Of a stretch of 34,145 nt of DNA, positions 1-34,145 are shown in pieces (the first letter of the stretch is position 1; every line of letters starts with the position of its first letter). The translations under genes and the position numbers were made by a program. Where the stretch lies: contig JAHWJR010000004.1 of NCBI GenBank assembly GCA_019348335.1, positions 1-34,145 on the forward strand. The letters are read 5' to 3'. The notes below the pieces were generated by a model. It had not been told where the DNA came from and did no database searches. It saw only the letters and a list, made by a program, of their open reading frames with translations. Origin of the DNA: Actinomycetota bacterium (GTDB lineage Bacteria > Actinomycetota > Acidimicrobiia > Acidimicrobiales > CADCSY01).

Positions 1-1637
1 CCGGGTTCTCCAACCCGGCGCCCATCACCGTCGCCGCCCTGTACGTGGTGGCCGGGGCCGCCGAGGCGACGGGGGCGCTCGAGCGCTTCTCCGACCGGGC
101 CATGGGACGCGGACCGGGAGCCGAACCCCGCATGCGCCGGCAGCTGGGCCGGGTCACGGTCCCCACCGCGGCGGCGTCGGCGTTCATCCCCAACACGCCC
201 CTGATCACCATGCTCGCCCCCAGGGTGGTGATGTGGGCCCGGCGGGTGGGCACCTCGCCCTCGCCCTACCTCATGCCGCTGAGCTACGCCTCCATCTTCG
301 GTGGCATCGTCACCGTGCTGGGGACCTCCACCAACCTGGTCGTCTCCGGCTTGCTCGAGGCGTCGGGCCAGGCGCCACTCGGCGTGTTCGAGATCACCAG
401 CGTGGGCCTGCCCATCGCCGTAGTGGGCGTGGGCGCCATGCTCGTGCTGGCGCCCCGCCTGATCCGGGCCCGGGTGTCGCCGAGCGACCAGGTGCGGCGC
501 CGGGCCCGGGAGTACACCGTCGAGATGCGGGTGGTGGAGGACGGGCCCCTGGTGGGACAGAGCGTGGCCGAGGCCGGGCTGCGCAACCTCGAGGGCGTGT
601 TCCTGGTGGGTGTCGAGCGCGACGGCCATGCCATGGCGCCGGTGGCGCCGGACGAGGTCCTGGTCGGTGGCGATTACCTCACCTTCAGCGGCAACGTGGC
701 CCGCATCGTCGATCTCCAGCGCCAGATCGGGCTGGAGTCGGCCGAGCAGCAGCACCTGTCGGTCATCGGCGACGCTCCCGGGGGGCGGCTCTTCGAGGCG
801 GTGGTGTCCGACGGCTCCGCGCTCAGCGGCTCGACCCTGCGCGACACGGAATTTCGCAGCCACTACGGCGGCGCTGTGTTCGCCATCCACCGGGACGGCG
901 AGCGCCTCCCCGGCAAGCTCGGCCAGGTGCGCCTCCGGGGCGGCGACGTGCTGGTCATGCTGGCCGACCCCGGGTTCCGTGAACGATGGCGCGACAGCCC
1001 CGACTTCCTCATCGTCTCGGCGCTGGGCGAGACCGCCCCTCCCCGCCGCCACCGGGCCCGGGTGGTCGAGGTGGTGATGCTGGCCATGGTGGTGGTGGCC
1101 AGCACCAACTTGCTCTCGCTGCCCCGGGCCGCGCTCGCCGCGGCCATGGCGCTGGTGTTGCTGCGGGTCCTCACGCCCGCCGAGGCCCGCCAGTCGCTCA
1201 GCTTCGAGATCCTGGTGATGATCGCCGCCGCCTTCGGCCTGGGCGAGGCTCTGGCCGAGAGCGGGCTGGCCGCCGAGCTGTCCGGCCACCTCGTGAACTT
1301 CGTCGGCGTGCTCGGTCCCCTCGGGATCCTCCTCGGCGTGCTGCTGGCCACGATCGTGGCCACCGAGACCCTGACCAACAACGCCGCCGCCGTGCTGATG
1401 TTCCCCATCGCCATGTCGGCCGCCGAGCAGAGCGGCGTGGAGCCCCGGGCGCTGGCGGTGGCCATCCTGGTGGCGGCCTCGTGCTCGTTCCTCACCCCCA
1501 TCGGCTATCAGACCAACACCATCGTCTACGGCCTGGGGGGGTACCGCTTCGGTGACTTCGCCCGCCTGGGGCTCCCCCTCACGGTGCTCACGGTGGCGGT
1601 GTCGATGGTGGTCATCCCTCTCGCCTTCCCCCTGTGA
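1..1637 (+). CDS. SLC13/DASS-type (ArsB/NhaD superfamily) permease with two central TrkA-C domains; 5' end lies outside the window
   Basis: Frame 3 is open from the window edge: GFSNPAPITVAALYVVAG precedes the listed GTG at 45. Hydrophobic N- and C-terminal halves flank two TrkA-C-like repeats (VEDGPLVGQSVAEAGLRNLEGVFLVGVERDG and VSDGSALSGSTLRDTEFRSHYGGAVFAIHRDG). Stop TGA at 1635-1637. Confidence 0.8.
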   Translation, partial: GFSNPAPITVAALYVVAGAAEATGALERFSDRAMGRGPGAEPRMRRQLGRVTVPTAAASAFIPNTPLITMLAPRVVMWARRVGTSPSPYLMPLSYASIFGGIVTVLGTSTNLVVSGLLEASGQAPLGVFEITSVGLPIAVVGVGAMLVLAPRLIRARVSPSDQVRRRAREYTVEMRVVEDGPLVGQSVAEAGLRNLEGVFLVGVERDGHAMAPVAPDEVLVGGDYLTFSGNVARIVDLQRQIGLESAEQQHLSVIGDAPGGRLFEAVVSDGSALSGSTLRDTEFRSHYGGAVFAIHRDGERLPGKLGQVRLRGGDVLVMLADPGFRERWRDSPDFLIVSALGETAPPRRHRARVVEVVMLAMVVVASTNLLSLPRAALAAAMALVLLRVLTPAEARQSLSFEILVMIAAAFGLGEALAESGLAAELSGHLVNFVGVLGPLGILLGVLLATIVATETLTNNAAAVLMFPIAMSAAEQSGVEPRALAVAILVAASCSFLTPIGYQTNTIVYGLGGYRFGDFARLGLPLTVLTVAVSMVVIPLAFPL

Positions 1638-1682
1638 CGCCCCCCGTGATGCCGCCTGTGACCCCCCTGTGACCGCTGTGAC
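1632..1682 (+). repeat. Four direct copies of CTGTGAC, plus one CGTGATG variant, between the permease stop and the BY-kinase start
   Basis: CTGTGAC read at 1632-1638, 1656-1662, 1667-1673 and 1676-1682, with the variant at 1645-1651. The first copy contains the permease stop codon. Confidence 0.5.
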
Positions 1683-1699
1683 CTGACGTATGTACGGGC

Positions 1700-1717
1700 T
1701 CGGGCGAAAGCGCCCGA
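1700..1717 (+). terminator. Possible small intrinsic terminator or 5'-UTR hairpin (7-bp stem TCGGGCG/CGCCCGA, loop AAAG)
   Basis: Inverted repeat read directly and followed by TACGCTTTCCC. It lies only 13 nt before the GTG at 1731, so a role in the downstream leader is equally possible. Confidence 0.3.
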
Positions 1718-1730
1718 TACGCTTTCCCAC

Positions 1731-3518
1731 GTGAATCCCGACAAGGGTTCGGGCGACTTCGACCTCCGCCACTACCTGGCGGTCGTGCGCCGCCGGAAGC
1801 TGACCATCGTGCTCGCCGTGGTGGCCATGGTTGGCTCGGCCCTGGCGGTCTCGTTGCTGCAGACCCCGGTGTACCAGGCGACGTCCCAGATCGTGTTCCA
1901 GACCGGCTCGGCCGAGGAGATCTTCGCTCCCCAGGGCTTCCTCACCCCCACCCTGGTCGCCACCGAGATCGAGGTGATGAAGTCGCAGTCGGTGCGCGAC
2001 GCCGTCGCCAGCGAGATCGGCAGCGTGCCCGCCGTCGACATCGCCCCCGTGGCCAACACCAACGTGGTGGCCATCACCGCCGAGAGCACCGACCCGGCGG
2101 CGGCCGCCCGCACGGCCAACGCCTACGCCCAGATCTACACCAACACGCGGCGCCAGGCGCAGATCGACGACCTGCTCGAGGCCGGGCGCCAGGTGCAGGC
2201 CAAGGTCGACGAGCTCGACCAGCAGCTGGCCGAGGTCGAGCGGCCGCTCAACGAGCTCGACGCCCAGATCGCGGCCACCGTAGGGGCGGAGGAGCGCCGG
2301 CGGTTGGAGGATCAGCGGCGCGCCCTCCAGGGAGACATCGCCATCCAACGCCAGACCCTCCAGTCGCAGCGCTCCGACTACGCCGAGCAGCGGGACAAGC
2401 TGCAGCTGGCCAGCAGCCTGACCCAGACGGCCGGCGCCCAGGTCGTGACCGCGGCCACCGAGCCCACCACACCGGTGCGCCCCAAGCCGCTGCGCAACGC
2501 CGCCCTCGCCCTGGTGGCGGGTCTCGTGCTCGGGGTCGGGCTGGCCCTCCTGCGTGATCACCTCGACGACACGGTCACCTCCAAGGAGGATCTCGAGCGG
2601 GCCACGACCGGTCTCGACGTGCTCGCCCTCATCCCTGCCGTCCCGGGGTGGAGAGACCGGCAGAAGTCGTTCGTGGTGTCGCTCACCGAACCCAACTCGC
2701 CGCCGGCCGAGGCCTACCGGTCGCTGCGCACCGCCGTGCAGTTCATCGGCCTCAACCAACCGGTGCGGGTCATCCAGATGACCAGTCCCAACGCCTCGGA
2801 AGGCAAGACCACGACGCTGGCCAACCTGGCCGTGGCCCTGGCCAACGCCGGCCAGCGGGTCATCGTCGTGTGCTGCGACCTGCGCCGGCCCCGCATCCAC
2901 GAGTTCTTCGGGCTCGACAACGCCGCCGGCTTCACCTCCGTGCTGCTCGGCGAGCTGCCGCTCTCGGCGGCGCTGCAAACCGTGCCCGGCGCCGGCCGGC
3001 TGGCGCTCCTGGCGTCGGGGCCACCCCCGCCCAACCCCTCCGAGCTGCTGGCGTCCATGCGCACCAACGAGGTGTTCGCCGCGCTGCGGTCCGAGTGCGA
3101 CGTGGTCCTGGTCGACAGCCCGCCCGTGCTGCCGGTCACCGACGCCACCGTGCTGGCCCGCATGGTCGACGCCACCATCCTCGTGGGCACCGCCGGCCGC
3201 ACGACCCGCCGCGAGTACCACCGCTCAATCGAGCTGCTGCGCCAGGTCGAGGCGCCGATCGTGGGCACGGTGCTCAACGGCATCGAACCCGAGGGGATGT
3301 ACGGCTACGGCTACCGGTACTCGAGCGAGACGCCGGCGGACGGCGGCGGCGGCGGCAAGGCGCGGCGGAAGCGACCGGGCAAGGCGCCGGCCAACGGCAG
3401 GCCGAGCAACGGCACGGCGAGTGCGGGCGACGGCACGACGGGCGACGACGTCCCGGTCGCCACCGGCGCCGGCACCGACGGCCCCATCGTCGTCAGCAAC
3501 CCCACCGACACCCGGTAG
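1731..3518 (+). CDS. Polysaccharide co-polymerase / BY-family tyrosine autokinase (Wzz-like N-domain + CpsD-like P-loop kinase), copy 1
   Basis: N-terminal TM helix, then a coiled-coil periplasmic-type region and a second TM. Walker A SPNASEGKTTTLANLA, Walker A' VVCCDLRRPR, Walker B VVLVDSPPVLP. C-terminal Tyr cluster MYGYGYRY followed by a G/P/A-rich tail. Confidence 0.9.
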   Translation: MNPDKGSGDFDLRHYLAVVRRRKLTIVLAVVAMVGSALAVSLLQTPVYQATSQIVFQTGSAEEIFAPQGFLTPTLVATEIEVMKSQSVRDAVASEIGSVPAVDIAPVANTNVVAITAESTDPAAAARTANAYAQIYTNTRRQAQIDDLLEAGRQVQAKVDELDQQLAEVERPLNELDAQIAATVGAEERRRLEDQRRALQGDIAIQRQTLQSQRSDYAEQRDKLQLASSLTQTAGAQVVTAATEPTTPVRPKPLRNAALALVAGLVLGVGLALLRDHLDDTVTSKEDLERATTGLDVLALIPAVPGWRDRQKSFVVSLTEPNSPPAEAYRSLRTAVQFIGLNQPVRVIQMTSPNASEGKTTTLANLAVALANAGQRVIVVCCDLRRPRIHEFFGLDNAAGFTSVLLGELPLSAALQTVPGAGRLALLASGPPPPNPSELLASMRTNEVFAALRSECDVVLVDSPPVLPVTDATVLARMVDATILVGTAGRTTRREYHRSIELLRQVEAPIVGTVLNGIEPEGMYGYGYRYSSETPADGGGGGKARRKRPGKAPANGRPSNGTASAGDGTTGDDVPVATGAGTDGPIVVSNPTDTR

Positions 3519-3521
3519 GGC

Positions 3522-4481
3522 TCAGCGCGGTTGCTTCGAGCCGGCGGCCACCGCCCGCCGGGCCCGCCACCACGACCGCAGGCCCTGCGGCGCCTTCCAC
3601 GGCACCCACACCAGCCGGTACAGGTAGCCGGCCACCAGCGCGAGCCGGCTGCGCCGGGCCGGGGGGAACCACAGCCGGATGAACGACGGGGTGGGGACGA
3701 GCTCGCGCCCCACCAGCGCCGCCTTGGCCCGCAGGCCCCGGGCCGCCGCCACCTGCTCGAAGGGCCGGGCCAGGACCGCGGTGGACGACGACTGGAGGAA
3801 CAGCTCGACCGACGTATCCATCGGCACCCCCAGCCGCTCGCCCATCTCCTGGCCCTCGGGGAGCAGGCGCAGTCCCACACCGAAGCCGGGCAGCGCGTCG
3901 AGCTCCTCGGCGATGGCCAGGGCAGCCCGCCACTCGTCCTCGTCGAGCCGGGCCAGAGCCCGGCCCAGGTCCTCGATGGTCTTGCGCCGCCCCGACTCGG
4001 CGTGGAGAGCCACGTGCAGCGCCAGCACCGCCGGCGCCAGCACCTCGGCGGCGACGCCGCCCACCGTGGCCGGCCGGGTGTGGGCGGTGACCACCGCCCA
4101 GCAGCGCTCGGGGGACACCCCCACCTTGGCCGAGAGGATCTTGTGCAGGTCGACCGACGGTGAGCCCGGCCGGTCCCAGTTGTCGGCGTGGTCGGCCTGC
4201 TCGCCGGCCGCGCTTCCCGTGTAGCGGGGGGTGTAGCCGAGGCTGGCGAGGACCTCGCCGGCGGCACCGAAGCGCTCGGGCGCCACCAGCAGGTCGACGT
4301 CGGCGTAGTAGCGGGCCTGACCGTCGTCGTAGAGCCAGCGGGCGAAGGAGGCGCCCTTCAGCAGCACCGAGCGGATGCCGCGACGAGAGAGCGCGTCGAC
4401 GGCCTGACCGGCGACCTGGTCGACGGCCAGGCTCAGCATGGTCACGGCGAGTGGGTTCGTCGCCGGTTGCGGGGTTGCCAT
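3522..4481 (-). CDS. Uncharacterised nucleotidyltransferase (NTP_transf_5-like family)
   Basis: Motif IRSVLLKGASFARWLYDDGQARYYADVDLLVAPERF is typical of this family. Convergent with the BY-kinase with a 3-nt gap between stop codons. Downstream of the GT4 gene in the same orientation. The start could instead be the internal Met (MLSLAV). Confidence 0.7.
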   Translation of the reverse strand: MATPQPATNPLAVTMLSLAVDQVAGQAVDALSRRGIRSVLLKGASFARWLYDDGQARYYADVDLLVAPERFGAAGEVLASLGYTPRYTGSAAGEQADHADNWDRPGSPSVDLHKILSAKVGVSPERCWAVVTAHTRPATVGGVAAEVLAPAVLALHVALHAESGRRKTIEDLGRALARLDEDEWRAALAIAEELDALPGFGVGLRLLPEGQEMGERLGVPMDTSVELFLQSSSTAVLARPFEQVAAARGLRAKAALVGRELVPTPSFIRLWFPPARRSRLALVAGYLYRLVWVPWKAPQGLRSWWRARRAVAAGSKQPR

Positions 4482-4519
4482 CTGCCCGAGACGCTACCGG
4501 CGGTTTGCCTGCGACAGGC

Positions 4520-5668
4520 TCAGCGCCTGGTGGTGGCCCGGTAGACCTCCAGCACCTGGGCGGCGACCACCTCGGGGGTGAAGTTCCGGGCCCGCCGGCG
4601 GGCGGCCTCGCCCAGCTGCTCCCGCAGGCCCGGGTCCGCCGCCAGGCGCCGGAGGGTGCCGGCCAGGGTCTCCACGTCACCCGTCGGGTACAGCAGCCCG
4701 TCGGAGCCGTCGGTGATGAGCTCGAGCGGCCCTCCAGCGGCGGCCGCCACCACCGCCAGGCCGGCGGCCATGCCCTCGACCACGACCTGGCCGAACCCCT
4801 CGGTGATCAGCGAGGCGTGCACGAGCACGTCCAGGCCCGCCAGGTCGGCGCTCACGTCTTCGCGGAAGCCGGTCAGCTCCACTCGGTCGGCCAGGCCCAG
4901 ACGAGCCACCTGCTGGCCGAGCGCCTCTTCGTAGGACGCCTCGCCGAACAGGGCTCCTCCGACCACCACCGCCTGCTCGGGACCTTCGGGGAAAGCGGCG
5001 GCGAAGGCGTCGAGGAACACGTGCTGGCCCTTGGACGGCGCCAGGCGGCCCACCATCCCGACCCGCAGCGGCGAGCCGGGGGGGCGGGACCTGGCCACGG
5101 CCTCCACGTGGACGGGTGAGGGGATGACCGTGATCGCCACCCCCGGCGAGTCGAGGCCCTCACGGGTGCTGTCCGAGTTGGCGATCACCGCCGCCGGCAG
5201 GTGGCGGACCATGGCCCGCACCATGCGGATGGCCGCCGGCGGCAGGTAGTCGTCGGCCAGGCGCTCCCGGGCGTGCCACACCACCGGCACCCGGGCCAGG
5301 TTCCCGGCGACGCTGCCGTAGACGTTGGCCTTGAGCGAGTTGGTGTGGACCAGGTCGGGGCGCAGGCGGCGCAGGCGCCGGGCGACCGTGGCCACGTAGT
5401 GGGCGGTGTGGCCCATGCTGGCTCCGGGCAGGCGGCCCGGTCGGACCCGGTCGCGGGACAGGCCCCGGGCTGCCTCCGCCATGGGCAGCACCTCGGTGGA
5501 GATCCCCGCCGCCTCCAACCGGGCGACGAGCGGACCGTCCTCGCCGAGCACGACGTGGGCGTCCACGTCCTCGGCCAGGGCGGGCAGCAGGCGAGCCATG
5601 GCGAGCTCCGCCCCCGACAGCTGGGCGCAGTGGTCCAGGTAGACCACGCGCAGTCGCCCCGATGTCAT
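4520..5668 (-). CDS. GT4-family glycosyltransferase
   Basis: N-terminus LRVVYLDHCAQLSGAELAMARLL and C-terminal half HASLITEGFGQVVVEGMAAGLAVVAAAAGG (E-x7-E region) fit the GT-B/GT4 fold. Confidence 0.85.
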   Translation of the reverse strand: MTSGRLRVVYLDHCAQLSGAELAMARLLPALAEDVDAHVVLGEDGPLVARLEAAGISTEVLPMAEAARGLSRDRVRPGRLPGASMGHTAHYVATVARRLRRLRPDLVHTNSLKANVYGSVAGNLARVPVVWHARERLADDYLPPAAIRMVRAMVRHLPAAVIANSDSTREGLDSPGVAITVIPSPVHVEAVARSRPPGSPLRVGMVGRLAPSKGQHVFLDAFAAAFPEGPEQAVVVGGALFGEASYEEALGQQVARLGLADRVELTGFREDVSADLAGLDVLVHASLITEGFGQVVVEGMAAGLAVVAAAAGGPLELITDGSDGLLYPTGDVETLAGTLRRLAADPGLREQLGEAARRRARNFTPEVVAAQVLEVYRATTRR

Positions 5669-5711
5669 CGGGGGCCGAGGCTAGACATCTCCTTGTCGGT
5701 AGGGTCGCGCG

Positions 5712-7325
5712 ATGTCCCCAGCCGCGAGGCTGAAGCGAGCGCTCGAGACCGACTCGCGCTCCACCACGCTGGCGTTCACCGCCGGGTTGCTGGTGGCGCT
5801 GGCCGTGGGAGGCAGGCTCTTCTACCGCCTGGTCCAGTTGGACGAGGCCGCCTACCGGGCGCCATCCATCACGCTGTCCGCACTCCGCTCGCCCGGGCTC
5901 CTCGTCCTGGTCGTCGTTCCCGCAGCCGTGGTCGTGTGGCTGCGGCGGGGTCTGCGCTGGGGTGACGTGCCCGAGGGCCGCCTGGTGCGCCTGCTCCTAC
6001 TCGCCGCCGCCGGCTCCCTGGTCGTCTCGCTGGCCTTCTACGAGCCCAACTGGTTCTTCGGCCGGTCACATCTCGTCGACCGGGCGCTGCTCGTGGGTCT
6101 GTTCGCCCTCAGCATCTGGCGGCCCGTCGCCCTGGTCCCGTTCACGGTGCTGGCCGCGGTCGTCGCCTCCCAGTTCGCTGTCCCCCTCGGCCGCTACACG
6201 TGGAACGACAAGCGCCTGATCTTCGACGTCGTCATCCTGTTCTGCGTGGCGGCCGGGGCCGGCCTCCTCCGCCGCCGGGAAGGGGTGCGGGCGTTCGTCG
6301 GTGCTGCCTGCGTCCTCGTGGTGTCGTGGTACCTGGTGGCCGGGGTGGGCAAGATCGCCCTCGGTTGGCCAGGACGCGAGGAGCTGGCCAACATGACCCG
6401 ATCGGCTCATCTGGCCGGGTGGCTGACGGCGGGAACCGCCGATCGTGTGGCCGAGGTGGTGGCCAGCGTGAACTGGCTCTTGGTCCCGGCCGCCATCGTG
6501 GTGGAGGTAGCGGTCGTCCTCCTGCTGCTGGGGCGCCGGCCGGCGCTGGCGGTGTTGCTCGCCCTGCCCGGTCTGCACCTGCTGGTGTTCCTGTTGTCGG
6601 GCATCTTCTTCTGGAAGTGGATGGTGTTCGAGCTCGCCCTGCTCGTCTTCTTCCTCCGTTGCCACCGGGAGACCCTCGCCGGCTTCGGCCCCGCCCTGGT
6701 GGTGCTGGCCCTACCCGTCGCCGTCTTGTCGCCCCGCCTGTTCGGGGTGGCGACCCTGGCGTGGTACGACACGCCGTACTCGGTCAACCTGGAGCTCGAG
6801 GCGGTGGGGGAGTCGGGGACGGTGTACCGCGTCGACCGCGTCGACCTGGCGCCCTACGAGGTCCTCTTGGCCCAGGGTCGGCTGAGCTTTCTGGCCCAGC
6901 CGAAGGTGCTCGTGGCCAGTGCCGGCACCGCCCTCGACTGGAAGGTGGCCTCGGCCATCATCACCGCCAAGAGCCCCGCCGACCTCGCCCAGGCCGAAGC
7001 CGAGCTGGCGGTAAGTCACTACCGGGAGGACGACGCCCTCGTCTTCGACCGCTTCGTGCGGGAGCGCTTCGACCCATGGTCCGAGCCGCCACCGCTCGGG
7101 CCGCCGCACCACATCTGGACCGGCCGGGCACCGCCCATCCTGAACGTGCCGCCGACGGGGTTCGACGGGCAGGAGGAGGTGGCCGAGGTCCGGGTCAGGA
7201 TGCACAAGGTCTGGTGGGACGGCGACCGTTACCGGCCTCTTGCCGACTGTATTGTCCGAGTGGTGCCCATGGACCCGGCGGCGGGGCCCACCGACGTGGC
7301 CCCGGCCACCGCTTGCGCCCTCTAG
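5712..7325 (+). CDS. Polytopic membrane protein of unknown function with a soluble C-terminal domain of about 200 aa
   Basis: About 330 aa of repeated hydrophobic helices, then a hydrophilic domain (YDTPYSVNLELEAVGESGTVYRVDRVDLAPYEV...). I recognise no family motif. Coding-like G/C third-position bias. First gene of a + strand triplet. Confidence 0.6.
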   Translation: MSPAARLKRALETDSRSTTLAFTAGLLVALAVGGRLFYRLVQLDEAAYRAPSITLSALRSPGLLVLVVVPAAVVVWLRRGLRWGDVPEGRLVRLLLLAAAGSLVVSLAFYEPNWFFGRSHLVDRALLVGLFALSIWRPVALVPFTVLAAVVASQFAVPLGRYTWNDKRLIFDVVILFCVAAGAGLLRRREGVRAFVGAACVLVVSWYLVAGVGKIALGWPGREELANMTRSAHLAGWLTAGTADRVAEVVASVNWLLVPAAIVVEVAVVLLLLGRRPALAVLLALPGLHLLVFLLSGIFFWKWMVFELALLVFFLRCHRETLAGFGPALVVLALPVAVLSPRLFGVATLAWYDTPYSVNLELEAVGESGTVYRVDRVDLAPYEVLLAQGRLSFLAQPKVLVASAGTALDWKVASAIITAKSPADLAQAEAELAVSHYREDDALVFDRFVRERFDPWSEPPPLGPPHHIWTGRAPPILNVPPTGFDGQEEVAEVRVRMHKVWWDGDRYRPLADCIVRVVPMDPAAGPTDVAPATACAL

Positions 7326-7332
7326 GACGCCG

Positions 7333-8376
7333 GTGAACCGCCGCCGTTTCCTGACCGTGGCCGTGGGCGGCGCCGCCGCTGCCGCCGTCACCGTCCGCCT
7401 GCGCTCCGACGGAGCGTCGACCACCGCGACGAGCCCGCCATCGGCGAGCCCTGAATGTGCCCCGGCTGCCGTCCCTGGCGAGGACGCCCCGCTGCCCTAC
7501 GGCGGCGTGGCCACCCACCTGTGGTACTTCGAGACCCAGTACGGCGACACGGCCCGGGTGGCCGACCACCTCCGCCAGATCGAGGCCCCGATGGTCCGGG
7601 ACGAGTGGCTGATCCCCGAGGCGTGGCCGGAGTACCGCGGCCGCTATGGCGATGCGCTCGAGCTGGTGCACACGGTGGCGGGCACGACGTTCGTCATGGT
7701 CACGGGCCGGGCCACCGAGCCGATCGACCCCGTGCTCGACGAGATGGAGCCCTACGCCGAGCTGCTGGCCGGCATCGAGGGCCCCAATGAGTGGAACCTC
7801 CAGGACAGGCCTGGGTGGAGGGACGAGCTCAGCACCTACACCAAGGAGCTCTACGCCAAGGTCAGGGACCGGCCGGCGTTCGACCATGTTCCCGTGGTCG
7901 GCCCTTCCATCGGGCTGTCGAAGGATTCGGGCCCGCTGTTCGGGGACCACTCCGAGCACATGGACGTCGGCAACTTCCACTTCTACCAGCCGGCCACCCA
8001 GGTCGACCTCCGGTACTACCAGGCGTCGCTGGCCGGTGCCCGGGCCGTGTCCGGCACCAAGCCCATGGTGGCCACCGAGGTCAACGGCATCATCGGGGAC
8101 GGTTATCCCGGCACCGAGCAGGACCAGGCCGCCAACTACGAGTCGCTGATGAAGCTCTTCGGCGACGACGGCGTCCACCGGGGGTTCTGCTACCAGTTGC
8201 TGGACTTCTCCAGGCTCTCCAAGCCGCTGACCCACCGTGAGAACAACTTCGGGTGCTACCGGGTCGACTTCTCGGCCAAGCCGCTGGCGGCGTCGGTGCG
8301 CGAGGTCAACCGGAGGAACGACAGCCCCTTTCTGCTGGGGGACGGGCCCTGGTGCCCGCCGGCGCCGGCCCAGTGA
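7333..8376 (+). CDS. Tat-exported clan GH-A (TIM-barrel) glycoside hydrolase-like protein
   Basis: In-frame GTG at 7333, 8 nt after the upstream stop, gives VNRRRFLTVAVGGAAAAAV (twin-arginine signal). Candidate acid/base is GPNEWN, with an HFY strand motif, and candidate nucleophile is VATEVNG. The track ORF start at 7240 overlaps the upstream gene and is unlikely. Confidence 0.65.
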   Translation: MNRRRFLTVAVGGAAAAAVTVRLRSDGASTTATSPPSASPECAPAAVPGEDAPLPYGGVATHLWYFETQYGDTARVADHLRQIEAPMVRDEWLIPEAWPEYRGRYGDALELVHTVAGTTFVMVTGRATEPIDPVLDEMEPYAELLAGIEGPNEWNLQDRPGWRDELSTYTKELYAKVRDRPAFDHVPVVGPSIGLSKDSGPLFGDHSEHMDVGNFHFYQPATQVDLRYYQASLAGARAVSGTKPMVATEVNGIIGDGYPGTEQDQAANYESLMKLFGDDGVHRGFCYQLLDFSRLSKPLTHRENNFGCYRVDFSAKPLAASVREVNRRNDSPFLLGDGPWCPPAPAQ

Positions 8377-8420
8377 GGTGACCGGCGCGCTGATGTGCCC
8401 AGGCTCTTAGGATCGCCCGA

Positions 8421-9512
8421 ATGGCGGAGATTGCCCTGACTCACGACTATCTGACCCAGCGAGGCGGAGCCGAACGGGTGGTGCTGAGCATGCTGTCGGG
8501 GTTTCCCGGCTCGCCGCTCTACACGTCCCTCTACGAGCCGTCGCTGACCTTCGAGGGCTTCGCCGACCACGACGTGCGCACCCTGTCATTGAACCGCGTT
8601 CGGCCGCTGCGGCGTGAGCACCGGTGGAGCCTGCCGCTGCTGGCTCCGAGCTTCTCCCGCCTGCACGTCGATGCCGACGTGGTGCTGTGCAGCTCCAGCG
8701 GCTGGGCCCACGGCGTGCAGACCGACGGCCGCAAGGTCGTCTACTGCCACAGCCCGGGGCGCTGGCTCTACCAGCGCGAGCGCTACCTGAGGGGTTCACC
8801 GCAGCCCGTGCGGTGGGCGGTGACCGCGCTGGCACCGTCCCTGGAGCGGTGGGACCGCGCCGCCGCCGCATCAGCTGACCGCTACGTCACCACCTCCCGG
8901 GCCGTGCAGCAACGGATCCAAGACGTCTACGGGATCGAGGCCAGCCTGGTGCCGCCGCCCCACACCATCGACACCGCCGGTGCGCAGGAGCCGGTCCCCG
9001 GCCTGGCGCCCGGGTTCGTGCTGTGTGTCGCCCGGCTCATGCCCTACAAGAACGTCGATGCGGTCGTCAGTGCCTTCCGTCGCCTGCCGGAGCACCGCCT
9101 GGTCGTGGTGGGCGAGGGACCTGAGCGACGACGGCTGGAGTCGCTGCTCGGTGCCAACACCACGTTGCTCGGTGTGGTGCCCGACCCCCAGGTCCGCTGG
9201 CTCTACGCCAACTGCGCCGGCCTAGTGGCCGCCTCCCACGAGGACTACGGCCTCACCCCGCTGGAGGCGGCGGCATTCGGCAAGCCCACTGCCGCCCTGC
9301 GGTGGGGGGGCTACCTCGACACCATGGACGAGGGCACCACCGCGGTGTTCTTCGACCGGCCCGAGCCCGAGGAGGTAGCGCCGGCGGTGCAGGCGCTGCT
9401 CGACCGGTCGTGGGACGCCTCGGCCATCCTCGCCCACGCCGGCTGTTTTGACGAGGCCGCGTTCATCACCCGCTTGCGCACGGTGGTGGCCGAGGAAGCG
9501 CAGCGCTGCTGA
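8421..9512 (+). CDS. GT4-family glycosyltransferase
   Basis: MAEIALTHDYLTQRGGAERVVLSM N-terminus, with C-terminal SHEDYGLTPLEAAAFGKPTAAL. AGGA lies about 9 nt upstream of the ATG. Confidence 0.85.
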   Translation: MAEIALTHDYLTQRGGAERVVLSMLSGFPGSPLYTSLYEPSLTFEGFADHDVRTLSLNRVRPLRREHRWSLPLLAPSFSRLHVDADVVLCSSSGWAHGVQTDGRKVVYCHSPGRWLYQRERYLRGSPQPVRWAVTALAPSLERWDRAAAASADRYVTTSRAVQQRIQDVYGIEASLVPPPHTIDTAGAQEPVPGLAPGFVLCVARLMPYKNVDAVVSAFRRLPEHRLVVVGEGPERRRLESLLGANTTLLGVVPDPQVRWLYANCAGLVAASHEDYGLTPLEAAAFGKPTAALRWGGYLDTMDEGTTAVFFDRPEPEEVAPAVQALLDRSWDASAILAHAGCFDEAAFITRLRTVVAEEAQRC

Positions 9513-9539
9513 GGCCGGCGGCGCCGGGCCCGGACGCGC

Positions 9540-9567
9540 CACTGGCGCCGTCGAAACGGCGCCAGTG
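9540..9567. terminator. Perfect 11-bp-stem hairpin (CACTGGCGCCG-TCGAAA-CGGCGCCAGTG) between convergent genes
   Basis: Inverted repeat read directly. It lies 28 nt after the GT4 stop on + and about 100 nt after the precursor ORF stop on -. No clear U-tract on either side. Confidence 0.55.
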
Positions 9568-9664
9568 CCAGGTTGCTCTTCCCTCTTCCGCCCCGGTGTC
9601 CGCCATTTTTCGGGACCAGTGCGCGACTACTCGACGTAGCCGAGGGATGGAAGGGGGAAGTCGA

Positions 9665-9760
9665 TCAGGAAGTCTCGCCCTGGGCGAGCACGACGATGGT
9701 CTGGGTGAGCTCTTCGACACGACCGATCTCGGTCATCTCGGGAGCTTCGTAGTCACGCAT
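9665..9760 (-). CDS. Candidate lasso-type RiPP precursor peptide, 31 aa: MRDYEAPEMTEIGRVEELTQ / TIVVLAQGETS
   Basis: Hand translation of the minus strand from ATG 9760 to TGA 9667-9665; not present in the ORF track. AAGGGA lies about 5 nt upstream of the ATG. The leader fits YxxPxLx3Gx5Tx (Y4, P7, M9, G13, T19). It sits immediately downstream of the Asn-synthetase-like gene. Confidence 0.6.
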   Translation of the reverse strand: MRDYEAPEMTEIGRVEELTQTIVVLAQGETS

Positions 9761-9842
9761 GTGGTCCCTTTCGGTTCGATTCACCAGGAAAGCGGACCCA
9801 GGTCCGGGCCCGAGGGCAAATTATCCCTTCTTGCGGCCACAG

Positions 9843-11054
9843 TCAAACATCCTCGACCGGGCCGGAGCTCGGGTCGGAAGGAGGCAACGGCTGTTCGCCG
9901 GTCAGCCACGCCCCCTGCAGCAGGGCGACGGCGCCGATCTTGGGCCGGGATGCCGACCACGCCGCCCGCAGGGCCATGGGATCGACCAGGTCCTCGTCGA
10001 CGCCGCGGCCGTCCCAGTGGGCGGCGAAGGCCCGGCTGGTCTCCCGCCAGAAGCCCCCGCCGAGGCTCGACTTGGCCTTGCGGGCGACCACCTCGCCCGG
10101 CAGCACGTCGGCGAACAACGCCCGCATGACCTCGGTCCGCTCGCCGTAGCCGAGCCCGCCCCCGTGGCGGGCGAGGGCGGCGAGGAACCGCGGGTCGAGG
10201 AATGGGTGCACGGCCCTGGCGCCGCAGTCCCGGGCCAGCACGTCGATGGTGGCCAGGCCGAGGGCCAGGCTGCGTCGCCGGGAGAGCCACGGCAGCCACC
10301 GGTCCCAACGTCGGGGTTGGCTGGCGACCTCGGCGGCCACGCCGGACTCCACCATCGCCCGGGGGCCGGGGCGGAGCCAGGGCAGGGGGAGGCGGTGCTG
10401 GCGGGCCTCCCACCTCCGCAGGGGCGGCGGTGCCGCGACCACGCCCAGGTCGATGAGATCGCGCCGACGGGGCCGCCGCCGCCGGCGGGCGACCGAGGAG
10501 AGGCCCGCCCATGGCCACGACCCGAACACGCCGTCGCCGTCATGGCCGGAGAGCAACACGCCGCCCGAGGCCTGTTCGAGCAGGACGTGCTCGTAGTGGA
10601 AGTACGGCGGCCACATGACCCCGTGACGACGCAGCAGGCGGGTGGCGAGCGGTCCCAGGTAGTCGAGCTCGTCCTCGACGTCGATGCGCACCCAGTCGTC
10701 GAGGCCGAGGTGGCCGATCACCCGCTCCTGCCAGCCCGACTCGTCGGCGTCGGCCACACCCGGGTAGCGCAGCGTCACCGGGACGGGCAGGGGCAGGCCT
10801 TCGCGGCGGGCGAGATCGGTGGCCACGGCCAGGACGGCGGAGGAGTCCCTGCCCCCCGAGAAGCCGGCGAAGCAGCGGCCGGTGACCAGCCAGGGGCGCA
10901 GGGCGTCGTCCAGGGCGGCCCTGGGCGACACGTCGGGCCCGACGGAGGGCAGTGGCGGGGTCGGCTGCTCGCCGAAGGGCTTGCCCGAGGCCAACTCCAG
11001 GGCCGTGGCCCGCACCGGCTTGGGCTCGATCGGGGTCCGGCCGGTCTGCGGCAC
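9843..11054 (-). CDS. Asparagine-synthetase-like ATP-dependent amidotransferase (lasso cyclase C-like) lacking the N-terminal glutaminase-like domain
   Basis: PP-loop FSGGRDSSAVLAVA and later Asn-synthase-like segments (HPFLDPRFL, SSLGGGFW). I prefer GTG 11054, preceded by GGGAGAG 10 nt upstream and 20 nt after the permease stop. The ATG at 11135 would overlap the permease gene by 61 nt. Confidence 0.75.
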   Translation of the reverse strand: MPQTGRTPIEPKPVRATALELASGKPFGEQPTPPLPSVGPDVSPRAALDDALRPWLVTGRCFAGFSGGRDSSAVLAVATDLARREGLPLPVPVTLRYPGVADADESGWQERVIGHLGLDDWVRIDVEDELDYLGPLATRLLRRHGVMWPPYFHYEHVLLEQASGGVLLSGHDGDGVFGSWPWAGLSSVARRRRRPRRRDLIDLGVVAAPPPLRRWEARQHRLPLPWLRPGPRAMVESGVAAEVASQPRRWDRWLPWLSRRRSLALGLATIDVLARDCGARAVHPFLDPRFLAALARHGGGLGYGERTEVMRALFADVLPGEVVARKAKSSLGGGFWRETSRAFAAHWDGRGVDEDLVDPMALRAAWSASRPKIGAVALLQGAWLTGEQPLPPSDPSSGPVEDV

Positions 11055-11074
11055 GAGAAGGAGGCTCTCCCTGC

Positions 11075-11916
11075 TCAGAACTGGGTGAGGGTGCCGCTGC
11101 GGCGGGCTCGGTCGACCGAGAGCCGGAACAACCACAGCGACAGCGGCAGTGACACGACGGCGAAGGCCACCAGGGCCACCAGCCGCCCGGTGGCCAGCTC
11201 TCCCCGGAGCAGCGCCGCCCGCAGCACGTCGACCCCCCAGGTGAAGGGCAGCAGGTCGGCCACCAGCCGGAGCGGGCCGGGCAGCAGGTCGATGGGGAAG
11301 TAGGCGCCGGCGAGCAGGCCGAGGGCGGTGGTCACCAGGCCGATGAGGGCGGTGACCTGCTTGACCACCACCGCGAACGAGGCCACGAGCACGCCGACGG
11401 CGGCGAAGGTGACCACCAGGGCCGGGAGCCCGACGACCAGACCGACGATGGAGCCCACACCCAGCTCGATGCGCAGACCGAAGAGCGAGGCGACCAGCAG
11501 CGTGACCAGCCCACCGATCAGCGCCCGCAGCAGCTCGAAGGTGGCGCTGCCCAGCACCACCGCCGACGGCGACACCGGGGAGGCCAGGAGGGTCTCGAAC
11601 GTGCCGCTGGTCTGTTCGGTGCGCAACTTCATGGAGAACGAGGTCAGGGCCGTCTGCACCATGCGCAGCACGATCAGCCCCACGGCGGCGTAGGAGAAGT
11701 AGCCCTTGCTCAGGTCGGCGTCGGCCGGCAGCCGGGAGGGCTCCACCAGTTCGGCGAGGAAGTAGAACAGGGCCAGGGCGAGAGGGACCACGGCCAGGTC
11801 GAGCACGAACTGGAGCCGGTACGAGCGGGCGATCTTCCAGTCCCGCCGCACGAAGGCCGGCGTCAACACCCTCCAGCGCGCCCGGAGCGGCGCCACGGGC
11901 ACCGCCGAGGTCTGGC

Positions 11917-11920
<4 letters not shown>
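11075..11920 (-). CDS. ABC-2 type transporter permease
   Basis: GTG 11920 overlaps the ATPase stop (GTGA). Product VSQTSAVPVAPLRARWRVLTPAFVRRDWKIARSYRLQFVLDL... has about 6 hydrophobic helices. The upstream part of the 496-aa track ORF is an alternative-frame read across the ATPase gene. Confidence 0.8.
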
Positions 11921-12672
<752 letters not shown>

Positions 12673-12713
12673 CGCCGGGCTTGGGTGCTCAGTTGCCACC
12701 GGAGGGCCCTGCC

Positions 12714-13577
12714 GTGGCGGCGGGCTCGGCTGTCCGGAAGCCCTCGACGGCACGGGCAGGATGCTACGGGCTGACGCTCACCGGGGAGGTGGTCGACCTG
12801 GCGGCGGCCATGATCGGGCCTCCGCTGCCCGGCTGGCCGGCGGTCGAGCTGGAGTGGACGTCGCTGCTCGCCGACCCGCCGGCCGCGGGATCGTTCGGCC
12901 CGTCCAGCGCCGTGCTGTCGCTCCTGAGCGGCGGCCACGCCGTGTTCGACCGCGAGCGACGGGTGGCCCGGTTCCACAAGCCCCGCCCGCCCGAGGGCCA
13001 CGAGCTGGCGCACCCGTGCCTGTCGGCGGTGGGGCTGGTCTTTGCCCGCTGGGACGGCCGGGTGGCGCTGCATGCCGGCGGCGTGGTGGTCGGCGGCCGG
13101 GCGTGGGGCGTGCTGGGGGCCCGGGAGGCGGGCAAGAGCACGACTCTGGCCCACCTGGCCCGCGCCGGCCATGGGGTGCTGTGCGACGACCTGCTGGTCA
13201 TCGACGACGGCCAGGCCTGCGCCGGCCCCCGCACCCTCGACCTGCGCCCGGAGACGGCTCGACGCCTCGAGGGTGAGGACCTGGTCGAGGTGCGCCAGGG
13301 CCAGCGACACCGGGTGCTGCTCCCGCCGGCGCCGGCCACCGTGCCGTTGGGCGGGTTCTTCGTGCTGGGCGTGGGCGACGAGGTCTCCGTCGAGCCGGTG
13401 CCCCCGGTGGAGCGGCTGCCGGCGCTGCAGCCCCATGTCACGTTGCAGCAGATCGGGCTCCCGGGCGCGGGGCTGCTGGAGCTGGTCGGGTTGCCCATGT
13501 GGCGGGTGCACCGCTCACGGGCGTGGGCCGACCTTCCCCGTCTGATCGAGCGGCTGGTGGCCACTGCCGCCGGCTGA
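12714..13577 (+). CDS. HPr-kinase-like P-loop protein (candidate RiPP precursor Ser kinase)
   Basis: LHAGGVVVGGRAWGVLGAREAGKSTTLAHLARAGHGVLCDDLLVID resembles the HPr kinase C-terminal P-loop domain. N-terminal YGLTLTGEVVDL matches the usual start of lasso-associated kinases. Start is uncertain: GTG 12714 is the nearest in-frame start upstream of that segment, and TTG 12681/12693 are also possible. Confidence 0.7.
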   Translation: MAAGSAVRKPSTARAGCYGLTLTGEVVDLAAAMIGPPLPGWPAVELEWTSLLADPPAAGSFGPSSAVLSLLSGGHAVFDRERRVARFHKPRPPEGHELAHPCLSAVGLVFARWDGRVALHAGGVVVGGRAWGVLGAREAGKSTTLAHLARAGHGVLCDDLLVIDDGQACAGPRTLDLRPETARRLEGEDLVEVRQGQRHRVLLPPAPATVPLGGFFVLGVGDEVSVEPVPPVERLPALQPHVTLQQIGLPGAGLLELVGLPMWRVHRSRAWADLPRLIERLVATAAG

Positions 13578-13970
13578 CGGGCTGCCGTTTCCGGCTCCTG
13601 CTGGCGGTGCCGGCCCGGGGGGTGGCCGCCGGCTCACCTCGATGTAACCGGCGGAGGCCTCGGCCGGCTCGCCGTCGAGCCAGGCGTGGGCCTTGAACCC
13701 CTCGCCGGGGGCGGTGACGCCGATGACCAGGTCGCGTGGGCGTCCGTGGGCGGCATCCCAGGTCTGCAACACCGCCGATCGGACCAGGCACGTGTCGCCT
13801 CGGGACGCCAGCACGGCCGCCACCCAGCGCCGGCACCCCCGCGGAAGGGGAGGCGGCGGGGGGACCACGAGGTGATCGATGCCGCCCGCGTCGAGGTCGG
13901 TGCGCACCTGGCGGGCGGTGCGGCGGGCCCACCACATCGCCCGCGCCGAGTTCAGGCCCTTGATCTTCAC
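13515..13970 (-). CDS. Transglutaminase-like cysteine protease (lasso leader peptidase B2-like)
   Basis: Cys in SRGDTCLVRSAVLQ and His/Asp in FKAHAWLDGE. GTG 13970 overlaps the B1 stop (GTGA). The P/G-rich C-terminal tail overlaps the 3' end of the convergent kinase gene by 63 nt. Confidence 0.75.
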   Translation of the reverse strand: MKIKGLNSARAMWWARRTARQVRTDLDAGGIDHLVVPPPPPLPRGCRRWVAAVLASRGDTCLVRSAVLQTWDAAHGRPRDLVIGVTAPGEGFKAHAWLDGEPAEASAGYIEVSRRPPPGPAPPAGAGNGSPSAGGSGHQPLDQTGKVGPRP

Positions 13971-14311
13971 GACTCGAGCAACCCCCGTTCGGCGAGGCTG
14001 GCCACGAAGACGTCGACGTCGCGCTCGGCTCGGGCCCGTTCCACGTCGAAGGTGTCGAGCAGGACCTGCACCAGCTGCGAGCGGGTGGCGCCCTCGACGA
14101 TGGCCGGCCACAGCGCGGCGCCGGCGGCGTTGACCGCCAGGTAGACCGAGCCCGCACGGTCGAGCACGACCACCTGCCCGTCGACCTCCCGCCAGTCGAC
14201 GGCATCGGCCCGCAGGGTGAGCACGCGGTCGGACTCCTCGACCTCGCCGCTCGCTGCGGATGGGGTGGGGTCGTCACGGTCGGCGGGCATGTGTCGATGG
14301 TAGAGGCACAC
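13967..14311 (-). CDS. PqqD-family RiPP recognition element protein (lasso B1-like)
   Basis: WREVDGQVVVLDRAGSVYLAVNAAGAALWPAIVEGATRSQLVQVLLDTFDVERARAERDVDVFVASLAERGLL follows the PqqD pattern. Start is GTG 14311 or ATG 14290. It lies 21-42 nt downstream of the Wzy-like gene. Confidence 0.8.
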   Translation of the reverse strand: MCLYHRHMPADRDDPTPSAASGEVEESDRVLTLRADAVDWREVDGQVVVLDRAGSVYLAVNAAGAALWPAIVEGATRSQLVQVLLDTFDVERARAERDVDVFVASLAERGLLES

Positions 14312-14332
14312 CGTAGGTACCGCTCTGTGCAG

Positions 14333-15784
14333 TTACGCCCGGCCGGCGCCCCTCCCGGCCACGGTGGAGCCGGCCTCGTCCTCTGGCTCGTCCGGCGGAC
14401 GGCCAGCGCCGGCCAGCGTCCACAACAGCATGCCGGGGAGGTTGCCGAACACGAAGCTGCCGGCGGCGGTGAGCACCAGCAGGGTGAGGAACCCGTACTC
14501 CGAAGGGCGCGAGTGGCGGGACAGCCAGAAGAGCGCCCAGCCCAGCAGGATCAGCCCCACCAGCCCCAGCTCGCCGAGCACGACCAGGTAGCCGTTGTCG
14601 AGGGTGGCGTCGCTCGCCGCCCGGCTGCCGGACGAGTACCGGCCCACGCCCACGCCGAAGGGAGACGTCAGGGAAGCGGCCCGCTCGACCAGGTCGAGGC
14701 GGGCGTTGTAGCTCTTGTCCTCGTCGAGGTTGGTGAACGTCTGCGCCCGTTCCACGACGATGTCGCCCTGGGGGGCGATGAGCACGAAGCCCATGACCAC
14801 GACGACGAAGGCCACGAGCTGGCGCGCCGGCCGGCCCCTGGTGGCGAGCACGCCCACGACCAGGGCCGCGGCCAGGCCCAGCCATACGCTGCGGGCCAGG
14901 GTCAACAGCAAAAACACGGCCGAGGACGACAGGGCCCAGCCCCGCAGCAGGGCGGACGGGCGCACCAGCTGGCGCTGGAAGACCATGAGCAGGATCACCA
15001 CGGCGCTGAGCGTCGCCGCCGTCTGGGGGGCGGGCAGGGTCCCGAAGGGACGGAAGTTCGCCTCACCGAAGGTGCCGGCGCTGCGCAGGCCCGAGCGGAA
15101 CAGCCAGGTGACGTCCCAAGGGAAGGCGATGAAGTACTGGAGGATGCCGTAGGTGGCGGCGATGGAGCCACAGATCACCGTGGCACGGGCGAACACCGAC
15201 AGCCCCCCGGAGATCCGCCGCACGCCGAAGGCGGCGAGGAGCGGAACGGCGAAGTTCAACCAACCGGCCAGGGCGACGAGGGGCGTGCCGATGGCGAGGC
15301 CGGCGCCGACGGTGGCCCAGATCAACAGCAGCGTGACCGCTCCCGGCTTGGGGCAGCGCAGCCCGTGCACGGCGAGGGGGATGGCGACGACGAAGGGGAA
15401 GATGGCGGCCATGTCCGCCGAGGGGTCGGCAGCGGGGAACACCCGTCGCAGCAGGGCGGAGAACACAAAGGCGCCCACGGTGGCGACGATGGAGGCGGAG
15501 GGATGCAGCCACGCCGCTGCGGCCAGCACCCCGGCCAACAGCAGCAGCACCACGTCACGGAACGCGAAGGCGGAGGTGAGCTGGGGCAGCAGGGCCCCGA
15601 GGACCACCGGGACGGCGATGGCCCCCAGCGTGATCCAGGCGCCGGCACTGACCCGTCGGGCACCACCGACGGGGCCCCGGGAGGGGCCGGAGCGAGATGG
15701 TGCACGCACCGGGACGGACACGGGAGGCGAAGGGGCGGCGACGCGACGGGAACGGCGATGACCCCGGCGAAGCGCCGGGGTCAT
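14333..15784 (-). CDS. O-antigen ligase / Wzy-like polymerase family membrane protein, copy 1
   Basis: About 10 or more TM helices with a loop motif LLLTLARSVWLGLAAALVVG of Wzy_C type. The ATG at 15784 is buried in a 13-bp hairpin, so GTG 15721 or 15709 are alternative starts. Confidence 0.75.
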   Translation of the reverse strand: MTPALRRGHRRSRRVAAPSPPVSVPVRAPSRSGPSRGPVGGARRVSAGAWITLGAIAVPVVLGALLPQLTSAFAFRDVVLLLLAGVLAAAAWLHPSASIVATVGAFVFSALLRRVFPAADPSADMAAIFPFVVAIPLAVHGLRCPKPGAVTLLLIWATVGAGLAIGTPLVALAGWLNFAVPLLAAFGVRRISGGLSVFARATVICGSIAATYGILQYFIAFPWDVTWLFRSGLRSAGTFGEANFRPFGTLPAPQTAATLSAVVILLMVFQRQLVRPSALLRGWALSSSAVFLLLTLARSVWLGLAAALVVGVLATRGRPARQLVAFVVVVMGFVLIAPQGDIVVERAQTFTNLDEDKSYNARLDLVERAASLTSPFGVGVGRYSSGSRAASDATLDNGYLVVLGELGLVGLILLGWALFWLSRHSRPSEYGFLTLLVLTAAGSFVFGNLPGMLLWTLAGAGRPPDEPEDEAGSTVAGRGAGRA

Positions 15785-15785
15785 C
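15757..15785 (-). terminator. Perfect 13-bp-stem hairpin (GATGACCCCGGCG-AAG-CGCCGGGGTCATC): terminator or attenuator after the LPXTG gene, or a start-codon-sequestering structure
   Basis: Inverted repeat read directly. It lies 50 nt downstream of the LPXTG gene stop on the minus strand and covers the ATG at 15784-15782. No U-tract. Confidence 0.5.
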
Positions 15786-15835
15786 GTCAGGATTCGACCG
15801 TGGTGCCGGTCAATCGGTGCAGCAGGCTCGGGAGC

Positions 15836-16144
15836 TCAGCTGATGTCGACGTGCTGGCTCTGGGCGGCCCGGCGGTTGCGCTCGAGCAGCACCAGCACGG
15901 CACCGACGGCGAGCAGCCCGGCGCCGATCTGGGTGAGGGGCAGGCTCTCAGCGCCGGTCTTGGGCAGCTGGCCCTGCCTGGCCGGGACCTTGTTGACCTT
16001 GTTGACCTTCTCGACGGTCTTGACCACCTTGACGACGGTCACGTCGGGCTGGGGCGGGTACAGAGGGTCGTTCGCGCCCGCCTCAGCAGCACCTGTCAAG
16101 AACAGGCTCATGGCCGCAGCGACGACGGCAATCTTGCGAATCAT
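15836..16144 (-). CDS. Small secreted LPXTG-motif cell-wall-anchored protein (102 aa)
   Basis: Signal peptide MIRKIAVVAAAMSLFLTGAAEA. Sorting signal LPKTG, then hydrophobic AESLPLTQIGAGLLAVGAVLVLL and the charged tail ERNRRAA. GGGAGG lies 7 nt upstream of ATG 16144; the track start at 16147 is a TTG one codon upstream. Confidence 0.85.
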   Translation of the reverse strand: MIRKIAVVAAAMSLFLTGAAEAGANDPLYPPQPDVTVVKVVKTVEKVNKVNKVPARQGQLPKTGAESLPLTQIGAGLLAVGAVLVLLERNRRAAQSQHVDIS

Positions 16145-16273
16145 CAAAATACCTCCCGGTTGTCCACCGGCGTCGGGCGGTCAGAGTGTGTCTGGGCGTC
16201 TTCGATCAGCTTCCTGCGTGAGCAGTATGCCGGTTCTACCCCCGCGTGTCGAGTCTTTACGCCTGGTCGTCAC

Positions 16274-19201
16274 TCAGCCCCGCTCGATGCGCACCCGCAC
16301 CGTGGCATCCCGGTCGAGCACCAGCTCGGCGGTGGCGGTCCCAGACCTCGTCACGGTGGCGCCCTCGGCCTCGGCGATGCGCCAGCCGGCCGGCACCTCG
16401 AGGGTCACGCTCATCTCCTCGGGTACGAGCAAGGGCTGGTGCAGCAGGTCGAGCTCGTACCACCCGCCGGGGGCGAGTGGCGCCTCGCCCTGGAGGTCGA
16501 CGGTCACCGTCCTCGAGGACAGGGAGGGCAGGTCGAAGAACTCCGAGTACACCCGCCGGCCCAGCTCGTCCTCGGCCTCCATCGACAGGGGCTCCCCGTC
16601 GAGCGTGGCGCCGGTGAAGTCGAACGGGGTGTACACCGACAGGTAGGTCGTGTTGAGACCAGCGGGGTTGCCCGGGAAGAACGGCCCGATGATGTACTGG
16701 GGCAGGCCCTCGGCGGGAGCGGTGTTCTCCAGGGTGACCTCGAGCTGGCTGGTCACCTGCACCCCGTCTGCCGTCGGCACCAGCTCGGCGGCGTAGCTGG
16801 AGCGCCGGCGCAGGTAGTAATCGAGCTTGTTGCCGCCGGCGTTCTGGTTGATCAACAGGACCGAGTCGGATGGTACGGGCTCCACCTCGCCCGCCAGGCC
16901 CACCCGCTCGACCAGCGCCTGCTCCTCGGCCCGGGTGAACCAGACCCGCAGGTGGCCGCCGGCGACGGCGTCGGAGAGGGTCTCGATGATGCGGGCGGGG
17001 TTGCCGAGCTCACGAGCGCTGAAGGCGTCGACGGCGGCCCGGGCCACGTCGCCGAGGAAGTCGATCCGGTCCTCGTTGTCGGCTTCGAAGGCGATGTAGG
17101 CCTGGTTGAGGCTGATGTCGACCACGTTGTCGGCGGTGATGGGCTCGGGCCAGACGTCGACGGTGACCGGTCCGGTGAGCCGGAGGAACGCGGCCAGCCC
17201 GACGGGGTCGATGCCCACCACCCCGTCGATGGGCCGCCCGCCCGACTGGGGATAGAGGTGGGAGATCACCTCGGCCACGGTGGGGAAGTCGGGTGAGAAG
17301 TTCACGCTCTGCCATGTGGTGGCCACCTCGAAGCGGGTGTAACGGGCGAGGTAGTCGTCGGGGGCCTCGACGGTGCGGACCTCCGCTCCTCCCTCGTTGA
17401 GGTCGCGCACCCGGCCCAGGTGCTCCAGGCGGAGCCGGCCCTGGTCGGCGACCAGCTCCCCGTAGTTGCCCATGAACCCCCCGGTGGCCCGCAGCTCGGC
17501 GTTGTTCTCCACGCTGAGGAAGTAGTGACGGGGGCCGCCGCCGCCGAGCACGGGCGGGAGCACCTCGGCCGCCAACGCCGCCACCTCGGCCTCGTCGGCG
17601 GTCTCGGCCAGCCGGTCGTCCAGCCCCACCAGCCGGTCCCGCACCACGGGCACCAGGTGAGCCTGCTCGATGCCGGCCGTTCGCTCGTGGGCCCGGCGCA
17701 GCGTGGCGGCGGTGTCGGCCAGCCCGGGCGCCAGCCGGCGGATCTCCTCCAGGGGGACGACGCCGCCCGAGACCTGGAGCGTGCCGGGCGCCGCCCGTGC
17801 CGCCGCTGCGCCCGAGGTCACCAGGTCGGCGCCCACCCCGGTCAGGGTCCGGGCCGCGGCCAGGTTGGGGCCCAGCAGGGGCACGCCGAGGCCCAGCGAG
17901 GTCAGCGGCCCCCGGAGCCGGCCGTCGGCGACCACGAAGGCGTCCCGGGCCTCCTCGAAGGCAGCGCCGGCGGTGTCGACCTCTCCCTGGCGGGCGCGAG
18001 CCAGGCCCCGCTCGGCGGCGGCTGCTCCGTCGGCGATGGTGGTGGCGCTGGTGGCCAGGGCCAGGGTGGCGGGCACCACCAGGACGGCGGCGCCGGCGAC
18101 CAGCCCGAGCAGGGCCAGGCGGGCGGTGGTTGGGAACCTGGGCGTGGCCGACGAGTGCACCTGGCCCCGGGCGAGGGCGAGGACCACGACCGACAGCACT
18201 GCCGCCGCCAGGACGGGAGTGGCGACGAGCAGGTCGCCCCGGTCGGCCACCACGGCGGCCGCGCCTACCAGGATTTGGGCGCCACCCAGCACCACGAGCA
18301 CCAGCAACCACGGCAGGCGGGCCGTCCGCAGCCGGTGGGGGAGGCCGTCGGGACGGCGCTGGGTGAGGGGCCGCCGGCGGCGGAGGCGGTCGAGGGCCAC
18401 CACCAGGAGGTTGAGCACCGGGATGACCACCACGGGCAACACCACGGCGAGGCTGAGCGGGCTGGGCGTGGCCGGCTCCACGGCGGTGACCAGGCCGGCC
18501 AGGGCGAAACCGGCGAAGAGGCACCCGGAGTCGCCCAGCCAGAACGGATGGCGGATGCCGGCCACCAGCATGCCGGCCAGGCCGGCGGCGAGGGCGAGGG
18601 CGGGGACGGCCACCTCGGGCTGGCCGGCGCCGGCGGCGATCACGCCCAGGGCGGCGGCGGCCGGCGCCAGCACGGCGGCAGCGGCACGGGGGGCGGCGTC
18701 GAGGAGCCGGGTGGCCTCGACCAGGGTCACGACCACGATCACGACCACGAGGGCATCGGTGGCGTCGGTGGCGGTGACCGAGGTGGTGATGCCCAGTGCC
18801 ACGATGACGAGGGCTGCCACCACTTCGGCGCCCACGCGGAGCGACGGCAGGAGGCGACGCCGATCCCCGGCCAGGCCGAGCAAGCCGAGGGCCACGGCCA
18901 CGGCCAGGATGGGCAGTGCCGGCCCTTCGGGAGCTCCGGCCCACAGCGCGCCGGCGACCGTGGCCACCATCAGCACGCTCCCGTTGGACGGTCCCCGCCG
19001 GCGCCGGCGTGAGGCGTCAGGCTGTTCAGCGAGGCGCTCGGCCCGCAGCGACAGCCCGGTGACGACCACGGCGACAGCGGCGGCGACGGCCGCCACCGCC
19101 AGGAGCTGGGCGGTGGGCACTAGCGGGGAACGACGGCCGTGCAGCCGGGGGAGGGGAGCACGCCGGAATGGTTGCAGGCCCCACCGCCCGCAGCACGTCA
19201 C
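16274..19201 (-). CDS. Fusion protein: degenerate MraY/WecA-like polytopic domain + DUF4012-like extracytoplasmic domain
   Basis: The N-terminal ~340 aa are polytopic and retain the WLGDSGCLFAGFALAGL motif. The C-terminal ~600 aa contain HYFLSVENNAELRATGGFMGNYGELV, typical of DUF4012. GTG start at 19201; internal starts are possible. Confidence 0.65.
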   Translation of the reverse strand: MTCCGRWGLQPFRRAPLPRLHGRRSPLVPTAQLLAVAAVAAAVAVVVTGLSLRAERLAEQPDASRRRRRGPSNGSVLMVATVAGALWAGAPEGPALPILAVAVALGLLGLAGDRRRLLPSLRVGAEVVAALVIVALGITTSVTATDATDALVVVIVVVTLVEATRLLDAAPRAAAAVLAPAAAALGVIAAGAGQPEVAVPALALAAGLAGMLVAGIRHPFWLGDSGCLFAGFALAGLVTAVEPATPSPLSLAVVLPVVVIPVLNLLVVALDRLRRRRPLTQRRPDGLPHRLRTARLPWLLVLVVLGGAQILVGAAAVVADRGDLLVATPVLAAAVLSVVVLALARGQVHSSATPRFPTTARLALLGLVAGAAVLVVPATLALATSATTIADGAAAAERGLARARQGEVDTAGAAFEEARDAFVVADGRLRGPLTSLGLGVPLLGPNLAAARTLTGVGADLVTSGAAAARAAPGTLQVSGGVVPLEEIRRLAPGLADTAATLRRAHERTAGIEQAHLVPVVRDRLVGLDDRLAETADEAEVAALAAEVLPPVLGGGGPRHYFLSVENNAELRATGGFMGNYGELVADQGRLRLEHLGRVRDLNEGGAEVRTVEAPDDYLARYTRFEVATTWQSVNFSPDFPTVAEVISHLYPQSGGRPIDGVVGIDPVGLAAFLRLTGPVTVDVWPEPITADNVVDISLNQAYIAFEADNEDRIDFLGDVARAAVDAFSARELGNPARIIETLSDAVAGGHLRVWFTRAEEQALVERVGLAGEVEPVPSDSVLLINQNAGGNKLDYYLRRRSSYAAELVPTADGVQVTSQLEVTLENTAPAEGLPQYIIGPFFPGNPAGLNTTYLSVYTPFDFTGATLDGEPLSMEAEDELGRRVYSEFFDLPSLSSRTVTVDLQGEAPLAPGGWYELDLLHQPLLVPEEMSVTLEVPAGWRIAEAEGATVTRSGTATAELVLDRDATVRVRIERG

Positions 19202-19274
19202 ACAACGCGCACTGGGCGACGGGCGTGGGCCATGCCGCAGATGGCAAGGCGCTCGCCGGTACCATCACCGGGCG

Positions 19275-21032
19275 ATGGCCCCCCTCGACGACTCGGAGGA
19301 GATCGAGCTCCGCGACTACCTGGCGGTGCTCCGGCGGCGCAAGTGGTCGGTCCTGGTCTCGGTGGCGGTCGTCGTCCTCGCCGCCGTGGCGGTCAGCCTG
19401 GTGCAGACCCCCGTGTACGAGGCCAGCGCCGAGGTGCTGCTCCAACCCCGGTCGTCCGAGGAGATCTTCTCGCCCGACGCCGACCAGGTGCAGTTCCGCG
19501 TCGACCAGACCCGCGTGAACAACGCGGTGGCGGTGATGAGGTCCCGCTCGGTGCGCGAGGCGGTGGCAGCCGAGTTGGGCAAGGAGCCGGAGGTCACGAT
19601 TCGTCCCCAGGAGGTTTCGGACGTCGTCACCATCAGCGCCGAGAGCACCGACCCTGCCGAGGCGGCCAACGTGGCCACCACCTATGCCCAGACCTACATC
19701 GCCAGCCGGCGCCAGGCCCTGGTCGACGACCTGCTCGCCGCCAGCGAGGAGGTGCAGGCCAAGGTCGACGACATCGAGCGCCAGATCAATGACCTCGACG
19801 CCGCCATCACCGACATTGACCGGAGGATCGGGGAGGCCGACCTGGCCTCTGAGCGGCAGGCCCTGCAGGCCGAGCGCCAGCGACTCGAGGGGGACAACGC
19901 CGCGGTCCGCCAGACACTGCAGAACCAGCGCAACGCCTACGCCGAGCAACTCGACCGGCTACAGCTGGCCCGGAACCTGACCCAGACCGGCGGTGCCCAG
20001 CTGGTGTCGGCGGCGGCCGAGCCGACGACGCCGGTGCGCCCGAAGCCCGTTCGCAACGCCGTGCTGGCGCTGGTGGTGGGGCTGATGTTGGGCGTGGCCG
20101 TGGCCTTCCTGCGTGAGCACCTCGACGACACGGTCAAGGGCAAGGACGACCTGGACCGGGTGATGCCCGGCGTCACCGTGCTCGGCCTCATCCCTGCGGT
20201 GGCGGGCTGGAAGGACCGTGCGACCCCCCGCGTGGTGTCGGTCAGCGATCCCACCTCGCAGGTCGCCGAGGCCTACCGCTCCTTGCGCACGTCGGTGCAG
20301 TTCCTCTCACTCGACGACCCGCTCCGCATCATCCAGCTCACCAGTCCCAACGCCTCCGAGGGCAAGACCACCACGCTGGCCAACTTGGCCGTGGCCCTGT
20401 CCCGGGCCGGCCAACGGGTGGTGGTGGTGTGCTGCGACCTGCGCCGGCCGCGTGTCCACGAGTTCTTCGGGCTCGACAATGCCGTGGGGTTCACCTCGGT
20501 GCTGCTGGGCGAGGTCCCGCTGTCGGCCGCCCTTCAACAGGTGCAGGGCGAGCGCCTGGCCCTGCTGGCGTCCGGCCCGCCGCCCCCCAACCCCTCCGAA
20601 CTGCTGGCGTCCAAGCGGACCAGCGACCTGCTCACCGCGCTGCGCCGGGAGTGTGACGTGGTCCTGGTCGATTCGCCCCCGGTGCTGCCGGTGACCGACG
20701 CCATGGTGCTTTCGCGCATGGTCGACGCCACCATCCTCGTCGGCACGGCCGGACAGACCACCCGGCGTGAGTACCAGCGCAGCTTCGAGATGCTCCAGCA
20801 GGTCGACGCCAACCTGGTCGGGACCGTGCTCAACGGGGTGGAGCAGGGCGGAGGCTACGGCTACGGGTACGGGTACGGGTACCGGCAGGTTGAAGGTGCC
20901 AAAGGGAAGGCCGACCGGGCGTCGCCCAACGGTGCGGGCGCCAATGGCGCCGAGCCAACCGGGAACGGCAGCCGCCGTCGACCCGCTCCCTCCTCCACGA
21001 GTGCACCGCCGGGCGGCGTGGCAGGGCACTGA
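19275..21032 (+). CDS. Polysaccharide co-polymerase / BY-family tyrosine autokinase, copy 2
   Basis: ATG 19275 gives MAPLDDSEEIELRDYLAVLRRRKWSVL, collinear with copy 1. Walker A SPNASEGKTTTLANLA, A' VVCCDLRRPR, B VVLVDSPPVLP. Tyr cluster GGYGYGYGYGYRQ. The upstream 1.6 kb of the 1120-aa track ORF is antisense to the DUF4012 gene. Confidence 0.9.
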   Translation: MAPLDDSEEIELRDYLAVLRRRKWSVLVSVAVVVLAAVAVSLVQTPVYEASAEVLLQPRSSEEIFSPDADQVQFRVDQTRVNNAVAVMRSRSVREAVAAELGKEPEVTIRPQEVSDVVTISAESTDPAEAANVATTYAQTYIASRRQALVDDLLAASEEVQAKVDDIERQINDLDAAITDIDRRIGEADLASERQALQAERQRLEGDNAAVRQTLQNQRNAYAEQLDRLQLARNLTQTGGAQLVSAAAEPTTPVRPKPVRNAVLALVVGLMLGVAVAFLREHLDDTVKGKDDLDRVMPGVTVLGLIPAVAGWKDRATPRVVSVSDPTSQVAEAYRSLRTSVQFLSLDDPLRIIQLTSPNASEGKTTTLANLAVALSRAGQRVVVVCCDLRRPRVHEFFGLDNAVGFTSVLLGEVPLSAALQQVQGERLALLASGPPPPNPSELLASKRTSDLLTALRRECDVVLVDSPPVLPVTDAMVLSRMVDATILVGTAGQTTRREYQRSFEMLQQVDANLVGTVLNGVEQGGGYGYGYGYGYRQVEGAKGKADRASPNGAGANGAEPTGNGSRRRPAPSSTSAPPGGVAGH

Positions 21033-21161
21033 CCCGGGCGGCGCCGAGACCTCCAGATGGTGAGTCTCGACCGTTACAGTGCGGTTGTGGGTGTGGGTGA
21101 CACGAAAGCTTCGACGCAGACGCCACCGCAGGCCAGCGTCGAAGAGCCGCAGAGCGCCGAA

Positions 21162-22436
21162 ATGCATGGGCCTGGTAGGAGTGTGCTCTTCGTGGGCATC
21201 AACTACGCCCCGGAAGAGACCGGGATCGCTCCTTACACCACCGATCTGGCGGAGCACCTTGCGGCCCGGGGGTGGCAGGTGACCGTCCTGGCAGGAATGC
21301 CGCACTACCCACGCTGGCGCGTGAGCTCGGCCTACCGCCGCCGTTTCCGTGCGCGGGAGGAGCGCAATGGTGTCGAGGTCCAGCGTTTCCGCCACTACGT
21401 CCCCCGGTCCCAGTCCGCAGCCCGGCGGGGCCTGTATGAGCTGACGTTCCTCGCCCATGGGGCCACCGCGACGTCCCTTCGTCGTCCAGACTGCGTGGTG
21501 GGCGTGGTGCCGAGCCTCAGCGGTGGAGTGATCGCGCGGCTCCAGGCCCGGAGGTTCCGTGTCCCGTACGGCTTGATCATCCAGGACCTCGTGAGCCCGG
21601 CGGCAGCTCAGAGCGGGGTTCCCGGCGCCGCCGCGATGGCCAGGCCGGTGCGTGCTGTCGAAGCCGGCATAGCGCGACGTGCCACTGCCATCTCAGTCAT
21701 CACGCAGAGCTTCCGGCCCTACCTGCTCGATGCGGGCGTCGACGCCGACCGCATCGTCGACGTTCCGAACTGGACCCATGTCTCCAGACCGAGCGGTCGA
21801 GCCGGTGAGATCCGGCGCTCCTGGGGTTGGGACGAGGATGTCTCTGTGGTCCTCCATGCCGGCAACATGGGGTACAAGCAAGGGCTGGACAATGTCGTGG
21901 AAATGGCGCGGCTCGCCGGTGCGGAGGGCCGACCGCTGCGGTTCGTGCTGATGGGTGACGGCAGCGATCGCAAACGCCTGGAGTCGCTGGGGCAGGACGT
22001 GGACGCGCTGGAGTTCCTTGATCCGCAGCCAGCGGAGGTCTTCATGGACGTCCTTGCCGCCGCCGACGTCCTCGTGCTGAACGAGCGGGCGAGCGTACGA
22101 GACATGTCGCTTCCCGGAAAGATCACGTCGTACTTCCTCTCCGGGCGTCCCGTGGTGGCTGCGGTGCGTCGCGACGGGGTCACAGCTCGGGAGCTGGAGC
22201 GTTCAGGAGGCGCGCTGGTGGTGGCGCCGGAGGATCCGGCGACGTTGCTCGACGCTGTTTCGGACCTTGTGGCCGACCAGCACCTGAAGGACCGTCTGGT
22301 GAGCGCGGCGAGCGTCTTCGCTGAGCAACACCTCGATCGGTCCACGCTGCTTGCCCGTGCGGAGCGCTTCGTCGCGGGGCTGGCCAGTGGGGGCAGTGGC
22401 ACTCAGCCCATCGAGGCAACGACGATCTCGCAATGA
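21162..22436 (+). CDS. GT4-family glycosyltransferase (WcaI/WbuB-like)
   Basis: VLFVGINYAPEETGIAPYTTDLAEHLAARGWQVTVLAGMPHYPRWRV is the characteristic WcaI-type N-terminus. I prefer ATG 21162; ATG 21057 is the longest option. Confidence 0.85.
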   Translation: MHGPGRSVLFVGINYAPEETGIAPYTTDLAEHLAARGWQVTVLAGMPHYPRWRVSSAYRRRFRAREERNGVEVQRFRHYVPRSQSAARRGLYELTFLAHGATATSLRRPDCVVGVVPSLSGGVIARLQARRFRVPYGLIIQDLVSPAAAQSGVPGAAAMARPVRAVEAGIARRATAISVITQSFRPYLLDAGVDADRIVDVPNWTHVSRPSGRAGEIRRSWGWDEDVSVVLHAGNMGYKQGLDNVVEMARLAGAEGRPLRFVLMGDGSDRKRLESLGQDVDALEFLDPQPAEVFMDVLAAADVLVLNERASVRDMSLPGKITSYFLSGRPVVAAVRRDGVTARELERSGGALVVAPEDPATLLDAVSDLVADQHLKDRLVSAASVFAEQHLDRSTLLARAERFVAGLASGGSGTQPIEATTISQ

Positions 22437-23800
22437 CGGCTTCCGTGGTCCGGCCTGGGAGAATGGCCGCCGGGGGGCGGGCCGCATGGGGGGTCGTAGA
22501 CCAGGTCTTGTCGAGTGCCACCAACGTGGTGCTCGGGGTCGTCGTCGCCCGTTCCGTCTCGCTGGAGCACTTCGGCGCATTTTCCGCGGTCTATCTCACG
22601 TACATCCTCTTGGGACTTTTGTCTCGTGCTGCCAGCTCCGAGGTGTTGATCGTGCGCTACAGCGCCTCGCCACCGAGCGAACAGCGGCAAGGAGTGCAGG
22701 CCTCGGTGGGTACGGCGCTGCTCACCGGGTTCGTAGGCGCAGCGATCTGCGTGGCCGTGGCGCTGCTCACCGGAGGCGTGTTGCGTTCCGGGTTCTTGGT
22801 GCTGGCTCTTTGCATGCCTGGCCTGTTCCTGCAGGACGCCTGGCGCTTCGCCTTCTTCGTCCAAGGCCGTCCCGCCGCAGCAGCCACAAACGACCTGCTG
22901 TGGGCCGTGGTGCAATTTTCAGCCCTGGCCGCGGTGGCCGCGGTGGCCGAGGTGTCCGTCGTGACCGCCATCCTGGCGTGGGGCGTCGGTGCCTATGCCT
23001 GCTCAGCGATTGGCGCCCTTCAGGCGCGCGCCCTTCCCGCGCCTGGCCAGGCCCGATGGTGGTGGCGTTCCCACCGCGATCTCATTCCTCGTTTCGTGGC
23101 GGAGTACGCCGTCGGCCGAGGGTCAGGGCAGCTGTCGTTTTTCCTCATCGCTGCGGTGACCAGCCTTGCCGCCTTCGGCGCCCTCCGAGCAGCCAACTTG
23201 CTGCTGGGCCCGTTGAATGTGCTCTTCGCCAGCGTGGCCGTGGTAGCCGTCCCCGAAGCAGTGCGGCTGTACCGGCGCGCTCCCGCCCGTGTGTGGAACC
23301 TCTGCTTGGTCTCCGCAGCCGCTATGGCAGGTGTCGCGGTGCTGGCGGGTGGTGCCCTCATGGTGCTGCCTGATGCAATCGGCCAGTCGTTTCTGGGCGA
23401 CAGCTGGCCAGGGGCGCGCCAGGTGGTGCTTCCGCTGAGTCTTGCTGCCGCCGCGCTGGCGACGCAGATGGCCTCCCTCATCGGTCTGCGGGCCATGGCA
23501 CTTGCTCGACGCAGCCTGAACGCTCGCCTCGCAGTCGCGCCCGTTCGACTGGGGTTCGCGACGGGTGGCGCCGTGCTCGGTGGAGCCGTGGGCGCGGCTT
23601 GGGGACTTGCAGCGGCGGAGATCGCGGGTGCGATCGTCCACTGGCGACAATTGGCGATGGGTTCGGCGCAAGACCTGGCGGCCTCCTCGGAAAGCCCGCG
23701 AGACGCCCGCGCAGCAGCGGATGTTTCCGCCGCCTCAGGAACCGCTGTTACAGCGTCGACGAAGGGCGCGGAGGGAGCTGGCATGGGGGTGTCGTTGTGA
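22433..23800 (+). CDS. Wzx-type oligosaccharide flippase (MOP superfamily polysaccharide biosynthesis protein)
   Basis: About 12-14 hydrophobic helices. N-terminus WGVVDQVLSSATNVVLGVVVARSVSLEHFGAFSAVY. ATGA overlap with the upstream GT gene. Confidence 0.8.
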   Translation: MTASVVRPGRMAAGGRAAWGVVDQVLSSATNVVLGVVVARSVSLEHFGAFSAVYLTYILLGLLSRAASSEVLIVRYSASPPSEQRQGVQASVGTALLTGFVGAAICVAVALLTGGVLRSGFLVLALCMPGLFLQDAWRFAFFVQGRPAAAATNDLLWAVVQFSALAAVAAVAEVSVVTAILAWGVGAYACSAIGALQARALPAPGQARWWWRSHRDLIPRFVAEYAVGRGSGQLSFFLIAAVTSLAAFGALRAANLLLGPLNVLFASVAVVAVPEAVRLYRRAPARVWNLCLVSAAAMAGVAVLAGGALMVLPDAIGQSFLGDSWPGARQVVLPLSLAAAALATQMASLIGLRAMALARRSLNARLAVAPVRLGFATGGAVLGGAVGAAWGLAAAEIAGAIVHWRQLAMGSAQDLAASSESPRDARAAADVSAASGTAVTASTKGAEGAGMGVSL

Positions 23801-24972
23801 GGGTCCTCCATGTCATCGACAGTCTGGACCTTCGGATGGGAGGTACGGCTCGGGCCGCCCTGGACACGTGTGCCGGGTTGGTGACGCACGGCGTGGACGT
23901 CTCCCTTGTGTCCACCGCCGCTTCCGGCGACGACCTGAGCCACCTAAAGGGCGAGTACGCGGACGTCCCTAGCCGGGTCTTCGATCGCCGCTTCCCCCGC
24001 CACAACTTCCGCTCGCCCTCGCTCCGACGGTGGTTGGACGCCAACGTCGCCCACTTCGACCTGGTGGAGATCCATGGGGTCTTCTCTCTCGTTCCGCTTT
24101 ATGCCTCGCGCGCCTGCCGACGCGCCAGGACGCCTTACACCGTCCGGCCCCACGGGTCCCTTGACCCCTTCGACCTCCAGAAGCACACACTCGCCAAGAA
24201 GGTGCTTGGCCCGACTCTTTTCCGTTCGGTCCTGGAAGGCGCCGCGTCCTTGGTCCTGACATCGCAGAGCGAAGCAGATCGCGTGGTCACCTTCGGTACC
24301 AACCCCCGGAAGTCCATCCTGCCCCTGCCGGTGCCCCCGCCCCGGGAGCGTGGCGACGGCGCCGGGTTCCGGGCGCAGCATGGAATCCCTTCCGACGCGT
24401 CGGTGGTCCTCCTCCTGGGCCGCATCCACCCTAAGAAGGGCTTGCAGTTCCTTCTCCCGAGCTTGGCAGGGCTCAAGCCTTCGTTCCCCAATTTGTGGTT
24501 CATGGCGGTCGGCACGGGAGAACCGGCTCATATGGCGCAGATGAACCGCCTGCTTCACGAGCACGACATGGTGGACTGGAGCACTCGGTGCGGCTTCGCG
24601 ACGGGGTCAGCCAAGCAGTCCGCCTTCGCCGCCAGTGACGTCTTCGCACTTCCTTCCCTCAACGAGAACTTTGGCATTGCCGTGGTAGAGGCCATGTACG
24701 CCGGGCTGCCGGTCCTCGTCTCCGACGAGGTCTACATCCATGACGTCGTGTCGGCCGAAGGGTCCGGCGTCGTCTGCGAGCCGTCGTCGGCGTCGTGCCG
24801 GCCGGCCTTGCACCGGCTGCTCGCCGACGGCGGTGCCCGCCGGGAGATGGGCCGCCGAGGTCCCGAGACAGCTCACCGCCACTTTTCTCCTGAGCGGACG
24901 GTGGCAGCGTTGACGAAGGTCTACGATGAGCTCGTTACCATCCGCGATGGCTTGGTGGGGCGTCACGGATGA
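23797..24972 (+). CDS. GT4-family glycosyltransferase
   Basis: GTG 23797 overlaps the flippase stop (GTGA). VRVLHVIDSLDLRMGGTARAALD N-terminus and PSLNENFGIAVVEAMYAGLPVLVSDE E-x7-E region. Confidence 0.85.
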   Translation: MRVLHVIDSLDLRMGGTARAALDTCAGLVTHGVDVSLVSTAASGDDLSHLKGEYADVPSRVFDRRFPRHNFRSPSLRRWLDANVAHFDLVEIHGVFSLVPLYASRACRRARTPYTVRPHGSLDPFDLQKHTLAKKVLGPTLFRSVLEGAASLVLTSQSEADRVVTFGTNPRKSILPLPVPPPRERGDGAGFRAQHGIPSDASVVLLLGRIHPKKGLQFLLPSLAGLKPSFPNLWFMAVGTGEPAHMAQMNRLLHEHDMVDWSTRCGFATGSAKQSAFAASDVFALPSLNENFGIAVVEAMYAGLPVLVSDEVYIHDVVSAEGSGVVCEPSSASCRPALHRLLADGGARREMGRRGPETAHRHFSPERTVAALTKVYDELVTIRDGLVGRHG

Positions 24973-25778
24973 CGGTCGATTCGCCGCTCGACCACGAGAG
25001 CACGCCCGACGGGGGTCCGGTCCTTCGCCAGCTCTATCCTGAGCTTCGGGCGGGTGGTTTCAGCCGTGCCGACGGGAGCCTGCTGTTCTATGCCCGGGTG
25101 AACGCGTTGCTGTCTCCGGAGATGACGGTCCTGGATTTCGGAGCAGGGCGGGGTCGCGATGCTGTGGACGACCCAGTCGCCATTCGTCGTGAACTGCGGG
25201 TGATCAAGGGAAAGGTGGCGGAGGTCGTAGGTGTTGACATCGATCCGGTCGTGAAGAGCAATCCCTCTTTGGACCGGGCTCTCGTGGTGGAGGAGGACGC
25301 GCCGCTCCCCTTCGAGGACGGCTCGGTCGACCTGATCGTGTCCGACTTCTGCTTCGAGCACCTCCGCCGGCCGGCGCTTGCTGCTCGGGAGCTCACACGA
25401 GTTCTGCGACCCGGTGGCTGGCTGTGTGCCCGGACGCCCAACCGCTGGGGCTACATCGGCGTCGGCGCGAGGCTGGTACCGAACCGACTGCACACCCCAC
25501 TCCTGCGGAGGCTCCAGCCTGCACGGCAGGCGCACGACGTGTTTCCGACGGCGTACCGTCTGAACACCCGTCATGCCCTTCGCGAGCACTTCCCACCCGA
25601 AGCGTTCATCGACGTCAGTTACATGCACAACGGGATGCCCGCATACTTCGGTCACTCGATTTCAGCGTCAAGAACCGCCCGTGTTGTCATGCGGCACATG
25701 CCAGAGTCCCTGTCGTCACTGCTCTTCGTGTTCCTTCAACGTCGGGCCTCCGCCAACGGTGAGGCTGACGGCACGTGA
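24969..25778 (+). CDS. Class I SAM-dependent methyltransferase
   Basis: Motif I VLDFGAGRGRD and post-motif segment VDLIVSDFCFEHLRRPALAARELTRVLRPGGWL. ATGA overlap with the upstream gene. Confidence 0.8.
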   Translation: MTVDSPLDHESTPDGGPVLRQLYPELRAGGFSRADGSLLFYARVNALLSPEMTVLDFGAGRGRDAVDDPVAIRRELRVIKGKVAEVVGVDIDPVVKSNPSLDRALVVEEDAPLPFEDGSVDLIVSDFCFEHLRRPALAARELTRVLRPGGWLCARTPNRWGYIGVGARLVPNRLHTPLLRRLQPARQAHDVFPTAYRLNTRHALREHFPPEAFIDVSYMHNGMPAYFGHSISASRTARVVMRHMPESLSSLLFVFLQRRASANGEADGT

Positions 25779-26611
25779 ACGTGCAGGACCTGCAAGAACG
25801 GACCTTCGATGCCACCTACGACTACCGGGCGGGAAGCCCGCATCTAGCGCACCGCCAGCTGTACGACCCGCTTGTGGCTCATGTGCTCAGCCGCTTGCGA
25901 GACGTGGGTGACCGGGGATTATCCCCGACGGTGCTCGAGATCGGCGCTGGCCACGGCGGGTACACCGAGCCGGTCCTTGCTGCCGGTGGGAGGGTGACAG
26001 CTACCGAGATGTCCCGGCCCTCACTCGCTCGCTTGGAGGACCGGTACGGAAGCAATCAGAACTTCCGCGGCCGATTCGACCCGGACGGTTCTCTCGAGGT
26101 GCTCGGAGAGGAGCGTTTCTCCTTGGTGCTGTGCGCCTCCGTGCTTCACCACATACCTGACTACGTTTCGTTCGTCCGTCGGCTCGTGGCCGACCACCTC
26201 GCCGTTGGCGGGACCTTTCTGAGCCTTCAGGATCCGCTGTGGTACGCGACCGTGTCCAGTGCCACTCGCCTCTTCGACCGGTTTGCGTACCTCTCGTGGC
26301 GTACGACCAGAGGCCACTATCGAAAGGGTGCCCGTACTCTGGCTCGACGGCTTCGCGGCGTGTATGACGAAGATGATCCCGCGGACATGGTCGAGTACCA
26401 CGTAGTACGGAACGGCGTCGACCAGGAGGCGTTGGCGGCGGTACTGGGTGAGGCGTTCGAGCACTACGGTTTGGAGACGTACTGGTCCACGCCGGCGGGG
26501 ATCTGGCAGCGGGTGGGTCACCGGGTGGGCCTGCGGAACACGTTCTTGTTTCTGGGGGAGGGCTACCTGGGCGGTCTCGACCGTCCGCGCCTGTCAGGGG
26601 GGCCCGGCTGA
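25775..26611 (+). CDS. Class I SAM-dependent methyltransferase
   Basis: Motif I VLEIGAGHGGYTEPVLAAGGRVTATEMS, then FSLVLCASVLHHIPDY. GTGA overlap with the upstream gene. Confidence 0.8.
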   Translation: MNVQDLQERTFDATYDYRAGSPHLAHRQLYDPLVAHVLSRLRDVGDRGLSPTVLEIGAGHGGYTEPVLAAGGRVTATEMSRPSLARLEDRYGSNQNFRGRFDPDGSLEVLGEERFSLVLCASVLHHIPDYVSFVRRLVADHLAVGGTFLSLQDPLWYATVSSATRLFDRFAYLSWRTTRGHYRKGARTLARRLRGVYDEDDPADMVEYHVVRNGVDQEALAAVLGEAFEHYGLETYWSTPAGIWQRVGHRVGLRNTFLFLGEGYLGGLDRPRLSGGPG

Positions 26612-26614
26612 GAA

Positions 26615-27346
26615 ATGCAGCTCCGTACCACTTCAGTCCTCCTGCTACGGCGAACGTTGCACCGGCTCGGCTTCGATCTCGTCCGGTCCTTGGACGAGCA
26701 CGATCTGTTGAGCCGCCGGTTGCAGCTCTTGCGGTCTCGGGACGTGAACGTCCTGTTCGACGTGGGGGCGCACGCAGGCCAGTACGGGCAGACGATGCGG
26801 GCCGCCGGGTACGGCGGTCGGCTCGTGTCGTTCGAGCCTTTGCCGGAGCCGTTTGCGATGCTGGAATCCGCGTCGTCCACCGACGGTGACTGGGAGGCGG
26901 TGAATGTCGCCCTTGGCGAATGCGTCGGCGAGGTCGTCATGCACGTGGCCGGGAACTCCCAGAGCAGTTCTGTGCTCCAGATGCTTCCGGCGCACCAGGA
27001 TGCCGATGTGCGGTCGGGGTACGTGGGCGAGTGCCGAGTTCCCATGACCACTCTCGAGAAGGTGGTGAGCGATCGCATCGAAGCCGATGATCGCCTCTTT
27101 GTGAAGGTCGATGCCCAGGGATACGAGGAGCAGGTGCTTGCTGGTGCCGGCGACCAGCTGGCCCGCATCACTGGCTTGCAGCTGGAGCTTTCCTTGGTGC
27201 ACCTCTATGAAGGGCAGGCCCTGCTCCATCAGATGGTGAGCAAGCTCATGGACGAAGGGTTCACCCTGATGTCGATCGAGCCTGGCTTCTGGGACCGCCG
27301 CTCTGGGCAGTTGCTCCAGGCGGACGGCATCTTCTTTCGCTTCTAG
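26615..27346 (+). CDS. FkbM-family methyltransferase
   Basis: LFDVGAHAGQYGQTMRAAGYGGRLVSFEPLPEPF and FVKVDAQGYEEQVLAGA are typical FkbM-family segments. Confidence 0.8.
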   Translation: MQLRTTSVLLLRRTLHRLGFDLVRSLDEHDLLSRRLQLLRSRDVNVLFDVGAHAGQYGQTMRAAGYGGRLVSFEPLPEPFAMLESASSTDGDWEAVNVALGECVGEVVMHVAGNSQSSSVLQMLPAHQDADVRSGYVGECRVPMTTLEKVVSDRIEADDRLFVKVDAQGYEEQVLAGAGDQLARITGLQLELSLVHLYEGQALLHQMVSKLMDEGFTLMSIEPGFWDRRSGQLLQADGIFFRF

Positions 27347-28272
27347 GCGGCTGCTTCCCTCCAGCGGTCGAGCGGTCGGTCTAACAGGGCCTCGAGTTGA
27401 TCCAGGTCGGAGGCAAACAGCTTGGTGAGCTCGACCCGCACGTCATGGGCGAGCTCAGGCGCTGCGTTGCCGTACAAGGGGGCGAGAGCAGCACGGTCGG
27501 CCCAACGCACCGCTCGGTAGGCGCCCCGGGTCCTCCAGTTGTCGCGCAGGGAGACATACCGCGACCCACGGCGGTACCGGTAGACGAACCGGCTTCCTGT
27601 CCGCAGCAGACGCAGGCGCGGTAGCGAGTAGACGCCCGAGTTCGCTCGCTCGGTGAGCATCGACGGAACGAAGTCGGGCCGTACGCCGAGAAAGGAATGG
27701 ACACGTTCCAGTGTGGCAAGAGCGCCCTGGCGGAAATCCTCGTCGAGCAGCACGAGGATCGATGAAGGTCGGAAGAGCTGGTAATACCGCAGGAGGTGCT
27801 CGCCGTAGCGGCTGTAGTCAACCACCTCCCGAGCCTTCGGGAACTCGGCATCGAGCTCACCTCCAAGGATCTGGCGGATCCCGACGTTGAGCGGGGCCAG
27901 CGGAAGCACCCCGGCCCGCATGTAGTGGAAATACGCCGACACGGTTCGACTGATCGGTTCCCGTAGAACGGCGACCAGGCGCGCGTCCGGGAGCTCCTGG
28001 GAGATCCGCTCCGGGCACTCGGGTCGGGAGAGCAGCTCTGGACGCTTGAAGCCACACCGCTGCGTGGGCGCCGCCGTTGCGAACAGCCGTGACAGGAAAG
28101 CGGCATCTCGTTGCTCGTAGTCCGGGTCCTCGAAGTAGACGACCTCATTGCGCGGGAGGAACAGCTGTGGGTGCTCACGTAGGCAGTGGTGCAGGTAGCT
28201 CGAAGCACTGCGTTGCGCTCCGATGATCAAGAAATCGGGTGCGCGGAGCTGTTGCCGATGGAGGGCCGTCAT
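27343..28272 (-). CDS. PAPS-dependent sulfotransferase-domain protein
   Basis: 5'-PSB-like PDFLIIGAQRSASSYLHHCL and 3'-PB-like RLVAVLREPISRTVSAYFHY. Its stop codon shares the palindrome CTAG (27343-27346) with the convergent FkbM gene stop. Confidence 0.8.
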   Translation of the reverse strand: MTALHRQQLRAPDFLIIGAQRSASSYLHHCLREHPQLFLPRNEVVYFEDPDYEQRDAAFLSRLFATAAPTQRCGFKRPELLSRPECPERISQELPDARLVAVLREPISRTVSAYFHYMRAGVLPLAPLNVGIRQILGGELDAEFPKAREVVDYSRYGEHLLRYYQLFRPSSILVLLDEDFRQGALATLERVHSFLGVRPDFVPSMLTERANSGVYSLPRLRLLRTGSRFVYRYRRGSRYVSLRDNWRTRGAYRAVRWADRAALAPLYGNAAPELAHDVRVELTKLFASDLDQLEALLDRPLDRWREAAA

Positions 28273-28342
28273 CGAACGTGGTCCACTGGCGGTGCATCGA
28301 GGTGCGGGACCGGGAGAAACATTCTCTCCAGACTACAAACGG

Positions 28343-29212
28343 TCAGGGCGCTGGCTTCGCGAACATGTCTGGTCCTTCGTCGTCCACGTCGTCGAGCGGC
28401 CAGAGCTCACCAGTGCGGTCTGGCCGGAAGAACCGGTAGCCGAACGACCGGAGCATCCGCGCGAGCTCTTGGCGGCCGTCCCCGAGCAGGACTCGAGACA
28501 TTTCGTTCCACTCCAGCTGCAGACATCTGATCCGTTGGTTCTCCAATGCTCGCTGGGCTCCGCTGAGGACGAGCGACTCAGCTCCTTCAACGTCGATCTT
28601 CACGCCGGCGATGGTCCGGTCGCCGATGACGTTGTCCAGCGTCTCCACCGGCACCTCTTGAGCGTCGCCCGCCGCCATGTCACTCGCAACCAGGTGGTTG
28701 GCGCCGTCGAGCCCAGAGGTCAGCCGCATCGTTCCTGGTGCACCCGCTAGGGCAACAGGCAGGACCTCGACGTCGTAGCCGTTGAGAGCGAGGTTCTCGG
28801 ACAGCATCGCACGGGCTGTCGGATCGGGCTCGACGGCGATTGCGCGGACGCCCAGATCGCTTACCCAAAGGGTGTACGTCCCGACGTTGGCGCCCACGTC
28901 GACGAATGTGTCGCCCGGTTTTAGGAGTTTGCGCCAAGCCAGCATCTCCGCCCAGTCCGGGGGGTTGGCACCGGCCACTTTGGCGGAGGCTCCATGGCGT
29001 ACATCTGCCCACATCATGGAGTGCGTTCCGATGGGAACCAGCTGTCGTCGGTTGAACAGTCGACCCGCGACTTGCAGTCGAGCCGCCGCCCCGACCTGGC
29101 GCCACGGTCGGGAGACGTTCGCCGGGTGGTCCCGCACGTACGCGAAGAAGCGGATGGCATTCCGGAGCCTGGACGGGCGGGCCATCTCTCCGTGCGATAG
29201 TCCGAGCGTCAT
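28343..29212 (-). CDS. FkbM-family methyltransferase
   Basis: FVDVGANVGTYTLWVSDLGVRAIAVEPDP and GVKIDVEGAESLVLSGA. ATG 29212 lies 1 nt after the upstream Wzy-like stop; ATG 29185 is an alternative. The longer track ORF to 29461 overlaps the upstream gene. Confidence 0.8.
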   Translation of the reverse strand: MTLGLSHGEMARPSRLRNAIRFFAYVRDHPANVSRPWRQVGAAARLQVAGRLFNRRQLVPIGTHSMMWADVRHGASAKVAGANPPDWAEMLAWRKLLKPGDTFVDVGANVGTYTLWVSDLGVRAIAVEPDPTARAMLSENLALNGYDVEVLPVALAGAPGTMRLTSGLDGANHLVASDMAAGDAQEVPVETLDNVIGDRTIAGVKIDVEGAESLVLSGAQRALENQRIRCLQLEWNEMSRVLLGDGRQELARMLRSFGYRFFRPDRTGELWPLDDVDDEGPDMFAKPAP

Positions 29213-29213
29213 C

Positions 29214-30698
29214 TCAGGAGAACTCGCTCGAGGACAGGCGCCGATGTCCATGACGCACCTGTCGTCGCTCTCGAGAAGTTTCGATGCGGGCACCCGGCAA
29301 TCGAGACGAAGCCGGGGTTGTGCCAGGGGGCATTGCTTGCCCCGGGGCTCCCGGTGAGTCAGCGTTGGCGGTGGGCCCCGAGGCGCCTGAAGTCGAGGTT
29401 TCAGCCGGTTCGGTCGCGCCCTCAGACTCCTTTCCTTTCCGAGCGAGGATGCGAGCACCAAGGATGATGCCTGCCGGCACGTAAAGATACCGTTCGTACA
29501 GCCCGGGGTGCACGAGCCCGGTGATGAGCCAAGTCATCATTGAAGCGCCGGCTGCGCCCGCGAGCGGATGAGCACGCATGGAACGTGCGATCCGCAGGGT
29601 CCGCTGACCGAACCAGGCGAACCCGGCGAGTGCGAACACGCCGGCACCCTGGAGGATCTGGACGTACAGGCTGTGGGCGTTGCCGCCGAAGCCCACGCCG
29701 GTCAGCGGATGGGCTTTGATGTCGCTGACAGCGGTTCGCACGCTGTCCGTTCGCGCCTCTGTCGCCTCGGCGACGGCGTTGTCATCGGAAAAGACGCGGT
29801 CGAGTGTGACATCGACCCCGGCGGCTGTTGCCATGGCGCCAACGAGGGCCAGGGCCACGGTCCCCTTGACCAGTCGAGTCGTGGAGATGGTACCGCGGAT
29901 CCACAGCATGACGAAGGCGGCGACCACGAGCCCTGCCAGCGCGGTTCGCGACCCGGACACCATCACGCCAGCGACCAGCAGCAGCAAGGAACTGGCCCAG
30001 AGACGGCTGCGGCGGAAGAGCTCCATGGCCAAGGGGAACGCCAGCACGCAAACGAGACCGAGCTGGTTGGGATGCGCGGTGAAGCCTGCCGGTCGACCAC
30101 CGTTGTAGGGAAAGCCGGAGAACCCGCTGATGCGGCTGGCGACATCCGTGATGCCGAGGAACTCCAGCAAGCCGAAGGATGCGCTTATCGCGGCGGACAT
30201 GACGAAGAGAGCGCTCAAACGGCGTAATTGGCTTGAGTTCCGGACGCCAAGCGATACAACTAGGGGCACGTAGACGAGGGAGATGCATAGCTGTACAAGG
30301 ATGACGATGCTTCGGCTCGGTAGGTTTCCAAACGCCACCTGTGAGAGCAAGCCGGCTACAAAGATCGTTGCCGCTGACCCAAGCAACCACAGGGGCACGT
30401 TCTTGTCCCACGACACCACGTGGCGAAACCCGAGCATCATGGCGGCCGGTACGAGGAAGAGATCCGGGGTCGTGACGGGCCCGATCTCGATCCCCGAGAA
30501 GCTTATGGTCAGCATGCCGATGGCAATGACGAGGTCGACCAGCCTGTCTTTCCAGAACGCCACGAGACCTAATCCGAAGCACATAACGACGACTAGCAGA
30601 GCGTGACCAAGACCGATGCCGATGCCGGCGAGCAAGAGGATTCCTAGGCCTATGACCGTTCGTGCGCGAAGCCCGGGGTGGGAATGCTGAACGCTCAC
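29214..30698 (-). CDS. O-antigen ligase / Wzy-like polymerase family membrane protein, copy 2
   Basis: GTG 30698 overlaps the upstream methyltransferase stop (GTGA). Polytopic protein with the loop motif VMVSGSRTALAGLVVAAFVML. The first 368 codons of the 862-aa track ORF are an alternative frame across the methyltransferase gene. Confidence 0.75.
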   Translation of the reverse strand: MSVQHSHPGLRARTVIGLGILLLAGIGIGLGHALLVVVMCFGLGLVAFWKDRLVDLVIAIGMLTISFSGIEIGPVTTPDLFLVPAAMMLGFRHVVSWDKNVPLWLLGSAATIFVAGLLSQVAFGNLPSRSIVILVQLCISLVYVPLVVSLGVRNSSQLRRLSALFVMSAAISASFGLLEFLGITDVASRISGFSGFPYNGGRPAGFTAHPNQLGLVCVLAFPLAMELFRRSRLWASSLLLLVAGVMVSGSRTALAGLVVAAFVMLWIRGTISTTRLVKGTVALALVGAMATAAGVDVTLDRVFSDDNAVAEATEARTDSVRTAVSDIKAHPLTGVGFGGNAHSLYVQILQGAGVFALAGFAWFGQRTLRIARSMRAHPLAGAAGASMMTWLITGLVHPGLYERYLYVPAGIILGARILARKGKESEGATEPAETSTSGASGPTANADSPGAPGQAMPPGTTPASSRLPGARIETSRERRQVRHGHRRLSSSEFS

Positions 30699-31483
30699 GT
30701 TGGTGGTTCCCGAGGCGGTGTGGGGGCACGGCCTTTCACTCGGGCGACGAAAAAGACCTCTTGGTTTCCCAACCAAGCGGGCAATTTCGGGAAAGGGGTT
30801 GCCACGGGACCGCAGACGTCGAAACGATCCGACAGCTCGGCGTGAAGGAGGCGGTAGTCGAAGCCGGTGTGGTAATGGATGAACTGCGCGTCGTTCAACG
30901 GATCGAATCGTTTGTGGTCCCGCACCTTCAAGCCAACCGCTGTCTTGGCCAGGTCTTTCAGGCAGTACTCCGGAAGCCGCCCTTTCAGGAGGATACGCGC
31001 CAATTCTTTGGCGAGGATGGTGGGCCCGACCTCCACGGGCACATCGACGATGCAGCGTCCCGCCGACGACAGCTTGCGTTGGCACAGCTCGTAGAAAGCG
31101 AGTCGTTCGGCCAGAGGCAGGTGCTCCAGGACGCCCATGCACAGCACGAGATCCACGGCGAGTCCGGACAGCTCGTCCCGATGCTTGACGATCTCGACCC
31201 GTCCCGCCGAAATCCACTTCCCGAGTGCGTTCTCGAGAACAACCCCCATCTCCGACATCGGCTCGTAGAGGATGGCCTGGCGGAGCCAGGGAACGTCGTG
31301 CTCGAGAAGCTCCGCCACGAGATGCCCGTCCCCAGCGCCGTAGTCGAGAAGGACCTCGGGCCGCGCCGAGAGCACCATCTCTAGGGCCTGCCTGTGCCGG
31401 CGGTGGTGAGCGAAGCGGATGACGCGATACGGACTGGCGTGCGTCTGCTCGGCGTAGGTCGTCGGCAGCTTCGGCTTCCACAT
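30695..31483 (-). CDS. Class I SAM-dependent methyltransferase
   Basis: Motif I VLLDYGAGDGHLVAELL and DLVLCMGVLEHLPLAERLAFY. I prefer ATG 31483, with AGGAGAG 6 nt upstream; ATG 31549 is the longest option. Confidence 0.8.
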   Translation of the reverse strand: MWKPKLPTTYAEQTHASPYRVIRFAHHRRHRQALEMVLSARPEVLLDYGAGDGHLVAELLEHDVPWLRQAILYEPMSEMGVVLENALGKWISAGRVEIVKHRDELSGLAVDLVLCMGVLEHLPLAERLAFYELCQRKLSSAGRCIVDVPVEVGPTILAKELARILLKGRLPEYCLKDLAKTAVGLKVRDHKRFDPLNDAQFIHYHTGFDYRLLHAELSDRFDVCGPVATPFPKLPAWLGNQEVFFVARVKGRAPTPPREPPT

Positions 31484-31677
31484 CCCGTGCTCTCCTGAGG
31501 TCGGAAGGAGGGTAGTCCCGCGCTGATGGGATGCGGGAACGACCGTCACCGCAGGCCCGGTAGTGCCGCGCTACGGTCCGTCGCGAGCACGGCTGGCTAG
31601 CAGATCGGCCAGCGCGACGGAGGGGGAACTCCATCGGCGGATCGGATCGAGGGAAGACGGGGTCTCGGGTCCTGGCC

Positions 31678-32313
31678 GTGCTCATCGGTCTGACGCCGAG
31701 GCGATGGAGGTCGGCGCTGTACCGACGGATGCTCGGCTGGTACGTCCATCCGACAGCCGTCGTGGGCGTGTCGCTTTTCGTCGGGGTCGGACACGTGCAC
31801 ATCGGGGAGGGGGCGCGGCTCGGTCACTTCAACGTGTTTCGCAACTTGAGGAGCGTGTCGGTCGGCGACCATGCCGAGATCGGGCAGTTCAACTGGTTCA
31901 GCGCCGGACAGCCGTTCCTGGAGCGCGGCAATGAGCACAACGGCCAGCTGCGGATCGGCGCCCACGGCGCCGTCACCTCCCGCCACTACATCGATTGCAG
32001 CGGAGGGGTGGAGATCGGTGATTTCGCCTTGCTCGCCGGCGTCCGGTCGGTTGTCCTCACGCACTTCATCGATGTGGTGGCGAACCGGCAGCGCGTCGCC
32101 GGTGTCCGCGTCGGCGATCGTACGATCGTGAGTTCCAACGTCACCATCCTCCCTGGCACTGAGATTCCCCCCCGGAGCCAGGTGGCGGCGGGTGCCGTGG
32201 TCAGGGGCACGCTCCAGGAGCCCCGGTGCCTCTATGCCGGGGTCCCGGCCAACCCGGTCCGCGAGGTCAGCGGGCGATTCTTCGATCGGACGGTCGGTCA
32301 CGTCGATCCCTGA
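31678..32313 (+). CDS. Hexapeptide-repeat (left-handed beta-helix) acyl/acetyltransferase
   Basis: Imperfect hexapeptide periodicity (VGVGHVHIGEGARLG, VSVGDHAEIG, VRVGDRTIVSSNVTILPGTEIPPRSQVAAGAVV) and a C-terminal YAGVPANPVREV. GTG start. Confidence 0.75.
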   Translation: MLIGLTPRRWRSALYRRMLGWYVHPTAVVGVSLFVGVGHVHIGEGARLGHFNVFRNLRSVSVGDHAEIGQFNWFSAGQPFLERGNEHNGQLRIGAHGAVTSRHYIDCSGGVEIGDFALLAGVRSVVLTHFIDVVANRQRVAGVRVGDRTIVSSNVTILPGTEIPPRSQVAAGAVVRGTLQEPRCLYAGVPANPVREVSGRFFDRTVGHVDP

Positions 32314-32418
32314 GGGTTCGGTGCCCCATGCCGCCGGCAGGGCCGGCAGATCCGGGACCGTCTTGTCAGCACTACCTGCAGCGGCCAGATGCCTGCGGTC
32401 AGTTCGTGAGCGGAGTCG

Positions 32419-33396
32419 TCACCGCCCAGGGCCACCAGCCAACTCCCCGGCCTCTTGAACCTGTGCCTCGATCCAGGGATAGGTGAGGGCGATGCCTTGG
32501 CGAAGCGGGTACTTGGCGCTCCATCCCAGCGACTTGATGCGAGCGTTGCTGAAGTTTCGCGATTGCACCCCCACGGGCCCGTCGACGTGGCGGATGCCGA
32601 TCTGCTTGCCGGCCACCTCGGCAACGGTGTGGACGAGTTCGTCGACCGTGACGTACTCGGGGTTGCCGATGTTGACCGGCCCGGTGAGATCGGAGCGCAT
32701 GATGCGGACGATGCCGTCGACCAGGTCCTCGACGTAGGTGTAGGAGCGAACGGCGGTGCCGTCGCCCCACACCTCGATGGTGCCGCCGTCGTCGACCTCG
32801 GCCACCTTGCGGCACATGGCCGCCGGCGCCTTCTCGCGGCCGCCGCGCCAGGTGCCCTCGGGCCCGTAGCAGTTCTGGAACCGAGCGATGCGCACGGCCA
32901 TGCCGGTGCGGCGGCCGTAGGCCTCGGCCACCCGCTCGGCGTAGAGCTTTTCCCAGCCGTACTCGTTGTCGGGCAGGGCGGGGTAGGCCTGTACCTCGTC
33001 GAGCTCCGGCTCGCCGGGCTCCATGTCGCGGTAGATGCACACCGACGACGAGAAGAAGTAGCGGGGTACGCCGGCGGCAGCGGCGGCGTCGACGACGTTG
33101 AGGTTGATCAGCGCGTTGTTGCGCATGATCTCGCACTCGGCGGAGTGGATGAAGCCCATGCCTCCCATGTCAGCGGCGAGCTGGTACACCTCGTCGAACC
33201 CGCCCTCGACTGACAGCGCCGCCTCGCAAGCGGAGCGGTCACGCAGGTCGAGTTGCAGGAACTCGTCGGCGGCCGAAGGGCCGAACTCGGGCGCCTTCAC
33301 GTCGACCCCACGGACCCAGCAGCCATCCTGCTTCAGGTGCTGAACCAGGTGGCCGCCGATGAAACCGCCCGCGCCACACACCACCACTCTTGTCAT
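32419..33396 (-). CDS. GDP-mannose 3,5-epimerase-like NAD-dependent epimerase (SDR superfamily)
   Basis: ATG 33396 with GGAGG 7 nt upstream gives MTRVVVCGAGGFIGGHLV. Long matches to plant/bacterial GME: LAADMGGMGFI, YGWEKL, GTWRGGREKAPAAMCRK, VNIGNPE. The 73 upstream codons of the track ORF are non-coding-like. Confidence 0.8.
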   Translation of the reverse strand: MTRVVVCGAGGFIGGHLVQHLKQDGCWVRGVDVKAPEFGPSAADEFLQLDLRDRSACEAALSVEGGFDEVYQLAADMGGMGFIHSAECEIMRNNALINLNVVDAAAAAGVPRYFFSSSVCIYRDMEPGEPELDEVQAYPALPDNEYGWEKLYAERVAEAYGRRTGMAVRIARFQNCYGPEGTWRGGREKAPAAMCRKVAEVDDGGTIEVWGDGTAVRSYTYVEDLVDGIVRIMRSDLTGPVNIGNPEYVTVDELVHTVAEVAGKQIGIRHVDGPVGVQSRNFSNARIKSLGWSAKYPLRQGIALTYPWIEAQVQEAGELAGGPGR

Positions 33397-33694
33397 GAAC
33401 ACCTCCGGTAGTGCCCCCGCCTGGGCTTGATCGGCTGCATCGAACGTCTGCTTTAGTGCCGGGCGGAAAGAAGACATGGCGAGCTTCCTACGCCCACCAC
33501 TCCTTCCGTTCGGCACACTACCCGCTGCGGTTGGGGGGCTGTTGCCAGCGCGGCTCGTGGGCGAGCTTGCCGAAGGCGTGGCAGGAATCCGATGGCGAAC
33601 CCGGGTGCTCGACACACGCGGTGTATCCTTCGCCGACGCTGCCTAGTGCCCCGACGGGAGCGTTCGTGGTCCTGCCACACCAGAGCGAGTGCCC
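33397..33694. promoter_or_regulatory. 298-bp divergent intergenic region, the longest non-coding stretch in the window, with three copies of TAGTGCC
   Basis: TAGTGCC at 33409-33415, 33454-33460 and 33644-33650. The region is flanked by divergent starts of the epimerase and the sugar transferase. Confidence 0.35.
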
Positions 33695-34145
33695 ATGAGC
33701 CTGGACCTGCACGGCGATCGCACGGCGGCCGGCCGTGAGGCTTCCCGGCAACCCCTGGTGGGGCTGGCCGGCTGGGAGCGGCGCTACCGGCTGGGGCTGC
33801 TCGCCATGGACGCCGTGGCCGTCGGTCTGGCCGGCGCCGTGGCGCAGGTCGTGCGCTTCGGCTCGCCCAGCTCGCCGGTCGCCCTGGCCGCCACCGGAGT
33901 GCCGTACTGGCTGGTGGCCGTGCTGATGATCCCCGTCTGGCTCACGGTCATGGCCGTGGGCGGCGGCTACGAGCCCCGGATTCTGGGCGTGGGCTCCGAG
34001 GAGTTCCGCCGGGTGTTCAACGCCGCCGTGCGCTTCCTCGCCCTGGTCGTCATCGCCTTCTACGCCCTCAATGTCGATCTGGCCCGTGGCTTCGTCGCCG
34101 CCTTCATCCCCCTGGCCACGGTGCTCACGCTGCTGGGGCGCTACG
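33695..34145 (+). CDS. Polyprenyl-phosphate sugar phosphotransferase (exopolysaccharide priming enzyme, WbaP/EpsB-like), N-terminal part only; 3' end outside the window
   Basis: Hand translation from ATG 33695 is open to the window end: MSLDLHGDRTAAGREASRQPLVGLAGWERRYRLGLLAMDAVAVGLAGAV...YWLVAVLMIPVWLTVMAVGGGYEPRILGVGSEEFRRVFNAAVRFLALVVIAFYALN. The TM pattern and the GGYE...GSEEFRRV segment are typical of the N-terminal region of these transferases. The catalytic domain is not in the window. Confidence 0.6.
   Translation, partial: MSLDLHGDRTAAGREASRQPLVGLAGWERRYRLGLLAMDAVAVGLAGAVAQVVRFGSPSSPVALAATGVPYWLVAVLMIPVWLTVMAVGGGYEPRILGVGSEEFRRVFNAAVRFLALVVIAFYALNVDLARGFVAAFIPLATVLTLLGRY

Follow-up and report, generated by a model that had tools for sequence, protein, structure and literature searches.

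Lasso-type RiPP genes lie among surface-glycan genes in a 34,145-nt stretch of an Actinomycetota genome (contig JAHWJR010000004.1; hereafter the window), which raises the question of what peptide they make and whether it is tied to the glycan. The initial annotation had described a split-B lasso-family set that includes a kinase and an ABC-2 exporter within an EPS-type locus, and the families matched this description. The coordinates that it gave for all seven genes were borne out, coding signatures were strong and the expected families were found, with a GC3 of 0.87-0.96 for each listed gene against a background of approximately 72% GC (Table 1). The profile-HMM search that it proposed returned PqqD, Transglut_core3 and Asn_synthase matches of 54.9, 38.4 and 50.3 bits for B1, B2 and C, respectively. 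We thereby confirmed that the lasso-family RiPP gene set is real and is sited in a surface-polysaccharide locus. Among known systems it comes nearest to the kinase/nucleotidyltransferase (paeninodin/pseudomycoidin) lasso subfamily, from which it departs in three respects, namely a conserved core of its own, a single-domain cyclase and an actinobacterial host.

Table 1. Positions of the RiPP genes and of neighbouring glycan genes in the window.
Feature	Coordinates	Strand	Basis and remarks
NTP_transf_5 nucleotidyltransferase	3522..4481	-	PF14907; just downstream of GT4a
GT4 glycosyltransferase GT4a	4520..5668	-	PF00534, 109.5 bits; syntenic in close clade
GT4 glycosyltransferase GT4b	8421..9512	+	PF00534, 72.7 bits; convergent with precursor gene
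Precursor gene A	9665..9760	-	31 codons from ATG; NF033521; identical to MBW3643989.1
C, single-domain Asn-synthetase-like ATP-dependent enzyme, presumed macrolactam synthetase	9843..11054	-	PF00733
ABC-2 type permease (DrrB-like), presumed peptide exporter subunit	11075..11923	-	PF01061
ABC ATPase (DrrA-like)	11917..12753	-	TIGR01188, PF00005
K, HprK/PEPCK-fold P-loop kinase	12714..13577	+	HPr(Ser) kinase 3tqf profile match; AF2/Foldseek
B2, transglutaminase-like Cys leader peptidase	13515..13970	-	PF13471 (Transglut_core3)
B1, PqqD-like RiPP recognition element	13967..14311	-	PF05402
Wzy_C-family membrane protein (polymerase or ligase type)	14333..15784	-	PF04932

The product of gene A consists of the leader MRDYEAPEMTEIGRVEELTQ, which carries a YxxPxL...G....LT motif (YEAPEMTEIGRVEELT-Q, with Thr at the penultimate leader position), and the predicted 11-residue core TIVVLAQGETS. 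It scored 26.1 bits against the lasso_leader_L3 model NF033521 (cutoff 19), and a Shine-Dalgarno-like AAAGGGA lies 4 nt upstream of the gene. The expectation that a gene caller would miss this precursor proved wrong: the identical 31-aa protein is deposited in NCBI as a "lasso RiPP family leader peptide-containing protein" (MBW3643989.1), and a gene of 31-36 aa is also present in the called gene sets of other assemblies. The gene set is already annotated, the precursor as a lasso-leader protein in NCBI.

The leader motif is far from chance, with 0.145 matches per 34 kb in shuffles of the window and 90 matches in 1.14 Mb of related loci, 88 of them no more than 3 kb from a C gene and 82 on the C strand. 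The initial annotation held that syntenic enzymes without a conserved small ORF would count against its reading; a small ORF with the leader motif was found in 71 of the 80 genome loci around C homologues. Because the leader is nearly invariant among the related loci compared and the differences are concentrated at third codon positions (13 related loci; position 2, for example, has 1-2 differences and position 3 has 8-10), the codon pattern indicates that the precursor is under purifying selection.

A common core pattern, consisting of a hydrophobic stretch, then G-[DE] and a C-terminal Ser or Thr, is kept in the 17 close loci, where C shares 52-85% identity with the window protein. The 11-12-residue core type was found in at least nine loci, with synonymous variation and an intact Shine-Dalgarno site, and locus L002 holds two precursor copies with identical cores. 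A C-terminal Ser occurs in 65 of 144 distinct family precursors, and 93 of them carry an acidic residue (Asp or Glu) at positions 7-9. The window core ends in GETS, and a C-terminal Ser is the phosphorylation site in the phosphorylated lasso subfamily. Huascopeptin is 13 residues long. In this smallest isolated lasso peptide the ring joins Gly1 to Asp7 (PMC9784485), and Gly and Ala dominate core position 1 in characterised lasso peptides, where Thr is unusual (PMC13608877). A core that can be threaded would need a small first residue, Asp or Glu at positions 7-9, and a loop and tail with plug residues. The window core has Glu9 but starts with Thr1, and because only two residues would follow this presumed ring acceptor, a threaded lasso is not plausible judging by the predicted core. 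If cleavage follows the usual Thr(-2) rule, the cores of a sister subclade (L005-L009 and L168) have their acidic residue at position 10, which leaves either the site of cleavage or the size of the ring in doubt.

B1 exceeded the PF05402 cutoff of 23.4 bits and scored 43.1 bits against NF033530, with clade-specific NCBI models under their cutoffs (43 vs 70); ATG 14290 is an alternative start. The GTGA overlap that had been described as coupling B1 to B2 is present. For B2 the PF13471 cutoff is 26 bits, and the score against NF033537 was 32.6 bits (cutoff 33). Cys61 (TCL) and His95 (AHAW) of B2 are invariant in 24 homologues, and the third acidic residue is not invariant.

C carries the PP-loop FSGGRDSS, and the residues S93-G-G-x-D97-S98, G200-D201 and K355 show no variation among 25 sequences. 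Its AF2 model (pLDDT 88, residues 1-34 disordered) returned TsnB9, AsnB and ASNS in Foldseek; its profile aligned only to residues 203-453 of AsnB, the N-terminal domain being absent. GTG 11015 is an alternative start, and the ORF is open up to 11135. The single-domain family to which C belongs has approximately 1,078 representatives at 50% identity, and we found no characterised member in it. The genomic context and the retained PP-loop residues suggest that C is a cyclase. The "lasso" label of the initial annotation stands as regards the lasso-leader model match and the split-B set, but not as regards the core, which is not plausibly threadable, or C, which with 19 bits lies far below the cutoff of 525 set for NF033535, the lasso-cyclase model of NCBI.

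The top PDB sequence match of the K profile was the HPr(Ser) kinase 3tqf (E = 1.3e-3), and K matched TIGR04352 with E = 0.0019. These sequence-level matches to HprK are weak (E about 1e-3); the AF2 model (pLDDT 91) matched PEPCK and HprK/P folds in Foldseek. The Walker A GKS and a DD motif are invariant, and some K relatives carry the UniRef names Ser kinase or HPr kinase. By analogy with the phosphorylated subfamily, the presumed target of K is the Ser at the C-terminus of the precursor. The exporter pair consists of a permease with 73.3 bits against PF01061 and six TM-like segments, whose start overlaps the ATPase stop, and an ATPase with 222 bits against TIGR01188 and 103.5 bits against PF00005, the true start of which is likely ATG 12672.

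The RiPP set is flanked by glycan genes that encode a BY-kinase, two GT4 glycosyltransferases, a Wzy_C protein and a WecA-like protein fused to DUF4012. The Wzy_C protein (45.3 bits against PF04932) has twelve TM-like segments. Because its gene is co-directional with B1 and ends only 21 nt upstream of it, Wzy_C and B1-B2 probably share a transcript; the Wzy-B1 adjacency is preserved in L001-L004, L161, L164 and L165, and in L161 the two genes overlap by 4 nt. GT4b immediately adjoins A in most close loci. The NTP_transf_5 protein scored 83.8 bits against PF14907, and its gene, which adjoins B1 directly in the sister loci L005-L009 and L168, belongs to the commonest non-core neighbour family of the wider set (13 of 150 ORFs). 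By analogy, it appears to be a putative counterpart of PsmN, the hexose-adding enzyme of pseudomycoidin. This gene had not been included in the gene set of the initial annotation.

The operon structure is as originally described: A comes last after the two ABC genes and C, B1-B2 form another unit, and K lies on the other strand, where it diverges from the ABC operon and converges on B2, whose 3′ end it overlaps by 63 nt. This layout departs from textbook clusters, yet it can hardly be called atypical, as the same order recurs in 17 of 17 close loci and K of the wider family is usually convergent on the opposite strand and adjoins C. The wider family comprises at least 415 genome loci; the nearest named relatives are Acidimicrobiales MAGs, and relatives were found in Acidimicrobiia, Thermoleophilia and Actinomycetes. 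In 80 loci, C co-occurred with K in 65, B1 in 70, B2 in 49, the ABC ATPase in 51, the ABC-2 permease in 37 and NTP_transf_5 in 25. Every close relative has Wzy, GT4 and NTP_transf_5 genes interspersed with its RiPP genes, and this intermixing, which also involves DUF4012 genes, persists across at least two gene orders. Single MAGs contain two or three complete paralogous EPS-plus-RiPP modules (L002, L004 and L005; L001 and L009), and every module has a precursor of its own. Gene identities, catalytic motifs, precursor conservation and synteny are thereby demonstrated. Because only approximately 10% of the wider-family loci show Wzy or BY-kinase relatives (9 of 80 each), the glycan coupling may be clade-specific or incidental.

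The paeninodin/pseudomycoidin-type phosphorylated (and phosphoglycosylated) lasso clusters of Bacillota and the related kinase-bearing clusters of Proteobacteria share with the window a split B1/B2, an Asn-synthetase-type C, an HprK-like kinase, a Ser-ending precursor, an ABC exporter and an uncharacterised NTP-transferase gene. Characterised paeninodin/pseudomycoidin-type clusters use a fused exporter, whereas that of the window is of the two-component ABC-2/DrrAB type. Further differences are that C is a single domain of approximately 390-400 aa, that K is convergent on the opposite strand and that the 11-aa core has Thr1 and a two-residue tail, whereas the pseudomycoidin ring closes at Asp9 and its tail extends to at least residue 21. 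Clusters of this type often lie within capsular polysaccharide loci (PMC8498205, PMC6993621, PMC13381572), a siting that was reported for Bacilli in 2026 (PMC13381572) and that the initial annotation did not mention. Popov et al. confine paeninodins to Bacillota and describe a preference of their RREs for WxxP (PMC13381572), whereas the window has an actinobacterial host and a YxxP leader (YEAP). We rejected membership of the paeninodin clade on this leader and on the relatives, which are Acidimicrobiia, Thermoleophilia and Actinomycetes rather than Bacillota.

A two-precursor locus of Jiangella flagged by antiSMASH/PGAP (PMC13608877) also has a C of the single-domain family (L053, 45% identity) and a C-terminal Ser. 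It shares the YxxPxLxxxGSVxELT leader with the window, and one NCBI model names both; its product, like that of the window, is uncharacterised. Because its cores have 24-27 aa with Ala1, Asp9 and an aromatic loop, they are lasso-compatible, unlike the 11-aa, Thr1 core of the window. That locus has no transporter and only a short partial K-like match, and no Wzy-type locus appears in its description. Linear polyphosphorylated peptide (LPP) systems of Bacillota use an SpI/SipW-type leader peptidase and have neither a cyclase nor B2, and their precursors of 35-200 aa are phosphorylated at core Ser3, whereas the window has B2, C and a 31-aa precursor. No signal-peptidase family match was obtained among the window proteins scanned; on this result and the presence of B2 and C, assignment to the LPPs was rejected.

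We consider it moderately probable that the set encodes a working RiPP pathway of the lasso family and of the kinase/nucleotidyltransferase type, which forms part of the Wzy-dependent polysaccharide locus of an uncultured actinobacterium and yields a lariat product. We infer the order of its steps, the ring, the phosphorylation, the glycosylation and the functional coupling to the glycan. B1 would bind the 31-aa precursor via its YEAPxMTEIG...LT leader, and K would phosphorylate the core C-terminal Ser11 while the precursor is linear. B2 would then cleave after Gln20, and C would adenylate the Glu9 side chain and join it to the new Thr1 amine to give a 9-residue macrolactam. Because only Thr10-Ser11 would follow the ring, the product would be a small branched-cyclic (lariat) peptide and not a threaded lasso. 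The phospho-Ser would probably be extended with sugar by the NTP_transf_5 enzyme, perhaps also by the glycosyltransferases of the locus, and the ABC-2/DrrA pair would export the product. This small ring peptide may thus be phosphorylated and linked to the synthesis of the glycan. In the known subfamily, the kinase phosphorylates the C-terminal Ser on the linear precursor, and pseudomycoidin without its modifications forms a branched cycle and not a threaded lasso (PMC8498205, PMC6993621); the nucleotidyltransferase PsmN adds one or two hexoses to the phosphate of the phospho-Ser (PMC6993621).

In one alternative, an ordinary self-contained lasso-type cluster, for example an antimicrobial one, happens to lie in a variable envelope region, and the glycan genes around it play no part in its product or function. 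The set does have its own exporter, most wider-family loci have no detectable Wzy or BY-kinase relative, and the related Bacilli systems have often been gained and lost according to Popov et al., who suggest that this reflects the horizontal transfer typical of conflict genes (PMC13381572). Glycan genes nevertheless occupy both sides of the RiPP genes in 17 of 17 close loci despite rearrangement, Wzy, B1 and B2 run in one direction and are separated by -4 to about 100 nt, and the paralogous modules recur with their own precursors within single MAGs. GT4 and NTP_transf_5 lead the non-core neighbours of distant loci as well, and the same capsule-locus association arose in Bacilli (PMC13381572), so that we regard a self-contained cluster as rather unlikely. 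The opposite extreme, to which we give a still smaller chance, is that the ribosomal peptide is a covalent acceptor or primer of the locus polysaccharide and not a free natural product: its Ser would be phosphorylated by K, the phosphate glycosylated by NTP_transf_5 and GT4, and the glycan extended or transferred by Wzy_C to give a macrolactam-capped peptide-phospho-glycan conjugate.

A linear phospho(glyco)peptide comparable to the LPPs, with C catalysing, for example, side-chain or C-terminal carboxylate amidation or ligation instead of ring closure, seems slightly less probable again. The core is too short for a lasso, Asp/Glu is absent at positions 7-9 in 51 of the 144 family precursors, some cores have only 8-10 residues, C is without the N-terminal domain that AsnB and the NCBI lasso-cyclase model have, and its closest PDB folds are amidotransferases (TsnB9, AsnB). 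Against this, every close-clade core keeps an acidic residue after Gly at a ring-compatible distance, and many wider-family cores with the same short C look like canonical lassos (G1 or A1, Asp 8 or 9 and a long aromatic tail; Occultella, Jiangella). Furthermore, B2 and C are present and intact here, whereas LPP systems have an SpI-type peptidase and lack both. That the cluster is a decaying remnant with a truncated core and has ceased to make a product is very improbable: 11 residues are at the extreme short end of a family with typically about 24, but the short core type recurs with synonymous variation and an intact Shine-Dalgarno site, L002 duplicates it unchanged, and all enzymes keep their catalytic residues and a high GC3.

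On the role of phosphorylated and glycosylated lasso-type peptides, the 2026 study of Bacilli capsule loci only speculated about biofilm formation (PMC13381572). The same enzyme logic (B1, B2, C, kinase and NTP transferase) is found here in Wzy-type glycan loci of a distant phylum, and the apparent operon with Wzy and the several paralogous modules per genome make a functional peptide-glycan link more credible, for which the window set is a minimal test system. If the peptide were the acceptor or primer of the polysaccharide, this would also explain the phospho-lasso clusters in the capsule loci of Bacilli. The locus also flags a large family of "short" single-domain cyclases together with 11-residue unthreadable cores; if such cores are cyclised, the lasso machinery would make simple lariat caps, which would bear on the minimal cyclase and peptide needed for ring formation.

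A split-B lasso-type RiPP gene set lying within a surface-glycan locus had been proposed for this DNA, and this reading held: the genes are located at 9665-14311, they match the corresponding families, and polysaccharide genes occur on both sides. GC3 is 0.87-0.96 across the frames of B1 (a PqqD-like RRE), B2 (a transglutaminase-like Cys protease), the P-loop protein K, the ABC pair and the Asn-synthetase-like protein C, and 0.75 for the 31-codon ORF, while the GC content of the left two thirds of the window is 70-77%. The nearest relatives are uncultured Actinomycetota and Acidimicrobiales MAGs. A search of 9400-14500 yielded neither a sigma-70-like promoter nor a convincing terminator, which is uninformative for a high-GC actinobacterium.

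Table. RiPP and glycan genes of the window
Feature	Position	Strand	Remarks
BY-kinase	1731-3518		
NTP_transf_5	3522-4481	-	
GT4	4520-5668		
10-TM protein	5712-7325	+	no family match
Protein	7240-8376	+	no family match
GT4	8421-9512		
Precursor A, 31-codon ORF	9665-9760	-	last in - strand transcription order
C, Asn-synthase-domain protein	9843-11054	-	Pfam Asn_synthase, 50.3 bits; PP-loop FSGGRDSS
ABC-2 permease	11075-11923	-	between ABC ATPase and C in transcription order
DrrA-like ABC ATPase	11917-12753	-	transcribed after B2, + strand gene between
K, P-loop protein	12714-13577	+	opposite strand, between B2 and ABC ATPase
B2	13515-13970	-	Transglut_core3, 38.4 bits; GTGA overlap with B1
B1	13967-14311	-	PqqD, 54.9 bits
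Wzy_C	14333-15784		
Small LPXTG protein	15836-16147	-	
WecA-like protein fused to DUF4012	16274-19201		
Second BY-kinase	from ~19341		

The precursor ORF encodes MRDYEAPEMTEIGRVEELTQTIVVLAQGETS, which matches the NCBI lasso-leader model NF033521 with 26.1 bits (cutoff 19), and a ribosome-binding-like AAAGGGA lies 4 nt upstream. Because this SD site is conserved and the same form is deposited and called elsewhere, ATG 9760 was chosen as the start and GTG 9784 (39 aa) was ruled out. We sampled 80 of the 415 genome loci encoding C relatives and found a small ORF with the motif Y..P.[LMV]...G....[L]T in 71 of them; shuffling the window gave a chance expectation of 0.145 matches per 34 kb. Across 1.14 Mb of loci the motif matched 90 times; 88 matches are no farther than 3 kb from C, and 82 share its strand. 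Among close relatives, the leader is nearly invariant, the upstream GAAAGG site is retained, and nucleotide differences in the precursor gene are concentrated at third codon positions (e.g., 1-2 at position 2 vs 8-10 at position 3). The initial annotation had expected a gene caller to miss this gene. However, an identical 31-aa protein is present in NCBI (MBW3643989.1, "lasso RiPP family leader peptide-containing protein"), and the called gene sets of four other assemblies hold a 31-36-aa gene here; a standard pipeline does not overlook it. One relative (L002, 6151-6439) has two tandem precursor genes with the same core, TIVIVAQGETS, and differing leaders (MRSYEAPTVTEIG... and MREYAAPTITEIG...).

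Homologues of C are 345-425 aa long, and their profile covers only residues 203-453 of E. coli AsnB. In the AF2 model of C (pLDDT 88), a single synthetase domain follows a disordered stretch, with TsnB9, AsnB and human ASNS as the best fold matches. C lacks the N-terminal domain that is present in AsnB and in the NCBI lasso-cyclase model NF033535, against which it scores 19 bits (cutoff 525). No variation occurs in the PP-loop, the GDG motif or a C-terminal Lys, which makes it plausible that C can activate a carboxylate with ATP. We found no characterised member of this short-C family, which comprises 1,078 representatives at 50% identity (E <= 1e-30), and nothing relevant in the literature on truncated lasso cyclases. 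For a Jiangella member, a 2026 paper states that none of the characterised clusters is comparable and that its precursors received negative RODEO scores (PMC13608877). When metagenomes were scanned, C alone as query brought up no relative, and the C alignment retrieved only relatives of at most 50% identity; most of these were on short contigs, and they contributed nothing to the close clade. Two short-C paralogues lie in tandem or close together in L033, L043, L057, L065 and L076, and a second C lies inside the locus in L010, L037, L042 and L050.

The Cys (TCL) and His (AHAW) of B2 are invariant among 24 homologues. K has no Pfam match; its best PDB sequence match, obtained with a profile of 30 homologues, is the HPr(Ser) kinase 3tqf (E = 1.3e-3), in an alignment that spans the H...GxxGxGKS...DD region. 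The AF2 model of K is confident (pLDDT 91), its structural matches are PEP-carboxykinase and HprK/P, and UniRef labels a few relatives as Ser kinase or HPr kinase. The 3' ends of the convergent K and B2 genes overlap by 63 nt (13515-13577), as also observed in most close relatives (L001-L005, L007, L161, L164, L165 and L167). Close-clade B2 proteins carry a Pro/Gly-rich C-terminal extension (~35-40 aa) that is partly encoded antisense to the end of K and is absent from wider-family B2 proteins. For the Ser-terminated precursors of L061, L064 and L069 (Occultella) and of L053 and L078 (Jiangella-type), tblastn detected no full K homologue within 8 kb; here, either the kinase would be encoded elsewhere or the C-terminal Ser would have a role beyond phosphorylation.

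We counted co-occurrence with C by tblastn of the window proteins against the 80 loci and found K in 65, B1 in 70, B2 in 49 and the ABC ATPase in 51. Loci of the wider family usually run (NTP_transf_5) B1 B2 C, with K on the opposite strand, followed by A. Because K lies opposite in this common order, the opposite-strand kinase is the rule rather than an oddity, and the layout, although unlike that of textbook clusters, can no longer be called atypical here: the order of the window, B1-B2 / K(-) / ABC-ABC-C-A, recurs in all 17 closest loci (L001-L009 and L161-L168), whose C proteins are 52-85% identical to that of the window. These loci show at least two arrangements of glycan genes. In the subclade of the window, Wzy is co-directional and directly upstream of B1, with a gap of 21 nt in the window and a 4-nt overlap in L161; sister-subclade loci have NTP_transf_5 next to B1, in divergent orientation. 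A DDE transposase (L168, 5196-6515) splits one such otherwise divergent pair. Two or three complete paralogous EPS-plus-RiPP modules are present per MAG in YX2bin15 (L002, L004, L005) and 0707_bin12 (L001, L009), each with its own precursor type and glycosyltransferase set.

Two conserved genes of the glycan locus in the window, that for the 10-TM protein and the one overlapping its end, matched neither Pfam nor NCBIfam. The former encodes 537 aa with ~10 TM-like segments and a soluble C-terminal domain and might, speculatively, be the missing flippase or polymerase-type component; the latter encodes 378 aa with a twin-arginine-like N-terminus (RRRFL) and NEW and TE motifs, which we take to resemble those of clan-A glycoside hydrolases. 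The LPXTG protein, encoded between the Wzy and WecA-like/DUF4012 genes, has 103 aa with a signal peptide, an LPKTG sortase motif, a TM segment and a charged tail. A relative detected by tblastn adjoins DUF4012 in L005 and L008, and small uncharacterised genes take its position in L163, L164 and L168. A second glycan-type set (~19341-31549) comprises the second BY-kinase, two GT4, three SAM methyltransferases, two FkbM-type methyltransferases and a sulfotransferase; because its GC content (0.60-0.69) is markedly below that of the left part (0.70-0.77), a different origin is suggested. A sulfotransferase gene opens some Firmicutes phospho-lasso clusters (PMC8498205).

If cleavage occurs, as usual, one residue past the conserved Thr, three core types can be distinguished in the close clade: TI[VI][VI][VL][AE][QV]GE(T/QA)S (11-12 aa), to which the window's core belongs, [ET][IV]VVAGDET...[ST] (11-16 aa), and longer forms ending in GGNS. 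They share a short segment enriched in beta-branched hydrophobic residues, then usually a pair of Gly and an acidic residue, and they end with Ser or, less often, Thr. In the window, position 1 is Thr, vs the usual Gly or Ala, and Glu9 is compatible with a ring; only Thr10-Ser11 follow it, leaving no loop or tail for threading and locking. This conserved 11-residue core is predicted to be unable to form a threaded lasso. It belongs at the extreme short end of 144 distinct family precursors, whose cores are typically ~24 residues long and start with Gly in 50, have Asp/Glu at positions 7-9 in 93 and end with Ser in 65. In sister-subclade cores, the Thr(-2) rule puts the acidic residue at position 10; a cut shifted downstream by one residue would put it at position 9. 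Three tandem precursors in L058 (10034-10885) have cores of 8-10 residues (ESATSLPG, ESITSGPT, ESAPSTADSF), and because these are without Asp/Glu at positions 7-9, some family members may remain entirely uncyclised.

Lasso clusters with a kinase are well documented from Firmicutes and Proteobacteria. Their HprK homologue acts on the linear precursor and phosphorylates its C-terminal Ser; in pseudomycoidin, the uncharacterised NTP transferase PsmN puts one or two hexoses on the phosphate (PMC8498205; PMC6993621). Unmodified pseudomycoidin is a branched cycle rather than a threaded lasso, and the authors suggested that the sugars might be a plug (PMC6993621). In its predicted mechanism, the window is alike to these kinase-bearing clusters. 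Whereas the paeninodin clade has a WxxP leader and belongs to Bacillota, the leader here is YxxP and the phylum different, which places the window outside that clade; unlike a canonical lasso cluster with its two-domain cyclase and threadable core, it combines a single-domain C with a core that is predicted to be non-threadable. Popov et al. suggested that adjacent glycan genes might modify the peptides of these families, which they described as confined to Bacillota and as having unknown roles (PMC13381572). Literature searches on lasso peptides of Acidimicrobiia or Thermoleophilia produced nothing of relevance.

Starting from the observed gene identities, motifs, conservation and synteny, and arguing from homology and the published subfamily for each chemical step, we propose a composite route that we consider fairly probable. 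B1 would bind the leader, K would phosphorylate Ser11, B2 would cleave after Gln20, C would close the Thr1-Glu9 ring, NTP_transf_5 and possibly also GT4 enzymes would glycosylate the phosphate, and the ABC-2 pair would export the product. This pair was also considered as a Wzm/Wzt-type glycan exporter, which we rejected as the primary reading because ABC-2/DrrA accompanies the RiPP genes in many loci without detectable kin of the window's glycan genes.

That the cluster is an independent lasso-type system with incidental glycan neighbours appears somewhat unlikely. In favour of this reading, Wzy and BY-kinase each accompany C in 9 of the 80 loci, compared with 25 for NTP_transf_5. Against it, all 17 closest loci sit among Wzy_C, GT4, NTP_transf_5, DUF4012, Bac_transf or BY-kinase genes, and outside the close clade (150 sampled ORFs, 42 loci) NTP_transf_5 (13) and GT4 (10-11) are, with LuxR-type regulators (12), the commonest non-core neighbours. 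We regard it as rather improbable that the peptide is a covalent acceptor or primer for the polysaccharide of the locus. A linear phosphoglycopeptide product, which would give C a different function, is quite improbable; distant precursors served by the same short C often resemble textbook lasso cores (e.g., Occultella GEGWAGSDDTFLYFIRYGTDPSS), which is the main reason why we read C as a macrolactam synthetase. A decaying relic is contradicted by the conservation and can hardly be entertained.

The picture of a lasso cluster hidden in an EPS locus is for the most part accounted for: an annotation of the precursor exists, antiSMASH flags relatives, and an association with capsule loci has been published for another phylum. 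What still deserves attention is a large family of presumed single-domain cyclases for which no characterised member was found, a conserved 11-residue core predicted to be unable to form a lasso, and the probable integration with Wzy-type glycan genes at the operon level, recurring in a distant phylum.

Follow-up and report, generated by a model that had tools for sequence, protein, structure and literature searches.

A gene of 31 codons on the minus strand of an Actinomycetota contig (9665..9760) encodes a peptide in which a canonical lasso leader precedes a core of 11 residues. It belongs to a cluster comprising the precursor gene (A), a short Asn-synthase-like enzyme (C), an ABC exporter, an HprK-like kinase (K), a leader peptidase (B2), a PqqD-type RRE (B1) and, farther away, an NTP_transf_5 gene (N), the whole lying within a cell-envelope polysaccharide locus. 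On balance, the evidence slightly favours A as the cognate precursor of an actinobacterial, kinase-associated lasso-type cluster, whose product would be an unthreaded phospho-lariat. Coordinates refer to the window, that is, the whole stretch of DNA analysed (34,145 nucleotides).

The precursor gene

The minus-strand reading frame from 9760 to 9668, with its stop codon at 9665-9667, was recovered exactly as proposed in the initial annotation, and its translation is MRDYEAPEMTEIGRVEELTQTIVVLAQGETS. Codons 1-20 (9701-9760) specify the leader and codons 21-31 (9668-9700) the core, TIVVLAQGETS. Read from the translation, residues Y4, P7, M9, G13 and T19 have the spacing of the pattern YxxPxLx3Gx5Tx. 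The canonical leader claimed earlier is borne out by profile searches: residues 4-20 match the NCBIfam model NF033521 (lasso_leader_L3) with 26.9 bits (cut-off 19, E 3.1e-6) and, when an HMM of the leaders of 150 related precursors was run against the six-frame translation of the 34 kb, the precursor alone matched (E 2.5e-7; runner-up 0.17). No rival leader-like ORF was found by this search within the 34-kb window. The gene had been described as unannotated, which is incorrect: an identical protein from the same contig is present in GenBank/NCBI nr (MBW3643989.1) as "lasso RiPP family leader peptide-containing protein".

The precursor gene lies downstream of the Asn-synthase-like gene, from which it is separated by 83 nt. 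Alignment of 14 upstream regions reveals a promoter-like element (9818..9846, minus strand) with a -35 box TTGACT (9841-9846), overlapping the stop codon of the C gene upstream, and a -10 box ATAATT/TAATTT (about 9818-9824); the arrangement TTGAC, 16-17 nt, TAtAgT is kept across relatives. The Shine-Dalgarno sequence GAAAGGGA (9765..9772, minus strand) is located 4 nt 5' of the ATG, and its GAAAGG is also kept. On the 3' side, a 12-bp G+C-rich hairpin, CACUGGCGCCGU-UUCG-ACGGCGCCAGUG (9540..9567, minus strand; fold z = -2.7), separates the convergent precursor and GT4 genes and is probably a terminator; in the alignment, counterpart hairpins of different sequence follow the precursor gene of relatives. 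A consensus promoter/terminator scanner returned no site in 9400-10000, the promoter and the hairpin coming from comparative alignment and folding.

Homologous small ORFs beside orthologous enzyme genes, which the initial annotation had proposed to compare, occur at about 20 related loci (L001-L009, L024 and L161-L169), in the same position directly after the enzyme gene. These loci belong to MAGs of Acidimicrobiales or other Actinomycetota, and the close relatives were collected by exact-protein look-ups. Scanning metagenomes with the C protein alone yielded no relative that could be confirmed; with the C alignment as query, only relatives of at most 50% identity were obtained, and no extra close-clade loci. 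Gene callers place a gene of 31-36 aa at the equivalent spot in all nine relatives looked up. The dN/dS ratio of the precursor is 0.24 overall, 0.15 for the leader and 0.51 for the core, where changes are mostly swaps among I, V and L.

Among the eight 31-aa homologues, core residues T1, G8, E9, T10 and S11 are invariant, and the consensus core is T-[IV]3-[LV]-x-x-G-E-T-S. Core length is 11-16 aa in 14 of 14 close loci, and the distance of 15 from the leader tyrosine to T(-2) does not vary among the 150 precursors. The C-terminal residue, S31 in the window precursor (Ser11 of the core), is Ser in all but two of 26 close-clade sequences, and Thr in those two. Core position 1 differs within the clade (T, E, A, G, Q, N or S). 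Several such clusters can be found in a single MAG (L002/L004/L005; L001/L009), each with its own short-core precursor, and locus L002 carries tandem precursor duplicates with identical cores. The family HMM matches, the conserved promoter, Shine-Dalgarno sequence and terminator, the agreement of the gene callers, purifying selection and the lack of a rival in the window indicate that the ORF is almost certainly a real gene.

The short Asn-synthase-like enzyme

Gene C (9843..11054, minus strand) encodes a protein of 403 aa consisting of the synthetase/PP-loop domain only, with the motif FSGGRDSS; the PF00733 match spans nearly all of it. It has no N-terminal glutaminase-like domain and hence does not have the two-domain organisation (about 500-670 aa) used to recognise lasso cyclases. 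The absence of this entire domain had escaped the initial annotation, which took the protein for a cyclase. Against the lasso cyclase model NF033535 it scores 19 bits (cut-off 525), with only positions 262-376 of 668 matched. Profile alignments with PDB entries start at residue ~203-217 of AsnB and beta-lactam synthetase, and AF2 predicts one domain only (pLDDT 93), with TsnB9, AsnB and ASNS as its top folds. To our knowledge, and judging by NCBIfam/TIGRFAM model lengths, the characterised lasso cyclases all have two domains.

The window protein is one of a large family, with more than 775 homologues of 380-430 aa, in which the SGGxDS PP-loop is intact. Jiangella and Occultella are culturable carriers of this enzyme family; no culturable carrier of the mini-core clade is known. 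When the codons 5' of the SGG motif are checked for an open frame, there is room for an N-terminal extension in about a third of loci; this test is weak, since chance alone keeps frames open in high-GC DNA, and called gene lengths are better evidence. Among the precursors next to a short C gene that start with G, A, S or C, the first acid falls at position 8 or 9 in 55 of 74, which is the canonical lasso arrangement. The textbook G1...D8/D9 cores at many short-C loci argue that the family does make N-terminal lactams, and the window enzyme may accordingly be regarded as a candidate N-terminal macrolactam synthetase. A role as a polysaccharide amidotransferase unconnected with the peptide was considered and rejected, since more than 100 loci that differ in context have C beside a leader ORF together with B1, B2 and K. 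The literature search returned nothing relevant on truncated lasso cyclases, mini-core lassos or Lys-linked Asn-synthase-type macrolactams.

Other genes of the cluster and the polysaccharide locus

In agreement with the initial annotation, domain matches place the precursor in a cluster with the Asn-synthase-like gene, PqqD/B1, B2 and a kinase. B1 (13967..14311, minus strand) is a PqqD-type RRE (PF05402, E 1.2e-14) that matches lasso PqqD chaperone models with E 3.6e-11, below their 'exception' cut-offs. B2 (13515..13973, minus strand; about 152 aa) is a leader peptidase of the transglutaminase-core Cys protease type, with 33.7 bits against PF13471 (cut-off 26) and a borderline 29.4 bits against NF033537, lasso_biosyn_B2 (cut-off 33); a Cys motif DTCLVRS and a His motif AHAW can be read in its sequence.

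The putative HprK-like peptide kinase K (12732..13577, plus strand; about 281 aa) converges on B2, the end of which it overlaps. The assignment draws on sub-threshold HMM scores and on motifs. TIGR04352 matches 20 of 37 kinase family members, all below the cut-off (best E 2.9e-6); across the 37 homologues H114, G134, K135, D152 and D153 are invariant and S136 nearly so, and the distances of 21 from H to K and 17 from K to DD in the window kinase are those of the characterised BsfK (PMC10368454). A profile search of the PDB gave weak HPr kinase matches at the P-loop, and a phmmer search of the PDB chance matches only. The kinase gene adjoins short C in 101 of the 112 loci with any match.

Export functions are represented by an ABC-2 type transporter permease (11075..11920, minus strand; PF01061, E 2.7e-20) and an ABC transporter ATPase (11917..12753, minus strand; PF00005, E 1.9e-29), both syntenic in relatives; the ATPase coordinates are those of the longest ORF, the relatives having about 250 aa. 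Gene order in the cluster as a whole is conserved in relatives.

Two features had been missed by the initial annotation, the NTP_transf_5 gene and the polysaccharide setting. The former (3522..4481, minus strand; PF14907, E 1.8e-23) encodes an 'uncharacterised nucleotidyltransferase' of the PsmN, BsfN and LppN family and is kept in nine related loci, wherever the flanks reach (L001, L004-L009, L024 and L166). As to the latter, the locus holds genes for a Wzy_C protein, GT4 glycosyltransferases and a WecA-like protein. The Wzy_C membrane protein (O-antigen ligase/polymerase family; 14333..15784, minus strand; PF04932, E 9.8e-12) is encoded directly upstream of B1, as it is in L001-L004 and L161, where the overlap with B1 is 4 nt. 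It is probably an operon partner of B1, and may be tied to the peptide. A GT4 glycosyltransferase (8421..9512, plus strand; PF00534, PF13439) is convergent with the precursor gene, as also at L161-L163 and L165-L169; this neighbour is conserved, and it too may be tied to the peptide. The window proteins that were scanned gave no match to a signal-peptidase domain.

Predicted maturation and product

In the proposed pathway, B1 would bind the YEAPxM...G...T leader, and the HprK-like kinase would phosphorylate the conserved C-terminal Ser while the leader is still attached. The NTP_transf_5 protein and glycosyltransferases may then add decorations to the phosphorylated peptide. B2 would cleave after Thr(-2)-Gln, the single-domain Asn-synthase-like enzyme would adenylate Glu9, and the freed Thr1 alpha-amine would close a 9-residue macrolactam. 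The ABC-2 pump, which we infer to be the exporter, would release a small hydrophobic, branched-cyclic lariat with a phospho-Ser stub.

The steps differ in likelihood. Processing by B1 and B2 at T(-2) is likely. Cleavage after I22, or upstream at T10/E11, was considered and rejected: the family does not depart from its Tyr-to-T(-2) spacing, nor would such cuts provide a sensible acceptor. Phosphorylation of the C-terminal Ser is fairly probable by analogy with paeninodin and pseudomycoidin, where this residue is phosphorylated (PMC6993621, PMC10368454).

Cleavage after Q20 gives TIVVLAQGETS, in which E9 is the sole acid, two residues lie beyond it, and there is no aromatic residue, bulky residue or Cys. 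The core has the Asp/Glu at 7, 8 or 9 expected of a lasso; it starts with Thr instead of a small residue (Gly/Ala/Ser/Cys), a rule that is not absolute for the class, and it lacks both the five or more post-acceptor residues and the plug or disulfide. For the head-to-side-chain macrolactam predicted in the initial annotation, the Thr1-Glu9 bond is given about even chances. Relatives place the acceptor anywhere from position 7 to position 10, which makes the ring chemistry uncertain. Their first acid after the predicted cut is found at 7/8 (D7/E8, EIVVAGDET...), 8 (D8, ETTVAAVD...), 9 (E9, as in the window) or 10 (E10/D10, ALTIAATVAETS, GDINVQVTGD and NTNLATVAGD), and a few short cores have no acid at 7-10 (ESATSLPG at L069, AEGSKTVTTVK at L103). 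What sister groups conserve is a Lys-x5-Asp spacing and not the distance from the N-terminus to Asp, as illustrated by the L041 precursor TDKKYGPTDGYTLMGVAISNASP with its Lys4-Asp9 pair. Such a drift of the acceptor over positions 7-10 is unusual for a cyclase of fixed ring size, and we know of no 10-residue ring made by a lasso cyclase.

If the ring does form, the product is very probably unthreaded: with Thr10 and Ser11 alone beyond it, nothing would be left to thread. In known lassos a loop of at least three and a tail of at least two residues follow the acceptor, that is, at least five residues, and solved structures have 14-33 aa (PMC12214591). With two residues against this empirical minimum, the earlier statement that an 11-residue core is too short for threading is supported.

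Relationship to known systems

The closest parallels are the phosphorylated lassos of Bacillota, pseudomycoidin (psmA-C-K-B1-B2-N-D, Bacillus pseudomycoides) and paeninodin (Paenibacillus dendritiformis). They share the toolkit of precursor, Asn-synthase homologue, HprK-like kinase, split B1/B2, NTP_transf_5 protein and ABC exporter (PMC6993621), a C-terminal Ser (the phospho-acceptor in these peptides), a tail without bulky plug, and co-localisation with capsular or exo-polysaccharide genes (PMC13381572). A role for the PsmN-type gene has been described for pseudomycoidin (PMC6993621). However, paeninodins are described as restricted to Bacillota (Popov et al., PMC13381572), and the window host is an actinomycetote. 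The leader motif is WxxP in paeninodin and YxxP in the window; the core has about 23-25 aa in pseudomycoidin and paeninodin against 11, with Ala rather than Thr as residue 1 and about 15 rather than two post-ring residues. The 403-aa single-domain cyclase, the two-gene ABC-2 exporter and the convergent kinase further distinguish the window cluster. When purified free of the modifications that the kinase and the NTP-transferase add, pseudomycoidin is branched-cyclic and not threaded (PMC6993621). This is a partial precedent, by analogy, for the putative window product, and the initial annotation's claim of an output undescribed for this enzyme family was too strong.

Other systems share parts of the picture. 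The Bsf cluster of Bradymonas sediminis (BsfA/K/N/B1/B2/C/D) is a lasso-type cluster outside Bacillota with an HprK-like kinase and an NTP-transferase, and its kinase has the same H-x20-K-S-x15-D-D spacing. BsfK acts, however, on Ser3 of a long core ending in Asp, and the leader has Ile rather than Thr at -2; the cluster was silent in laboratory culture and the mature product was not obtained (PMC10368454). Class II lassos (lariatin, microcin J25, fusilassin) have the YxxPxLx3Gx5Tx leader, the B1/B2 logic and an acid at 9, as in the window, but are 14-33 aa long with at least five post-acceptor residues and steric plugs, and are made by two-domain cyclases (model of 668 positions). A predicted locus of Jiangella (PMC13608877), which corresponds to our L062, has a short Asn-synthase-like homologue of 44% identity, B1, B2 and the shared leader ending ...GSVRELTL. 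Its cores are of 25-28 aa with aromatics and an A1...D9 ring, and a lasso is plausible there as a prediction only; no kinase was found at L062 by tblastn, and the RODEO classifier gave the Jiangella precursors a negative score (PMC13608877).

Alternative explanations

The most serious competitor, possible though rather unlikely, is a linear phosphorylated and perhaps glycosylated peptide. Here C would adenylate Glu9 or the C-terminus for coupling to an amine (ammonia, a sugar amine or a wall component) or a hydroxyl, and no N-terminal lactam would form. The variable acid position, the short cores devoid of a mid-core acid, an enzyme that lacks the N-terminal domain and falls below the lasso cyclase models, and the location of the cluster inside, and partly in operon with, the Wzy_C, GT4 and WecA-like genes are all compatible with it, and the LPPs (Popov et al. 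2026, PMC13381572) are non-lasso, linear products of a kinase/N/RRE toolkit. LPP clusters are, however, defined by the absence of an Asn-synthase homologue and by an SpI-type signal peptidase, and their precursors of 35-200 aa are phosphorylated at Ser3, whereas here C always adjoins A and B2 is present. The G1...D8/D9 cores at many short-C loci likewise speak for N-terminal lactams.

It is considerably less probable that the precursor is a degenerate, decoy or regulatory leader peptide and that the true substrate of B1, B2 and C is longer and encoded elsewhere in the genome. The core is shorter than that of every characterised lasso, and the analysis covers one contig of one MAG. Against this, the core residues T1, G8, E9, T10 and S11 are conserved, promoter and Shine-Dalgarno sequence are kept in relatives, the 34 kb contain no second leader-like ORF, and short cores are present at every one of the about 20 related loci, including the tandem copies of L002; paralogous clusters of a single MAG each retain a short precursor of their own.

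Another form of cyclisation, either head-to-tail from the Thr1 amine to the Ser11 carboxylate or through an ester between Glu9 and a Thr/Ser hydroxyl, would suit L069 ESATSLPG and ESITSGPT, which carry carboxylates only at residue 1 and at the C-terminus, and the E-T pair conserved near the C-terminus. It seems very improbable all the same: neither reaction has a precedent among Asn-synthase-like RiPP enzymes, a C-terminal Ser phosphorylated as in known relatives would normally retain its free carboxylate, and most cores of the family fit a bond from the N-terminus to Asp/Glu.

A threaded lasso, obtained through a different processing site that adds leader residues to the core or through a phospho-glycosyl group acting as plug, is the least credible alternative: although the C-terminal phosphate and sugar of pseudomycoidin are proposed to lock its tail (PMC6993621) and K and N genes are present here too, a ring at E9 leaves two residues against a minimum of five, an upstream cut gives a Gly/Ala/Ser-initiated core devoid of Asp/Glu at 7-9 (GRVEELTQ... 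has E4/E5 only), and the Tyr-to-T(-2) spacing of 15 is invariant in 150 precursors.

Implications

Lasso peptides are defined by threading, and here a complete and conserved lasso-type toolkit is devoted to cores that very probably cannot thread. Mining filters that demand an acceptor at 7-9 and a core no shorter than 12 aa, such as the LassoPred input filter, would miss or reject the clade of the window.

If the unthreaded phospho-lariat is the true product, the product range of lasso machinery widens, and the single-domain enzyme would represent a naturally minimal macrolactam synthetase, attractive for cyclisation engineering and as a route to a soluble or crystallisable C enzyme. More speculatively, and with small likelihood, the single-domain Asn-synthase-like enzymes, hundreds of which are spread across Actinomycetota, may be no lasso cyclases but a family apart, of leader-guided macrolactam synthetases with looser geometry. 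The products of the window clade would then be unthreaded phospho-lariats, 11-16 residues long and with rings of 7-10, and those of sister clades would have side-chain rings from Lys(i) to Asp(i+6). In the window product, the phospho-Ser end might be elaborated by NTP-transferase, glycosyltransferase and Wzy_C, the peptide then acting on the cell surface as a glycan primer, cap or anchor and not as a free antibiotic. In the phospho-lariat reading, the association of capsule or exopolysaccharide loci with phosphorylated lasso-type peptides, until now reported for Bacilli, would extend to deep-branching Actinomycetota, which would suggest a conserved envelope-related role.

A small precursor gene with a lasso-type leader

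The reverse-strand ATG...TGA open reading frame at 9665-9760 encodes MRDYEAPEMTEIGRVEELTQTIVVLAQGETS, in which Y4, P7, M9, G13 and T19 fill the lasso leader pattern YxxPxLx3Gx5Tx. The leader-only NCBIfam model NF033521 (lasso_leader_L3) matches residues 4-20 with 26.9 bits, over its curated cut-off of 19 bits. Moreover, an HMM trained on about 150 leaders recovered from other loci and run on a six-frame translation of the entire window retrieves this ORF at E 2.5e-7, the runner-up segment reaching E 0.17; the leader match is thus beyond chance. The leader spacing proposed in the initial annotation is therefore borne out, and the same search revealed no second leader-like ORF in the 34 kb. The peptide is not unannotated, as had been stated: an identical one, encoded on the window contig itself (an Actinomycetota MAG), is in GenBank as MBW3643989.1, a 'lasso RiPP family leader peptide-containing protein'.

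Five lines of evidence establish that 9665-9760 is a genuine gene. Upstream regions of 14 precursor copies from 13 related loci share TTGAC, a 16-17 nt spacing, TAtAgT and a GAAAGG Shine-Dalgarno site, and the -35 box of the window (TTGACT) shares bases with the stop codon that ends the enzyme gene upstream. A 12-bp G+C hairpin 3' of the ORF, with equivalents of different sequence in relatives, is counted here as a putative terminator. In 9/9 exact-protein look-ups of close homologues, from independent gene callers, a gene of 31-36 aa lies directly downstream of the enzyme gene, and in 8/9 the next gene is a convergent GT4 glycosyltransferase. Among eight 31-codon homologues, dN/dS is 0.24 overall (leader 0.15, core 0.51), which indicates purifying selection; core substitutions are nearly all I/V/L swaps, and T21, G28, E29, T30 and S31, hence both Glu9 of the core and the terminal Ser, are invariant. 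Two or three paralogous whole clusters can coexist in one MAG, each with its own, different mini-core precursor (L002, L004 and L005 in YX2bin15; L001 and L009 in 0707_bin12). The tandem precursors of L002 (6151-6246 and 6347-6442) have leaders differing at several amino-acid and synonymous sites and identical core DNA, which would indicate gene conversion or else very strong core constraint.

Downstream of the -10 box and ahead of the Shine-Dalgarno site, the window (9775-9815, -) and aligned relatives conserve a GGGnCC...GGGCCC element. It may form a 5'-UTR stem-loop; folded alone, the window copy is not significant (z = -0.8).

An envelope polysaccharide context

The gene map, drawn from third-position G+C profiles and domain searches in this 70% G+C window, makes the precursor gene part of a lasso-type RiPP cluster within a cell-envelope polysaccharide locus. 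Genes for a Wzz/BY-kinase (1662-3518, +), an NTP_transf_5 protein (PF14907; 3522-4481, -) and a GT4 (4520-5668, -) precede those for a 537-aa polytopic membrane protein (5712-7325, +) and a 378-aa protein (7240-8376, +), both conserved neighbours without a Pfam or NCBIfam match, and a second GT4 (8421-9512, +). Beyond the precursor lie an Asn_synthase-domain protein, here short C (9843-11054, -), an ABC-2 permease (11075-11920, -), an ABC ATPase (11917-12753, -), an HprK-like kinase (~12732-13577, +), the leader peptidase B2 with a transglutaminase core (13515-13973, -), the PqqD-type protein B1 (13967-14311, -) and Wzy_C (14333-15784, -). Just upstream of Wzy_C is a 114-aa LPXTG protein with a sortase anchor (PF00746; TIGR01167; 15836-16180, -), and beyond it a 996-aa protein combining a WecA/MraY-type polyprenyl-phosphate sugar-phosphate transferase (PF00953) with DUF4012 (16274-19264, -). 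Glycosyl-, methyl-, sulfo- and acetyl-transferases and an epimerase follow beyond 21 kb.

G+C falls at 21000-34145 to 0.60-0.69 (from about 0.72-0.77). The segment, which encodes GT4s, five methyltransferases (two of FkbM type), a hexapeptide acyltransferase, an NAD-dependent epimerase/dehydratase and a sulfotransferase (27343-28332, -), is probably a variable glycan-tailoring module. The 537-aa membrane protein recurs by the precursor/GT4 pair in six related loci (L002, L004, L163-L165 and L167). B1 has Wzy_C, of the O-antigen ligase/polymerase family, as its direct upstream neighbour both in the window and in L161 (25-2986). In L161 the two genes share 4 nt, and a gene for a SpoIIE/PP2C phosphatase precedes and overlaps Wzy_C in turn. 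The arrangement points to co-transcription of the RiPP genes with envelope-glycan and phospho-turnover functions.

A single-domain enzyme and a distant HprK relative

PF00733 spans nearly all 403 residues of short C, whose start codon was set partly by comparison with the homologues P0001 and P0004. Only positions 262-376 of the 668-position NCBI lasso cyclase model align with it, at 19 bits where the cut-off is 525, and in AsnB and beta-lactam synthetase the alignment does not start before about residue 203-217. Its homologues, more than 775 in number and all of 380-430 aa, go under the names 'asparagine synthase C-terminal domain-containing' or '-related' protein and occur chiefly in Acidimicrobiales, Solirubrobacterales, Gaiellales and other Actinomycetota. 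The AlphaFold2 model is one compact domain (pLDDT 93.1, pTM 0.90); compared with a PDB copy that contains no lasso cyclase structure, it best matches TsnB9, AsnB and human ASNS, each in the synthetase half. Since the PP-loop FSGGRDSS is invariant, ATP-dependent carboxylate activation is probably retained. A role as a sugar amidotransferase was considered; the co-occurrence of short C with B1, B2, the kinase and adjoining leader-bearing ORFs in 160 fetched loci argues instead for a RiPP-pathway enzyme.

The kinase ORF, convergent with B2, is a distant relative of HprK. TIGR04352 is matched by 20 of the 37 family members, all under the cut-off (best E 2.9e-6), and HPr kinase structures match at the P-loop. 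H114, G134, K135, D152 and D153 are invariant and S136 nearly so; the distances from H to K (21) and from K to DD (17) agree exactly with BsfK, a characterised lasso kinase for whose catalytic activity H148, K169, S170, D186 and D187 are important (PMC10368454). Known lasso kinases modify the leader-bearing precursor: paeninodin and pseudomycoidin are phosphorylated at the C-terminal Ser (PMC6993621), the Bsf peptide at Ser3 of the core (PMC10368454). The conserved terminal Ser/Thr of the window clade matches the former mode, and by this analogy the terminal Ser of the window precursor is probably phosphorylated. PsmN, an NTP_transf_5 family protein, is required to glycosylate the phosphate in pseudomycoidin (PMC6993621); an NTP_transf_5 gene is conserved with the cluster across relatives.

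Core design and the range of substrates

Cores of the window clade comprise TIVVLAQGETS, TIVIVAQGETS, TIVVVARGETS, TIIVLAQGETS, TIIIVAQGETS, TIIVLEVGETS, TVVILEVGETS, EIVVAGDETAS, TIIIVAQGEQAS, ALTIAATVAETS, EIVVAGDETAGGS, EIVVAGDETSGGS, EIVVAGDETTGGGGGS and TVVVAGDETGGT. The next clade, with an enzyme about 53% identical, has GDINVQVTGDAEEGGGGNS, GDISVSVTGDNETG10NS (G10, ten Gly), [SNQ]TNLATVAGDD...(G/S/N)S and ETTVAAVDN[ED]DGGNS. Their shared plan starts with a beta-branched hydrophobic stretch (4-8 residues), in most cases followed by a Gly; then come between one and three acidic residues and, before a terminal Ser (Thr in two cases), a Gly-rich linker that is 0-10 residues long. The mini-core is thus a conserved trait, although its first acid stands 7/8, 8, 9 or 10 residues from the predicted cleavage site, by subgroup.

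Among 151 unique precursors beside short-C genes, 74 start with G/A/S/C, and 55 of these resemble canonical lassos in placing the first acid at position 8 or 9, which supports an N-terminus-to-Asp/Glu lactam as the putative ancestral reaction of the family. Cores of 13 aa or shorter number 22/151 and include the independent lineages L069, L070, L102 and L103. In these unrelated lineages (L069 8034-8962, L103 7840-8354, L070 3380-3463, L102 2616-2702) very short tandem-copy cores were seen: ESATSLPG, ESITSGPT, ESAPSTADSF; IDGSVGDEKP, AEGSKTVTTVK, DEGSAGDTVGDS; TAQFSEDVSE; and GGQLTSLDEPT, some with no Asp or Glu at 7-10.

A large 'K...DG[FYLW]' sister group among L028-L160 (e.g. L041 8071-8193, L037 8048-8176, L042 8331-8456, L065 2384-2527; cores such as TDKKYGPTDGYTLMG... 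and VCDKRLGGSDGFTFMG...C...) has Lys exactly six residues before Asp in 30/30, the distance from the predicted T(-2) cleavage site to Asp being 8 to 14. In many members a Cys stands just ahead of the Lys and a second close to the C-terminus. The pattern hints at a ring between the Lys and Asp side chains, or at trimming that leaves Lys as residue 1, with a disulfide in addition; no description of either was found. The chemistry of the short-C family is, on this range of substrates, not securely 'lasso', and this lowers confidence in any one product prediction.

Proposed pathway and relation to known systems

B1 would bind the leader. Beyond this pairing we infer every step: the kinase would phosphorylate Ser31, B2 would cleave after Thr19-Gln20, short C would adenylate Glu9 for closure of a nine-residue lactam by the Thr1 amine, the ABC-2 pump would export the product, and the NTP_transf_5 protein, GTs and Wzy_C could elaborate the phosphate. 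An unthreaded Thr1-Glu9 phospho-lariat has an even or marginally better chance of being the product. Closure of the ring would exclude threading, since the acceptor is followed by just two residues. The smallest loop and tail in the LassoPred survey are 3 and 2 residues, and solved lassos have 14-33 aa (PMC12214591); Zyubko et al. give 15-30 aa with rings of 7-9. The core is thus, as first proposed, too short for a threaded lasso.

Among characterised systems, pseudomycoidin and paeninodin come closest; they share with the window cluster the gene set, a C-terminal phospho-Ser (predicted in the window) and a plug-less tail. Produced without its kinase and NTP_transf_5 protein, pseudomycoidin is an unthreaded branched cycle (PMC6993621), a precedent for unthreaded output from lasso machinery. 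The initial interpretation holds for a real gene with a core below lasso size; it erred on annotation status, missed key context and proposed as undescribed an output with this partial precedent.

The short enzyme and mini-cores had no description in the literature searched. A homologous Jiangella short-C locus was reported as a predicted lasso cluster, rejected by the RODEO classifier (PMC13608877); its cores have 25-28 aa, in contrast to 11-16 residues in the window clade. What is new here is cores of 11-16 residues, a non-canonical, variable first residue and acceptor position, and a single-domain enzyme. Popov et al. (2026) described paeninodin-like clusters and linear polyphosphorylated peptides in capsular polysaccharide loci of Bacilli, co-expressed with EPS genes and of unknown function, both types being regarded as Bacillota-restricted (PMC13381572). 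In the window, this association of RiPP and polysaccharide genes is found in Actinomycetota as well.

What the first reader, a model, noticed from the sequence alone, without database searches (positions are those of the whole stretch)
9843..11135. Cyclase homologue is a synthetase domain only, with no N-terminal glutaminase-like domain
Characterised lasso cyclases of the McjC type carry an N-terminal, catalytically dead Ntn-amidotransferase-like domain in front of the Asn-synthetase domain. Here the PP-loop SGGRDS begins about 65 residues after GTG 11054, or about 92 after ATG 11135. The upstream DNA is occupied by the ABC permease gene, so there is no room for that domain. A minimal cyclase paired with a minimal core suggests a co-evolved, simplified macrolactam synthetase.
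Basis: partly seen in the sequence, partly recalled or inferred. Interest (0 to 1): 0.6.

Follow-up and report, generated by a model that had tools for sequence, protein, structure and literature searches.

The report
Single-domain lasso-type peptide cyclase family
The gene is a real, intact ring-forming enzyme of a lasso-peptide-type gene cluster that lacks the usual front domain, and it belongs to a large uncharacterised family of such single-domain enzymes that would make a compact model for how these peptide rings are made.

Summary
The ORF at 9843-11054 (-) encodes a 403-aa protein made only of an asparagine-synthetase-type (PP-loop) domain. SGGRDS sits at residues 66-71, and the DNA upstream is an ABC-2 permease gene. 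One correction: codon 11135 is GTG, not ATG.

The short form is not a frameshift or truncation. An exhaustive profile search finds 1068 protein clusters with E <= 1e-30, and nearly all of the best 150 are 345-425 aa. AlphaFold gives one compact domain (pLDDT 92).

In 81 loci the enzyme sits beside an HprK-like kinase (74), a PqqD/RRE (68), a B2 peptidase (56), an NTP_transf_5 gene (53) and lasso-type precursors (74 loci). In 80 of the 81 loci it is the only Asn-synthetase homologue within about 10 kb. Natural fusions to B2, NTP_transf_5 and a sulfotransferase exist. It is therefore most likely the macrolactam synthetase.

Canonical B2-linked cyclases sampled from the same phylum are 600-700 aa and carry a GATase-like N-domain. 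The short family forms its own clade, outside the AsnB clade.

Most family members pair with 16-30-aa cores, and mini-cores occur only in the window's own subclade. No characterised member was found. Cultured carriers exist (Occultella, Jiangella).

The parts
9843..11054 (-). Single-domain Asn-synthetase-like enzyme (403 aa), the putative macrolactam synthetase ('short C'). Alternative in-frame starts are GTG 11135 (430 aa) and GTG 11015 (390 aa).
   Evidence: ORF. The start is supported by the SD and by homologue N-termini. Only PF00733 is found. AF2 gives pLDDT 92.1 and one domain. Foldseek matches TsnB9, AsnB and ASNS synthetase domains.
10842..10859 (-). PP-loop SGGRDS (residues 66-71), the ATP-pyrophosphatase signature.
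   Evidence: Read from the sequence. S66, G67, G68, D70, S71 and S72 are invariant in 30 family members. The loop aligns to the AsnB SGGLDS motif.
10971..11006 (-). Family-specific N-terminal motif (T/L)xLELASGxPxG (residues 17-28) that precedes the synthetase core. It has no counterpart in long cyclases.
   Evidence: G28 is invariant; L19, E20, A22 and G24 are at least 90% conserved. The segment is modelled with pLDDT above 90. hhalign to long cyclases starts only at family column 46.
11064..11070 (-). Shine-Dalgarno-like GGGAGAG upstream of GTG 11054.
   Evidence: Sequence.
9665..9760 (-). Precursor gene: MRDYEAPEMTEIGRVEELTQ | TIVVLAQGETS. It has a lasso-type leader and an 11-aa core with Glu9 and a C-terminal Ser.
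   Evidence: Six-frame reading. It hits NF033521 lasso_leader_L3 at 26.9 bits against a cut-off of 19. Orthologues are present in L011-L014.
11075..11914 (-). ABC-2 type permease. It occupies the DNA directly upstream of the cyclase gene. Its start is approximate.
   Evidence: PF01061, E 3e-20. Stop codon at 11077-11075.
11917..12753 (-). ABC transporter ATP-binding subunit (DrrA-like).
   Evidence: PF00005, E 1.9e-29; TIGR01188 at 222 bits.
12714..13577 (+). HprK-like P-loop kinase homologue (motifs GAREAGKSTT...GHGVLCDDL), on the opposite strand. Its start is approximate.
   Evidence: Weak hit to TIGR04352. It is homologous to the convergent neighbours of the short C in L001, L003 and L005. 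A homologue lies within 6 kb of the short C in 74 of 81 loci.
13515..14111 (-). B2 leader peptidase (Transglut_core3). The true start is probably near 13940.
   Evidence: PF13471, E 3.7e-8; NF033537 at 29.4 bits.
13967..14311 (-). B1 / RiPP recognition element (PqqD family).
   Evidence: PF05402, E 1.2e-14; lasso_PqqD_Strm, E 3.6e-11.
3522..4481 (-). NTP_transf_5 nucleotidyltransferase (PsmN-like). It lies about 5 kb beyond the precursor and is a possible tailoring gene of the same system.
   Evidence: PF14907, E 1.8e-23. A homologue lies within 6 kb of the short C in 53 of 81 loci. A natural C-NTP_transf_5 fusion exists (P0189).

Best explanation
The gene encodes the macrolactam synthetase (C enzyme) of a split-B, kinase-type lasso-family RiPP cluster. 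It belongs to a large, uncharacterised family of cyclases that consist only of the Asn-synthetase-type ATP-pyrophosphatase domain plus a roughly 45-residue family-specific N-terminal segment.

Inferred mechanism:
1. B1 (PqqD/RRE) binds the YxxPxM...LT-Q leader.
2. B2 cuts after Gln-1.
3. The short C binds ATP at the PP-loop and adenylates the side-chain carboxylate of Glu9 of the core TIVVLAQGETS.
4. The freed alpha-amine of Thr1 attacks and closes a 9-residue isopeptide ring.
5. The HprK-like kinase probably phosphorylates the C-terminal Ser, and NTP_transf_5 may decorate it further.
6. The ABC-2 transporter exports the product.

Shown here: the domain architecture, family size, conserved catalytic motifs, gene neighbourhood, precursors and natural fusions. 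Inferred: the chemistry, the order of steps and the role of the kinase.

The pseudo-glutaminase N-domain of canonical cyclases is absent from the whole family. Whatever it contributes must therefore be dispensable, or supplied by the new N-terminal segment or by a partner protein.
For: Architecture:
- Only PF00733 is found, with no GATase domain.
- The family profile aligns to AsnB from residue 203 onward, which is the start of the synthetase domain.
- hhalign to long lasso cyclases gives prob 99.3 and E 8.5e-21. Family columns 46-393 match template columns 288-655.
- AF2 gives one compact domain (pLDDT 92.1, pTM 0.89).
- The best structural matches are TsnB9, AsnB and human ASNS.

Not an artefact:
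- 1068 clusters at E <= 1e-30 among 1.84e9 representatives; nearly all of the best 150 are 345-425 aa and match from residue about 2-35.
- 436 loci were found in GTDB species genomes.

Catalytic competence:
- The PP-loop, the G-x-x-G-D motif (G170, G173, D174), R261, P284, R325 and K328 are invariant.
- These motifs align to AsnB SGGLDS, SGEGSDE and the K449 region.

Context:
- Within 6 kb in 81 loci there is an HprK-like gene in 74, PqqD in 68, B2 in 56 and NTP_transf_5 in 53.
- Lasso-type precursors occur in 74 loci. All seven precursors tested pass the NF033521 cut-off.
- The short C is the only Asn-synthetase homologue within about 10 kb in 80 of 81 loci.
- Fusions B2-C, C-NTP_transf_5 and C-sulfotransferase exist.

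Phylogeny:
- The family is one clade (SH-aLRT 100), outside the Cys1-bearing AsnB clade.

Literature:
- The McjC residues shown to matter for core and McjB contacts (K337, R438, S440; also K252, K388) lie in the synthetase half of the 513-aa enzyme (PMC11420955, PMC13352647).
- PsmC alone suffices for ring formation in pseudomycoidin (PMC6993621).
Against: - No member of the family has been characterised, and I found no paper that describes it.
- Curated lasso-cyclase and AsnB models score far below their cut-offs: NF033535 at 19.4 against 525 bits, TIGR01536 at 18.3 against 267.
- An HMM built from long actinobacterial cyclases hits only two of the 90 short-family ORFs in the 81 loci at E <= 1e-5.
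- Deep tree nodes are weak (82-84), so sisterhood to long cyclases is not established.
- In one locus (L191) a long, Cys1-less cyclase and a short C lie in the same operon with a single detected precursor. There the short enzyme may do something other than the first ring closure.
- B2 was detected in only 56 of 81 loci.
- The window's core starts with Thr (unusual) and leaves a 2-residue tail, so its product cannot be a threaded lasso.
Confidence: 0.75

Rival explanations
1. Two-component cyclase. The short C is active only together with the HprK-like P-loop protein. That protein would replace the missing N-domain structurally, or prime the substrate, rather than act as an optional tailoring kinase.
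For: The HprK-like gene is the most constant neighbour of the short C (74 of 81 loci). It is more constant than B2 (56 of 81) or PqqD (68 of 81) and is usually convergent and abutting. Most precursors outside the window's subclade do not end in Ser (25 of 81 do), although the known lasso kinases act on a C-terminal Ser (PMC8498205).
Against: HprK-like genes also sit next to about 9 of 23 long, two-domain cyclases sampled from the same phylum, for example L159. They are therefore not specific to the domain-less enzymes. In paeninodin and pseudomycoidin the kinase is dispensable for ring formation (PMC6993621, PMC8498205). Seven of 81 loci have no kinase within 6 kb.
Confidence: 0.15
2. Tailoring amide ligase or amidotransferase, not the cyclase. 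The enzyme would adenylate a carboxylate (Asp/Glu side chain or the C-terminus) and couple it to free ammonia or to another amine, such as a glycan or lipid amine of the surrounding surface-polymer locus.
For: It has no glutaminase domain, so any amidation would be ammonia- or amine-dependent. The window's cluster is embedded among glycosyltransferases and a Wzy-like gene. In L191 a long cyclase coexists with a short C and a PaaK-like ligase. The closest structural match, TsnB9, is an Asn-synthetase-like enzyme that makes a non-ring amide.
Against: In 80 of 81 loci no other Asn-synthetase homologue is present to close the ring, yet lasso leaders, RRE and B2 are there. A natural B2-C fusion exists. 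Glycan genes are not a constant neighbour across the family.
Confidence: 0.08
3. Truncated pseudogene, frameshift or assembly artefact of a normal two-domain cyclase or AsnB.
For: The genome is a fragmented MAG (316 contigs, 87.7% complete).
Against: The same length and start are seen in more than 1000 clusters from many assemblies, including complete chromosomes and cultured strains. Catalytic motifs are invariant. The AF2 model is confident. The upstream DNA encodes a bona fide permease, and no frame holds N-domain-like sequence.
Confidence: 0.01

Closest known systems
Canonical lasso peptide cyclases (McjC, FusC and other C proteins)
   Same: Both have an Asn-synthetase-type PP-loop domain (hhalign prob 99.3 over about 335 columns). 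Both are linked to B1/RRE, the B2 peptidase and precursors with the YxxPxL...T-x leader. An ATP-dependent isopeptide ring closure is expected in both.
   Different: The short family lacks the roughly 200-270-residue Cys1-less GATase-like N-domain that 600-700-aa B2-linked cyclases of the same phylum have. It is only 18% identical to them, forms a separate clade, has its own N-terminal LELASG segment, and is not recognised by the NCBIfam cyclase model.
Paeninodin / pseudomycoidin-type clusters (A-C-K-B1-B2-N-D) of Bacillota, and related proteobacterial clusters
   Same: The accessory set is the same: an HprK homologue, an NTP_transf_5 nucleotidyltransferase, sometimes a sulfotransferase, an ABC exporter, and in the window's clade a C-terminal Ser on the precursor (PMC8498205, PMC6993621).
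   Different: Those systems were described in Bacillota and Proteobacteria, whereas this family is actinobacterial. I could not determine the length of PadeC or PsmC with the tools at hand. The window's core is 11 aa, compared with more than 20 aa in those systems.
Asparagine synthetase B (glutamine-hydrolysing), e.g. E. coli AsnB 1CT9
   Same: Same synthetase fold and motifs.
   Different: The short enzyme has no Cys1 glutaminase domain. TIGR01536 scores 18.3 bits against a cut-off of 267. The genome has its own true AsnB on contig C286. The two fall in separate clades.
Asn-synthetase-like amide-forming enzymes of secondary metabolism (beta-lactam synthetase 1JGT, TsnB9 7YLZ)
   Same: They use the same domain for acyl-adenylate-mediated amide formation, and beta-lactam synthetase does so intramolecularly. 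They are the top sequence and structure matches in the PDB.
   Different: Those enzymes keep an N-terminal domain and act on small molecules, not on RRE-delivered peptides.

Membership tests
Lasso peptide cyclase (C protein) | Asn-synthetase B-like ATP-pyrophosphatase domain with an SGGxDS PP-loop and the downstream G-x-G-D and Lys motifs | tested here: met
   PF00733, E 3.8e-13. SGGRDS is invariant in the family. The motifs align to AsnB. Fold match to AsnB and TsnB9. hhalign prob 99.3 to long cyclases.
Lasso peptide cyclase (C protein) | N-terminal, catalytically dead GATase/Ntn-like domain of about 200-270 residues before the PP-loop | tested here: not met
   The PP-loop is at residue 66 and there is no GATase hit. 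Long comparators have the PP-loop at 240-300 and GATase_7 hits in three of the four tested. No such sequence occurs in any frame upstream.
Lasso peptide cyclase (C protein) | Encoded with an RRE (B1 or the B N-terminus), a B2 transglutaminase-like peptidase and a precursor with a lasso leader | tested here: met
   In the window: PqqD, Transglut_core3 and the precursor. In the family: PqqD in 68, B2 in 56 and precursors in 74 of 81 loci. A B2-C fusion exists.
Lasso peptide cyclase (C protein) | Scores above the cut-off of a curated lasso-cyclase model (NCBIfam NF033535) | tested here: not met
   19.4 bits against a cut-off of 525. That model is a narrow 'exception' type and also scores ordinary AsnB highly, so this failure carries little weight.
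Lasso peptide cyclase (C protein) | Catalyses the N-terminus-to-Asp/Glu(7-9) isopeptide bond and yields a threaded product | not testable with these tools
   This needs expression plus MS/NMR. The window's core has Glu9 but only a 2-residue tail, so threading is sterically implausible there.
Glutamine-hydrolysing asparagine synthase (AsnB, TIGR01536) | N-terminal Cys1 glutaminase domain and a full-length match to TIGR01536 | tested here: not met
   No N-domain is present. TIGR01536 scores 18.3 bits against a cut-off of 267. The family lies outside the Cys1-AsnB clade. The genome has a separate true AsnB.
Kinase-type (paeninodin/pseudomycoidin-like) lasso clusters | HprK homologue with GxxGxGKS(T) and DD motifs in the cluster, and a precursor ending in Ser | tested here: met
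   GAREAGKSTT...CDDL in the gene at 12714-13577. The precursor ends ...GETS. In the window's subclade 11 of 12 precursors end in Ser.
Kinase-type (paeninodin/pseudomycoidin-like) lasso clusters | PsmN-like NTP_transf_5 nucleotidyltransferase in the cluster | tested here: inconclusive
   A PF14907 gene exists at 3522-4481, but about 5 kb away behind glycosyltransferase genes. It lies within 6 kb in 53 of 81 family loci.

The most novel reading that the evidence does not exclude
The pseudo-glutaminase N-domain of lasso cyclases is dispensable. This family of more than 1000 clusters of roughly 400-aa single-domain enzymes would make genuine threaded lasso peptides from its ordinary 16-30-aa cores, for example in Occultella and Jiangella. 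That would make it the minimal lasso cyclase and a tractable target for the first experimental cyclase structure. The opposite outcome would be equally informative: if the family makes only unthreaded branched-cyclic peptides, the N-domain is what folds the knot.
Probability: 0.4. Interest if true: 0.75.

Novelty: new variant of a known kind. Interest (0 to 1): 0.6.

Why it matters
Two papers in the library (PMC13352647, 2026; PMC11420955, 2024) state that no lasso cyclase structure has been solved. PMC11420955 also reports that the enzymes are very hard to handle. What the dead N-terminal domain does is an open question.

This family is a natural experiment. It is large, conserved and single-domain, it sits in otherwise complete lasso clusters, and it occurs in cultured actinobacteria. 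It allows a direct test of whether the N-domain is needed for adenylation, ring closure or threading.

It also offers a smaller enzyme, confidently modelled as one domain, for structural work and engineering.

Current annotation names these proteins only 'asparagine synthase-related' or 'C-terminal domain-containing'. Hundreds of RiPP clusters in Acidimicrobiia, Thermoleophilia and some Actinomycetes are therefore under-described.

Tried and rejected
- **Frameshift or hidden N-domain.** Rejected. The alternative upstream frame has no start codon and no Pfam hit, the permease frame is real, and the long-cyclase HMM finds nothing else in the window.
- **Housekeeping or glycan-modifying AsnB.** Rejected by the tree, by context and by the presence of a separate true AsnB.
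- **NF033535 as a probe for canonical cyclases across the phylum.** Uninformative. The model mostly pulled ordinary AsnB through its N-terminal half. I switched to B2 (NF033537) hits and fetched their surroundings.
- **phmmer of the single protein against the PDB.** Nothing useful. The family profile was needed.
- **tblastn against PLSDB plasmids.** No match.
- **Single-sequence tblastn for neighbours.** It under-counted B2 and kinase genes, for example in Occultella. I replaced it with iterated HMMs.
- **The 'long' hit in L196/L022.** Spurious. It is a secreted FN3-type protein with a chance SAGRDS motif.
- **Literature searches for truncated or domain-less lasso cyclases.** They returned nothing relevant. 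Zhu et al. 2016 (JBC) is not held, so I could not learn the length of PadeC or PsmC.
- **HprK-like protein as a specific substitute for the N-domain.** Weakened, because long cyclases also have such neighbours.
Full report
**Observation**

The minus-strand ORF 9843..11135 is real. Codon 11135 is GTG, not ATG. The likely start is GTG 11054. It is preceded by GGGAGAG (11070-11064) and lies 20 nt after the stop (TGA 11077-11075) of the upstream gene. The closest homologues, 403-406 aa long, start at the same residues MPQTG. The product has 403 aa, with SGGRDS at residues 66-71 (nt 10859-10842).

Pfam reports only Asn_synthase, and no GATase family. The upstream 11075-11950 encodes an ABC2_membrane permease (E 3e-20). 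The open frame that continues the cyclase frame upstream has no start codon and no Pfam hit. An HMM built from full-length lasso cyclases finds no N-domain-like sequence in any open frame of the window.

**It is a family, not an accident**

A word-indexed search returned 1385 relatives. The best 120 are 304-421 aa long, all are PF00733-only, and the few that carry a source name are labelled Actinobacteria, Actinomycetota, Acidimicrobiales or Solirubrobacteraceae.

An exhaustive profile search of 1.84 billion representatives gave 1068 clusters at E <= 1e-30. Nearly all of the best 150 are 345-425 aa and match from about residue 2-35.

A scan of one genome per GTDB species found 436 loci. The best 80 are Acidimicrobiia, Thermoleophilia (Solirubrobacterales, Gaiellales) and a few Actinomycetes. 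They include cultured Occultella aeris, O. gossypii, O. glacieicola and Jiangella muralis. In an even sample of 301 Actinomycetota genomes the profile hits 7.

The alignment shows the following:
- an invariant PP-loop;
- G170/G173/D174;
- R261, P284, R325 and K328;
- a family-specific N-terminal motif LELASGxPxG (residues about 17-28).

**Fold and homology**

The family profile reaches E. coli AsnB (E 9e-6), starting at AsnB residue 203, which is the start of the synthetase domain. It also reaches beta-lactam synthetase.

AlphaFold2 with the family alignment gives one compact domain (pLDDT 92.1, pTM 0.89). Confidence is high from residue 11 on.

Foldseek against the PDB puts TsnB9, AsnB and human ASNS first (prob 1.00), followed by the single-domain PP-loop enzyme LarE. 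Two papers state that no lasso cyclase structure exists (PMC13352647, PMC11420955).

**Context**

The window's cluster reads as follows:
- B1 (PqqD);
- B2 (Transglut_core3);
- an HprK-like gene on the other strand;
- ABC ATPase;
- ABC-2 permease;
- short C;
- a 31-codon precursor, MRDYEAPEMTEIGRVEELTQ|TIVVLAQGETS.

Across 81 loci, iterated HMMs find these genes within 6 kb of the short C:

| Neighbour | Loci (of 81) |
|---|---|
| HprK-like | 74 |
| PqqD | 68 |
| B2 | 56 |
| NTP_transf_5 | 53 |

A leader regex finds 93 lasso-type precursors in 74 loci. All seven precursors tested pass NCBIfam's lasso_leader_L3 cut-off.

Only one of the 81 loci holds a second, long Asn-synthetase homologue. The short enzyme is therefore the only candidate ring-closer in nearly all of them.

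Natural fusions exist: B2-C (P0202), C-NTP_transf_5 (P0189) and C-sulfotransferase (P0219). The kinase, nucleotidyltransferase and sulfotransferase are the accessory genes already described for phosphorylated and glycosylated lasso peptides of Bacillota and Proteobacteria (PMC8498205, PMC6993621).

**Comparison with canonical cyclases of the same phylum**

I took all B2 (NF033537) hits in 301 Actinomycetota genomes and fetched their surroundings. About 23 loci carry long cyclases: 600-700 aa, with the PP-loop at about 240-300 and GATase_7/6 hits in three of the four tested. The short family sits next to B2 in four of these genomes besides the window's own.

hhalign of the short family against the long set gives prob 99.3 and E 8.5e-21 at 18% identity. 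It covers only the synthetase half, with family columns 46-393 matching template columns 288-655.

In a maximum-likelihood tree of synthetase domains the short family is one clade (SH-aLRT 100, stem 0.98). It lies outside the Cys1-bearing AsnB clade. It sits only weakly (82-84) beside some long B2-linked cyclases. The genome has its own true AsnB elsewhere.

**Mechanism**

Inferred from the family chemistry: ATP is bound at the PP-loop, the Glu9 side-chain carboxylate is adenylated, and the Thr1 alpha-amine attacks after B1-guided, B2-catalysed leader removal. Export is by the ABC-2 pair. The HprK-like kinase probably phosphorylates the C-terminal Ser.

Published mutational data place the McjC residues that matter for the core and for McjB (K337, R438, S440; K252, K388) in the synthetase half of the 513-aa McjC (PMC11420955, PMC13352647). 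This is compatible with a synthetase-only cyclase. With a 2-residue tail the window's product cannot be threaded. It would be a small branched-cyclic peptide.

**The co-evolution idea**

Outside the window's subclade the cores have a median of 23 aa (range 8-35). G1 occurs in 36 of 81, and Asp/Glu at position 7-9 in 50 of 81. Inside the ABC-linked subclade (L011-L019, L035 and the window) the median is 14 aa, and 11 of 12 cores end in Ser. The domain-less architecture is family-wide, and the mini-core is a local specialisation. 'Minimal cyclase because minimal core' is not supported.

**Caveats and rivals**

- No member is characterised, and I found no paper on such enzymes. I could not establish the length of PadeC or PsmC.
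- In L191 a long, Cys1-less cyclase, a precursor, B1, B2, K, a PaaK-like ligase and a short C share one operon. There the short enzyme may form a different bond.
- The kinase is the most constant neighbour, which invites a two-component model. However, about 9 of 23 long cyclases also have HprK-like neighbours.
- A tailoring-ligase role cannot be excluded without chemistry.

**Verdict**

The gene is a bona fide member of a large, unnamed, single-domain branch of lasso-type cyclases, which makes it a new variant of a known kind. It is of real interest for the unresolved role of the cyclase N-domain and as a structural target. The specific 'co-evolved with a minimal core' reading is not supported.

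Noticed in passing
L011-L090 (family loci); window 12714-13577: The HprK-like P-loop gene is the most constant neighbour of the short cyclase (74 of 81 loci). It is more constant than the B2 peptidase (56 of 81). Only 25 of 81 precursors outside the window's subclade end in Ser, the residue that known lasso kinases phosphorylate.
   Followed up: partly
L191 9442-15978 (G236:C10): One operon holds B2, an HprK-like gene, a long Cys1-less cyclase, a precursor (..YESPQIIDLGAFEDLTQ|KDSGHANDGSEGSGSGGL), PqqD, a PaaK-like adenylate-forming ligase and a short cyclase. A sugar transferase follows. Two Asn-synthetase-like enzymes thus share one detected precursor.
   Followed up: partly
P0202, P0189, P0219: Natural fusion proteins exist: B2 peptidase-short cyclase (537 aa), short cyclase-NTP_transf_5 (701 aa) and short cyclase-sulfotransferase (701 aa). 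P0252 (768 aa) has an unassigned C-terminal extension of about 360 aa.
   Followed up: partly
L175-L185, L193 (B2 hits in family f33 and others): Several NF033537 (B2-like) hits in Actinomycetota lie beside PqqD-like and NTP_transf_5-like genes but have no Asn-synthetase homologue within about 9 kb. This would be an RRE + peptidase + nucleotidyltransferase set without a cyclase.
   Followed up: no
L037, L041, L048, L058, L059, L061, L063, L087, L090: Gaiellales and Thermoleophilia loci carry paired precursors of two conserved types. One ends ...GPPDY(F/V)x(F/W)IP(I/V)xNCS(S/T). The other is ...QDK(M/x)(Y/L)GxSDGFTF(M/L)GxxIxNxSP. The paired types suggest two-peptide products or a Cys-containing class.
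   Followed up: no
L077 9281-13786 (Occultella aeris CIP 111667); also L082, L086, L066: Cultured strains carry the full set B1-A-shortC-B2-HprK, with NTP_transf_5 on the opposite strand. The core looks like a classic lasso core (GEGWAGSDDTFLYFIRYGTDPSS). A GT2 and a GT4 gene lie just upstream.
   Followed up: partly
window 3522-4481 (-): A PsmN-like NTP_transf_5 gene (PF14907, E 1.8e-23) lies about 5 kb from the precursor. It is separated from it by glycosyltransferase, membrane-protein and hydrolase genes, so the RiPP set may extend into the glycan locus.
   Followed up: partly
L015-L018 precursors: In several subclade cores the first acidic residue after position 2 is at position 10 (GDINVQVTGD.., QTNLATVAGDD..). 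If the T(-2) cleavage rule holds, this implies a 10-membered ring, a different cleavage site, or use of Asp2.
   Followed up: no
L151-L155, L157 (long cyclases): One subgroup of long actinobacterial lasso cyclases has a degenerate PP-loop, D-L-G-G-(L/V/F)-D-S-T, instead of SGGxDS.
   Followed up: no
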